A stretch of DNA of 64,000 bases, from assembly GCA_039906565.1 (NCBI GenBank), contig CM078459.1:18723066-18787065 (forward strand). The letters are read 5' to 3'. The stretch is from Aegotheles albertisi. Lineage: Eukaryota. Below are positions 1-64,000 of the stretch, one piece after another; the first letter of the stretch is position 1; the number at the start of each line of letters is the position of its first letter. The notes under the pieces were generated by a model, which was not told where the DNA came from, ran no database searches, and saw only the letters and a program-made list of their open reading frames with translations. A program made the translations under genes and the position numbers.

Positions 1-294
1 TATTTATGGGTGCTTTATGAAACATTTTTTCCTGTACTATAGGTAGACATTTTGAATGTGTTTTTGCTTTTTTGCCTTCCCTTTCATACATTTAGCCTGC
101 TCTGAATGTAGCAGCAAACTAATACAGCGAATTCTGCAGATAATACCCTAACTATTAATGCAAGTAAATTTTTGTAATTCCCAGAAAAATTCCATATCTA
201 TTTATATGGACTTCCAGTTTTCAGATTCTGTCATTACAAAAGTCAGTGTCCAAATTCCTATTTACTGGGTGAATACTATATATGACTCAGCAGT

Positions 295-880
295 GTGGCC
301 AAAAAGGCCAGCAGCATCCTGGCTTTTGTCAGAAATAATATGGCCAGCAGGACTAGGGAAGTGATTGTTCCCCCGTACTTGGCACTGGTGAGGCCACACC
401 TCGAATACTGTGTTCAGTTCTGAGCCCCTCACTACCAGAAGGACATTGAGGTACTGGAGTGGGTCCAAAGAAGGACAACAAAGCTGGCGAAGGGTCTAGA
501 GCACAGGTCTTACGAGGAATGGCTGAGGGAACTGGGGTTGTTTAGTTTGGAGAAAGGAGGCTGAGGAGAGACTTTCTCACTCTCTACAACTACCTGAAAG
601 GAGGTTGGAGCAAGGTGGGTGCTGTTCTCTTGAGGAAATGGCCTCAAGTTGTGCCAGGGGAGGTTTAGATTGGATATTAGAAAAAAATTCTTCACTGAAA
701 GGGTTGTCAGGCACTGGCAGAGGCTGCCCAGGGAAGTGGTGGAGTCACCACCCCTGGAGGTGTTTAAAAGACGTGTCGATGTGGTGCTTGGGGACATGGT
801 TTAGTGGTGCACTTGGCAGTGCTAAGTTAATGATTAGACTTGATGGTCTTAAAGGTCTTTTCCCACCTGAATGGTTCAGT
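295..880 (+). mobile_element. CR1 LINE fragment (3' portion), sense on + strand
   Basis: Matches CR1 ORF2 C-terminal and 3'UTR consensus (..ctgcccagggaagtggtggagtcaccacccctggaggtgtttaaaag..); ORF-track ORFs 262-946 are CR1-derived. Confidence 0.8.
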
Positions 881-1380
881 GTAGAAGACAGCTGCAGTGA
901 TGATGTATTCCTGTTGGTCCCATTGGTTAAAATGCCCTCCTGTTAACATCTGCAGTCAAGTGTTTCCTATGCTTGCTTTTGCAGTGTTGCAAAATGATGT
1001 GAAGGATGATGACTCTGATTTATTTGACTTCTCTGCTACAGAAGTAAGTTGATCTGAAGCTTTCTGTTCAGTAGTCACTGTGGTGGTCTGAAATACTGAT
1101 ACTACAGGATCTTCTGCATTTTCATTGAAAGTGATTAAAGCAAGTTCAGGTCCCTTCTGAGATAAGGGCCTGCACTTCATAACCACCTGTTCCTCAGCAA
1201 GTCTTTGCTGGCATTTCTTGTTATGTAGTGCAACTGTGTAGTGTACCTCTGGTGTCCGAAGTCTAGTTTTAGGGAAGTTTAATTTACAGTTCTCATTAGT
1301 GCCCCATGTTGCCAGTTCCATTCCACCCTCTCATCTGCACATAATGCACAAGACAGCAACTGGTGTGTAGGTATGCCTTT

Positions 1381-1485
1381 AAAAAAACCCAAACAAAATG
1401 CCACCAAAACAAACTTTCCTTGTCAGCTCCCAACTAAGAGGACTTAATTTAAAAAAAAAAACAAACAAAAAAACAAAACAAAACA
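1381..1485. repeat. A-rich low-complexity tract (poly-A / (CAAAA)n-like)
   Basis: aaaaaaacccaaacaaaatgcc...aaaaaaaaaaacaaacaaaaaaacaaaacaaaacaac. Confidence 0.7.
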
Positions 1486-1547
1486 ACTTCACTTTGCATA
1501 GTAGTGTATAACTTAGAAATGCAATTCTGTCTCTGCATTTTTAAAAA

Positions 1548-1910
1548 AAGGAGGCTGAGGAGAGACCTTATTGCTCTCTGCAACTACCTGAAAGGAGGTT
1601 GTAGCGAGGTGAGTGTTGGTGTCTTCTTCCAAGTAACAAGTGATCAGACAAGAGGAAATGGCCTCAAGTTGTGCTAGAAGAGGTTTAGATTGGATATTAG
1701 GAAAAATTTCTTCATCAGAAAGGTTGCCAGGCACCGGAACAGGCTGTCCAGGAAAGTTGTTGAGTTGCCACCCCTGGAGGTATTTAAAAGACATGTAGAT
1801 GTGGTGCGTAGGGACATGGTTTAGTGGGGAACTTGGCAGTGTGCTAGGTCAATGGTTGGACTTCGTGATCTTAAAGGTCTTCTCCTACCTAAACAATTCA
1901 ATGATTCTAT
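1548..1910 (+). mobile_element. CR1 LINE 3' fragment
   Basis: Same subfamily as 295-880 (ctacaactacctgaaaggaggtt...ggcctcaagttgtgc...). Confidence 0.8.
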
Positions 1911-3670
1911 TATGTTAGAAGTTTTGCATAATAGTGGGAAAACCACACTATGAGCAAACAGGAAATCAGCATGTCTTTTAGTAGGAACACTTTTATTGTA
2001 AAGATAGACAGGTGGTTACAGAGCTTTGGCTTGGGAGCTGTTCTCTTTCTCATCTGGTTGCTCAATTCAACAGCACTAGCTTTGAAGCTTGGTCTGACTG
2101 AAATGAGGGCAGTGGGTGGATATTGAAGATGAAAACAGGCTTATTGAACATTTTTTACTGAGACTTGGATTTAACCCTGTGTTTGAACTTGCTTTACTTT
2201 CTCCCTCTGAATTTAGACCAAAACTGATCTTAAACTTGGGCTGTGTGGTGGCAACTCACAAAGGCTATCAAGGTAAACCTTTGTTAACTCAAATGGGGGT
2301 TTTTTCACGTGTTTAGATGCCAGACTGGGGGAAGACCTGACCAGGTAAGCATTTCCAGCTGCTTTTCTTGATCTGATTACTTTTTTTTGTTAATGTGTTC
2401 TTTAAACTTTACTAATGTGTTCTCAGTATGGATGTCTAGTACTGTGGGAACACAACTTGATTGACTTTTGACTACAAATAACATTTCATTGAAAGGCAAC
2501 AAGAACCAGATTGGTTTGGCTTGAAAATGCTTGGAACTGAAAGTTGTAAACACTGTGGTAGCTCCCAGGTGAAGGTTGAGAGGGAGAATAGAGAACTGCA
2601 GAAAAGCCAGGTTGTGGTAGGAAGGACTGTATCACTGAAGCGCTTCCTTCTGCCCACCCCGCTGCTGCTCCCATTGCACCTTCTGCTTAGATAACCAGTC
2701 ACAGCTGTGAAGATCAGATTCCAGCAGTGTTCTGGGGTATTGTCATATCTAAATTACATTAACTTGCTTATTCGTATAGTCTGTGTGACCTTGAAGGAAG
2801 TAATAAGGTGGGTGTCTTTCCCTCCACTGCTGTTGCTGTGGAGATTCACACTGATAGAAATGAGAATAGGCCCGGGTAATCCTTACACATCTGTTACACG
2901 ATGAATGTGTTCTGTACAGAGCTGTTCTGTCAGGGAGATATAGGAAATCTGTCTTCTGAGGTGGGTGCCTGTAATGTGCATCACTAACCTTGCCCAAAGT
3001 GAAACAGAAACTCAGAATTTAACGCATGGTTGCCAGTCTCTGCAGTGTTCTGCAAGTCCTCTCACAGTCCGTCAGAAACAACTGTGCACGGGAAGAACAA
3101 CACAGTGCTTCCTTTCTGTAGTTAGGCTGGTTTATGCAGACTGTTTTTGTGAGAGTCTTGACAGCTGTTTAGATCCATGTGTGCTTTGCAGAAGAGCAGG
3201 GATGAGTGATCATACAGCAGAATTTTAAGAGCCTTCCTAACAGGTTGTTGGTGGATGGTTTTTCTATAGTGTGTCACATATTCTAAAGATTTTAACAGTC
3301 TAATCAATATCTGATGGGATATGTAAGGGAAAATATTTGGGCAACAAATGAAAAATGAATCCTGGAATGTTAATAGTCATGCATGTTACTCGTACTGAGG
3401 ATATGAATTGCTATCACCTACTAAGGTTTTGTTCGACTTTGCCAAAATTGTCAAAAATAGTTGCTGAAGGTGAATTTTAAGATGATCTTAGTAGAAAGAA
3501 AGCTTACTGAAAAATGAGGTGTCTGTAGATTATCACAGTGTGAATTCTATTGTTTTAAAAATAGGTATGTATATGTATTTAATGACAGACTTTGAAATAC
3601 TCAAATCTTCTCTAAATTATTTGTGGGAAGTTAAAATGTGTAGGTTTTTCCTTAAGGTTTTGTTTTGCAG

Positions 3671-3770
3671 GCCCTTCAGTCACAATACTGAAGAGAAGAA
3701 TGTTCAGCACCCAGTTTCTTCAAATGGTGGGCTGAGGAATAAACCAGCTTTAGCTCTGTCAGCAAACACG
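3671..3770 (+). CDS. RNF17: candidate RNF17 exon (low-complexity linker, ...PFSHNTEEKNVQHPVSSNGGLRNKPALALSANT)
   Basis: Acceptor tgttttgcag|g with pyrimidine tract, donor acg|gtgtgt; open frame; phase compatible with next exon (enters phase 2, exits 0). No recognisable motif. Confidence 0.35.
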
Positions 3771-3885
3771 GTGTGTTAATACGGAATTTCCTTACATTCT
3801 CACTTGTTATTTTTGTATATGCATAGTAAATACTGCACTTCTAAAACCAGAAGAGTTTGCAGTTGTAATAGAACGCTTTATAGAA

Positions 3886-4035
3886 TCATAGAATTGTTTG
3901 GGTTGGAAGGGATTTTAAAGGCCGTCTAGTTCCAATCCCCCCCATGGGCAGGGACAGCTCACACTAGACCAGGTTGCTCAAAGCCCCATCCAGCCTGGCC
4001 TTGAACACCTCCAGAGAGTTGGTCAAACATCAATC
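3886..4035 (-). mobile_element. CR1 3'-end fragment, minus orientation
   Basis: Reverse complement of the CR1 terminus (catagaat.gtttgggttggaagggat...agaccaggttgctca). Confidence 0.75.
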
Positions 4036-5891
4036 AGAGATGATTCTATGAAGCATTCTATTAAGTTTTCTAACCTAATCTTCCTGAATGAGGTTGGTGA
4101 TTTCTAGGCCAGGTGAACTAATGTTGCAAATATTTTAAAATGACAGAATAAAACAGAAAGTAAAGATACATCCTGTGCCAATCCTGTTTTCTTCTATAGA
4201 GATTGTCCTGTACAGTTACCTTGAAAGAACTGTAACTTGAAAATGCCTGTCTTGGCTTCTTAGGTAGTTTGTTATAGGACCCATTGAAGTGCAAAAATTG
4301 TTTTCTTTTCTGAACATTTTTTTTAAAAGGCTATTTGAAATAAAGTCATACTGTGTTATCTTAAACTTTAATATATTAACTTGACAAAATATTTCAGGAA
4401 ATAAACTAAGGTTATCTTTGAAGTATCTTGAGCTTGAGGTCATAAGTAATATTTTGGTGGTAGTCACCTCTTCTGTTGACAGAATATTTTTGGTTTCTGG
4501 AGAAAGTTTTTTAAGAATGAGCTCATGTGAAAACCAGCATTTATTGATATTCTAGTCTAACTGCTACTTTTGTTAAGTTCTTTTCAGACTCCTTTATTTT
4601 GTGGTTTATAATGACTAAATCTTTGGCACTATTGCTTCCTACATCACTGAATGAGTATATCCGTATCTTGGGTTTTGGAGATATTTTTATTACTGTACCA
4701 TTGATGATAATGAGAACCACATATCAGGGAGGGAGGGAGCAGTGTAATTCCATGACATTTTTACCTATTATGTCTCCTTGCATCTGCTTGAAATAGAGTA
4801 GAAATAGTTGTCATGGAGAAGTATTCCCAATAGAGTTAACATTCAAGTTGCTACAGGGGCAGGTATTCTTCCCTTTTCCTGCTCCTAGGAAGGAGGCGTA
4901 GTTGGTCCAAGATGTTCAGATATATTAATTGGAAAGTTGTTCTAGAGATGAAGGTGACAACAGACATCTTTAATAAACTCTATAAACATGTGTGTGACTA
5001 ACAGGTCTCTCCCAGACTGTGGAGAGCACTTCTTTTTACTTATACCAGTGTCTGGCCAGAGGCGAAAATATTTCGGATTTTTCAACACTAAGCTTTAATT
5101 TCTTTCTAGTTTGTGTTTGTTCTCCTCAATGCTAGAGAGAAACCCTTTAGATTGGAGATGTTTGCATGTTAATTAAGTTGCCTTTTGTCAAGATGAACCG
5201 ATTGCTTAGTAGTGACAGACTTACGCAGCACCATCCCTGACTTTTTGGGGCATCCCCAGCTGATGATGATCTTGTTTTGCTTTTAGCAAAATTCCAGCAC
5301 TCTAACCAGTACTCTTAACACTAGCTTTAGTAGTGCCAGTGACAAAATCAGACATTTCTGTGTGTATATTTGCTTCTGTGCAGATCCATACACAAGTATT
5401 TTATTGTCTTTTCTTGCATCAGCATAACACTGGGAGCTTGCTACATTTTAAACTTTTGTTGGTTTTCCAACGATATCATTTTCCCCAAATGATACTCCTA
5501 AATATTTTACTTTTATCTAGGTTGCAGTATTCCCATTCTTCAACCTTGCGTATTTTCTTTCCTCTGTGTTAGTAACTTTATTTTGCTTTTCCTTCATGTA
5601 CTGTTTTGGGGGGATTTTTGTGTGTTTGTGTGCAAATAAATTGCATGTATTTAACAAATAAAAAATTTAGAATCCATGTTTCAAAAATTAGACTACAGTG
5701 TAAATGTTCACAGCCCAGTTCAGGTGAGCCAAGTATTTTGGGCCTGTTTGCAGCTACAGAGCTGCTCAGAGCCTTACGCAGGTGATCACTCATTTAAAGT
5801 GCCTCTTTGTAAAAATGGCAAATTAGCATAGCCTGTCTTTTTTTTTTTTCATACCAGCAACTTTTATATTCATTGGCAAATCTTTCCTCAG

Positions 5892-5972
5892 GACAGCGAA
5901 ACTATGGAAGATATTGATGAAACTTTGTGCATGGCTATTTGTAATCTCGGCTACTTATATGATGCAGAACAG
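5892..5972 (+). CDS. RNF17: RNF17 exon (DSETMEDIDETLCMAICNLGYLYDAEQ)
   Basis: ttcctcag|gac acceptor, cag|gtgggt donor, 81 nt, phase 0-0, chains in frame to downstream exons. Confidence 0.45.
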
Positions 5973-7242
5973 GTGGGTGACAATATGAAATACTAAATTC
6001 TATCCTTGATTGAAGCTTTTTGTTATGAGTAGTTGCATATTAATGTGTTATTTGAACATGCTTTTACTGCCTTAGTTTTGTCAGTGCTTCTGTCTTTCAA
6101 CTGATTGTGCTATTTCAGTGAATATACAGCTTTAAACCCAGGCTATAGACTACAGACTACAGAATTAATCTGTGAAGGAGTACATGAGCCTGTACCTAAA
6201 GTTACTAGGTCAATTCATATATTTAGCAGAACCATATATAAGACAGTCTTTAAGTACTAAGCTTGTGTTTACTTGGATCATCATTTGTCTTTGCTTCAGC
6301 AACTATGCTACCTTTGTCGTTCTCACGTGCCTTTTCCTGGATTTAAAGGTGGAAAAGAAATTATCTGGGCAACAGAAGTAACAATTTTAACAGACACAAT
6401 ATGCAAAATAAGTAAATCAAGCAATGCTTTTTTATGCACATTATGAAATACAGGAAGAATCCTAATGTACTGGATGATGCTGTTAATAGGTTTTACTGAA
6501 TAACCTATGAACTTCGTCAGTGATGATTATGCTTGAAGCCTGTTTTCCATGCCCTTCTAACTCGTTGAAGTGGCCGATCTGTCAGTTAAGCAAAGTTACG
6601 TTAAATACCTAATTCATGTACTAACAGCGTCTTGTAAAAACTTACCATTTCAGCAGCTCTAGTACAATAACTCACGCGTACAGCTTTGGTCTTCCAACAG
6701 CTTTTCAACGAAGACTGAGAACCGTCAAAGAAGTGTTGCGTTACTGAGATTATTTTTAATAGCCTCTTCATTAAATGTAACTGTAGCGACAAAACTGAGG
6801 CTCAGCCAGAAGAAGAGTCTTCTTTTTTTTTCCTTTATGCTCACAATGTACGAGTTATCTGTGTATGGTGCTATATTGGAATTTAAAGTAAGGAGGGTGA
6901 GACAGTGGGCCCAAGATCTGTGTTTCTTGCCTCACAGATGTAAAAACTTCAGTTGGCACAAGGATCCAGACAGTGTGAGCTGACTAGAAGTTGGAGAAAT
7001 CAAAGGGATTAAGGAGCTACAATTTTTCCTCCATTGTATTATGTAGTCATCCTCTGGTTTGTTTTTTTATTTTTTTATTTTTTTTTTATGCCAACCACAG
7101 TGTGATTTAGTGTCACTTTCTGCTGGCATATTGATCTTTCACTGTTCATTGCTTGTGTTCTGAAGAAGTAATGTGAGAATAATGAAACAATAATGAGTAA
7201 TGAAATAATAAATGCATGTTTATTCAATACTGAATTAAATAG

Positions 7243-7343
7243 ATGCTGAACTACTTGGAATTGAAAGTGAAGCAGGAAGGAGATGGAGTTGCAGAAATTG
7301 TAGATGGAACGTTTGATGAACTTATTACTTCTCTCCAGTCAAG
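7243..7343 (+). CDS. RNF17: RNF17 exon (MLNYLELKVKQEGDGVAEIVDGTFDELITSLQS-)
   Basis: aaatag|atg acceptor (weak pyrimidine tract), ag|gtagta donor; 101 nt, phase 0->2; joins next exon to give ...LQSRKKKLCAEL... Confidence 0.45.
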
Positions 7344-8026
7344 GTAGTAATCTGGTTTGTAGGATGGCAGGGGTGAGTTGTTTTTGTCAGAAGTTGTTTC
7401 TAATTTAAATAAAAGAATTCTAAATAAAATGTCAGTCTTCATAACAGTATTTCTTAATGATTCTCTATTTTTTTGCAATATTTTTGCCCTTTCACAGTGT
7501 CAACTTGGAGCTGGTTTACGTGGCTGGAAAACACTAGCTTAAGCAGCCTCTGCTCTTTTAAAAGAGGGAAGAAAAATATAATAGTCTTAGTTTTCTGAAA
7601 TAGTTCTGAAGGTGTTTTGATACTGACACTAGTGGATGATCAGGTTAACAGCAAAAATAACTTCCTAAAAAAATTCACTTTCTGCAGATTTTCAAGCTGA
7701 TAGAAGCCCAAGGGTGCTTTATTTCTTCATTTTCAGAAATATTTGTATCTTCAGATGTAGGAGGCAGGAGGTGTCAAAGCTTAGGATATCAGAAGAGCCT
7801 CTGAGAGGGGGACTTGTCTTAATAGACTGAATTGTAAAATCGAACTGTTTAGTTTTGAGTTGGATGTGTGTGGAAATATAAGGAGGCTGGAATGGAAGGG
7901 TGCTCTAACCATTTATTAAAAAAACTTTGTATTGTGGTATAACTGGCAATTGTGTGTTACAGTTAAAGTTTGAATTTGTACGGCTGAGTGCTTAGTAAAT
8001 TTAGAAAAGTAATGTTTTTAATACAG

Positions 8027-8198
8027 GAAAAAGAAATTGTGTGCAGAATTAGTGAAGAACATCGACAGCTACAGTGCTGATATTGCAAAAGCTAAGGAAG
8101 TCATTGAAGAGAAGAAAAACTGCTTGATTGGTGCCATTAGAATTGCAAAGGAATTAAAAATTGCACCTTCTGTAAGAACCTATTGTGATCTCGCTCAG
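8027..8198 (+). CDS. RNF17: RNF17 exon (KKKLCAELVKNIDSYSADIAKAKEVIEEKKNCLIGAIRIAKELKIAPSVRTYCDLAQ)
   Basis: tacag|g acceptor, cag|gtagtt donor; matches ORF-track frame 8037..; coiled-coil-like region; 'APS.RTYCDL' motif fits my recollection of mammalian RNF17. Confidence 0.6.
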
Positions 8199-8715
8199 GT
8201 AGTTACATTCTTGCACTGTGCAATAATTTATTTGTAATTCATTCAAATTTGGATTGAAAGTTTCTGTGATCTGTTTTTTTTCGCTGACTTCAATATTGAG
8301 ATTTCTGCATTAATTTATTCTTAACCCACCTCTGTGCACACTCATCCAGTTTATATTTGGTCTTTGTCACAAATTGGGTTCTGGTGAGTGACTTGAAACA
8401 AGAAAGATGGTCCTTGGTTGAAGAGCTTGCTATCTGAAATGGCAAATGGAAGGGGAGAACAGGAAAACTGTGATACAGTACTGATCAGTGGAAGGGCAGT
8501 GTTTTCAGCGCTTTAGAAGTCTTTCAAGCCTTACCTAGTCCAGAGCTTTCCAGCCTTCTCACTGAACTACTACATCTCAGTAGCTGTTCATACAAAAGGA
8601 AAATCTAACTCCTGCTTCTGTTTACATGCTAACATTACAAAATCCCCAACCATTAGGTCTTGGCAATCTAAGAAGACATAATTGAGAATTGGCTGTTAAT
8701 GAGTGGACTCTTGTG

Positions 8716-8740
8716 TGTGTGTGTGTTTGTTTGTTTTTTT
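8716..8740. repeat. (GT)n / (GTTT)n microsatellite
   Basis: gtgtgtgtgtgtgtgtttgtttgtttttttat read directly. Confidence 0.8.
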
Positions 8741-8848
8741 ATAAAATTAAAGGTGCCATACTCTGGCTTTGTCACATTGTAGATAATAGGTGCCTGTATA
8801 ATCTACTTTGTGTATAATAGAAGCTAAGACTGTACTTTTTGATTTCAG

Positions 8849-8925
8849 GTTATGTATAATTTAAAGTTGCCGGTTGAGTCTGAGCTCTCAAGAGTGAATA
8901 GTTTGAAGGAAGAAATACCCCCAAG
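8849..8925 (+). CDS. RNF17: RNF17 exon (VMYNLKLPVESELSRVNSLKEEIPP-)
   Basis: gatttcag|gtt acceptor, aag|gtaaat donor; 77 nt; phase 0->2. Confidence 0.5.
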
Positions 8926-9639
8926 GTAAATGACTGGAGGGGGAGGTGTATTGGGAAGTAAACGGGTGCACTGGTTATCTTAATTGCAAAAACTGTTCAT
9001 ATAGCAGTTAAACAGCAGAAATCAAGCTGTTTCACTGAAAAACTACTAGTTCAGATGTATATAAGCTTAGCAGTAACAATGCACAGTAGCCTTCATTTGA
9101 GAGCACAGGGAAAAAACACAATTTGCTGGTGTCTAAACAAATATATATGCATTTTAAAAATTGTCAGACTCTGCCACTTTTAAACTTCCTCTCCTTCCCT
9201 CATAAGTAGAAATAAATTAAGGAAATTTTTTTTTAAGAAAGCTGAATCTATTTCTCACCTTCAGGAAACACTTAAATGCTTTTTGGGACACTGATGGCTA
9301 AGAAGAAATTTGTGGAAAATCCCATTTACTGTGTTGCTCTCATTGGAGTTGAAAAATATGATTTCTGTACCAGAAGTGAGCAAGAATATGTGTTGTGGCT
9401 GTGGTGCAGCTGACCCTGTGCAGCTTGGTCATAAGGCTGGTCAGTACTGTAATCCTAGTGTATAAAAGCCACGTTCAGGAAAAATGAAGGAGATACAGAA
9501 TGAAGGTGGTGTTAGGTTGGAACATCTAGGGGATCCCATTATATTTCAGGCCATGAAACCGCTCTGGGCTGGTTGTGTGCCATCAGATTCTGACTGGCAG
9601 AGAGAAATGAAGCTCAAAGTTGGTTACTTGTATGCAACA

Positions 9640-10215
9640 TGTGAAAAAATTGGGACGGAATCAGGGTTGGAAAAGACGCTTAAGATCTTTGAGCCCAACC
9701 ATTCACCTAACACTGAATTCTACAACTAAACTGTCGCTAAATGCCACGACTACATGTCTTTTAAATCACAGATTCATAGAGTGGTTTGGGTTGGAAGGGA
9801 TCTTTAAGGGTCATCTAGTCCAACACCCCTGCAGTGAGCAGGGACATCTTCAACTAGATCAGGTTGCTCAGAGCCCCATCCAACCTGACCTTGAATGATT
9901 TGAGGGATGGGGCATCTACCACCTCTCTGGGCAACCTGTGATAGTGTTTCACCACCCTCATTATAAAATATTTCTTCCTTACATCTAGTCTGAATCTACC
10001 CTCCTTTAATTTAAAACCATTGCCCCTTGTCCTGTCACTACAGACCGTATTAAAAAGTCTGTCCCCATCTTTATAAGCCCCCTTTAAGTATTGAAATGCT
10101 GCAATAAGGTCTCCCCAGAACCTTCTCTTCTCCAGGCTGAACAACCCCAACTCAGCCAAATGCCTTCAGAGATGGTGACTCCACCACTTCCCTGGGCAGC
10201 CTGTTCCAATGCTTG
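9640..10215 (-). mobile_element. Two adjacent CR1 3'-end fragments, minus orientation
   Basis: 9640-9750 is the reverse complement of a 'gttggact.gatgatcttaaaggtcttttccaacc'-type terminus; 9770-10215 is the reverse complement of a 'cactggaacaggctgcccag...' terminus plus upstream ORF2 tail. Confidence 0.75.
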
Positions 10216-11191
10216 GCAAAGAAATTAGGACTCCTGTCATATGTTAGTTGATCATTCGAATATAGACAAAGGAATCTTTAAAACATTTTAGTAAACTTGG
10301 TAGGTAGGGCCTATTTTGATAATGTCAGTGCTGAATGAGAATTTCAGAACAGCCTATTTAAATGCACAATGACAAACTGTCCCAACCTAAAAGAAAGATA
10401 AAATATGACAAAATCAAGTTTGTTTGCATTGGAAGACCTTTTAAGAGCTTGAACAAGACAGGGGAAAGGATATCTGATGAAGGTTGGATATAAAGGCCTC
10501 ACATGTTGGTGGCACTACAAAACAACGCCAAAGGTGAAAAAATTACAAGTAGGAGGTGTGTAGGAATTGAGGCACGTTCTGTAGATCTGGAATACTGTAT
10601 AATGAAGGGCAAATACGTTCCTGAAGGAGTGGGAGAGAGAAGAAAGGATAGGGTGTTCAATACTGCTTACACTTCAGTTTTCACTGTAACTGCACAGCAA
10701 AGCTAAGGATTTGATTAAATGACGTTATGTTTACAGTTCTGTTAACCTAACTGCTAGCTTTCATTGGGAAAGGAAACAGCTGTTTATTAGTGTTACAATA
10801 ACAATAACAAAAAAAACCCCATGCATTTAAGACTTCAGTTATGGTTTTATTCTTCAGGACTGTTGGAGAATTCTTTTTCTCCGTGTAGAGTAATGGAACT
10901 AAACTGGATATAGGTGTGATAACTCGGTAAGTGAATGTTGGAGTACTTGGTGCATGAAAGAGAGAAAGCTAAAGGTCAGAGCATTTTTAAGTAGGAATGT
11001 GAAGATAAATGAGCAACCAGATCTGTTGTTAATAGGAATGGAAGAAGGAAGCTGGAATAGATAATTAATTAGTCTCTTATTTTACCCCTCCATGAATGAA
11101 TATTGTGCTGAAAGTTACTGTACATCTCAAACTGTCAGAGTGATTTAGGTATTGATGTCACTTTCTGTAATGTTTCTTCTCTTCTCTTGAG

Positions 11192-11266
11192 ATTCTTCCT
11201 AAACACTGATGAGATTACATCTTTGATAAAACATCTGGGCAAGATTGAATGGGGAACAACAGGACA
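11192..11266 (+). CDS. RNF17: RNF17 exon (-FFLNTDEITSLIKHLGKIEWGTTG-)
   Basis: ctcttgag|a acceptor, ca|gtaagt consensus donor; phase 2->2 consistent with neighbours. Confidence 0.5.
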
Positions 11267-11577
11267 GTAAGTATTTTTTTAAATAGATAGATACTGTAAC
11301 TTACCTGTTTTTTTCTGTGGTTAAATATTTATTGGAGATTAAATTTAAAAGTAAAATAAATTTGTATGTGCTTATGAGTTTCTAAGTGTATAATGAAACA
11401 AAACAAAACTTCTGATGCTGGTATTTCAGTCAGCATTCCAGTTAATCTAGTTAGTGTTTCAGTTCTGATATTCAGCTTTACTTGTATTTCACCCAGCTAT
11501 ATTTCACCATATCACTGAAGCTATCAAGATTTTTATGCTGTGTGTTTTTTCAGTTTTGGCTGGCGTTTAATGATATA

Positions 11578-11700
11578 ATCCTAGAATCGTAGAATCATTT
11601 AGGTTGGAAAAGACCTTTTAATTTTAAGATCATCGAGTCCAACTATAAAGCTAACACTGCCAAGTCTACCACTAAACCATGTCTCTAAGCACCACGTGTA
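11578..11700 (-). mobile_element. CR1 3'-end fragment, minus orientation
   Basis: tagaatcgtagaatcatttaggttggaaaagacc... is the reverse complement of the CR1 terminus including the 8-bp terminal repeat. Confidence 0.7.
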
Positions 11701-12320
11701 CACATTCATAGGTCATGTAATAGAAAGGTTTTATAATTTCAGCATGTGACTATTACTTCATATAAGTGTAAATACATCTCTAAAATCAACAGCAAATACT
11801 GAAATTTATGGTATTTCCACTTCACAGTCTAAATACTGGTTCTGTCAAATACCAAAAGAAGTTACTTAAAATTAACTTGAACCAGAAAAAAAAAATTAAG
11901 TTACAATTGCTTTTGTTTTGATAGTTCTCATTATTTAATTTTTCCCGCAGTCTTTGACAGAAACTTGAGAAAATGGAATGCAGTTGCTGTTAGGGCCATT
12001 TTAGTTAGCAGTGGTTTTGTTTTTAACATGAACTATGTATCACATTATTAACATTTTTTCCAAATAGTTTGGATCTGAACCTGTGGTGTCTGATCACTTA
12101 AGCAGGGGTAGCTCTTGTACTGAGCTGTGCCCAAGAATATGTGCCATTTCTGTGCCAATCCTTTGTAGGTTTCAGAAATCATGTTATTGTGTTTGTTGGT
12201 TTGGTATTCAAAAATGTAACAGTTTATTTCAACCAGCTCTTACGAAGTGTTTTCTTAACATAGTGGTATGTTATTAATAAAATTACCTCTGCTTTGACTT
12301 GGATGCTTTTCTGAAAACAG

Positions 12321-12634
12321 ATTGGGTTACATTAATTCATCTCCAAATAAATATTTTCCCAAATATAGTGAAGATAATGGACAGCACACTCTTATCCTTG
12401 ATGATAAAGAGAAAATTCCAGGCTGCAATACTCTATCATCCATAGAGAAGATATCTACAGCACTTAGCAGAAAAAGTGAAATAAAAACTCTTGCAAATAA
12501 ACTCGGTATTCACAAAGAAGTGAAAAATACTCAACCATTTCCGATGATACATCATCAGAGTATTCCTGCTCTACCCAAGTCTCAATCCAGCCCTGATGTC
12601 ATAATAGAAGAAATATTTGAAGATCACCTAGAAA
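12321..12634 (+). CDS. RNF17: RNF17 large linker exon (QLGYINSSPNKYFPKYSEDNGQ...KSQSSPDVIIEEIFEDHLE-)
   Basis: aaaacag|a acceptor; gaaa|gtaagc donor before in-frame stop; coincides with 110-aa ORF 12322..12654; 'SSPDVIIEEI' resembles a conserved RNF17 segment. Confidence 0.65.
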
Positions 12635-13733
12635 GTAAGCCTCTCGATACCTGATGCTTTCTGTGTTCCATTGTCAAGCATGGTGTTACTTGTGGTTTGT
12701 ATTATGTTGTGTGTTTTGTTTACACTTGGCTCATACAAATTCTTTAATGATGTCTGTATTTCACTTTATCTTCCTTTGAGCTAGCATTGTTTCTCTTTTG
12801 TCCTCCTTCAGCTTAGCTTGGGGAATGCTTTCTCACAAGCTTTCTCCAAGATGGGTCCTAAGTTCCTGTGTCTACCTTCTCTTTGACTCTTAGTTATTAC
12901 AGTCCTCCTCAAGAGTGTTTGACGTTGGCTCCTGGAGAATGCTTTTCTCGCAGTTCCCTTGACTTCCTGAGTCTTCTCCCAGGGCATTGTCTTATGTTAA
13001 CTGGCAATAACAATTAGGTTCTTCAGCTTGTCAGGTTCTCCCTGGACTGTATTAATAGGAGTGTAGCTAACGAGAAGTGATCCTTCCTGTCTGTTACATT
13101 CTTGTGAAGCTGAATCTGGAGTACTGTGTCCGGCTTTAGACCTTGCAGTACTGAAAGTCACTATCATACTGGAGCAAGTCTGGCAGAGGCTACTGAACTG
13201 ATGTCCAGGAGGTGCTTGGGGATAAGGCTGAAGGCGTTAGAAACAAGTTGGAAATGGAAATTCCATTCAGATAATGGGGGGAGGGAGACAGTAGGTAGAT
13301 TCATCCCCCAGCATAATTGAGATGCTCAACTTCAGAGTGTTCAGTGTCCACAGTATACCTAGAAAATCCGTATGATTAGTTATGCTTAGGAAGAGTGGGG
13401 GCAAGGGTAGGAGTGTTATGTGGAAGTAATTGTGGTAGCATGTAGCTGTGATCAAGGTGAAGTAAAACTCGGAGCTGGGGCACAACTGTCTAAAATAGCA
13501 TAGTCCTGAATCTAAGAATTTTAATGGTTGTTTTGTAATACTGGAATAGGCATACGGGCTGGCCGTGTGCACATAGTCACTGTGTTTGCATCTGTTTGTC
13601 ACATCAGGAAGAATTTTTGCCTTTGCAGTACCCTTACAATACATGTAATTTCTCTTTACTGTGTTTTTACTACATATGTATAAGTATTTAACTAATCTAA
13701 TTCATTAAACTTCTCTGCTAAAACAATAAACAG

Positions 13734-13811
13734 AATTGCCCACGAAATACCAAGCTGATGAACAGAGAAAGAAACTCCTCAAGAAGGAAATACCTTTTCA
13801 ACAAAAAGCTG
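13734..13811 (+). CDS. RNF17: RNF17 exon (-LPTKYQADEQRKKLLKKEIPFQQKA-)
   Basis: aataaacag|aa acceptor, gctg|gttagt donor; phase 1->1. Confidence 0.5.
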
Positions 13812-16387
13812 GTTAGTGGTTTTCCTATCTGGTAAATGGTTTCGTTTACTAGAAGGTACCCGTCCTCTAAACAGTGAAAGTAGACACTGAAATTTGTTGG
13901 AGAGTTGGACACATGTTAGCATTCTAGTTTCCAGTTAAGATCAGAAATGTACTAGGAAAGAGAGATCCTGACTGTCCCTAGTTAGCATGTGTTTGCTCAC
14001 ATACAACAGCAGTCTTGGGGCACGTTTATTGCTTTCATTCCAATTAAAACTAGTCTGGGAGAGATGTCCTTCTTAGCACCAGCAATTTTGCTCCTGCAAA
14101 AACTCTGCCTGGTCTGCTCTCCTTGCTAATATAAATGCTATACCATCTTTTAAGATTTACCATAAAACCACTTAGTTGGAAGATGCAGTACAGGAAGTCC
14201 CAAGCAACTTCCAGAAATTAAGCATTGGCATTGTTTCTCAACACCTGGCAGGTATTTAACATAATGATAGCAGTGCTTGCTGTGAACAGTGGGACCCGTT
14301 TCTTGGGTCAGTAGTTTATATACTGAATTTTGAAACGTCTTGTTCTCTCTCCATCTGTGTGTGGTTTTCAGAATTACGAGTGAGCAGATAAATACACAAA
14401 ACAGAATAATTTGAGGAAATAAGTTACTTTGTTCAAAAATTCTACAGACACAGTTTGTGTGATGGTTTGAGCTTTGTCCATTGTTGAGTGTAAACAGTTA
14501 TAAAAATGAAGAGTAGAGATCATGGTATTGGGAAAGAAACTAACATAGGAAATAGAGGAAGAAGCAGATGTGGAAAAACTGCAAAAAGATGGACACAAAA
14601 TAATATTAGCAAAGAGAAAAAATTATATTTTTTTTGTTTTGTTTGTTGGTGTTTTCTTTGTTTTTTTTTTTTAATCTCAGAGCCATGCAAATGTGCTCTC
14701 CCCTGACAATGTCTTGTCTAGTAACCAGTGATTCACTGGTTGCTCTAAATGTGACTTAACAGAGTATTAGGAAATTTGAGCATTTTGAGTCCATAACAAA
14801 TTCTGTAGAAATAAGTAGTTAACAGAGAAATTGTCTTGATGCCCATACTGAAGTTGTTAGTGTAGTATGTGCTTACCCTTTATTAGACATCAAAGAATTC
14901 ACATGGAGAGAGAAACAATTGTGTGATTGAGCCTTTCCAGACACTTAAGTTTGAGTATCTCTCATGAATACACTAGCAGAAAAAGATCTTGAGAGATAAC
15001 ATGATCATAGAGTTACTTGATGTGATTGTTTTTATCAGTAGTATGCTAAAATATGTATTTTGTGCAATACTGAATCTTTTTGGATTATGAAAAGCATAAT
15101 TTGAAATTTGATATAATGAGTTTTTCATTCTCTCCTGCTGGTCGGGTTAGTTATCAGACAAATAATAGTTGATAAATTTTTAAAATCCTTTTTACGCAGC
15201 TGGGTTTTCTTGGGATTTTTTGATTGCATTTAGTTCAAGAAACATTCTCAAACAGTTCAAAGACATCTCTTTTGGATCGATCTGGCTTTAGTGATCCAGA
15301 ACCGTCCCAGCTCCTGTTACTGGTTTTGGCTGGAGGCAGCCTCCACTGAGCTAGTGAAGTGGCTGCTAATACATGCTTTTCCTGGTCAACTTAAGACAGG
15401 CTAGCTGCCTCGACACATCATGGTCGCCAGTGGTGATCCAGGAGAGTCAGTGTACCCATAGGTGAAATCTTTCAAGTTGTTCAGACTTCATACTCGGATA
15501 CCATGTTTTACACTGAAATGCCCAAGAGTAATCTTGCATCTGTTCTGGACACTGCATTTGCTAAACTTCCAAGCACAGTCCTATGTACATGCTCAGAATG
15601 TTTCAGGTGCCAGATTCTTTATATCATCTTTTGCCCACTATCAGTTATAGTTCAGAGATGGGCATAGAGATGGCAGCACTCCTCGGATGCTGCAAATCTA
15701 TTTGCTGTGCCCTGGTTGGGCATGCAAGTGGCACTGGATATAGATGATGCTATCCACTCTTTGCAGGAAGTTTTGTGGTGTAAAACACTCCTGTAGCAAT
15801 TGAGTTGCTGTGCTTCTAAAATCCTCTGGCCCATCCACCACCTTTGGTGAGTAGCTTCAGAAAGAGAAACTTTCATTTTTTTAATCCGAAACAAAGGAGG
15901 TACCTACAGTATGAAGGATTTGGATGCAGAAGTACTGTCTTATATAGTGTCGTCTCTTGGGTAGCTTTAGGCCATTTCTTGGTCTTCATGCGTTGTCACT
16001 GAAGAACTACAAAAGTGCTTAGCATACCTGTTCTTGGAGGTAGGAGTCTTAATCTCTCTAATTTGCTTTCTAGAAGCTTCTTATTTCTCTGTTAAATAGA
16101 GAGAATACAAACCTTGGATTACATACTTAAATTCAGACAACACTTTGTAAGCAGTCAGCCAGCCTTCTGTTTTGCAGAGTAGTTTAAGGGAGGTAGTTCA
16201 AAACACGAGACTGAATCAGAAAGCAAACATGGTAACTAGTTTGAAACAAGTGTGGGCAAACTGGTCAGATGAAAAGCCATTTGAGTTAATGTAATGTTTA
16301 GTGCAACATAAACCTGATCACGTGTCTAATAACGTCAGTTGAAGTCACTTGGAGAGTGTTTGATAGTCTATTTTATGTCTTACTCAG

Positions 16388-16549
16388 GTTCATCAGAACT
16401 GGTGTTTGTAAGCCACGTTATAAATCCATGCCACTTCTATATTCGGAGATGCTCACAGCAGAAAGAAGCAAGGGTTTTGGAGAAGAAATTGGAAGCCTTT
16501 TCTTGTAATAAGAGTTCGTGTCTCTTGCCTTCAGATGTTTTGGAACTAG
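16388..16549 (+). CDS. RNF17: RNF17 exon, N-terminal extension of Tudor domain A ([37 protein letters not shown]...PSDVLEL)
   Basis: tactcag|gtt acceptor, ctag|gtgaat donor; canonical extended-Tudor 'hVSHV.sP..FYv' motif; in ORF 16339..16707 frame; phase 1->1. Confidence 0.75.
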
Positions 16550-17408
16550 GTGAATTATTAATTTCCAGTGGTCTACATTATCTTAAAAATACCATCTTGC
16601 AGTATGTCTTCCGTAGTATAATCTTTTTTTTGTCTTCTCCTCGCTTCCCCCCACACACACCTTTACATAGCAGAGTAGTCCATATATGTTCTGCAGTCTA
16701 TAATTAATGCGTTTGAGGAAACATTGTACACTTTGATTGGTAAAGTAGAGTTTTATTAAATTATATAAACGCAAATGGCAGAAGAAAGACAGACTGCATT
16801 TCTCTCAGCCTCAACAATTGAGTGCTTAGAGTACCCAGCAGTTGAAACACCTGGCTGTAATCTTAATGTTTTCCAGCATTAGGTAGTAATTGTTAACTGA
16901 TAGTTCTTTTTCCATATATGGATTTTAATGACTAGCCCAGTTCTTTACTTCAGTAAATCATCTTTCTCTACGCAAGCAATGTTTCTTTTGAGTGGATTTT
17001 TCTTTTTTAAAGTTCACTAACTGACTAGAAACCATTCTGGAAGTAAAACCAAAAGATAATAATGCATTGCTAAATCATTGAAAGTATTTTCTACATTAAC
17101 ACACATTGACAATGTTACTCAATTCTAGAAGGTTTTTAGAAAAGTGATAAGAAGCATCTTAATACAAGCCAAATACCACCTAACCTTACAGACACTGTGT
17201 AAATGAATGTGTGGAGAAAACTTCGGGTGCTTGTCAAGACAAGGTTTTTTAATGTCTTTGTGTCTTTATTTTAGCAGTAGGCTTTTACTACCTGTGTGGA
17301 AGATAAGCACCAATAAAACATTATGCAGAACTGTAATAATACATCTGGTGTGAGATACCTACAAATGCTGAATTTAGTCTTTCTGGTTTTTTATTCACTT
17401 CTGTATAG

Positions 17409-17598
17409 GTGCTAGAACCTTTGTTAAGAATAAGGAAACTGGAAAGTGGTGCCGTGGAACTATCACTGAACTAATTCCCCTAAAAAGTGAAAATGAAAGG
17501 AAGCCTTGTGGTCCAGTGAGATACAAAGTTTGTGATGTTGGACTGCTGGAAGTATTCTTGATTGATTTTGGGAGCTCTGTAGTTCTCATTTTCTCAGG
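17409..17598 (+). CDS. RNF17: RNF17 exon, Tudor domain A core (GARTFVKNKETGKWCRGTITE...VRYKVCDVGLLEVFLIDFGSSVVLIFS)
   Basis: ctgtatag|gt acceptor, gg|gtatgt donor; Tudor core pattern G..C.A...dG.W.RG.I ... V.fIDfG; phase 1->2. Confidence 0.8.
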
Positions 17599-18030
17599 GT
17601 ATGTTTACAGAGAGAGGTTTTTGTCTGCAGTTGTCCTTGCCTACTGTTAGGAGGATATCCACTAAGAAACAAGTCCTCCATCAGGTTCGCACAAGCGAAG
17701 ATAACCAGACACACAAATGACACTGATGTTCTGTATGTACGTATTTCCCACAGGAGAAGTGGCAGTATGTGGAAGTACACAAGTGTACAAGCCTTCACAC
17801 ATGGAAATGTTTAACTTAGATTTGCATTGCAAAAGAGAACATGAGTCCTCAGTGTTGGGGAGGGAAGCTTTTCATTGAGACTCTCTTGTTTCAATGACAT
17901 GACATTATGCAAATTATTGCACTAATGACACTTATTTTAAGTCTGGGGGTTGATTTGTGGTTTTTTTGGTGTTCGGGGGGTTTTTTCTTTTCTTTTAAGC
18001 TAGTACTGCATTTATTCCCATTGACAATAG

Positions 18031-18196
18031 ATATGCTCCTGTGAAAAGGCCTGAACCTGCTACTCTGCAAACTGTTGAAATAGATGACATTGATTTGTTT
18101 GTAAGGAAGCCTGATCAGCGTATTCAGGCAGAACTGGCAGCTGTTCCTCCTTTAGCAGTTCGGTGTTCATTGAAGGACATTGTTCCCAGAAATGCA
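18031..18196 (+). CDS. RNF17: RNF17 exon, Tudor A C-terminal part (YAPVKRPEPATLQTVEIDDIDLFVRKPDQRIQAELAAVPPLAVRCSLKDIVPRNA)
   Basis: gacaatag|a acceptor, gca|gtaagt donor; in ORF 18041.. frame; 'lP.qA..C.L..I.P' Tudor motif; phase 2->0. Confidence 0.7.
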
Positions 18197-19537
18197 GTAA
18201 GTCAAAACCATTTGTACTATTTCAGAAGATGTTTTTTCTTCCTAAGATTTATACTAAAGAACTTAAGTACATAATTTACAATTGTCTTATTTCAGCATAA
18301 ACAGAAGGAAGCTTGAGAGGAGTACAGGACATATTTTATTTAAAAAAAAAAGTTGAATCGTCTTTTGTAAAAGGATGGGTTGCATTGCTTTAATTGAAAA
18401 AGAAATGATATTATAGCAGTTTGTCTTAGCCTCTGGGTTTACAAATACATATTTCAGATTTAAATCTCACTACTTTTTACCCTAGATGTGTTCTTTTGTC
18501 AAATTTAAAAACAAATTTTAGAACTGATATTTCGTGGCTGGCTGGTAACTTCATGCAAGTAGTAATTTTCAAAAATCATCCAAACAGAATAAACGGCTTC
18601 CAAGTTTTTGGGAGAGTCTTTTCAGGGATTATCTTAAATTACTTACTTTTTTTAGGCCACATATTGAAAAGTGTTACTTGTTCTCTTTCAGTATAACAAC
18701 AAATAAAGTACTGTCAGCCTTTATTTTCTTAGAATAAGGACATATATTGCAGTATTATTTTCTTCAACTTGCACTTTCTTATTACACTTGCTTTATTTTT
18801 GCAACATTCACATGGGAATGAACTATGTCCAATGCAGCTGTGCATTTCTGACAGTATAGCTACTGACTGGTTTTGGATTTTCTTACCAGTAGGATGTTGT
18901 CTGTGATAGTTTTAAATAGGAAAGATCCAAAACAATTTTCACAGGTGTGTAAAATAGCTTCCTTGCGTGTGCTCTCATTTTTTTCACAACTAAAAAGCAC
19001 AGATTTGGAGTATCAAGTGAGATTAATTAGGTTCAAGAGAAATAAATTCAGACAGGCTTTTTCTAAGCAGTTAAAAATACCAAGAAGGATGTAGTAGAGA
19101 AAAGAAACGCATGAAGTGACCAAACTACGTTGTACATGTGTATAAAAACACAAAAAGATAAGAATAAACTTTAAATTAATTGGGAGAGCAGAATTGTAAG
19201 TCATGAGGTGAAGCAGCATCTGACAATTCTGGTTTATCTATCGGAAGAATCACTGGGGTTGAAATCTTGAATCTTTAAAAGAAACATGGTGGAAACTGCA
19301 GCCTTTTGATCCGAGTCCATTTTACACAGTTAAAAACACTTACAAATCCATCATAGAAAAATACTCGCTAGTGCTGTCGTGGCTATGGACTCGACAGTCT
19401 AACAGTGTGTTCAGTATCTCATGTGTTGAGATGCATCTGTGCTCCCTTCCTTGCTTCTGTTTTCTTTATTTTTAATTACTATTTGTAATTTTGTTTTAAT
19501 GTCCTCTGACATCTTAACTTCTTTCTTCCTAACACAG

Positions 19538-19728
19538 AGTGAAGGTTGGGGAGAGGAAGCAAAGACAAAATTTTTAGGAATGGTAAATAATAAAGTTGTT
19601 TTAATGACCGTATTTAGAGAAGAGGATGGTATTCTCATTGTGGATTTGAGAAAACCTCCATTTAATAAAATAAGCAGTAACATGCCAGTGTCTCTCAAGG
19701 ATGCATTAGTTTTTTTAGACTTGGCAAG
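19538..19728 (+). CDS. RNF17: RNF17 exon, Tudor A distal ([41 protein letters not shown]...[15 protein letters not shown])
   Basis: aacacag|agt acceptor, ag|gtatgt donor; in ORF 19439..19795 frame; 'PVSL.DALVF.ELAR' resembles mammalian RNF17. Confidence 0.75.
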
Positions 19729-20771
19729 GTATGTGTTTTACTTTAATTTATGCTCTTATGCCATAAATGATAACAGCATAATACTTACAAAGTGAAGTTT
19801 ACCAAGCAAGTTGTTTCTGCAGTGTTTGATATATTGATGCATGATGCATTAATCTCCAGCAATGTCTGCTGATGTCCTTTTTCTGCCTTCACTAGTAAGC
19901 ACTTTGGCATATTCATTTGCACTGGTCAGGGCTTTATTTGCATAATGAAATTTATTTCAGAAAATGGCAAAATTTACATTTCTGTACAAGTTTGACTAAT
20001 GGGGATGAAAGGAGAAGCCCTTAGTGTCTGCCATGGACAGAAAAACATGCAGAAATCAGCCTTTCATTTGTTTCATTTGGCTGGTAGGCAGTGACGGGCA
20101 CATCTCAACCAGCCACATGACGTGATGCTTATAACACAACGAGTAGTGGAAACAATGGTAGGGCATAAGGGGGAGCTTGATGCTGGCGTTAGGACAGAGG
20201 AGAGCTGCTTTGGAAGGAGCACTGGAAGAGTCAGGAGATACTGAACCTGAGCAGTTTGATGTTTGGATATAGGGGTATGCATGCAAATCTGTAAGAAATT
20301 CTAGTTCATTTTGCTGCGTGCAGAGAAAGGTCTTTGTTTATATTGAGCATTTCTAGTCATGGTGGCAAGAACAGTGGGAGATAATTTTTACTGCATCTGT
20401 GGTCCTTAGGTAATTGCTTTTTCTCATAAGTGAGGAAAAGGAGATGTAAAAGAAAATGGTTTTGTCAATGTAGTGGATTCTAGCCCTTTTTTTAAAAAAA
20501 AATGTTTTTAAAGTGTATGCTACTGCATCCCAAATAACGAAGTCTTTTTAGGAGCCAGCTGCAATATATCATTCTTGATATATTTTTCACAAAAGAAGCA
20601 TTAGAGAGAATTGACTGCCTGAACTGCAAGATAGAAAGTTCAGGCTATTCATACAAACATGAATCAAGTTACTTTTATAAGACCACTTCGCACTTCTCAT
20701 GGGAAGCTTAACATTTGAATATAAAAGGGTTCCTTCTCACTTAATTTTAACAGAAATTTTGTTTACCTTAG

Positions 20772-20910
20772 GATTCGATCACAGTTTCCCAGTCAGTTAG
20801 AAATTAATACTCTCGTGCGGTATAATCCACCTGAAATTCCACAAGAAACAGAAGAATTCTTAGTTGTAGTTCATCAGATTGATAGTCCAAGTGATTTCTA
20901 TCTCCAGATG
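20772..20910 (+). CDS. RNF17: RNF17 exon, Tudor B N-terminal extension (-IRSQFPSQLEINTLVRYNPPEIPQETEEFLVVVHQIDSPSDFYLQM)
   Basis: ccttag|g acceptor, atg|gtaagt donor; 'VVVHqidSPsDFYLQ' extended-Tudor motif; phase 2->0. Confidence 0.75.
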
Positions 20911-21004
20911 GTAAGTTTAGAAATAGTGTCTATTTAAATAAAACTCTGCACAAACATTTTAATGTTGAGCTACTTGTAGTCCACATTAAATAAGCTACAA
21001 TGTC

Positions 21005-21100
21005 CATCCAGTTTTAGGATTCCTAGAATTACTAGATTAGTCTAATTCCTACAATCCTAGGTTAATCCTAGATTAATTCCAGGAATTCCTAGAATTCTAG
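21005..21100. repeat. Degenerate tandem repeat built on 'ATTCCTAGRATT' / CCTAG(G) units
   Basis: ggattcctagaattactagattagtctaattcctacaatcctaggttaatcctagattaattccaggaattcctagaattctagg, at least 7 CCTAG-like units. Confidence 0.6.
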
Positions 21101-21395
21101 GAAGCTAACTTTTTTTTTCAGTTTTGTTATATGGTTAATTCCTGTGTGGATATGTAGTGTTTTACTGTTTAAAGAGGTGATGGAACAAGGCAATACTCAA
21201 CAACTGTTAGTCTCTTTAATTCACTTTACGTGTTCATAACCACTGTTCAGTTTGGAGGGGGGAGGCTAGGAAGTACACTACTAGGAAAAACGTGCCTTAA
21301 AAGAGCAGAACTACCATTAAAAAAAAAAACAAAACAAAAGCACACACACCAAGTGGCCAGGTTTGTTTATGTATGTTTTGTTTTCCTTATTTTAG

Positions 21396-21491
21396 AGAGA
21401 GAGCCTGGATTCTTTATATCATCTAAGTAAAGTTCAGGAGATACGTGAACATGAGCATGTGAAAAACTTGCAAATTGTCTGCCCAGCTGAA
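21396..21491 (+). CDS. RNF17: RNF17 exon (RESLDSLYHLSKVQEIREHEHVKNLQIVCPAE)
   Basis: ttttag|aga acceptor, gaa|gtaagc donor; 96 nt, phase 0-0; the only start position free of stops. Confidence 0.55.
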
Positions 21492-21904
21492 GTAAGCCAA
21501 ATTAATTCTTATGTTCCTCCATTTTCAAATTATGTTCTAATAATGGTCTTTTTTTAGATGCCATAAAACAAACAAAAATATTATTTTTAAGTTTGGCATT
21601 TTCCTAACTTCAGGTATTGTGGGAGTTTCCCCCCTTCTGACAAGGACAAAAACTGATTGGGAAAGACAATGGCAAAGTATTTCTGTCAAATAAAAAAACC
21701 GCACATAAGTAAAAAGTAATTCTTTTTCTTCAGCTGTTCATTTGACATTTCTGGTTACCAACCATAATTGTACTGAACTTTAAAACTCCATATGCTGATA
21801 GAGGGTTTTTTAACCAGTTGTAGGCACCAGAAGTGGTGATTGTTGTAGCTAAGGTTGTCCAGCATCTTTTTCTGAAAGTAGGATTTAATTGTGTATATTT
21901 TCAG

Positions 21905-22039
21905 CAAATGTTTCTGGGGAAAGTTTCAGCCAAAATAATTGCACCTTTTTTGACAGCGAAGGAGAGGATTCTGAAAATGGCAAAATGTTCTTATAGTTGC
22001 AATGTCTTAATACTTCAGATCAGAGCGGCTACTGAACAA
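21905..22039 (+). CDS. RNF17: tentative RNF17 exon (QMFLGKVSAKIIAPFLTAKERILKMAKCSYSCNVLILQIRAATEQ); possibly a degenerate Tudor B core
   Basis: ttttcag|caa acceptor, caa|gtgtgt donor, 135 nt, phase 0-0, inside 88-aa ORF 21833..22099. No canonical Tudor-core signature, so weak. Confidence 0.25.
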
Positions 22040-23521
22040 GTGTGTTGCGATTTTTTGAGGTGTGTTATCCCATCATTCCAACTGATTGCTTGCAATTGAC
22101 CAAATATAAATTCTCAGAAAAATCCACTAAGAGTTTGTCAGCTCTTGAGCACATACTACTAGGCCTCCTCATTTTGATCATAGTGGGGAAGGGGCTAAAG
22201 AGTTATGGATACAGAGGGATATATGACCACGAGACAATGGTCTAAAAAAACTTGAACCGATCAGTTGTTCTCAGATTTCAGCATTCTTATGCCGTATAAA
22301 GGTTACAGTACACTAGCAAGGTGTTTACACTTTTAGTTTGTGTAAGAAATAACCTCTTGTTGCTATTAATGCAAGTAATAGATCAGAAGGCTTGAGTCCA
22401 CTTACATGTTGCGGTTGGTTTCAGATCTTTTCCATTTAAAAAAAAAAAGGATTTAAAAGTTCTTTGAAACATGAATGAATGCAAAATTGCAAAATCAAGC
22501 ATTCAGAAGGTAAGGGTATCGGAACTGTGGTTGCTTGTGCAGGTCTGTCCTGTTGCATGCAAGCATCTTCACACGTGACTGCATAATTGCATTGCCTCAG
22601 GTCTGAATTGATTGTTTAAGAGGTTTGAATTGGCTGTTACAAGAGAAGTTGGATTTATTTTTTTTCAGCCTGTTGATAAAGTTCACAGGCATTTTAATGA
22701 ACTCAGGTGGTAGAGAAATCTTGGCCGAGACTAGAACGAGCAGTGCTTAATGTACTGTTGGTTTTGTCATCCATAGCTGTTTCTTTAATGGTTATTTAAC
22801 CTGTCACTCTTATTTTCATATTCCTGACTGCCTGTATCTTAAGAATATCTGCACAAAGTGTTCTTAGTTCTTTTGTCTTTCTTTCCTTTCTCTGCCTTTT
22901 ACCCCCACCTGTGTTACTCTGCTTTCTTTTGGGGCAATAAACAAGGGGTGAACAATAACATTCACAGTTAATTTAAAATTGCGCCATAGTGTAGCCACCA
23001 AAGTTTGCAGTAAAGATGCTAAACAAAAATGTTTTTAATCAAAGTATTCGGTTCATCTGATTTCCTGTGCAGATCTTTATTTTTTTTGTCTCCTAATTAA
23101 TAGCTTTCTACCTAATTAACACCTCTGTCCTTCAGATTTCTAAAATGGTATAGCCATGTTAATCTTGGATGCTTTGAGTCTGAGTTATTGCATCATGATA
23201 AGCAAAACAGGATGTAGGCCTTTTTTATCACCACTCTGCATTAGTATTTCCTGATTTCTGCAGCCACTTCTAGGCCAAACCATAAAGGGGAGGCAAGAAG
23301 CAATAAGCTCTTTCTATTTTAGCAAGAATGTAACTGAATTTGAGGTTCATGCTCAGCTGCCAGCGGAGAGGGGGGATCATCTTAAATCAAATACTGGTAA
23401 TGTCGGGCCAAGGTCAGGCTCTCTTGCTGTCCTGCATGAGTGCAAAGCAAAGACTGTGATTTGGCTGTAATGAGAAGCTCTTGATATGTGATGGAGGTAC
23501 ATAATTTGAGTTATTCTTTAG

Positions 23522-23642
23522 GCAATCAGGTGCAGGCTGGCTTGCATTGAGCCTTATGAAGGGGCAAAGGAGTGGAGCGGAAAAGCAAAGAGAAGATTTG
23601 AAGAAATAACTGCAGATAAATTTATGCTGTGTTCAGTTGTTG
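23522..23642 (+). CDS. RNF17: RNF17 exon (AIRCRLACIEPYEGAKEWSGKAKRRFEEITADKFMLCSVV-)
   Basis: tctttag|gca acceptor, g|gtaagt donor; Tudor-flanking pattern (P..A..C.L..I.P.....W...A); phase 0->1. Confidence 0.6.
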
Positions 23643-24354
23643 GTAAGTTATCAAGAGTATATTAACTTATATTTAAATATTATTAATGCAAATGTAGAAA
23701 CATGCACTTTCATATTTTAAATAGTATTTATTTGAAATGCTTATGTTGTGGTACGTAGCCTGGGGTGAGAATATCTAAACATGAACTAGTTGGGGGAGAC
23801 ATAACAGATACAATTTCTGACAAAAGCTCCGCTTGTCTTCTCTTACTGACCACAGCAGCACTACATGATGTAAATATCCTGGTTTATTAAGATGGGCTTG
23901 CTTCCAAAACTACTAGCTATCTTTGACTCTTCCTGATTTCACTGGTAGCTGGGAGTGGGACTGCTGCCACTGTAAAACGTCACCAAAAAGAATAAATCGG
24001 ATAACACACACATGCCTTAGTAGAATTTTTCTCAGTACCATTTATTTATTGTTAATATGCAGCTAGTTATTTTTCCACACGTCTGGAATGCTGATTTGGA
24101 ACCTATGTAATAAATGAAATTGCATGTAGCAGCTGGTTTCTTTGTACAAAAATATTTTGCAATTGTTGGTGTATTTTAAGTTAATTTTACAGATATGCGC
24201 AAAGCTAAGCATCTACATATTGTTGATGTTCAGAAATAATTATTTTATAAATTTTACGAAATTCTGTCTCTTAGTACCATTTGCCGTGTCTCTAAAACCA
24301 GTCTTTATACTGTCATTGATGGGCACCAATTATGTTTATGTTATTTATTCACAG

Positions 24355-24469
24355 AAATTTTAGATAACATGTTATCTGTTGAACTCTTTGACTCCTCTGC
24401 TGTTCATGGAAGAAGACTTAGCATTAATTGCCAGCTAGTTGAAGAGCACCTAGCATCCTACATACATAG
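24355..24469 (+). CDS. RNF17: RNF17 exon (-ILDNMLSVELFDSSAVHGRRLSINCQLVEEHLASYIH-)
   Basis: tcacag|aa acceptor, ag|gtaatt donor; phase 1->2. Confidence 0.6.
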
Positions 24470-26819
24470 GTAATTACACTGTGCATAACTTAAAAGTATT
24501 TAGAAACACTGAATTTGTGTAACAAAATTACCACCTCCAGTGACTGGAATTTGCCGCATTTGTGATAAATTCATGACAAGTCCCATTCATCAACTTACAT
24601 AAGTTAGAGAGTGTAACTCTGCAGTTTGGCATAGGTGAATTCTCAAACTAAATCTTGACTAGTCTGATTTATTGAAATTGATTCAAAAGTTGGAGTTGAA
24701 AAGTGTCAAATCTTCCCAAACTGGTTATTGTGAAGGTTCCCGTTCCATTGTAGCAAGAAAAGAAATACCACTTTTGTGTGTTTATCCTGCACCTAAGCTA
24801 AGTCAGGTCTTGGGAATGTCTGTTGTTAGAAAACATGCTCAGATAACCAGATATGGCAGTGATAGACACAAGAGTTGGAAAACCTGCAGGGGGAGATGAG
24901 GCTAATGAGGAGATAACACTGCTGTGTTTAATTTGTTGGCTTTTTAAAAAGATAATCCATGAGCTGTATTGATGAAAACCAGTAATTACTATTTCATTAA
25001 TAATTTTTGAATACCAATGAAAATGAAAAGATTGATAAATAGGAAGTGTTGATTCCAAAAGAGAATTCCTGAATTTGCTTTTTTCAGGAGGAAGCAAATA
25101 ATTAGATTTTCATCTTTTAGCTCAGAAATATAACCAAACCCTCATAATACTTTTAAAGTACTAGTCAAATTTTTAATAAGATTTTTGTAAAGTTAAGCAG
25201 CTTTATTTGAACCTGAACAACTGAATTGTTTTGTCACTGTCAGTAGGGTATTTTGTCATGTTAGAGCTGTGCTTAGATGTCTGGTTGCGACCCGCAAATA
25301 AGCGGATATGTTACGTTAATAGAAGTTGCTGTACAACACTGATAACATTAGTGATGCGGATTTTTGGGTCACTCACTCGCTCCCCGTTCTTTAGTTGGAC
25401 TGGGAAGAAAACAGAAGAAACAGGAGCAAGAAAACTCGTGGATCAAAATAAAGACAGGGAAATCACTTCCTAAGTACTGTTGTGGGCAAAACATACTTAA
25501 ATTAACTTAATTACTAATTAGCATATTTAATTACTGATTGAGGCATTGGGACGGAAAAGACATACATAGCACGTGCCCTCACCCTTTTCCATGCTCAACT
25601 TCACTCCAGACACCTCTCCTTCCCTCCTGCACTCCAGTTGCACTCAGTCCCTTCAGTGAGGCAGTGAACACTGCCTGCAGGTCAGGACACAGCAATTTCT
25701 CCCCGCTGCTCCTTCCTTCTAGCTCTTTTCTTCCTGTGTTCCAGCATGGGCCCTCCACACACTTCAGGCCCTTCAGGAGTGTGCCTCTTCCTCCACAAAA
25801 TACCTTTTCTGTTCCCTTCTCTCTTCCTGATGTTTTCTGCCCTTCATTAAATTAGAGGTGCCACCAGCTTTGCTGAAGAGCGCAGCCATGTCCTGTGGAG
25901 GGTCTGTTGCAGAGATGGCTGAGACAGTCTGTGTCTGCTATGGGGCAGCACCTGGGGCAGGGAGGGCAGTAAGGGGATTGTTTTGTAGGGCCTTGAGGGT
26001 TTTGGGCTTGCTTTTTTTCCAGTGTGCATAGGTTTATAGCCCTTCAGAGCTCCCTTGTCACACTCTCTCATTGAATTTCCCATTTGTGAAGATGGATGTC
26101 TGTGAAAAGACAAGAGACTGGTGAATAATTTAAAGCTATTTTAGGTCAGTTAGAACCACATTTGGATTATGATTACTCTTCCATATTTAATGCTGTTGAG
26201 GGACACCCAGGCCAGCTCTAAATGAGTATAAGACAATATAAGCAGGAGAGCACAGCACTCCATTGAAGCTGACTTGCTGACAAGCAACCGTCAGTAACCT
26301 TACACTTGCACTGGGATAGGAAGTAGTCCGTACAGAATTTCAGGAAGAAACCTTGGAGTCTGAAGTTCGTTCCAAATTGATTTGTTTTCTGATGGATCTG
26401 CAATGGTAGTGCTATACTGGAGTTACTAGAGGGGGGGTTGTGAGATCTGTAACATGCATTTCACTTGGGAGAACTCTCTGTGGCAGATTGCCTCTGTCCA
26501 TTTCATAGTTCAGACTAGTTGTATGCAAGATAAGCATATTTGTGAGCTATTGTGTTCATTTCTTTCTTGGTTCTACAAGTTAGCTGCTTTCCCAGCAGTT
26601 TCCAAATACCTGCATCAGGAAGGTTTGCAAAATAATTGTGTAGCAGTATGTAGTGGATGATTCATTACTTGATGGGATTTTTTTCTCTGACACAGCATTT
26701 TGTTTCCTTGCTGTGAAGGAAAAGACAGGTGGTAGATCTCTGAAAACAGGAGAGTTTTTTCCTGGAGGCCCAGAAATGGCCGGCAGTTAAACTCAGGCTG
26801 GCTCTCTTCTTCAGTCAGT

Positions 26820-27170
26820 GATCATAGAATGGTTTGGATTGGAAGGGACCTTTAAGGGTCATCCGGTCCAACCCTCCTGCAGTGAGCAGGGACATCTTCA
26901 ACTAGATCTGGTTGCTCAGAGCCCCTTCCAACCTGACCCTGAATGTTTCTAGGGATGGGGCTTCTGCCACCTCTCCTGGCAACCTGTGCTCGTGTTTCAC
27001 CACCCTCATTGTAAAAAATTTCTTACTTGTATCTAGTCTGAACCTACCCTCTTTTAGTTTAAAACCATTACCCCTTGTCCTATTGCGATAGGCCCTGTTA
27101 AAAGTTTGTCCCCGTCTTTCTTGTGGGTCTCCTTTAAGTATTGAAATGCTGCAAGTGATGTTTACAAGAA
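26820..27170 (-). mobile_element. CR1 3' fragment, minus orientation
   Basis: catagaatggtttggattggaagggacctttaagggtcatc...caggttgctcagagcccc; near-duplicate of the 9770-10215 copy. Confidence 0.8.
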
Positions 27171-27909
27171 GCCCGTTCTTTTACATTAACAGGTTTTGCA
27201 AGCTTCTGTGTCTTGCATCTCTAGTTGGTACAGTTCACACAGACTTGTACTAAGCTGGACTGGGGCTCAAAATACATACAAGCCATCTCTTGACTGCTGT
27301 TGAACTTTATTCTGTCCAGTTCACACAACTAGGTTTCACCAAGGTACTGTGAACATACATACTTGATTCAATACTCTACTTGGGAAGGTGCCAGTTGTGT
27401 TGTATTTGTATCCTGAGACAATGCTAGAAAGGTAGATGTTTCACTAATGTTAATATTCTTTACTTCTGAAGGGAATACTTAGTTATATCCAACCCAAACC
27501 ATTCTGTGATTTACACGTTAGAAGATGAATGTTGCAGCTTTTATTCAGAGGCAACGCTGATTTCCAGAAGCATGAGCCAGACTCAGACACTGATGTTCAG
27601 CAGTCCATTTGTCTTGGGCTTGCTTTTTCTCTCGCAGCCCATATTGCATAATGCTTTTGTCTGTCAGTAGAATGTGCAAGGATACTTTCTGAAGGAGAAC
27701 GGGAATAAGTGACTATCGTGACTGTCTCAGAAGTAGCATTTAGAAACATTTTGGGGATTTTTGTGTGCTTTTTGAAGTTACTCGTTACTCTTCAGTCGTC
27801 TTCATGTTGAATGATTCCTGTCATGTTGAACTGTGATTATTGAGCTCTTTTTCACTTTGTTTAAAATGTGTTTAAACTTTCCATTCTAATTGCTTTATGC
27901 TCTTTCCAG

Positions 27910-28131
27910 GTACACTGGAAGTACTGTTGTAAAGCCCGGTGAAATATGGGATGTTCCTCTAGAAGAAGTTCCTGAAACCTCAGAAGCTTTAAAACCTATA
28001 GACATGGAATCTGTAGATGGAGGAGATTTCAAGTCACTTTCTAAGAAAGAGTTACAAGTGCGAATTAGTCATGTTGAGTCTCCTAGTAAAATTTTTATAC
28101 AGTGGCTGTCATCAGAAAGTATATTGAAAAG
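27910..28131 (+). CDS. RNF17: RNF17 exon, Tudor C N-terminal extension (-YTGSTVVKPGEIWDVPLEEVPETSEALKPIDMESVDGGDFKSLSKKELQVRISHVESPSKIFIQWLSSESILK-)
   Basis: tttccag|g acceptor, aaaag|gtacta donor; in ORF 27890..28138 frame; 'VRISHVeSPskifiQ' motif; phase 2->2. Confidence 0.75.
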
Positions 28132-28974
28132 GTACTAAATTTCAAAGAACTCTTCTGGAGTTAAGGCGTTCTTATTACAAACTGGCGAAGTATAGTTAGA
28201 ACAAACTTTAGGGTTGTGTTTGGCACTGGGTACTCTCAAATGCTGTTATCTTGTTTTGATGAGGAAAGTATAGAAATGGAAGATAGATGTGTGCTGTGTT
28301 ACAGTTTATTAAATATTTGTGATTCCAAATTAAGTACATGGTCAAACTCCTCTTTCAAATCAGTTGTAATGTAGTATCAGGGCCTGATAAATGCAACACT
28401 GTCCAGAAAGATTAAGTCTTTCTATTCTTTTTTTCTCCTCCCCATTCCTTCCTGAGAAATCTTGTTAAATAATACTGGTATCCTAAGTCATAGGACTTAT
28501 ATCAAGTTATTTTTTCTGCATGCTTCTAGTTATGCAGTTTGGAAGTTTGAAGGCAATTTCTAGACATGGTATATCAGCCTGCCTTTGGTAGATACTTAAG
28601 TATAACGTTTAGGTAATAGTGCATACTGTTTGAAGACATCTAAACAGACGTATCATCACTTAGTGCAAGTTGCTTATTTTCTGCCTTTTATTTCTCCTTT
28701 CTTTCATTTTTTTACCTTCTTGCATGTAGTGCTATGCAGAAGGATCAGGATCGCTCAGATTAATTCCATTGTTTAGGAAAACATGGTCATGTGTTCTGAA
28801 GCTTAATTTCATGTATTTCTAATGTGTCATGAAGAAAAACTACAATAACTTGTGTGTCTGTTAAACAGTTGCTAAAACTTTACTGTATGCTAGTTAAGGA
28901 GTAATGGACTAAATAAACTCTTTCCTTCACTGGATAAAATTTTACCACTAGAAAAGTGTTATTTTGAATGTTAG

Positions 28975-29125
28975 TTTACAGGAGAAGATGGCTGCCATCT
29001 ACAAAGGATCCCTGCCACAGTCCGTGAAGTGGGAAAGTGGTATGCACTGTGCTGTTTATGTATTTGATTTGAAACAGTGGCAAAGAGGTCAAATAAGCAG
29101 GATTGTCTCTAGAACAAGTGCAGAG
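28975..29125 (+). CDS. RNF17: RNF17 exon, Tudor C core first half (-LQEKMAAIYKGSLPQSVKWESGMHCAVYVFDLKQWQRGQISRIVSRTSAE)
   Basis: Acceptor ttag|tttacag... (the AG 7 nt upstream of the stronger-looking cag|g) is the only one that keeps the Tudor frame; donor gag|gtaaat; 'G..CaA.y..D..W.RG.I' motif. Confidence 0.65.
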
Positions 29126-30241
29126 GTAAATGTGTTATCATAAGATACTTCTGTTGCTAAAGTTTATTTTAATCAATGAATGCTTGCAATGTCAAATATT
29201 TGCTGCTTACTTCTGTGTTAATATTTTCTCATACAGCCTTTTTCTTTTGTTGAGAATTTAAGTTATGTTGTACGTCGCTGCAAATAAGATTACTGTCTCA
29301 TCAAGTCTTACCTGCCTTTAGCAGGGAACCTGGTAGTTGGGGAAGGCTCCTGAGATTGATTTTGTGTATGTTTACACTACACTTTGCAGCATAGCACAGG
29401 TCCTCAAGCTGTAACTTAACAGCCTGGATTCCAGAAGCTGTGTGAACCTGAGGGTCACATTAATTAAAACTTAAGGATCCTTTCTAAAAACAGAACCAGT
29501 TGTACTCAGTGCAGCACCACAGGAACACATGTAGCCATGCTGTTGCTTGAAACACAAACTGGTGGTGGTGTTCTGTGCTGTGTAGGTGTAACATTTTCCA
29601 CAGTAACTTCTCATACAGTGATGCTTTAAACGTGTGTTTTGCACTCATTTGAAAAAATTAAGGAGCATCAGAAGAGGCATTTTGTGAATAGAAAACTGCT
29701 TACCTCAAAAGTAAGAGTGGCTTTTTAATTGTACAGATAATCCAGGACTGGATTACCATTCGTTCTCTCCACCATCATCAGATTATGCCCATGGGTCTTG
29801 TTAGTAAGAAGCAGGACTGGCATGTTCTATACTTCTGGTTTGCATCATCTGCTTTCTAAGGCTAAGAGCCCTCGAACAGCTATTTAACCATGTCAGAATA
29901 AAAAATGAGGGGTGGAGGGGAGCTATCTCAGCATTTCTAGGTTCATAAATCCAAATGCACCAACATAACTGAAGCAGGGGAAAAGAAATTTTGTTATTCA
30001 AATAATAGCCTCTGTAAAGTTGTTCACACTCCTTTGAGCACAGCTGTGGGTTTTGTCCTCTCAGTATGCTGTGGTAGTAATTTGTTGTGTGATAGAGAAT
30101 TCAGTGCCAAGGCCACTTGTTGAATTGTGGTAGTTTGTTTGAATTTTGTTTACCTATTCAGGCATGCTTTGAATTACCATTCCTTACAGATAACACTAAG
30201 AGATTCCTTTTCTATTTCATTGTGTTTCTTGTCTGTAACAG

Positions 30242-30360
30242 GTAAGGCTCTATGATTCTGGAGCTGAAAAAACAGTGGATATCTGCAATCTAAGAAAACT
30301 TCAGGAAAATATGAAGAGAATTAAGGCATTAGGAGTACAATGTACCTTGACAGATATAAG
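30242..30360 (+). CDS. RNF17: RNF17 exon, Tudor C core second half (VRLYDSGAEKTVDICNLRKLQENMKRIKALGVQCTLTDI-)
   Basis: gtaacag|gta acceptor, ag|gtagtc donor; 'V.fiDyG..e.v....L' equivalent; phase 0->2. Confidence 0.7.
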
Positions 30361-31148
30361 GTAGTCTTTCCCTTATACTGAACAGCAGTATTAGAAACCT
30401 AAAAATGACATAACAATATTTTCTTGTGTTAGCATTGATTATCTAAGTTTTGATGTGGTTTGCTTTTTAAATAAAGAAGAAATGGGTGGGCAGCTGTGAT
30501 TTGTTTTATAAGGAGGCTTTTTTCTAAGGGTTATGCTACATACATACCAGTAAAACAGAAGCTGTGCTATAGAAAGAAAAAATATTTATAAGGATGAATT
30601 ATAAAACACTGGACAGATGATAGAAGTTTTTCTTATTTCACTGAATGCCTTTTTCCTTGACTCAGAATTTGAGATGAATCGGATCTCATGAAAATGCACA
30701 GGAAGTCTCTCATTTCTAGTCTGTAAAAAAGAGAGAGAACCAGGGTATTCTCCCATGCATTTGTTTGTGTGCTGTCTATACTGCGAAGAAAAAATAATCA
30801 TGTTTGTAATACCCATTCCTTGAGTGGATATAAAAAGCCCGATTTGCAGATGAAGTATGGAATTTCCTTTGTTCTGTTAAGATAGGTGTCATACTTGTGT
30901 AGCTCATGATCCTCCTCAGTTTTGAAGTTTTGGGGTTATATTTATTAGTTCTTCCTGTCATATAGACCTAGAGATGAATAACCATTTCTTTTTACTGTTA
31001 ACTGTAATGGAGATTGTCTTTCTTCCATGACACTTCAAGCAGTGTCAAAAAAAAATCAAAATCTCAGTAAAGGAAAGGGTTTGTGGTAAAGCTCAGGAGA
31101 TGACAACTTATTTTGTACTAACAGAGGCTGTAATTTGTTCTTTGTTAG

Positions 31149-31239
31149 ACCAACAGGCGGAAGCTCGCAGTGGACAGCAACAGTGTGTGAATGTTTATCC
31201 TATTACCTAACCGGGGCACAAGCAAAAATCGTCATACAG
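31149..31239 (+). CDS. RNF17: RNF17 exon ([30 protein letters not shown])
   Basis: ttgttag|a acceptor, cag|gtttgt donor; phase 2->0. Confidence 0.55.
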
Positions 31240-32087
31240 GTTTGTAATCAAAACCAGTGATATTTGTAAAATTTCTGTCAGTTTGTCTGTTAATACAATT
31301 TTTTTTCTGAATATTTTCACTCTTCAAAGAAGTTCTGAGTGGAACTTGCTTAGATTGCTGTTTGCTGTAGGGAAAAATATGCTTTTTCTTTTTTTCTGCT
31401 TCATTTTCATTATTCACTGGAGCATTAGAGCAGTTTGGCAACCCGGTGTGAAAAGAAAGCAGTCTTAGATATATTTAGTTACTGAAGAACAATATTTATA
31501 TCTTTGGGATCACTGGATGCTGACAGCTTTTACGGATAGATGAGCAAGATGTGCATGTTCTTGATGAGAATAATTTCAGCAGCTACCATGTTAGTTTTCA
31601 AGCCTCAGAAACTGAAAGAATTAGTCCGATGCTGTACATCATTTGTGATTGATTTCTTCCACTGGTAAAAAAACAAAACAACTGAATTATTATGAGGGTT
31701 TGATTTGTGTAGGGTCTGTTGGCAGCTGCCAGTGAGGTTTTACAGTGTGTCTAAGATAAAAGCACTGATGAGCAAAGTTATTTATGAATGGGTTTAAAGC
31801 TCTTGCTAGAGGAAAACAAGTATTTGGCAGTTAATTCTAATAAAACAGCTAAGGGAAGAAGCGAGGTTTTATTCTGTTATTTTTTTTTTTTAATGTCATG
31901 CCTAGAACAGTTAGTGAAATGTTGGGAACTGTGACATGGATTAAATGAATTTTGTGTCTTCTGACGTGGGCATCAATTGTTCGGTGACATCTGATTTGCA
32001 GTCAGTACCAGTAAAACGAAAAATATGCCTGTAGTTTAGAGGAAATGTGTATTGTAATATGTTGTCCAGCTCTCTAATTTTTTCCAG

Positions 32088-32203
32088 GAAAGTGATGCGG
32101 CTTGTGCATTGCCTGTGAAAATTTTTTGCAAAGATGAGACAGGACAAGAGTTTGATATTTCAGAACTCCTTGTTCAGAAGGGTCTGGCTTTTAGAAACAG
32201 AAG
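32088..32203 (+). CDS. RNF17: RNF17 exon (ESDAACALPVKIFCKDETGQEFDISELLVQKGLAFRNR-)
   Basis: ttttccag|gaa acceptor, ag|gtttgg donor; Tudor C-terminal 'dI...Lv..GLA' motif; phase 0->2. Confidence 0.6.
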
Positions 32204-32525
32204 GTTTGGATACTCTTATATTCTTTCAGACTCTCATATTCACATCGTGATAAGCTAATAAGTAAAACAAAAATTTGGATTGTCCTCTACAGTGTATGTA
32301 GCAACAGAACTCCATCTTTAGTGAACATACCCAAATAGAACATTATTAATTGTATCCACTGCACATTTCAGCTCTCTGAGTTGGTAGATGAGATGTTTGA
32401 CAGTACTTTAATAAGCATTTGCCGTCTTTGTGTGTTTGGTTTTTTATTTCTATTATTTTATTTTTTTGCACTTTTCAAGTTCTTTGTCAGTTAATATGTT
32501 GATGTGATTTGATTGAATCTGCTAG

Positions 32526-32833
32526 AACTGCTACAGCTGCTGAGGCTTGCTCAGTCTCCAGTGAACATCCGAAAGTACATTTCGAGCAAGAGGACACACT
32601 ACTGAATGGTTGTAATTCAGAAACTGCTCATGCAAAAAGCAGCGCTGCTCCAGAGGAAAACATCACTGTTCCAGAGAGTGAAGAAAAATCATGTGAAACA
32701 TACAAGGCATTGCCTCACTCCGAAGTGGATGAAATATATAAATCCCCCGTTATACCTGAAGCAAAAATTTTTCAAGCTGTAGTAAGTTGCGTTGGACGTG
32801 ATGGAACTATATATATCGTACCAAAATCCTGTG
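32526..32833 (+). CDS. RNF17: RNF17 exon, acidic linker + Tudor D N-terminal extension (-TATAAEACSVSSEHPKVHFEQEDTLLNGCNSE...IFQAVVSCVGRDGTIYIVPKSC-)
   Basis: tgctag|a acceptor, tgtg|gtaaga donor; matches ORF 32509..32847 frame; phase 2->1. Confidence 0.7.
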
Positions 32834-33969
32834 GTAAGATTACATAGAAGAAATTACATTTACGTCTATGAAACTATATAGCTTTGGTATATCAGAATAT
32901 ATGATATACATGTTGTAGTATACATGTTCTGTATCAGAACACAGTTCTGGAAGATTTCTTTTGGGGAGGATTGCTGTTGGGGGTGATGAGGCCTTGGTGA
33001 GCGGGCGAGGGGTGTGTGCCCATGCCATGCTGGTCCCGCAGCTTCCCAGCGGAGATAGCCCACATCCCCATGAGGTGGGGACCTGTCCTCAAACCCATTG
33101 AATTGTGTTTTCCTGTCCTTCCACCTGCCCGAGAAACCCAGAATGCCCAAGCGCTTGGACAGATGGGTTACTTGCCTCTCTTCTCTAGGCAGTATTGGGT
33201 AAAGCAGCAAATGCTTTCTTCTGTAATGTTGAGATTGTGATACATTTTACTAATAATAATGAAAGTACAGTCCTAAAGATTCTCAGAAGTTAGCCTAGTT
33301 CTCAAATACTACTGGATTTTTTTCCTTTGTTGTGAGCTCAGTACCCAGTTTTCTTGGAGAAATGTTTCAGTATGAGAACATTTTTCTGTTATTTTTTTTA
33401 ATTCTACAAATACATTTAAGTACGCTTAGGTACTTAGTTGTGTAAGTCCATTAAGTACATTTAAATATGTTCATGATCATGTCATGAAACTTTGAAATTC
33501 AAAGTACAGTAACCCCACTTGCTCAAGACTGTATTCTTGCAATTGTTGCTGTAGACTGTACTCATAGCAGAGGGTCTTCTGGACACCTGTTCCGTGCTGT
33601 TTCATGGTGTCCTACCACTGCCTCTGGGAATCAGTTGTCTTGTTGATGGAAAGATGCTTGTACTACTGCTGCCAATGTGTCAGTTGCAGAATTTATAGAC
33701 CCTTCTTCTGTGAGATTTGAATCCAGAATTACTAATGGCTTCACGACTGGAAATGCAGTTTACTTTTTGTTTAATTAGTAAGTTGTTTGTACATACTAGA
33801 TGTTGACCATACATATTGTTTCAGTGTTTTTGGAGCAGCACACGTCTTTTGGGTTTATACGTGTCTTCATCTGAATCTGCTGGGTTTTAGTGATTGAAAT
33901 AGTTTGCGCTGTGTTACAGACTGTTTTGAATTTATTTTACTTTTTTTTTAATTCTCCCCCCACCTCCAG

Positions 33970-34133
33970 AAATTGAACTAAACAAATTGATGGATGAAAT
34001 ACAAAGTAACTTCAAATGCCTTGGTCTTCTGGAACCATACAGGTGGAAAAAGGGAGAAGCTTGTGTTGTAAGAGGATCGGATACGCTGTGGTATCGAGGT
34101 ACAGTTTTAGAACTCGGTGTCAATGCTCTTAAG
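33970..34133 (+). CDS. RNF17: RNF17 exon, Tudor D core first half ([55 protein letters not shown])
   Basis: cctccag|aa acceptor, aag|gtaagt donor; textbook Tudor 'G..C.v...D.lWYRg.V'; in ORF 33987..34223 frame; phase 1->0. Confidence 0.8.
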
Positions 34134-34929
34134 GTAAGTTTGATTATATGTTGTGTGTTAGTGAGTGGACACGTGCATATGTATGTTTTTTTCCAAAAAA
34201 AGGCCATTAACCTAATTCTCTAAAGTAAATTTATGGTCATAGCTTTTTTTGTTCAGCTGACTTGACTATGCAGATGCTCATTCTACTTCAAGGTGTGATA
34301 ACTGTCCTGATTTTAACATTTATTTTAAAGATTTCTGTCTGCCTATTTCAGTTGTCACAATTTTTCCCATAGTTTTCCTGGTAATGATAATTGTTCTTAA
34401 GTAAAAAGTTACCTTGATCACATGTAAGTAATCCCTTTTAGATTTTTATTTCTTTGGTTGTTGTTATCTTATGTGGATGCTTTGAAAATACTTGGGTTTA
34501 GCTTCCTCCCACTCAAGTAGTGGCTGTCTTTGTTTTGAATTCTTTCTGCTGCACAGGTATAGAGCTACTTTTTCTAATTAGCAGTTAATTCTATCTAAAC
34601 TCTTGAGTCTGCTTATGCTTTTTAAATGTAGATTTGCAAGTCTGACACTATCGTAGTTCACAAACTTCTTACTTCTTTCAGTTGTAAACTGCTGTAGGTA
34701 ATTGTAGAAAAGGCAGAATCTCTTGCAAGAGAAGTTTAGAAACGACTTCTAATCTGCCATGCCAGTTTTTTAATCCTTTCCCTCATTTCCACTTTGTCAC
34801 ATCACATACTTAGCAGAAAACCACTATTTTTTTCCCCAGAAAAGCAAATGCTGTAAATGAACACTTTCTCTTAATAAACTTGACTTAAAAAACAGGAATT
34901 ATTTCAGGAAAGCTTTTCTTTTCATGTAG

Positions 34930-35049
34930 GTACAGTACATAGACCGTGGTCACATAGAGACGATTCCTCATTGTCATCTGTACCCAACTACATTGTATAC
35001 TGATATTCCTCCATTTTGCATACCATGTCAGCTCTACAAGACAACGCCT
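34930..35049 (+). CDS. RNF17: RNF17 exon, Tudor D core second half ([40 protein letters not shown])
   Basis: tcatgtag|gta acceptor, cct|gtgagt donor; 'V.YIDrGn.E.i....L' Tudor signature; phase 0-0. Confidence 0.75.
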
Positions 35050-35519
35050 GTGAGTAATGGTAAATTTGAAGATGTTTTAGTAGATGGTGACTCAATTGGA
35101 TACGCTGTTTAGTCATGCAAAGGTTGAGACTAGTTGCGGGTATTTTCTCTTGCCTATGAGGATTCAGAGAACAGCTGATGAGGATCGGTTCAGCAAGACA
35201 GCCTTTTATCAGGAAATTTGAGGTTCCTTTATGAAGGGACCTTGCTTCAAAAGCAGCTGTTACTGGAATTAAATCTTTGTGAGACAGGACACTGCAGTGG
35301 TTGGCAGGATGATACTCTGGAGTGGTAGTTCATTTTGCAATAGCAGCAACAAGAAGTAAGGCCTGGATTTCTTAATGCAAATTGGCCAGAAAACTAAATC
35401 TTCAAATCCTGCAAAAGTGTTTCTGTCATTCTAATCTTAGCTGCGTAGGAAACAGTCTGTTATGCTAAACCAATACAAGTGAATTGTTTTAAGGTTTTTT
35501 GTTAGAAAGTAATTGATCC

Positions 35520-36318
35520 CACAGGCTTGAGAGGTGGGCCCATGCAAACCTCATAAAGGTTAACAAGGCCAAGTGTGAGGTCCTGCACCTGGGTCAGGGC
35601 AATCCCAAGCTCAGATACAGGCTGGGTGGAGAATGGATTAAGAACAGCCCTGAGGAGAAGGACTTGGAGGTCTTGGTTGATGAAAAAATCAACATGAGCC
35701 AGCAGTGTGCACTTGCAGCCCAGAAAGCCAACGGTATCTTGGGCTGCATCAAAAGAAGTGTGGCCAGCAGGTTGAGGGGGTGATCGTCCCCCTCTACTAC
35801 TTCGCTCTCAAGAGATCCCAACTGGGTTATTGTGTCCAGTTCTCGAGTCTCCAACATAAAGACGTGGAACTCTTGGAGAGAGTCCAGAAGGAGCCACGAA
35901 GATGATCAGGGGGCTGGAGCACCTCTCTTATGAATACAGGCTGAGAGACTTGGGATTGTTCCACCTGGAGAAGGCTCCAGGGAGACCTCCTAGCAGCCTT
36001 CCAGTACCTGAAGGGCCTACAGGAAAGCTGGAGAGGGACTTTCTACAAGGACATGGAGTGATAGGATGAGGGGGAATTGATTCAAACTGCAAGAGGGTAG
36101 ATTTAGGTTAGACATTAGGAAGAAATTCTTCACTATGAGCGTGGTGAGACACTGGCACAGGTTATCCAGAGAGGTGGTGGATGCGCCCTCCCTGACAGTG
36201 TTCAAGGCCAGGTTGTATAGGGTTCTGAGCAGCCTGGTCTAGTGGGAGATGTCCCTGCCTATGGCATGGTGGGTGGAACTAGGTGATCAACCCAAACCGT
36301 TCTATGATTCTGTGATAC
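35520..36318 (+). mobile_element. CR1 fragment (RT C-terminal region + 3'UTR)
   Basis: Encodes CR1 ORF2 tail (..[29 protein letters not shown]..); ends with ..ccaaaccgttctatgattctgtga. Confidence 0.8.
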
Positions 36319-36910
36319 GTAATTAATGTCATCACATACTGTCACATCTTAATCAAATTTGAATGGTGTATTTAGTAAATGTGAATTACTGAAATGACTG
36401 GCTTACTTTTATAGTTATTTTTAAAGAAAACCTTTTTATTTCTGGAAGCAATTCAACTGATAGATTAAGAAAGACAGGCTTATAAGCCTCTGGGTTGGGA
36501 GGCGAACAGATGTTGTAGGCAATAAAAGAAGTATTTGAAGTATCCTGTGTTTTCTGTTGTATGTTAAGTTATCATAGAGTGTAATTCTGTATGTTTGGGT
36601 TATGCTTCGGGTAATTGCACACACGTGTTATTATTAGGTGTGTGTTAAAGGTTAGTCTTGGGAAGCAGCATTTCTTTCTGAGCCACTTCTAGATTTGAAA
36701 ATTGCTGGTGAGGATTGTCCCACGGTAAGTTTCAGTGTGTCAAATACTAGATAATGTTTAAACTGTGTAGACATATCAAACTAACGATGTGTGTTTTCAA
36801 AGAAGTTTTTCGATGATAGGCATGTATTTTAATCTTACCATGTTAAGAACAGTAAGAGTATCACTTGTTAGCATCTTAATGTTGTGGGTTTCTTGCGTTT
36901 TGCCAAATAG

Positions 36911-36991
36911 GTTGGAAATTTTTGGCAGCAGGATGCAGTAGATTGCCTTCAAGGACTGCTTACAAATGAAGAGGTTGAAATACATGTTCAG
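36911..36991 (+). CDS. RNF17: RNF17 exon (VGNFWQQDAVDCLQGLLTNEEVEIHVQ)
   Basis: ccaaatag|gtt acceptor, cag|gtagct donor; 81 nt, phase 0-0. Confidence 0.55.
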
Positions 36992-37292
36992 GTAGCTTAA
37001 TTTATTCATAGATGTGGACTGAGGCTTACTTTTTGTTCTCTTCCTTTTTTGTTTTTTAACTTGCATTAAGAATAATAAGTGAAGGAGTAAATGTATTTCT
37101 TAGCCAGAGTCCAAAGCTAAAGTTAATTCTCCTGTGACTTGATTATCGTTATAGTCTTCAGGCCTTAAATGTTTCCTTCAGAATTATTAATGGTTTTTGG
37201 TCCTGTTTGTATTGTGTGTTGCCATTCTGACAAGCAACCTACCTACCGACAACATAAATTGTAAATTCAATTATAAGTGATTAAAATTTGCC

Positions 37293-37365
37293 ATGGCAGG
37301 GGCATTGGAACTAGATTATCTTTAATGTCCCTTCCAACCCAGACCATTCTATGATTGTGATTTTT
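37293..37365 (+). mobile_element. Short CR1 terminal fragment
   Basis: ggcattggaactagattatctttaatgtcccttccaacccagaccattctatgattgtga; sits immediately 5' of the long CR1. Confidence 0.6.
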
Positions 37366-37599
37366 TTTAATTTTTATTCTATGATAATTAAGTACGGACA
37401 TGCCTAAATCAATATATTAACATTATAGGGGAACACATCATCTGTATTGTCTGAAAACCTGCAATTTCAGGTAGTTTGATTAATGATAAATAGTGAAAGA
37501 GAGGGGATTATTGTGGAGTGCACAAGTGTGGGATAATGTTTGGGTGTTAGGCCGAGTAGTCGGTGCTGCCATTCCAGAGATACAAAACCAGTAAAGATG

Positions 37600-40500
37600 G
37601 CTGTTAACATCAGTTGTGACAAAAATCACATGATGTGAAGGGGGAAGGGGAGACAACTGGGTCTGTTAGGGATGAACCCAAGAATAACATGCTAGGGCCT
37701 GAAGAAAGATGGTCTAGGGAGGATTTTCAATCATTGAAGAGAAGGGATAGTTGTTTAGGCCCTGACCACAAGGCCTCCTGCCTCCCAGGGGTCCCACCAG
37801 TGCGCTCTGCTTGCTCTCTGAAATGCCTGTACACCAACGCACGCAGCATGGGGAATAAACAGGAGGAGTTAGAGGTCTGTGTGCGGTCTAAAGGTTATGA
37901 TCTGGTGGCAATTACAGAGACATGGTGGAACAGCTCACATGACTGGAATGTGGCCACGGCTGGCTATGTCCTTTTTAGGAAAGATCGGTCGGTGAGGCGA
38001 GGTGGTGGAGTTGCTCTCTATGTGAGAGAGCAACTAGAATGTATTGAGTTTTGTCCAGGGGCTGATGAGGGGCAAGTTGAAAGTCTGTGGGTGAGAATTA
38101 AGGGGCAGGCTAGCATAGGTGATACAGTTGTGGGGGTCTATTACAGACCTCCTGATCAGGACGAAGGAGTTGATGAAGCTTTCTACAGGCAGCTGAAAGC
38201 AGCCTCGCAACTACAGGCCTTGGTCCTCATGGGGGATTTCAACTACCCGGATATCTGCTGGAAGACTTACACAGCCAGCCATTCACAGTCTAGGAGGTTC
38301 CTCCAATGCATTGATGATAACTTCTTAATGCAAATGGTGGACAAGCCAACTAGGAGAGGAGTGCTGCTGGACCTTGTACTCACCAACAAGGAGGGTCTTG
38401 TTGAAGCAGTGATGGTCAACAGCAGCCTTGGCTGCAGTGATCACGAGATGGTGGAGTTCAGGATCCTGTGTGGGAGGAATAGAGTACCTAGCAAGACCAG
38501 AACCCTGGACTTCCGCAGGGCCAACTTTGGCCTCCTCAATCGATTGTTAAGGGAAGTCCCATGGGACAGGGTGCTAGATGGTAAAGGGGCTCAAGATAGT
38601 TGGTCAACATTCAAGGACCACTTCTTGCAAGCTGAGGATCAGAGTGTCCCAATGGGTACCAAATCAAGTAAGGGAGCTAGGAGACCAGCATGGTTAAACA
38701 AGGAACTGCTGGGCAAACTCAAGTGGAAAAAAAGAATCTATGGATCATGGAAGGAGGGGCTGGTCGCTTGGGAGGAATATAGGACGGTTGTCAGAGGATG
38801 TAGAGAGGCAATTAGGAAAGCCAAGGCCTCCTTGGAACTTAACCTTGCAAGTCAGGTCAAGGATAATAGAAAGGGCTTTTTCAAATACATAGCAAATAAA
38901 ACTAACACTAGAGGCAATATAGGCCCATTGATGAATGAGGTGGGTGCCCTAGAGACAGAGGATATAAAGAAGGCAGAGGTGCTGAATGCCTTCTTTGCCT
39001 CTGTCTTTACTCCTGCAGGCTTTCCCCAGGAGCCCCTGATCCCTAAAGCCCCAGAAGAAGTCAGGATAAAGGAGGAGATTGCCTTGGTAGATGAGGATTG
39101 GGTTAGGGATCAGTTGAGTAATCTGGACATCCATAAATCGATGGGTCCGGATGGAATGCACCCAAGGGTGCTGAGGGAGCTGGCAGAGGTCATTGCTAAG
39201 CCACTCTCCATCATCTTTGGTAAGTCATGGGCAACAGGAGAGGTGCCTAAGGACTGGAGGAAAGCAAATGTCACTCCAGTCTACAAGAAGGGGAAGAAGG
39301 AGGACCCGGGTAACTATAGACCGGTCAGCCTCACTTCCATCCCTGGAAAGGTGATGAACAACTTGTTCTTGGCACTATCTCTAGGCATATCAAGGATGAG
39401 GGGGTCATTAAGAGCAGTCAACATGGCTTTAGCAAGGGTAAGTCATGTTTGACCAACCTTATAGCCTTCTATGAGGAAATAACTAGGTGGATAGATGATG
39501 GTAGAGCGGTGGATGTGGTTTATCTCGATTTCAGTAAAGCATTTGACACTGTCTCCCACAGCATCCTCGTAGATAAGCTGATAAAGTATGGGTTTGATGA
39601 TCAGGTAGTGAGGTGGATCAAGAACTGGTTAAAGGGAAGAAGTCAGAGAGTTGTAGTCAATGGGACAGAATCTAGTTGGAGGACTGTGACTAGTGGAGTG
39701 CCTCAGGGGTCGGTACTGGGACCGGTGTTGTTCAATATCTTCATCAGCGACCTGGATGAGGGTACAGAATGTACCTCAGCAAGTTTGCTGATGGCACTAA
39801 ACTGGGAGGAGTGGCTGACACACCAGAGGGTTGTGCTGCCATTCAAAGAGACCTTGATAGGCTGGAGAGTTGGGCGGGGAGAAACTTAATGAAATTCAAC
39901 AAGGGCAAGTGCAGAGTTTTGCATCTGGGGAAGAACACCACCATGCACCAGTACAGGCTGGGGGCTGACCTGCTGGAGAGCAGTGTAGGAGAAAGGGACC
40001 TGGGAGTCCTGGTGGACAGGAGGATGACCATGAGCCAGCAATGTGCCCTTGTGGCCAAGAAGGCCAATGGCATCCTGGGGTGCATTAGAAAGGGGGTGAT
40101 TAGTAGGTCAAGAGAGGTTCTCCTCCCCCTCTCTTCTGCCTTGGTGAGGCCACATCTGGAGTATTGTGTCCAGTTCTGGGCCCCACAATTCAAGAAGGAC
40201 AGGGAACTGCTTGAGAGAGTCCAGCGCAGAGCCACTAAGATGATTAAGGGAATGGAACATCTCCCTTATGAGGAGAGGCTGAGGGAGCTGGGTCTCTGTA
40301 GCTTGGAGAAAAGGAGGCTGAGGGGTGACCTCATCCATGTTTACAAATATGTAAAGGGTGAGTGTCAGGATGATGGAGCCCAGCTTTTGTCAGTAATGAC
40401 TAATGATAGGACAAGGGGCAATGGTTGCAAACTGAAGCATAGGAGGTTCCATGTGAATATCAGGAGGAACTTTTTCACTGTGAGAGTGACAGAGCACTGG

Positions 40501-40680
40501 AACAGGCTGCCCAGAGAGGTTGTGGAGTCTCCTTCACTGGAGACATTCAAAACCCGCCTGGATGCGTTCCTGTGTGATGTACTCTAGGTGACCCTGCTCT
40601 GGCAGGGGGGGTGGACTAGATGATCTTTAGAGGTCCCTTCCAACCCCTTAGATTCTGTGATTCTGTGAAAAATGGGAGTG
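37600..40680 (+). mobile_element. Near-full-length CR1 element (ORF2 endonuclease + reverse transcriptase + 3'UTR); 5' truncated around the ORF1/ORF2 boundary
   Basis: ORF-track frames 37635..39452 (605 aa, APE-type EN start LKCLYTNARSMGNKQEELE, RT motifs), 39449..39889 and 39769..40587 together span the ~2.9-kb ORF2; terminates in canonical CR1 3' end and (ATTCTGTG)2 at 40650-40672. Confidence 0.9.
37635..40587 (+). pseudogene. CR1 ORF2 (EN-RT) disrupted by two frameshifts (~39.4 kb and ~39.8 kb)
   Basis: Three successive overlapping frames are needed to read EN-RT continuously; the FADDT/RT motif region continues in frame C to ..[17 protein letters not shown]. Confidence 0.8.
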
Positions 40681-40800
40681 TATCTTTGACGAATGAGTAT
40701 AGTGCATATAAGAATGACAGGTTTTAATTTCCTGGGGATTATTTCTAAAACCTGAGTCCCGCTGTTGCTGTTATAATCTTACTTTGTCTTGTGTAAATAG

Positions 40801-40926
40801 GAATTACCAGATGACCCATGGGGCAAATTGTCCATCAACCTGTATTTTGGTGGAATGTCACTTTCTTCCTTCATGGCATACCAGAAGTACTGTGTTGCTG
40901 AATTTTGTCTGGACATACCAGAGATG
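40801..40926 (+). CDS. RNF17: RNF17 exon ([42 protein letters not shown])
   Basis: gtaaatag|gaa acceptor, atg|gtgaga donor; 126 nt, phase 0-0; lies just 3' of the CR1 insertion. Confidence 0.6.
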
Positions 40927-41439
40927 GTGAGATTTTTGTGTATTTGTGTCTTTTGCTGTTGTTACTCTGACATTAAAAAGATTACTCAGTTGCTTGTTGT
41001 GACCTTTGATTTGTTACTACTTTTTATGTTTCTCTACGGTTTTGTGGTGTAAACAGCAGTAGCATGTGTGTACAGCTCGTAGCATAGGAAATGTAGATAT
41101 GATGTATTGATAAGATTGTATGGAATAGCAGATTGCCAGGTTTGTTCTTGGACTCCTTACTGAGGTATGTGCAGTGCTCAGTTGGGAACGAGCTGTAATT
41201 TAAGTTGAATGTTTAGAGTCAGGTGGAGTCAGGTGTCAATGTTCCTGATTGCTTTGCAGAAATCTGGCATTCAGTTTGTATGTATGATAGAGTCAGACAT
41301 CCTTTCTTTACTGGTATTTATCAAGCTCTTCTTTTTAATCTTAGGAGTACATACTTTAAATGGAAAAGCTGTTTTTTTCTAGTTAAGTCTGAGGAGCATA
41401 ATGGTTTTTTATACTGTATCCTGTTCAAATTGACAATGT

Positions 41440-42000
41440 CTGCAGTCTTTCCCTCATCAATCAGGCGGGTCACCTTGTCATAGGAGGAGATCAGGTTGGT
41501 CAAACAGGACCTGCCCTTCATGAACCCATGCTGACTGAGCCCAGTTCCCTGGTTTTCCTGCACGTGCTGTGTGACCACACTCGGGATGTTCTGCTCCATG
41601 ACTTTCCCTGGGACTGAGGTCAGACTGACAGGCCTGTAGTTTCTGGGGTTCTCCCTCCTGCCCTTTTTTGTAGAGAGGCGTCACGTTGGCCAACCTCCAG
41701 TCCTCTGGATGCTGCCCACTAGACCAGGACTGCTGATAAATGATGGAGAATGGCTTGGCGAGCTGCTCTGCCAGCTCCTTCAGCACTCTTGGGTGGAACC
41801 CATCTGGCCCCATAGCATTGTGGAGCAGGAAGTCACTAACTGGTTTCTCCTGTATTATGGAGATTTCAGTCAGCTCCCCATCTCTGTCATCCAGCTCAGG
41901 GGACTGAGTACACTGAGGATGGTTGATCTGGCTATTAAAGACTGAGGCAAAGGTGACATGAAGTACCTCAGGCTTTTGTTTGATCTTTGCTCACCAGGTT
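41440..42000 (-). mobile_element. CR1 internal (RT-coding) fragment, minus orientation
   Basis: Minus ORFs 41478..41813 / 41321..41599 encode CR1 RT segments (MGPDG.HPRVLKELAE..PLSII...PEDWR.ANVTP.YKKG). Confidence 0.75.
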
Positions 42001-42119
42001 TCCCCCCATACCCAGTAAAGGATGGAGGTTCTCCCTGGCCCTTCTTTTATTGCTAATATATTTGTAAAAATGTTTTTTATTATCTCTTATGGCAGTGGCC
42101 AGATTAAGTAATAATCCCC

Positions 42120-42645
42120 CTGTACACAGCATTAGTGAGGCCGCACCTCAAAATACTGTGTTCAGTTTTGGACCCCTCACTACGAGATGGACATTGATGC
42201 GCTGGAGAGGGTCCAGGGGAGGGCAGTGAAGCTGGTGAAGGGCCTAGAGCACAGGTCTTATGAGGGGCTGCTGAGGGAGCTGGGACTGTTTAGTCTGGAG
42301 AAGGCTCGGGGGGACCTTATTACTCTACAACTGCCTGAAAGAAGGCTGGAGTGAGGGCGTGGCTGATCTCCCAAATAACAAGTGATAGGACAAGATGTAA
42401 CAGCCTCGGACTGCTCCAGGGGAGGTTCAGACTGGATGTTAGGAAGAATTTCTTAACAGAAGGGGTTGTCAGGCACTGGAACAGGCTGCCCAGGGAAGTG
42501 GTGGAGTCGCCATCCCTGGAAGCATTCAGAAGAGGTGTAGATGAGGCCCTTAGTGACATTGTTTAGCAGTGGACTTGGCGGTCCTGGAGTAACAGTTGGA
42601 CTTGATGATCTTGAAGGTCTTTTCCAACCTAGTTGATTCTGTGTC
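42120..42645 (+). mobile_element. CR1 3' fragment
   Basis: ..[12 protein letters not shown].. coding tail plus terminus (gggaagtggtggagtcgccatccctggaagcattcagaag...). Confidence 0.8.
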
Positions 42646-43099
42646 AGATCATGCAGGGGGAAGAAAGGGTCAGAGTTTATTGTTTTGTTTTGCAGTTACA
42701 TACCTGATTGCTTCCACTTTTCTTTTTGCTCTGGGCATAATGAAAACTGTTCATCAAATAGATGTGTAAAATTAAAATGTGTATTAGAGAAATTACAGCT
42801 TTTGTTATGTATCATATTAAAGTACAGGAAAGAATTCATGACCAGCTGAGCTATACATCCTTTTAAAGGCATAATTTAATGCAGTAAGGTTTATTTTGTC
42901 ATGAACCAAATGAGTTCTGTAAACTGTAAAATAAGTAATTTCTGGAAAAAGACACACTGGGGCATGCTGTGCTGGTGAGACAGCAGCTGTCTGTACTTCG
43001 CAAAATCTTAACTTTTTGAAAGAATGATAATTCTGGTGACTTAAGAAGTTGCATTGCCCTTTCTCTTAAGAGATAACTTGCTCTGGCAAACTGCAGTAA

Positions 43100-43325
43100 C
43101 ATTGAGCATGGCATTCAGGTTAAGGAAGAACTTCTTTACTGTGCGAGTTCCTGCACACTGGAACAGGTTGCCCAGAGAGGTTGTGGAGTCTCTGTCACTG
43201 GAGATACTCAAGAACCGTCTGGCTGCAGTCCTGTGCAATGTGCTCTAGGATGACCCTGCTTGGGCAGGGGGATTGGACCAGTTTGACCCACTGTGGTCCT
43301 TTCCAACTGATTCTGTGATTCTATT
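43100..43325 (+). mobile_element. CR1 3'-end fragment
   Basis: cactggaacaggttgcccagagaggttgtggagtctctgtcactggagatactcaag...gattctgtgattcta. Confidence 0.8.
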
Positions 43326-43619
43326 AACTTGTGCTAACTAATTGCTATTGTTTTAGTTTTTTCTAAGTATTTTCTCTCTTTAAAGTGAATTCCACCTGTA
43401 ATGTATTTTTGAATTAACGGCAATAGTTACCAAGTCAGTATGTTAGGACCATTTCAAAGATATATTCTTTATATTTTAAGTGTTAATTAACTAATTCTGT
43501 TATCTTTTAGCTAAAGCTTTTTTAAAAACCTAATAACTATTGAAAGGAAATGTTGATTAATGGTTTTTTTGCATTTTGTTAATAAATACGTTGTTTGACT
43601 AAAGTCTGTCTCTGTCTAG

Positions 43620-43730
43620 GAACTACTTCAAGGAGATGTTCCTGTTTCACCTTCGTACAGGTTGCCACCACTCCCTACTCCAGGAGATACTTTTCCTGTC
43701 AGAATTACCCATTTGGTGTCCCCTAGGGAG
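43620..43730 (+). CDS. RNF17: RNF17 exon, Tudor E N-terminal extension (ELLQGDVPVSPSYRLPPLPTPGDTFPVRITHLVSPRE)
   Basis: tgtctag|gaa acceptor, gag|gtatgt donor; 'VrItHlvSP' motif; phase 0-0. Confidence 0.65.
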
Positions 43731-44357
43731 GTATGTTTTGTAAACATCTCATGTAATGTTGCAGGCAGGAAGTGTTCCGGTCCCGTCATGCTGGTGAATA
43801 GGAAATAATGGCTAACAATTTTATGTAATATAAAAAGTATTAGTAAAGTTGCAAAATGCGACTGAGCATTTGTGCAGTGCAACTGTCTGAACTGATGATC
43901 CAGTTATAACTGATGATCCAGTTATACATTAGGTGAATGGAATGTCTTTGCATAGCAAACAAAGCACTGTTTCCAAAGTTCTTCTTTTATTAACTTTAAT
44001 CTTTGGTTTGGTATATTACGAAGTGAATTTATTTGCCAAGTAGCAGGAGAGAGGAATTCTGAAAGACACAGCTGTGAAATTTTACATGGGTATATTATCT
44101 AGTGTGTGCGTTCCTTTCATTCTTACATTTTAACATTGAAAAGTCGTGTTAATCAATCACGACTCTTCTGCTTTTGGAAAAAACCTGTAAATATGAAATT
44201 ATTCATAAATTGAGAAAGAAGAAAGGGGAACAAGGATGTACTGAACCTTTCAAAGCTGGGAACAAGCAATCTTCTAATAATCTTCGATCACCGATGGAAT
44301 TTGAATGTTTTAAGTTGTCTGCAAAAGTTGTAATATGAGAGCCTTTTCTTTGAGTAG

Positions 44358-44514
44358 GTTTATATTTGCCTTGAGCCTTCCAAGAACCTTATGAAGCAGT
44401 CTACCACAGAGGGAGATGCCAGCTGTGACTCGGAGTTTGGGAGCCTTGATGAAGCCCTGAAATGGTGTAATAAAAATGTGGAGTCTCTTCCCCTTCTAAC
44501 ACACTTCCGAACAG
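44358..44514 (+). CDS. RNF17: RNF17 exon (VYICLEPSKNLMKQSTTEGDASCDSEFGSLDEALKWCNKNVESLPLLTHFRT-)
   Basis: ttgagtag|gtt acceptor, acag|gtacat donor; continues 'FYiq' of extended Tudor; phase 0->1. Confidence 0.6.
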
Positions 44515-44689
44515 GTACATTAGTGTGTTTATTTTCCCTGTTGTTGCATGTGGATGTACAAAAAGCCTGAAATTATTTCTTCAGAATAGGAATAATTATA
44601 TTTCTGCGTATCTTTAAATAAAACTTTTGGAGAGTAAGGAGTAACACTACGCAATAATCATACAATACACTATAGTCAGGAGTGTGGAA

Positions 44690-45045
44690 AAAAAGAGGCT
44701 CGGGAAACCTTAACACTCTCTACAGCTACCTGAAAGGAGGTTATAGCAAGGTGGGTGTTGGTCTTTTCTCCAGGTAACAAGCGATAGGGCAGAGATGAAA
44801 TGGCCTCAAGTTGTGCCAGGGGAGGTTTAGGTTGGATATTAAGAAAAATTTCTTCACTGAAAGGGTTGTCAGGCACTGGCACAGGCTGCCCAGGGAAGTG
44901 GTGGAGTCACCATCCCTGGAGGTGTTTAAAGACGTGTAGATGTGATGCTTAGTGACATGGTTTAGTGGTGGAGTTGGCAGTGCTGGGTTAAGTGTTGGAC
45001 TTGATTTTAAAGATCTTTTCCAACCTAAATGATTCTTCTGCACTA
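44690..45045 (+). mobile_element. CR1 3' fragment (same subfamily as 295-880 and 1548-1910)
   Basis: ctacagctacctgaaaggaggttatagcaaggtgggtg...ggcctcaagttgtgccaggggaggtttaggttggatattaag. Confidence 0.8.
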
Positions 45046-45587
45046 CCTTTGTCATTCTGTTCCACTGGAAAATGATGGAAAGAACTCAGACTTCTGATGC
45101 CTGTTGAAGTTAATGAGCTGAGTTTAGATTGCATATGGCAAAAAATAAAACTCTTTTCCCTTAAGGTGACTGTCACTGAAGCTGCAACTGAAAATCTTGC
45201 TATTAAATACTCAAAAGGCACAACTTATGTACAGAAAATCACTTTGCCAAGAGTTAGAAATTATGTGAACCCTGAAAAGTATTACTTCACTTTAATTCTG
45301 GATTTCTCCATTTAGGCAAAAGTTTGGATCACTATTTTAACCAAGCAGTTTTCTGTTAATTCTCATCATTGCCATGTGAGGTAGAGAAACTTCACGTAAC
45401 TTGCATACTAATGATGATGAATTGAGAGTTCAGAGGGAATTGCAGGATGCATAGAACAAAATAGTAGCATGAATTAGAGAAGAAAAAAACTTGGTCACAA
45501 AGTAAAATGGATTTTCAATTTCCATTGGTTTGTATTGCACTGTGAGTATATTGGGGTGTTTTGTGGTTGTTTTTTTTCTTTTTACAG

Positions 45588-45723
45588 ATATGCCTTGTCT
45601 TGTAGAATACCAGGATGGTTTATGGTATAGAGCAAAGCTCCTTTCCATTGAAGAATTTAACCCTGTTAAGGTTCTGGTTCAGTTTGTTGACTATGGTAGT
45701 TTTTCAGTTGTCCCAACAAGCAG
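45588..45723 (+). CDS. RNF17: RNF17 exon, Tudor E core ([45 protein letters not shown]-)
   Basis: ttttacag|at acceptor, ag|gtaaat donor; near-perfect Tudor core (C...DG.WYRA.I...........V.FVDYG..e.V); phase 1->2. Confidence 0.85.
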
Positions 45724-46974
45724 GTAAATACGTAAGAAGAAAAAATGCATGTGAAATGCCTATATATGTACTTGTGAAATATGTACTTAAGAATAAGTGT
45801 ATATATTTTTACATTTGTTATTACTTACCTTTATATAACTGTAGATATATGATAATTTAGCATTAGATTTCAGTTGGGAGAGAAAGTTGGTTGGCTGCTT
45901 AAATAATTACTGTCTGCAGGGTCTAGGGTGTGGCACCTGCTTCTCTCTCAGGTTGTTCTGAGAATCCCATTATTATAATACCAGATTTCTCTGTCATCTT
46001 CAGTTACTTAGTCTGTGAAATAGGTTCAGGCTTATAATCTGATTTTGTACCCAAAAAGCTTACACAGAGCAGGTGCTGAGCCCTCCAGGTGTACAATCCT
46101 CTCATCCTGTGCCACTGCAATCTGCACAGAAACAGCTGGGCAATAAGATAAGGGAGTATCTGAGTGGGACACATCTTGTGCTGCTTCTGTGGAAACTGAA
46201 GTTCAAATCCCTGTTCTGCCTGGTGCTGAGTCACTCTAGGACCTGCTTCTGTGCTGATACACACACGTCAGCTAAGTGTCCCAAACACCTCAGGCTTTTG
46301 GGGTCCCCTAGGCTTGTCTGAATTTTCTCTTTTGAAGTACTTTCATTTTTTATATGTACTGCTTACTCACCTTGACTTGCTCTTGAGCTCACTGGGGGAT
46401 CTATCTAAGGCTACTGTCTGAAGATGAGACAAAACAGGGATTTGAACAGATTTCCTGCTTCATACTGTTAGGGTCATGGGAGAGTGTTTTGTTTCAGGGT
46501 TGCGCTTCTTGCTCTGCTTCCCCATTTCTTTGCTTCTGGGATAGAAAGAAGAGTGGGGAGATAATATTAAATCAAGCTACCCATTTCCAGTAGTGCAGCT
46601 AGAGCACATCCAGGTGTGAAGCACTGGGACAACAAAGATCTGTCATTTTCCAGACACACCAGACTTGGAGCTCACATCGGTGCCTGGCCCTTGAGACTCC
46701 CCCCCCCCAAGCACTATAATGGGGAGGCAGCGTGCCTGCTGGGCTGACCTGCTTTTTGCCTGTTACTGTGCTGAAATCCTGTAGAGGGCCAAGCCCTGCC
46801 TGATGAATTGTTTGGTCTCACACCGGCACGTTCTTGTAGAGCAGGGACACTGATCCCAGTTTCCACACTGTGAATCTTCTGCATGAACCATTAAGCTGTC
46901 CTTATGTCCACGCTGACAGTTGAGCTTGACAGGAGGATTGTTGCAGGCAAACATATGTTTCATTTTTGTTCTAG

Positions 46975-47164
46975 ATTGCGTCACATACCTTATCATCTGC
47001 TGAAGTTTCCTGTTCAGTCAGTACGAGCTCTGTTGGCTGGATTTAAACCTGCTTTATATGACAGAAATGTGGAAAGAATTCCTTACTGCCCAGAATGGAG
47101 TGTGGAGGCATTGTGGGCTATGGTGGAGTGTATTGAAGGAAAACAGCTCTCTGCTTCCATGCTT
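46975..47164 (+). CDS. RNF17: RNF17 penultimate exon (-LRHIPYHLLKFPVQSVRALLAGFKPALYDRNVERIPYCPEWSVEALWAMVECIEGKQLSASML)
   Basis: ttctag|a acceptor; ctt|gtgaga donor upstream of in-frame stop; matches ORF 46904..47185; Tudor 'lP.qA..C.LaG.kP' motif; phase 2->0. Confidence 0.7.
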
Positions 47165-47536
47165 GTGAGAAACTTTTTTTCTTAGTTTTTGCTCAGCCTA
47201 AAATTCTTACTAGCACTCTTGACTATAACTTCTTAAGTATTTGTTTTACTGTGAACCCTCATAATTCAAAACTGGGAGCAATTCACCAAATTCACTGTGA
47301 AGGAATGCTGATGAAGTGAGAAAATCACGTGGTGCTCCTCTTAATCCTGCAAACAAAGTTTCTGAGCATTCCTGTTACTTTAAAAACAGTTTCCTTCACT
47401 TAAAACCAGAAATATTCTTCATATGTTCACAGTTGCATTTAGGCAGTGAGTACAGCCAGTAAGATAACTTATAATATTGGTTAGCTTTAGATTTAAATCT
47501 GTTACTATCAAAACTTTGTCAACTTCCATTTTTCAG

Positions 47537-47635
47537 GCTCTTTCACCAGCAGTCACCATTTCCTTGTATGACGAGGACAAGAAACTAGTTCATATGAAAC
47601 TGGTAGAAATGGGACTTGCAGAGTTGGATGAGTGA
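47537..47635 (+). CDS. RNF17: RNF17 terminal coding exon (ALSPAVTISLYDEDKKLVHMKLVEMGLAELDE*), stop TGA 47633-47635
   Basis: tttttcag|gct acceptor; 32 codons to TGA; Tudor C-terminal 'v.L.d......v.LVe.GLA' pattern; 3'UTR follows (AATAAA at ~48658). Confidence 0.65.
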   Translation, partial: ALSPAVTISLYDEDKKLVHMKLVEMGLAELDE

Positions 47636-48799
47636 TACGTAAGTATAGTGAATATGAACTACAAATTCATACCATTGCAAAGGAATTATTTCTGAAGTTC
47701 TAAGCAAAGTCTAAACTGTCGGTAATGTTGATAACTAGATTTAAAAAAAAAATTCCTTCTGTCCCCACTCCCACTCTTTTAATGAAATGAAAGCTGTTAA
47801 AGTGAATTTCATTACATTCACATTACTGAAGCCCACAGTATAGCTCTAAGGAGTAACAGGTACTGAAACAGAGAGCCCTAAGGCGAGGTAGCAGGGCTTT
47901 TGCTGCTGGTAACTGAAGAAGGTAATGTGCAGATGTGTGGCAGTGTACTCTGCCCAGACAATCAAAATTAATTGTTTTTCTTAATTTTCAGCATTTGATC
48001 TCAGTGATGTCCAGTGCCAGTGTTCTCAGACAGATCTATGATAACATAACGGATGTCCATACATCTAGTCAAACATGGAACAGTTGAAATGCAAAGCTTT
48101 ACAGTATGTGTTGTCTACAGAGAATACTGGAGATGGGTTTTCAGATTTCTTGGCCAACTCGGTGTTAAGTCATCCTTTTCCCTCCCATGTAATAAGCACT
48201 CTTCTAATTGATGTTTACAGATACTGTTCCCACACTTTTGAATCTTGAAATAGTTCACTATCTACTTACCTCTTAATCTTTATTGACCTTAGAGCCTTAC
48301 GTATTGTTCTGTCATACCTGTTTTGTAAAAGAGTAGATGGAATTAATGTGTAGTAGTAAAACAGATAAGGTGATGCTGGTCACACTTGTTCCAGAATCTT
48401 GTTAGGGGACTCAGCAGGAAGGTGAGTTTTATTACTGTGAAGTAACCCTTGTTAATACTTAAGGCATATTTGGTGACAGACTTCTCCAGTACTGGAGTTT
48501 GGGATAGCAAGTGTTGAGGGTGGGGGAGTATTTTACTATCTTTGTTCTGGAACGTGTTTGCATTGCTGCTCTGTTTCCTATTTTTGGTCACATTTTGGGT
48601 GTCCTTGCACCTCCTTCCTACTCCTGGAGCTGCTGTGTTCATTTGATACAGCGTTGAAATAAACAGGAGTTTGTTTAGCATGCATCTGAAAGCTTGTTTT
48701 CCTTTACTGTCATAGTATGTGAAGTTTCTTTGAACGTCTCTATTGTACTAGTGTAGTATATCCTTTGCATTTAAACCTCAGTCCCTTTCAGTCTCCCCA

Positions 48800-48920
48800 T
48801 AGGAAAAAAGATTCACAGTGAAGACTCCACCACCTCTCTGGGCAACCATGTCCAGTGTCTGTCACCCTCACAGCAAAAAAAAAAACATTTTTTTGATGTT
48901 CAGAGGGAATCTGTGTTTCA
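48800..48920 (-). mobile_element. Short CR1-derived fragment, minus orientation (in RNF17/CENPJ 3' intergenic region)
   Basis: gattcacagtgaagactccaccacctctctgggcaaccatgtccagtg is the reverse complement of the CR1 ..cactggacatggttgcccagagaggtggtggagtc.. region. Confidence 0.55.
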
Positions 48921-50226
48921 GTTTGTCCATGTTTGTGCAAATATCACATACCTGTATACACATCTCTTCCCTCTATCACATGAAAGCAAGCGTACAAAAC
49001 AGCCTTGGCAGTGTTGCTCAGGCATGCTGCAAGGGTCGCTTGCCACTCTGTACCAGCCGTGGAAGTATCTTTTCACAGTTGTTAGTACATGCTCTGGTAT
49101 TAATCATACATAGTATATGCTGTTGAAAATACCCTATAGAGCTGTCATGTGCTGTATTCAAAACATGTTTCTTACTTTTGTTTAAAAAAAACCAAAACAA
49201 CTTGCTTATCAATCATCATAAAAAGGACTTAGCCCTGAATTACTTAAGAACTACTGCTTAGGAGAGGCAGGTCCTGGCACTCCATCCCACCAAGCAACTT
49301 CTAGTTGTGAGTGAGCATAGTTCCCACTACTGCAAATGGATTGACCCTTGAGTGAAAAAAGGCACACACGGGTACAGTGACTACAGAGCTTGCCTTCACT
49401 GAGGAGAAGAAAGCAGGAGGGGAGGAGGCAGAGGCAACAAGGGGAAGAAAAATTATTTTCTGCTGTGCAGGAGAAACCAATTTTTTAGCATCCACTACAG
49501 TAGAGTTAGAGCAGACACACTAGCTTCTGTATCACTTCACTTGTAGGCACTGCAGAATTTTAAAAGACAAGTCAGCTTAAAAATACCTGTTAGGTGAAAG
49601 AATGGGATGAGATGACCTTCGTTGATTTCTGGTATTTTCCTCCCACATTTCTGAGTAGCTTGGAGCATTAACCTGTTCCTGCCTCACCTGTCCTAGCCTT
49701 CTGGATATAGAAGAGCAGTTTACAGAACAGTTTGGGGTCTGCTAATGCTATTGCCTCCTAACTGTGAGTTAAAGAAAAAAGATTATGAAGAATAGCTTTA
49801 GGCTAGCTGAAAAGGAATACTGCCATTCTTTAAGTCAAACTGATACCCAGACTCTTAAATGTGGCCACCTGCTGTATTTTACCACAGCAGGGTTCCAACA
49901 GCACAACTTTTTACCTTGGATTGAAGAATTTTCTCTTAGATGTCTAAAATAAGGTAATTGACCACTGTTTGAATTGCAGCTGATTTAAAAAACACCCTTT
50001 AAACCACACATGACAGAATACTGGATCAATAAACTGCTTTTTAAAAGTAGAAATGGGAAAAAAATTAGAAAAAGCTCTGATGTAGTAACACCCACTGAAA
50101 AATAAATTTTACAAGAAAACTATAAACAATATATACACCAACAAGCTTAAAGGGGTTTCTCTTCTTGTTTACAGGAATGTACATTATTTTTGCTGATGTG
50201 CCAACACTTCCAGCAGTTGACATTAC

Positions 50227-50419
50227 CTACAACTTAGTGTCCATGATAATATTACCATCCTTGTCCTTTACTCGTACTCTCCCAGAGACATACTTTGTTT
50301 CCTGCTGTCCATTCACGTACACAGTCTTGACAGTACCATCCGGATACTCCCTTCTCTTGAACTGCGATGTGTGTAGTTCTCTCTGGCCATTATTGAACTC
50401 GATAGTTTTGCTTCCATCT
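50227..50419 (-). CDS. CENPJ: CENPJ last coding exon ([63 protein letters not shown])
   Basis: Minus-strand acceptor ttaatgcag|a; stop TAG at 50229-50227; closely matches my recollection of the human CPAP C-terminus ([44 protein letters not shown]...). Confidence 0.85.
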
Positions 50420-50982
50420 CTGCATTAAATAAATGTAGAGAAGTATTTTTAAAAAACAGCTTAAGGACTATACATAAGGCTTAAGCTTAATCACAGAACA
50501 AACTAAATACACAAGCTTAAGTGAAGGAAGAACTGAAAAAAAAAATTATTAATGCAAAGCCTGTTCTGTTTAATATGATTCCAGCTGGCTGGTACTCACA
50601 AACCTGTGACATGGCTTATTTATACTTGAGAGCCTCTACCTTTCACTGCACTAAATCTATTGCCGCATCCGTCCAAGAAGAGTTTTAAATGACAGGTGTC
50701 AGTTAGACGTGGTTGCCACACCAGCTGGGTTCTCACATGTTCTCTAGAACTGTGCAAAAATCAGAACAATCTCTCAGGCTAGGATATAAGAAAATACACA
50801 CAAGCATTCAGTCTTTGTGTCTCCTCCAAGATACAAAAAAAAAAACCCAAACCAATTTCAGGCAGTAAATACACAATCACAGTACAGTATATAGATCTGT
50901 CACCATACACTGCCTCTGCCAGTGAGCCCTAACTGCTCTGTCCCCAACAGCAAGCCAGGGTACCTGAAAAGGCAAAGCTTAC

Positions 50983-51103
50983 CGCTGAACACGAACAATA
51001 GTACCATCTGGAAAAATACTCTCTTCTTGCCCATCCGTAAATAAATTTTTGATAGTTTGATCCGGGAAAGTAATTTCTTTCTTGCCATCAGGATAATGCT
51101 TCT
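50983..51103 (-). CDS. CENPJ: CENPJ G-box exon ([39 protein letters not shown])
   Basis: Minus acceptor cgtttcag|ag, donor cg|gtaagc; TCP10/G-box repeat (DG..e..FPDG); part of ORF 50979..51308(-). Confidence 0.85.
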
Positions 51104-51196
51104 CTGAAACGTATTTTGAGACAATATGCTTATTAGATAAGTACAGGTGTGTATATGGCAGCAATTCTGAGGGTTGGTTGGGTTGGATTTCTTTAC

Positions 51197-51281
51197 CTAT
51201 TTGTCCATTTGGAAACTGCAAGACCTCTAAGCCATCAGAGTATGTGGTATGTGTAGTCTTAGCATCAGCATAATAATAAAT
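51197..51281 (-). CDS. CENPJ: CENPJ G-box exon ([28 protein letters not shown]-)
   Basis: Minus acceptor ttctgcag|att, donor g|gtaaag; phase 0->1 joins next exon as ...NGQIEKHYPDG. Confidence 0.8.
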
Positions 51282-51392
51282 CTGCAGAAAACAGTTGAGA
51301 TTTAACATAACTAGTGAGAAATTTCGTGTACACTTAAGTATTTATAGAAAGCGCAGATTTAGGATACACACCACTGTTTGATCAGGCATAAC

Positions 51393-51512
51393 CTGCTTCA
51401 CGTCCCCATTGAAGAAGGTTATAGTTATAGTCTTCCCATCAGAATCCACTTTTTTGCATGTCCCATTGGGGAAATATATGAGGTGACAGCCATTTTTCAA
51501 AACCTTTTCAAC
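51393..51512 (-). CDS. CENPJ: CENPJ G-box exon ([40 protein letters not shown])
   Basis: Minus acceptor cattag|gtt, donor cag|gttatg; 120 nt; matches human [41 protein letters not shown]. Confidence 0.85.
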
Positions 51513-51623
51513 CTAATGAATAGATTACAGAGGGGTCAGTATTGAGCCATTACACTCACGTACTCATTCCTCTTTCACGACAGCTGCCTTGTGGAATTTC
51601 AGAGTGCCGAGCTCTCATGTTAC

Positions 51624-51722
51624 CTTTCCATCAGGATAAGCAGTTTCTCTCTGTACCTCTTCACTGTCTGTATGTGCAGGTCTAGGTGGTAGTGACACAT
51701 GAGCTTCTTTAGGACAGGCATC
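51624..51722 (-). CDS. CENPJ: CENPJ exon (DACPKEAHVSLPPRPAHTDSEEVQRETAYPDGK)
   Basis: Minus acceptor catttcag|gat, donor aag|gtaaca; 99 nt, phase 0-0; ends in first G-box repeat (AYPDGK). Confidence 0.75.
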
Positions 51723-52453
51723 CTGAAATGAAGAAAATAATCTGGCCACAAACTCAAACTGAACTTTGTCGTTATACATGTTTTTTCTTAGACTGAGAAG
51801 TATTTTAGGAAACGAGCATCAGGAAGAAGACAAGTATAGGAAGCCACAAACACAATCTAGTTTTTATACAACCCCTAGTATAACTCAAGTGGTAAAATAA
51901 GACAGACTCAGCAATAATTGGTTGTCTGTGGTCAGCTGTAGCCTGGACTGAAGTGGAATTCGGTGTTGTATTGTAGCACGGTGCTCAATTGCTTTAAGTT
52001 ATCCATATGAAGGTATGAGACAGTTGATGAAGTTTCATAAAACCTAAAAGCTACCTACAGCAATTAATGTAAGAAAGAATTAATGCAACTGTTCACAAGA
52101 TGCTTGCACAGTTGCCCTGTGTAGAACATATAAACACCTATCATTTCCTCCTCCTTCAAAAGGTAAAACATTCTGCAAAATTCAAGGAGGGGGGGATACG
52201 ATTATTTTATATTTTATATATATTTTCTTTCCTCACTCAAAGAATGTTGCAACCAGTAGACACAGGTGAAACACTCCGCATTGACTACTACACAGTCATT
52301 TTCTGGTAAGACAATAAAACTGCAGTTGAAGTACACAAGAAGGTGAGTCAACAGCTCACCCTCCAGATACTCATTTAAGTACAAGTAATTATCGTTTTAT
52401 TATAGGCTTCTTCCTCCCCCTTAAAAATCAAATCAAGATACAGGACTTACTAC

Positions 52454-52548
52454 CATAAAAGTCCTAGAAGAATCCTCTAGTGCCATCATTGTCTCAGAGT
52501 TGCTTCTGTCATTACCAGGCACTGATGCAGGTGTTCTAGGAAGCTTTC
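52454..52548 (-). CDS. CENPJ: CENPJ exon (-KLPRTPASVPGNDRSNSETMMALEDSSRTFM)
   Basis: Minus acceptor gagtag|ga, donor atg|gtagta; phase 1->0; Ser/Pro-rich linker. Confidence 0.6.
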
Positions 52549-53511
52549 CTACTCGGATACATGTAATAAAGTTAATTTAGGCAGTAAATTTAAAGCACAG
52601 TTGAAGTGTTACAATCATAATTACATATAATTATTTATGAGGTCAATTTGTACAGGACACAGTTAAGTGCAGTGGAAACTGAAAGCAGTATGAAAAGAAT
52701 CGGCATAAGCCAGCTCCCTCATGTCACTGCTTCATGTGGCAGCAAGAAGAATCACTGAAACAGGCATAATACTTTCACTTTTTCTGCTATTTAATTTCTG
52801 TTGATTTACAAAGGATTTCCCCCCCCACCAGGGATCTAGACAACATTAATTATGCCTTATAATGAATAAAGGAAGACTGATATACCCTTTTAACAGCAAC
52901 TGATTGGCAGACTTTTCCCGTGTCTCTCCTAGCATACCAGAAAGATTACCAAAATAAACCCAGCAAGGGCTTCAGTTGTGAAATGCACTCCTAACAGGTA
53001 ACATGAGGGTTGGTTGTGCTGTCAAAAAAGTACCCTCCAGTTACCTTCCTTATGTGATTATTCATTAGGAACGGGCATAGCTGCCAACAGCATCTGCTCT
53101 TATCTGTGAGCAAGGAATACCCGCTACAGCATTGCCCGTATGATTACAGATCCTGCTCACAGAAGGTTCTGAAGAGACAGAGCAGTTCTGAGGCTAACGG
53201 TTATCTAATCAACATCCACAGCTTGGAGAACATTAATGATGAGCACCATTTTGGATTACAGGACGCAGCTTCTGGTATGCTCCAGATCACCAGACATGGC
53301 CAGAAGCATTTTTTGCTTCGAGAATGGTCTCATTACAGCTTTCTCCAGAACCTTACCCTGGGAGATATTTATCCATATGCTCAAGTCCATTACAGCTATT
53401 CTCTATCTACTTTTGAGGTGGTGATGCACTCTTTTTATTAAAAAGTAAAAATACACATTAATTTTCTTTAAAAGAGTTAACAGAATTCTCTGATTAAACA
53501 AACATTTATAC

Positions 53512-53611
53512 CTTTTGCCTGCGAATAACTTTTGCCATGTATTTTGCTGCCCTTCTGTACTGGAAGAAGCAGAGATGCAGTTGGATTTTTTGGTCCTCTA
53601 CTTGGTAGACA
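53512..53611 (-). CDS. CENPJ: CENPJ exon (CLPSRGPKNPTASLLLPVQKGSKIHGKSYSQAK-)
   Basis: Minus acceptor cttttcttttag|tgt, donor g|gtataa; phase 0->1 is the only frame that chains coiled-coil exon 54208-54447 to exon 52454-52548. Confidence 0.55.
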
Positions 53612-54207
53612 CTAAAAGAAAAAGTTATTTGTGGTTTATGTGACATTTACTCATAACTCATACTACTCATACAGCAGCAACAAAATGCATACACCAAGTC
53701 TACTGGAAGCTTTCTGCACAAACTATACATTTTTGGGATTTAGTCAGCAAAGGGGTTTGTGTGATGTAGCCCAAGCTGTACTTTGGACACCTTCCGCTGT
53801 CTGCTGCCTGCCTACCAACAACGGTTAACTTTGGTGCAGGCAGTCCAGAATAATAGTTACAGTTTGAAAACAAAATATAACTGCTTCAGACAACAGTGAA
53901 CTGCCTGGTTTGCCTGGCTGATCCTTAAGGTCAGGCTCACCGGTTAGATCCAACCTATGATTTTCTCTGATAATTGCATCATTTTGAGTTTCTGAGATGA
54001 GCTCCTCAACAGAACGGACGCTGCACATTGTGAACATTCACATCTGGAGAGAATGTGACATAAAATTCTGTGCCTGTCACCACTGCTGGAGTCCCAAGAT
54101 GAGTAAATTAAACATGGAAGTTGTAGCTATTGGATTCCAAGTTTATGATCCAAAACTCAAAAGAGTATTCATACAGATTAATTTAAAACGCCAAGATAAT
54201 AACTTAC

Positions 54208-54447
54208 AGACTCTGCTCTTTTTAGAGTCATCCCAGAATTTTCTGTTTTCCTCTTGCTTCCAGCAGCTTCTGCTTTCTTCCAGGCTTCTAGACGAAACCT
54301 CTCCATAATTTTTACTTCCTCTTTTAGTTCCATATTCTCATTTACTAAAGCATCTATTTGATCTTTCAAGCGTCGATGGGTGGTTGACCATTTTGCCTCT
54401 TTTCGCTTTAAATCTTCCTGTAACTCTGCAATCTGCTGTTTTAAAGC
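54208..54447 (-). CDS. CENPJ: CENPJ coiled-coil exon ([80 protein letters not shown])
   Basis: Minus acceptor ttctaag|gct, donor tct|gtaagt; in frame of ORF 54178..54462(-); heptad-repeat character; 240 nt, phase 0-0. Confidence 0.8.
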
Positions 54448-55461
54448 CTTAGAAAAATGCATGTTTAAAAAAATGAAAGCGCTTTTAATTTATAATATAT
54501 TAAGAGATTTTAATATTATAATAGAAATACACGTACAAGAGTGGCAAAAAGAATAAGATCAGCCTAATGGGGCAGAGGGTGAAAGGTAGAAGATTTCTTC
54601 CCAAAAAAGATACTTATTTTAGAATACCAATTTTATAAGCTCAACTTCAACCTCAGGAAGTGTCTTTATTGCCCTGTTGGCACCCGTTACACTTCACTGA
54701 TTGGCCAGTACAAATACAATAGAGAAAGAAACATGAAATCTTTAAGGCTACCCTTGAGAGGGCTCTTCAAAAATCTTGCACAGGAAAATAGGGAGGACAA
54801 AGTCACATAAAAGCACTTGTCAATCTGCCTGCCCAGTTTAGCAAATGTTACTTCAATCTGTTGAAGTTATGTAAGGAAAATTTGTAGGGAAGGAGGAGGG
54901 AAGCCCATGTGTGTTGTTTAATACAACTTGCCTGTATATCTCATGTACCATATGTACTGACAATGAAGGAACAGACAGATCTTTTTCCCTACATCTCCGA
55001 TACCTAAAGACCTATGAGTAAGTAATAACAAAATGTGACTTTGGAAGTTGTAGAAGATTGCTACATTTACTGTACAACAGTTAGAGGCAGAATAAACTTA
55101 ACTACAGTTCTAGTTTGCATTTTGATCCAGTACCATGAATAAAAACTTGCAACTTTATATTAACTACAGTAATTCTGTATCAAAGTTGAAGATCATTCTA
55201 CCACAGTCATGAGCAGCTTTCAGTACAGAAACATGACGTAAGGATTTGCTAAGGATTTGCTCATCAGGGGTTTTTGCCTTAAAACCATCAAACAGCATTG
55301 TGAAGACTGTAGTTCCTTCCTCAATTAGGACACATCAACTAACAGCTCCCATCTTGAAATTACTTGCAATCTTTCAATTAAGTTAGAATTTAGTTCTCAA
55401 CTGCCTTTAAATGAATTTACGTGTTCTAGTGTGGACTAGAAGAACAATGTATTTTTTATAC

Positions 55462-55627
55462 CTGAATTTCATCACGTTCTTTTTTATCTGGAATTGCTCT
55501 AGCTTCTGTAGTATATTTTTCAAAAACTTTACGCTCCTTTTGCAGTTTTTTCATTTCCTTTTTTTTATATTCTTCTATTTCAGCCAGTTCTTGGGCTTTC
55601 TGTTGTTGAAAGTCTGCAATTTCTTTC
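55462..55627 (-). CDS. CENPJ: CENPJ coiled-coil exon ([55 protein letters not shown])
   Basis: Minus acceptor aattatag|g, donor cag|gtataa; phase 2->0; resembles human CPAP ([22 protein letters not shown]...[14 protein letters not shown]). Confidence 0.8.
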
Positions 55628-56469
55628 CTATAATTACGAAACCAAAGTTGTTTTAACCCAAAACTACGTCAAATCTGGATTTTAAGGGAGAAAATTAAAA
55701 CTCTGAATTTTGTGGTCATTGATTGCAATCCAGCATCTGTTACCCCCATGGAAGACTTATCTATAAATGGTGTTACTGATTTAAGGAGTAAGAATTGTCA
55801 CACAGCTTGCGTTTGAAGTCCAACAATTTCTATTTTTATATCTTCTAGTCACAAAAGTTACCCTGAATTTAGCAGAGCTTTGGCTAAAATCTCTCAATAT
55901 TCTTCAAAGCAATAGAACACCATTCCCCCAAAAGCACAGGGGAAAACAATCTGCTAACAGCAGGAGGTCAAAAATGAAACATTAGCCAAACAAAACAAAA
56001 GGGACTTTAGTAGGAATACATCTGCCATATTTAAGTGACCAGAGATAATTATTCTGCTCTATATGTCACTTATAAGTCCCCCAGTTCAAATGAATATAGT
56101 CTCTGTACACACAAACATCCAATCCAAAGGAAGTGCATCAGTCGCATCAGCATGAAGATCAGTTTTGCAAGACCAATTTAGGACTGCGTTATCACTCAGA
56201 ACAAAGGCATGAAAATTCTCCCATGTACAGCCTTTAAGGATATCATATTAAACTAGCAGAGGTTCTTAATATTGTAATTTATGTGTGAGTAATAATTACA
56301 GTTTAATATACACATAGAGAAACAGCCAGTTTCTTGACCTATGTCTCCACTGTACCTAAAACACCAGTTATTTACCCATGCTGTTGATAACTGGACATTA
56401 TGATGGTCTGGAACATACTATGTAAGTGAATGCACCAAAACGTTTCAATTAAAAATTACCTGATATTTG

Positions 56470-56602
56470 CTAAGGCATGCTCTTTTTCTTCACGGAGTTT
56501 AGTTAGAGTTGTGTTTTCAGCTCTGAATCTCTCTATTTCAGTTTCCAATTCAACGAGTCTCTCTCTCAGTATCTGGGATGGAACAGTGCTTCCTGTTAAA
56601 GA
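56470..56602 (-). CDS. CENPJ: CENPJ coiled-coil exon ([43 protein letters not shown])
   Basis: Minus acceptor tttaacag|ga, donor ag|gtaatt; phase 1->2; joins the large exon (..EQEPG|G|STVPSQ..). Confidence 0.75.
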
Positions 56603-58044
56603 ACAGCCAGGTGCAAGTTAGCTAAGTGACACCCGTAAGACTGAAGTAAACAATTATCATACAGCAATCAATCAATAAATAATCAAGTTATACTATTTTA
56701 GAGGTAACAGCATTGCAGAACATTTCTACCATTCAAATAACACAGAAGTGAAATTTTAAAGCACCCTACACTGTCTTCTCAAGTACCTCAAACATTGATT
56801 ATATCTGTCATCTTCATAGAACTAGATGTATATAAGGAATTGGAATGTGAAGGGCTTCACATCAAGCTAGAGAAATTAAATGAAGGTCTAAAGGCCAAGC
56901 ATCTAACAGGAAAGTTCACAGTTGTAAGTTTTTCCAAGTTTTCTTCACAACAAAGTCTGCTCACACCCATATGCAATGTGAAATCTACTGCAGAGGCTGG
57001 TAACAGGATTTGTGGGCTTTTTGCCATCCTAGTTTCTGTTCAGTCACCACTAACACTCCAGGGTTTTAATACTCTGCTTCTGAGTGTGCAAGAGAAGAGC
57101 CTAAATACTGATGTTGCAGTGTAGGTAGTTAACTTACTCAACATTAAGTGCTCTGAAATTCAGTAAAAAACCCTACCGCTCTTCCTGCAAACATCTAGCA
57201 GGCATCTCTAGACAACCCTACAAAATCAATTCACAAAAAAAAAAGCAAAAGTAGCAGCTTTCATACAAACTTCTCATAAAAACCTAAACAGAATCCTAAA
57301 CATTCATTGGAGCAGAGCTCAGAACCAAGATCTCACCAGTTTACAGGGAAGAGATTTAAATACTAGGCTATGCCATCATGCTTTCACTGAACAACTGCAT
57401 TTTTAATGATCTCACACAAATGCAGCAGCTTCAACAGGAGCTTTTAGAAGCAGTCCTTCCCCAGACTATAACCATATGGTCAAAATCAACTTGGGCAAAC
57501 CAAAAAAATTAATTTATGTTTCCCATATTCCACATGAATTATGTAGATACTATACTATTGTCAGAAAACACAGACAGGGCTGCCACTTCCTCATTTTTAT
57601 AAGAGTAACAAGTCAACCTAACAGTGCATAGCATTGCCCTACTGTGGTGTAAATACACACAATCCCTGGACAGGGAGGTACCACTTCATTTTTTACATGC
57701 CTTTGGCATTTTTTTTGATGTGGAAACAAGTGATCAAGCAGCTCCAGATAGAGTTAGTTCAATGAACTGGTCTGACAGAGAAGTAGCATCCAGGAAAAAG
57801 AAAATTAACAAAAATAAAATTAAGTTTTCACCAATTGTACTTATTCTGCAAACTGCATATTTGTCAGATCTGACATCAGGCATGCAACCAGGGGAGGAGA
57901 TGAAAGGCGAGAACAGGGCCATTCCCTGCAGCAGAAGTCTGTACTTACACCCTTTGGTGTAATGTCAGTTTGCAGCTTAAGCGTTAGAAGGACAGACTTT
58001 TAATATATGTCTTCAACATTCCCTACCAGTGGCTGTTCTCTCAC

Positions 58045-59668
58045 CTCCTGGCTCCTGTTCCACATTTGATTTGATTTCAGGCTCTGAATGACAGCGTGCC
58101 TTCTGTTTCGGTTTCAATGACGGAAACAGTTTCATCATCAGGTTTGATACAGGAGGTCCATTTGAATCACTGTCCACTGCAGACTCTTTGAACATTTCAT
58201 CTCCCCTCTTTGAGGCAACTTTTCTCTTTATCGCTTTATCTGGGACAGCTGTAGCATTCTTACTGGAAAAGTCTGTCAGTAAAGGTACTTTAGTATCTTT
58301 TTCAGGTAAATCACTGTTAACATAATTTTCATCGAGATCACTCCATGTTCTTTCATCATCAAACTCAAACTTACTCCTTCTTACGCAAGACCTGCTTCTC
58401 TGATGGTCTGATGCATTTCTAGTCTTTTGTTTTGACAGTGCACTGCAATCTTCGTCTGACAAGCCAAGGTCAGCATCTCCAGCTTTGCTTTCTTTACCGA
58501 TGTCTGTAACAGAACCTCCATAATCAAAAAAGTCTGGATCACTTTCTCTGTAGCTCATAAAGGATGTCCTAGGATCCTCATTTTCCTGCTTTAGAGTGGT
58601 GTCAAATTCACTCTCAGAATCTGTAGTAGTATCACCACTACCCTCACCCTTATCTTCATTTACAATCCATTGATTACTTTTTAAAGCAGGAGCTGCTGTC
58701 ACGGAAGAAGCTGAAAATACTACACTGTCCATCTTATTCAATGGATCCTTCATTCTAAAAGCTGATCCTGAATTTGAGACTGTATGTATAACTGCTCTAT
58801 CATTTATATTTCCCTGTGTTGTACAGTCTGCCTTTGTATTTCTCTTATTCGTAAGTTCAACAGCCAGTGCCTTTACTTGTTGCTGTTTTGCCTTGATAGG
58901 GGTGGAAGACATTCTACGGCCTTTTAAATTTTGCTGATCTTGATCTAAGATCCTTTGCACAAACGAGGAATTACTTGAGAAAGATATTTCATCTGCAGCT
59001 TGCTCTAGAAACAAAAATTCATCTAATTCTAGATTCTCTCTCTCTTTTTCTTTTTCCCAGTTTTCCAGCTTATTCTGGAATGAAACTTCAAAAGATAGTT
59101 CTGGGTCTCCTACAGGGTGACCTACAGGACATTTAGAATTAGAAAAGGCACTGGCCAGCTCCTGAGACAATCGGGAGTTTTCTGTGCTAGGCAATTTGTT
59201 TCCATTTTTGCCAGTGTTAGACTTGGCAAATTCTACTACGTTCTCTTTATTTTCTATTTTGTTGTTTATTTCTGATGGGAAAGAATCTCTCATCTGTTCA
59301 TTGTGATTTTTTCCTGGTTGCATTCTTGTTTCTAATGGCGAGATATTTTTTCCATTGTGATACCCAACTACCAGGGTCTTCTGAACAGGACAATGTTTTG
59401 CTTTATGAGAGTGGTTATTTTTCTTACATGGTGCAACAGGGTTCTCAGGAATCAGTTCTTTGCCAGGAGGCATAGTTTTCTTTTGTATTTGTGGTCTGTC
59501 CACTTGAATAACATTTCTGTCATCTGAAGCCCTTTGTTGAAGTTTTGGGGTGTGCTCTCCAAGTTTTGTAATTTTAGATTTGACATTAGTGAATCTTGTT
59601 AAGCCTTCTCCTCTTTTTAGGAAGGGTCGTTTGATCGCTGGTTTTTGAATGGCTGATCCATTTGTCTC
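58045..59668 (-). CDS. CENPJ: CENPJ large central exon (~541 codons: ETNGSAIQKPAIKRPFLKRGEGLTRFTNVKSK ... MMKLFPSLKPKQKARCHSEPEIKSNVEQEPG-)
   Basis: Within the 577-aa ORF 58013..59746(-); minus acceptor ccttttcag|gag at 59668, donor g|gtgaga at 58045; size and content match the big exon 7 of mammalian CENPJ. Confidence 0.85.
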
Positions 59669-59958
59669 CTGAAAAGGAAAAATAAAATCCATAATGTTAA
59701 AAAACCCCTTATACATTTTGAAGATTTCTTCAAATAAACTCCACATTTGAGTAGGAATTTATATAGTAAATTTCTACTGGATTTCTAAAGGCGTCTTAAA
59801 CAAGTGAAATATTTGGGGTTTATTGTTTTATTTTTAAGAATGTGAATGTTACATTCAGTGTTTGTTATTTTTTGATGCTAGAATCTTCCATTTTTAAAGC
59901 ACGTATTGCATCTTGGCACAATATATAAAGAACAATAGTTAAAAAATAAATAAATAAC

Positions 59959-60064
59959 CTGTAACTTCTGGGTTTGCTCCAGGCGCCGCTCTTCTAGTTG
60001 TATTTGTTCTTCCAGGAATTCTTCAAATGTCTGTTTCTTCTCCTGAATTGCAGCTTTAATAGGT
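59959..60064 (-). CDS. CENPJ: CENPJ exon ([35 protein letters not shown])
   Basis: Minus acceptor atgctag|a, donor cag|gttatt (weak); in frame of ORF 59878..60090(-); phase 2->0. Confidence 0.65.
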
Positions 60065-60739
60065 CTAGCATAATTTTTTAAAAAAATCAAGTCTTACATT
60101 TCTGTATAAAATAAATGTGTTTATTGTCACTGCTATTCAAAGACCTAAGATGCAATTACATAGAAGATGACAAATTACGAGGTACTTTGGTCATTAAGTG
60201 TCAAAGGTAATCTGAGCAATGCATTGTAACACTGGCTGTGTATCTTTTGAAAAAGGGTTTATCAAATCCCTGCTGTAGTTATTACACAAATTGAAAAGAT
60301 ACTGATAAAAGATAGACAAGTTTTGCTGTTTCTGCTTACACTGCTTTTCTCAATGACCCTTTCTTCTGCCCAGACCACCAAACCTTCACTCCTATTTCAG
60401 TCATACTGCCAATTTCTACACTATCACCTTCCCACTCAGTAATGCTACTGAGATCTTGCTCCTTATCTCTCCCGTTGATACTCCTCCTCCTCCACGGCCT
60501 TGCACTGCATCTGGCTAGGATGGTATGAGCTTTCTTCATAGCAGCCCATATGGTTCTGTGTTTTGGATTTGTGACTACAACACTGTTGGTAACACACCAA
60601 TGTTTTAGCTATTACTGAACAGTGTCTGCACAGCATCAAAGATTTCTTTACTTATTCATGCTGCTCCCCAGCAAGTAGGCTGGGGTGGGCAAGAGGCTGA
60701 GAGGGGACACAGCCAGAACAGCTGACCCAAACTGACCAA

Positions 60740-61180
60740 AGGAATACCCCATGTCATACAACATCATGTTCAGTAGTAAAAACCAGAGGCTTGATCTTCC
60801 AAAAGTAGCTGTTGCTCAGAGACCACATAGGCATCAGTCTGCTCGAGCTTTGCTCAATGGAGCTGCATCGAGCTTTGCTCGATGGAGCAAAGCTTTTTAC
60901 AGTAATGACCAATGATAGGACAAGGGGCAGTGGTTGCAAACTGGAGCATAGGAGGTTCCATGTGAATATAAGGAGAAACTTTCTCACTGTGAGAGTGACA
61001 GAGCACTGGAACAGGCTGCCCAGAGAGGTTGTGGAGTCTCCTTCACTGGAGACATTCAAAACCCGCCTGGATGCGTTCCTGTGTGATGTACTCTAGGTGA
61101 CCCTGCTCTGGCAGGGGGGTTTGACTAGATGATCCTTCGAGGTCCCTTCCAACCCCTAGAATTCTGTGATTCCGTGCTTG
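60740..61180 (+). mobile_element. CR1 3' fragment, young subfamily (~95% identical to 40375-40660)
   Basis: ..aatgataggacaaggggcagtggttgcaaactggagcataggaggttccatgtgaatat...cactggaacaggctgcccagagaggttgtggagtctccttcactggagacattcaaaacccgcctggatg...; encodes ORF 60812..61096. Confidence 0.85.
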
Positions 61181-61968
61181 AGGAAGGTGGAGAGTGACAG
61201 CCTTTGAATCACCTGGGGTTTTTTTTCCTCTCCTCTCTCCTCTACTTATTAAATGGTTTTTATTTCAACCCACAAGTTTTCTTGAATTTGTTCTTCTGAT
61301 ACCCTCTCCCATTCTACTCTGGGGGACAGAGCAAGCAAGTGACTGGGTGGGTGTTTAGTTGCTGGCTGGGCTCAATCCACCACAGCCTGGAACAAGTATT
61401 TCTTGCTTTTGTGATAACCCAGCAGACAAGGCAGGGATTTAAAACAATGCCAACCACTACTTTTAATCTATCAACTCCATAAACAAAGCTTCTACCACAC
61501 ATGAGAAGGCTTCTGCCACAAGCACTATTATTATTTCTTAGCCATATACAGATGTTTAAACAAACATATCTCCTGGTAATAAACTAAAAGTTCATAACTT
61601 GTACTCCTCAACATTAGTACTTTTGCCACATAGCAGTGGGTAGGAGGTTGTAAAATATCAAATTGGGAACAGTAATTATAACTGCTTACATACTAAGCCT
61701 ATACTAAAGCATGTTTCTAAACTATCATTACCCCCAGCTTACACACTCTCCTTCAGGTCAACACACAACATCCTATCATTCAGAGCACAACCAATTTCAA
61801 ACCAGAGCCTCTCTTACTACACGTCTCCACAGTGCCCAGCAAAATGGAATCCTTGGTTGAGAAAGCAACACAAATTGAGAATAAAAGACTCTTTTAATCA
61901 GGACTCGGAATTCAATGAAACTCGTATTATCTGTTTGACAAAAACTACATAAAAATGGTCTGAATTAC

Positions 61969-62113
61969 CTTTCCTCTGTATTAATCCACGAATGTTTTCC
62001 TCCACTGGAATTTTCAGAGACATCTGCAGTTTTCACACATAAACGATCAATGTGATGATCATTACTTTCCACTAATATTTCCATCTTTTGTTCTGGACAC
62101 CACAGGTTTTTTC
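61969..62113 (-). CDS. CENPJ: CENPJ exon (-KNLWCPEQKMEILVESNDHHIDRLCVKTADVSENSSGGKHSWINTEE-)
   Basis: Minus acceptor tttcatag|ga, donor ag|gtaatt; in frame of ORF 61965..62153(-); phase 1->2. Confidence 0.65.
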
Positions 62114-62529
62114 CTATGAAATTAACAGAAACTTTTTTCCACCCCAACCACAAATAAGTTTTCAGCTCATACCTTAAGCAGCATTCAGGTCAGATTAAAA
62201 CCAGAAGGTATCTTCATGGTAATGTAGTCTGAATTCCCACATAAAATAGTCCTAAGATTACCCCACGTTAATTCTTATTTGAATTTGAGCTTTCTTTTTA
62301 AAGGAACATCCAATTACGTATTAAAAATTTTCCACAGACCTTAAATAACCCATTCTGACTGTTCATCTTCTTTGCTAACTTATGGCTTAAAACTAAAATA
62401 TAAAGTAAAACTCAAGTAAAGCAACACTTGTATAAAATCTTCACAATATGTATTAGAAAATTACACTCAACAACTACACAGGGAAATAACCCCGCCTCAT
62501 ATCAAGTTATCTTTCTATGAATGACTAAC

Positions 62530-62616
62530 CAGTAATATATTTGTCTTCCTCATTTTTCAAACAATTCTGCATTTTCAGAGGCACACCTAGACCTTGTTTC
62601 CCACAGGCAGACACTT
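62530..62616 (-). CDS. CENPJ: CENPJ exon (-VSACGKQGLGVPLKMQNCLKNEEDKYIT-)
   Basis: Minus acceptor tcatcttttaagaacagtctttcag|aa, donor g|gttagt; 'NEED' segment resembles the human CENPJ N-terminal region; phase 1->1. Confidence 0.5.
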
Positions 62617-63632
62617 CTGAAAGACTGTTCTTAAAAGATGAAGTGCATTCTTTGCTGTTTAACTTTTGTAAAAAAATCACTGTCTCGTGTACGTGGAGAA
62701 ACAATCTGAGCATAAGCTCTGTCTTCAAAGTGATTCTGATACCCAGATGATGGCAACTGGTGTAAAGTTGTTAAGCCTGCTGAATGCCCAGGTATTAGCT
62801 TTTGACATTCAACCACTAGAGTATGGCCTTGAAATTAAAAGCAAAAAAAAAAATGGCCATGTGGTTGTATTTTTATTACAACAGCACTGGTCCACAGGAG
62901 AAAAGAAACGGCACTGAAGCACAAGATTCATCACCCAGTCTCCATCCTTATGTTACTGTGACTAGGCAACCTGGATTTTGTTCTCCTAATGCTATGCCCT
63001 AAATCCATTTTCTCAGGTAGATGAAAAAAAGAAAATAATTTAAGCCAGGTTGCACTGATACTGCCAACAGGAGAAAATACCCCTGATCAACTCTAAAAGC
63101 TTTTTTCAGCCCAGCACTGTCCCTCCTTTGCACACAGCAAATGAGACTGGAAAACTGATACGGGTTACCAGTGTTTGTTTTTCAATACAGGCCCATTCCC
63201 CAGTGTAGTTCAGTTCATGACCTGAACAAATTTGTGCTGCGTGAGCACAAAACAGGGAGGGACCACATCATTTAGATGAACTGACAGTTTAAAGCAACCA
63301 AAGTTTTGTGAGAAACAGTGAATCAGAAAGGAAAGCAACTGTTTGTTTTACGCTGTCCTATATTTAAAATCCATTCTTCAAAACCAGGGCTCCCCTCATA
63401 GCACATACTGATCAAGTTACAATTACAGTTGGCTTTTTATAAAAGCAGGATAGTATTCCTTCTACAGTAGCACTCAACTTTCAGGCACTGAAGCGATGCA
63501 GCATTTATCTCTGACTAATCAAGTAGTCTTAAGACGAAGAACACTGAATACACTTTCAGATTTTAACTGGAAAATGAAATTAAATTCTTCAGTTTGCTTA
63601 AAGTGCGTCATATGCTTTCTTTCTCAACTTAC

Positions 63633-63756
63633 CAAGAACCACTGTTTGGCCAGATACCATGCTAAGCAGCTTCTGCTGCTCTTCCATTAGCCTTTGAAGT
63701 TGCTCCATCTGTTGTTTCTTTAGCTGTTCCTGTTTTTGCTGTTGCAATTCCTTCAG
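63633..63756 (-). CDS. CENPJ: Probable CENPJ N-terminal coiled-coil exon ([41 protein letters not shown]-)
   Basis: Minus acceptor ttaattgaaaag|ctg, strong donor g|gtaagt; Q/E/L-rich heptads; phase 0->1 matches downstream exon; the gene continues past the window end. Confidence 0.5.
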
Positions 63757-64000
63757 CTTTTCAATTAAAAAGAAATAAATGTATTAGAGGCTAGGTTTAC
63801 TTAGAATGTACCAAGATTAGGGTCATTGAGACAAGAGGTATTTCTTGTTTTAAAGATGTTCCATTAGGTAAGTGTAACATGAAGGAAATTAAGAATTTTT
63901 ATGTCTATGAATGCACATGCTATTCTCAATCTGCCCAATTAACAGGTCCACTAGTCTTTAACTGACCAACGTGCAAACAATAGGAATCAGAACACTCATT

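Follow-up and report, generated by a model that had tools for sequence, protein, structure and literature searches.

The RNF17 intron in the 64,000-nucleotide stretch analysed here (the window) carries a CR1 LINE insert that is best explained by recent retrotransposition after the lineage split from Aegotheles bennettii, a reading to which we assign a probability of about 0.9. The insertion is lineage-specific and bears a 6-bp target-site duplication, because the orthologous A. bennettii site is empty and holds a single AAAAAT, a hexamer that stands on both sides of the insert in the window. The comparison covers one other genome, with which a fixed lineage-specific insertion cannot be separated from a polymorphic insertion or incomplete lineage sorting. 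The locus comprises the following features:

36911–36991, + strand: upstream RNF17 exon (VGNFWQQDAVDCLQGLLTNEEVEIHVQ), followed by a donor GT at 36992; 100% identity to the A. bennettii RNF17 protein (P0121)
37294–37359, + strand: older CR1 3' terminus, 79% identical to the insert 3' end (blastn) and shared with A. bennettii
37621–37626, + strand: 5' copy of the target-site duplication, AAAAAT, repeated at 40668–40673
37627–40667, + strand: 5'-truncated CR1 LINE insertion of 3,041 bp, not present in A. bennettii; junctions read from the alignment
40668–40673, + strand: 3' copy of the target-site duplication, AAAAAT, from alignment to the A. bennettii empty site
40801–40917, + strand: downstream RNF17 exon, its acceptor AG ending at 40800 (tblastn with P0121)
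60881–61176: second CR1 copy, of the insert's own apparent subfamily

The sense orientation of the insert relative to RNF17 and its location within an intron of this gene agree with the earlier description, since both flanking exons were confirmed through a database search and tblastn with A. bennettii RNF17. The A. bennettii protein was by far the best RNF17 match, and the window is 98.5% identical to the DNA of this owlet-nightjar. Being closest to A. bennettii on both RNF17 protein and DNA, the host belongs to the owlet-nightjar lineage and not to the galliforms, across which the comparison had originally been proposed. The host intron has grown five-fold with the insert, from 762 to 3,809 bp, and the insert 3' end lies 133 bp from the end of the acceptor of the downstream exon (40800).

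In the alignment, positions 3198–14869 of the A. bennettii locus (L001) correspond to 25954–37626 of the window, and L001 14864–31821 corresponds to 40668–57615. The empty site reads GTTGTGAC-AAAAAT-GGGAGTG with one AAAAAT only, and no N was found at this site in L001. A CR1 copy had been placed at 37600–40680; the copy is real, but junction alignment sets its limits at 37627–40667. The comparison of orthologous RNF17 introns, originally proposed across galliform assemblies, was run against A. bennettii instead and found the site empty, while the target-site duplication that was to be sought at the 3' end proved to flank the insert on both sides. The locus thus presents the hallmarks of target-primed reverse transcription (TPRT), namely 5' truncation, an intact 3' end, the 6-bp AAAAAT duplication and an empty orthologous site. 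The older CR1 terminus upstream, which falls in a block collinear with L001, exists as had been noted but is not directly adjacent, lying 267 bp upstream of the insert. The target is unique intron sequence at that distance downstream of the old terminus, which rules out the latter as the insertion target and overturns the idea of insertion into or next to a pre-existing CR1. The remaining CR1 copies in the window are short fragments, as had been described, but 12 were detected (65–785 bp) rather than about 14.

The copy is young, as had been proposed, because A. bennettii has no insert at the orthologous site although its flanks are only 1.5% different. Over 31.6 kb of flanking sequence, divergence is 1.51% and 70 indel events were counted, and the insertion is younger than the split marked by this pairwise divergence. 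Under commonly used avian neutral rates, 1.5% divergence corresponds to a few million years. For decay along one lineage, the expected upper limits in 3 kb are approximately 23 substitutions, 3.4 indels and 0.9 nonsense changes; with two indels and no stops, the insert ORF2 is consistent with this expectation. The probability of finding no stop falls below 0.05 beyond approximately 3% neutral divergence, and the near-intact ORF2 is simply a sign of recency. In the last 295 bp, six changes (2.0%) are private to the insert relative to the second in-window copy and two apodiform copies; post-insertion decay would account for about two, and therefore some of the six represent differences of the source lineage. 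The CpG observed/expected ratio was considered and rejected as an age proxy, as the value for the insert (0.17) is not above those of the flanks and old CR1 fragments (0.18–0.27).

The insert is an ordinary CR1 LINE, a known kind of element. It resembles avian CR1s in its ORF2 with an APE-type endonuclease and a reverse transcriptase (RT), its conserved 3' UTR, its ATTCTRTG octamer tail without poly(A) and its 5' truncation. Its internal features are listed below:

37627–37688, + strand: ORF1–ORF2 spacer remnant (DNA alignment to a full-length Mycteria CR1, L002)
37635–39452, 39449–39889 and 39769–40587, + strand: three overlapping ORFs of 605, 146 and 272 aa (ORF list)
37689–40587, + strand: complete ORF2 of 966 codons once two 1-bp deletions are repaired, with a TAG stop at 40585–40587
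37881–38444, + strand: AP-endonuclease domain (Pfam PF03372 at aa 65–252, E=4e-13, and PF14529, to aa 255)
39294–39933, + strand: reverse-transcriptase domain (Pfam PF00078, RVT_1, aa 536–749 of the repaired ORF2, E=3e-30)
39356–39357, + strand: frameshift 1, one G missing (ATG/AAC; relatives ATG GAA, VMEQL), the G being present in the swift copy
39773–39776, + strand: frameshift 2, one C missing (ACCTC; relatives ACC CTC, ECT/LSKFAD), the C being present in the swift copy
39793–39795, + strand: GGC (Gly) codon in the RT catalytic box, turning FADD into FADG with loss of the second Asp (alignment to relatives)
40588–40651, + strand: 3' UTR with the conserved CR1 inverted repeat GGGGGUGGA ... 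UCCAACCCC (MFE fold; conservation)
40652–40667, + strand: octamer microsatellite tail (ATTCTGTG)x2 without poly(A), read from the sequence

CR1s are LINEs that move by TPRT, are mostly 5'-truncated and dead on arrival, and end in a 3' hairpin and an octamer microsatellite (PMC4316615, PMC8665684). The definition of a "full-length" CR1 by Galbraith et al. 2021, which the insert fits with its predicted hairpin, asks for a length above 2.7 kb, both an endonuclease and an RT domain and, at the 3' end, the hairpin and the microsatellite, with ORF1 not required (PMC8665684). The insert falls outside the "intact" class of the same study, its endonuclease and RT being split over three frames by two deletions. 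Homologues of the ORF2 protein are plentiful, with 586 matches at E<=1e-30 and 60–74% identity to bird and turtle ORF2 over most of its length. The nearest retrieved copies are those of the chimney swift (Chaetura pelagica, L006; 91.1% DNA identity over 2,207 bp) and Anna's hummingbird (Calypte anna, L007; 89.6% over 1,101 bp), to which the C-terminal protein is 88–91% identical. The tail unit is ATTCTGTG in the insert and ATTCTATG in the swift and hummingbird copies. At 19 of 295 terminal positions, both owlet-nightjar-lineage copies share a state that differs from both apodiform copies; on this ground, the insert appears to represent a lineage-specific CR1 subfamily, as judged against the apodiform copies. 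The best long protein match is a kiwi CR1 (Apteryx owenii, P0081), with 74% identity over 72% of ORF2 and 26% of residues different. Kiwi CR1s belong to the CR1-Y family (PMC8665684), which hints at a place for the insert in or near this pan-avian family, as judged from the species of the match.

The three readable frames of 605, 146 and 272 aa were all recovered at the positions originally given, and the presence of endonuclease and RT domains was borne out in the raw ORFs as well as in the repaired frame: without repair, Pfam detects Exo_endo_phos in the 605-aa ORF and RVT_1 in the 146-aa ORF. A conserved endonuclease motif, LKCLYTNARSMGNK, begins at 37818, and the RT domain weakly matches the structures of the L1 ORF2p and R2 RTs. 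With a G added after 39356 and a C added near 39775, in ACC(C)TC, ORF2 reads as a single uninterrupted frame, in which no internal stop codons were found. Exactly two frameshifts had been predicted, and this number stands, since the repaired frame is open and the 2,207-bp alignment to the chimney-swift copy contains only two gaps, which are precisely the two inferred missing bases. Both lie inside the RT domain and in short homopolymers (GG and CCC), and these two 1-bp deletions could in principle be assembly errors. At the glycine of FADG, an Asp is found in 31 of 31 aligned relatives, and the swift and hummingbird copies encode KFADDTKL; retrotransposition competence calls for an intact YXDD/FADD box, in place of which the insert encodes FADG. 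These three ORF2 lesions may go back to the source RNA, to reverse transcription or to the time since insertion. Relative to the swift copy, codon positions 1, 2 and 3 differ by 4.8%, 6.5% and 15.0%, respectively, and the concentration of differences at position 3 indicates that the master lineages were under purifying selection.

The probable ORF2 start ATG at 37689 pairs with the ORF2 start ATG of Mycteria in the DNA alignment. Upstream of it, the G-rich motif GAAGGGGGAAGGGGA at 37637–37651 has a counterpart that follows the ORF1 stop codon in the full-length Mycteria CR1, and AATCACATG is shared with a more distant full-length CR1 relative (L004), where it stands directly after the ORF1 stop. 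The 5' boundary was set by DNA alignment to the full-length Mycteria element; a MAFFT alignment to L004 was uninformative. The truncation point therefore lies approximately at the ORF1 stop codon, and the insert is devoid of ORF1 and the 5' UTR. Consistently, a tblastn search with the L004 ORF1 detected no ORF1 homology in the window, while the same query finds the Mycteria ORF1 (E=2e-30). The 62 residues preceding LKCLYTNARS had no protein-level match among the retrieved CR1 proteins. The absence of ORF1 is expected because the copy is 5'-truncated, and it speaks to completeness rather than to family membership. The earlier wording "nearly complete" thus understates ORF2, whose probable start ATG is present, and overstates the element, from which ORF1 and the 5' UTR are missing and whose RT box is FADG. 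Without ORF1, the 5' UTR or a promoter, and with the FADG box, the copy was dead on arrival and is no longer able to move.

At the other end, the 3' UTR sequence is conserved over four copies (the insert, the second in-window copy, swift and hummingbird), a sample of few diverged copies. The MFE fold pairs the two arms of the inverted repeat with an energy no better than that of shuffled sequences (z=-0.31); the case for the 3' hairpin therefore rests on conservation and the literature. An Rfam scan of 36900–41000 at E<=1 matched no family. The canonical 3' terminus and two-unit octamer tail that had been described are present, and the tail immediately adjoins the target-site duplication. It matches the CR1 octamer motif 5'-ATTCTRTG-3' (PMC8665684).

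These features would be accounted for by TPRT, in an order of steps deduced from the product. The CR1 endonuclease would have nicked the bottom strand at 5'-ATTTTT/GTCAC-3', and the free 3'-OH would have primed copying of the CR1 RNA, starting in its (AUUCUGUG)n tail. Reverse transcription would have spanned about 3 kb and ended near the ORF1 stop codon, and a staggered cut of the second strand would have produced the 6-bp AAAAAT duplication. The product consists of a full ORF2 and 3' UTR without ORF1, 5' UTR or promoter, and was hence dead on arrival. The source subfamily is a CR1 lineage common to owlet-nightjars, swifts and hummingbirds and kept under purifying selection until recently.

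Three other accounts were weighed against recent retrotransposition. The insert might be an old CR1 copy that A. bennettii lost by precise deletion or that its assembly collapsed, given that a single outgroup locus was examined and that this assembly consists of short-read contigs. We regard this as very improbable: the empty site keeps exactly one AAAAAT between unaltered flanks and has no N, precise deletion would need recombination between 6-bp repeats, and a stop-free 2.9-kb ORF is very unlikely to persist past 3% neutral decay. Slightly less credible still is an artefact of the source-genome assembly, in which a CR1 from elsewhere was misjoined into the RNF17 intron. Misassembly is well known at young repeats of high similarity, and the insert was read from the assembly; yet both junctions are clean, both ends agree with the TPRT prediction, including the octamer tail at the 3' end, and the perfect 6-bp duplication, of sequence present once in A. 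bennettii, is not something that a chimeric join would produce.

A further account would make the insert functional now or in the past, as a source element or as a domesticated ORF2, instead of a dead-on-arrival fragment. ORF2 is complete from the probable start ATG to the stop with no nonsense codon, and would form one 966-codon ORF if both 1-bp deletions were sequencing errors. This account is as implausible as an assembly artefact, since ORF1, the 5' UTR and the promoter are all missing, the Asp replaced in the FADG box is kept in all 31 relatives and in the swift and hummingbird copies, and both frameshifts disrupt the RT domain. Moreover, with less than about 0.8% lineage divergence, the youth of the copy accounts for its open frame without recourse to selection. 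Recent retrotransposition of a CR1 copy thus remains the preferred reading.

The insert has features that may bear on the expression of its host gene, and the earlier suggestion of an effect on splicing or polyadenylation is speculative. In mammals, L1 copies inserted into introns in sense orientation are reported to trigger premature polyadenylation and to reduce elongation. The CR1 insert resembles these in being a long LINE in sense orientation within a host intron and in carrying AATAAA twice (at 38895 and at 37854, the latter with GTCTGTGTG about 20 nt downstream), but it is G+C-rich (50%), unlike the A-rich mammalian L1. A candidate effect on RNF17 would follow from the combination of a 3-kb sense LINE, AATAAA with a GU-rich downstream element and a position 133 bp before an exon. 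It is conceivable, though we consider it highly unlikely, that the insertion is both recent enough to be polymorphic and not neutral, and that it might prematurely terminate or mis-splice RNF17. RNF17 is a Tudor protein of the piRNA pathway; if such an effect were true, a retrotransposon would weaken a gene of the very system that restrains retrotransposons.

Owlet-nightjars lie outside the published avian CR1 activity survey, which contains no mention of Aegotheles and in which within-order comparison was impossible for swift and hummingbird (PMC8665684); a literature search likewise found no paper combining Aegotheles and CR1. The insert alone is routine repeat annotation. The value of the locus is modest and lies in its clean presence/absence pattern: the boundaries are exact, the target site is duplicated, and the site is empty in a congener. 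Within Aegotheles, it could be of use as a marker for phylogenetic or population studies. For the biology of these birds, the insertion shows that CR1 retrotransposition in owlet-nightjars, by a lineage that they have in common with swifts and hummingbirds, continued past a split of only approximately 1.5% divergence.

An Aegotheles bennettii contig around RNF17 (L001) is collinear with window positions 22834–57615, with 1.51% substitution divergence and 70 indel events in 31.6 kb. The one large break in this collinearity lies between positions 14869 and 14870, contiguous in L001, where the window carries an additional 3,041 bases. The empty site reads GTTGTGAC-AAAAAT-GGGAGTG in A. bennettii, and the filled site in the window reads ...GAC-AAAAAT-[CACATGATG...ATTCTGTGATTCTGTG]-AAAAAT-GGGAGTG. 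This junction comparison delimits the CR1 insert to 37627–40667 and reveals the perfect 6 bp target-site duplication, AAAAAT, on both sides, for which the original prediction had recommended a search; these bounds fall just inside the predicted 37600–40680. The comparison shows that the insertion either followed the split of the two lineages or was still segregating when they separated, bearing out the proposed recent origin. Elsewhere in the 34.8 kb compared, just one further structural difference of any size was seen, at position 25954/25955, where the window lacks ~76 bp present in A. bennettii (L001 3122–3198).

Per lineage, the flank divergence amounts to ~0.76% substitutions and ~0.11% indel events per bp, corresponding in 3 kb to at most ~23 substitutions, ~3.4 indels, and ~0.9 nonsense mutations. 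The insert ORF2 fits this expectation, with two indels and no stops. An open 2.9 kb frame is improbable (P<0.05) past ~3% neutral decay.

A presumed human RNF17 sequence, used as a lead only, is collinear with ~28 exon-like segments. Most of RNF17 lies inside the window (~28 exons, 8016–47632, + strand), with the C-terminal ...LVEMGLAELDE at 47632. In a database search, the concatenated exons matched RNF17 of more than 100 vertebrates; A. bennettii was best by a wide margin, with ~100% identity to its protein, and the host is an owlet-nightjar instead of the galliform originally assumed. The N-terminal RING-finger exons (approximately the first 200 residues of the presumed human query) were undetected in the window; they may lie upstream, or the human sequence may be wrong there. 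As predicted, the insert is in sense orientation within an RNF17 intron, which measures 3,809 bp in the window versus 762 bp in A. bennettii. Downstream of RNF17, an opposite-strand gene with Tcp10_C (CENPJ-type G-box) repeats occupies ~50250–51700 and beyond (− strand; L001 24451–25894); we take CENPJ to be a neighbour of RNF17 in other vertebrates.

Features of the insert and flanking exons
36911–36991, + strand: RNF17 exon upstream of the insert (alignment to the A. bennettii protein)
40585–40587, + strand: ORF2 stop codon, TAG
directly after the TAG and ahead of the tail, + strand: 3′ UTR, 64 nt
40652–40667, + strand: tail, (ATTCTGTG)2 (sequence reading)
40801–40917, + strand: RNF17 exon downstream of the insert (alignment to the A. 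bennettii protein)

Three overlapping + strand ORFs of 605, 146, and 272 aa span 37635–40587, exactly as predicted. The first carries the AP-endonuclease (EN) domain (Pfam PF03372 and PF14529) and the second RVT_1, confirming the EN and RT content. In the three-frame translation, the frame switches at VM/EQL after 39356 and at ECT/LSKFAD near 39775. With one G and one C put back, the sequence reads as one frame without internal stops, comprising 966 codons from the probable start ATG at 37689, in which Pfam places EN at residues 65–252 and RVT_1 at 536–749 (E=3e-30). The 2,207 bp alignment to a chimney swift (Chaetura pelagica) CR1 copy has only two gaps, which coincide with both inferred missing bases; the two deletions are therefore independently supported, and the predicted two frameshifts are exact. 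The sequence reading shows (ATTCTGTG)2 and no poly(A) at the 3′ end. The 3′ UTR can be folded into the conserved CR1 hairpin, with an energy no better than that of shuffles; no Rfam model for this hairpin was found.

Three Logan contigs (L003–L005; SRR5019252, SRR1984314, and SRR5019262) represent complete CR1-like elements and served as a full-length reference. They encode an ORF1 of at least 398 aa with an esterase-like VVVGDSLLRG motif and, starting 5 nt past the ORF1 stop, an ORF2 of 973 aa, followed by a (ATTCTATG)n tail. A tblastn search with the L004 ORF1, which detects the ORF1 of a full-length Mycteria element, found no ORF1 in the window. In the DNA alignment, GAAGGGGGAAGGGGA (window 37637–37651) immediately follows the stop codon of the Mycteria ORF1, and ATG 37689 aligns with the Mycteria ORF2 start. 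The missing match and these landmarks indicate that the insert is cut off within ~10 nt of the ORF1 stop, and retains a complete ORF2 without ORF1, 5′ UTR, or promoter. The ORF2 Met lies 43 codons upstream of the LKC motif here, and 3–69 codons upstream in other relatives. The insert is in the "dead on arrival" state usual for CR1 copies (PMC4316615), yet is unusually long; in the classes of Galbraith et al. 2021 (PMC8665684), it is "full-length", not "intact". Its RT catalytic box reads FADG (GGC at 39793–39795), whereas Asp occupies the Gly position in 31 of 31 aligned relatives; the swift and Anna's hummingbird (Calypte anna) copies read KFADDTKL. Several of the nine deviations at columns at least 95% conserved are common to a kiwi (Apteryx owenii) protein, such as EGCAAIQ and LPLSSALV. 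These shared deviations are subfamily traits, and the Asp-to-Gly change is private to the insert.

The intact 3′ end, with its octamer tail abutting the duplication, the 5′ truncation, and the short duplication constitute the anatomy that target-primed reverse transcription predicts. Under the established LINE model, the bottom strand would have been nicked at 5′-ATTTTT/GTCAC-3′, and a staggered cut would have generated the short target-site duplication. The older CR1 terminus proposed as the insertion target or neighbour is real (37294–37359; 79% identity to the insert 3′ end) and also present in A. bennettii, but it lies 267 bp upstream; the insert landed in unique sequence, which rules it out as the target.

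The window contains 12 other CR1 fragments, not ~14, all short as predicted (65–785 bp). A second copy of the insert's subfamily, 296 bp long and 5′-truncated, lies at 60881–61176 (+ strand) and ends in ATTCTGTG-ATTCCGTG; all the other fragments show 65–84% identity. In the next RNF17 intron, two old pieces lie head to head, 41330–42114 (− strand) abutting 42108–42643 (+ strand), a structure common to A. bennettii. The inverted piece covers ORF2 residues 400–632 and is joined by its 5′-most end to the direct piece, which extends from residue ~836 to the 3′ end, with ~600 bp missing between them. Twin priming yields such a "5′ inverted / 3′ direct" arrangement for L1, and the pair resembles its product; two independent insertions are the alternative.

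Identity of the insert to relatives
Protein, long matches (Mycteria, ducks, turtles): 60–63%
Protein, kiwi (P0081): 74%
C-terminal third, chimney swift proteins: 90–91%
C-terminal third, Anna's hummingbird protein: 88%
DNA, swift copy, 2,207 bp: 91.1%
DNA, hummingbird copy, 1,101 bp: 89.6%
DNA, in-window 296 bp fragment, 60881–61176 (+ strand), against the insert 3′ end: 93.9%

Differences between the insert and the swift copy amount to 4.8% at first, 6.5% at second, and 15.0% at third codon positions, so much of this divergence built up while master lineages were under selection. Across the terminal 295 bp, both owlet-nightjar-lineage copies agree with each other against both apodiform copies at 19 positions, and private changes number six in the insert and seven in the copy at 60881–61176. 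Taken together, the identities, codon-position pattern, and shared terminal positions point to a CR1 lineage that owlet-nightjars, swifts, and hummingbirds all inherited and that stayed active until recently. In swift and hummingbird, Galbraith et al. 2021 (PMC8665684) found full-length and intact CR1s in large numbers, but within-order comparisons were not possible there; Aegotheles was outside that analysis.

The copy's location is curious, as RNF17 belongs to the Tudor proteins of the piRNA pathway (PMC4511215). An AATAAA at 37854 is followed ~20 nt on by GTCTGTGTG, a second AATAAA lies at 38895, and the next RNF17 acceptor site follows 133 bp past the insert's end. The sense-oriented copy might conceivably disturb RNF17 transcripts. 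The young CR1 copy was correctly observed and essentially correctly interpreted in the original prediction. The insert is a known kind of element of modest interest, whose value is that it records recent CR1 activity in owlet-nightjars through a clean, lineage-specific insertion.
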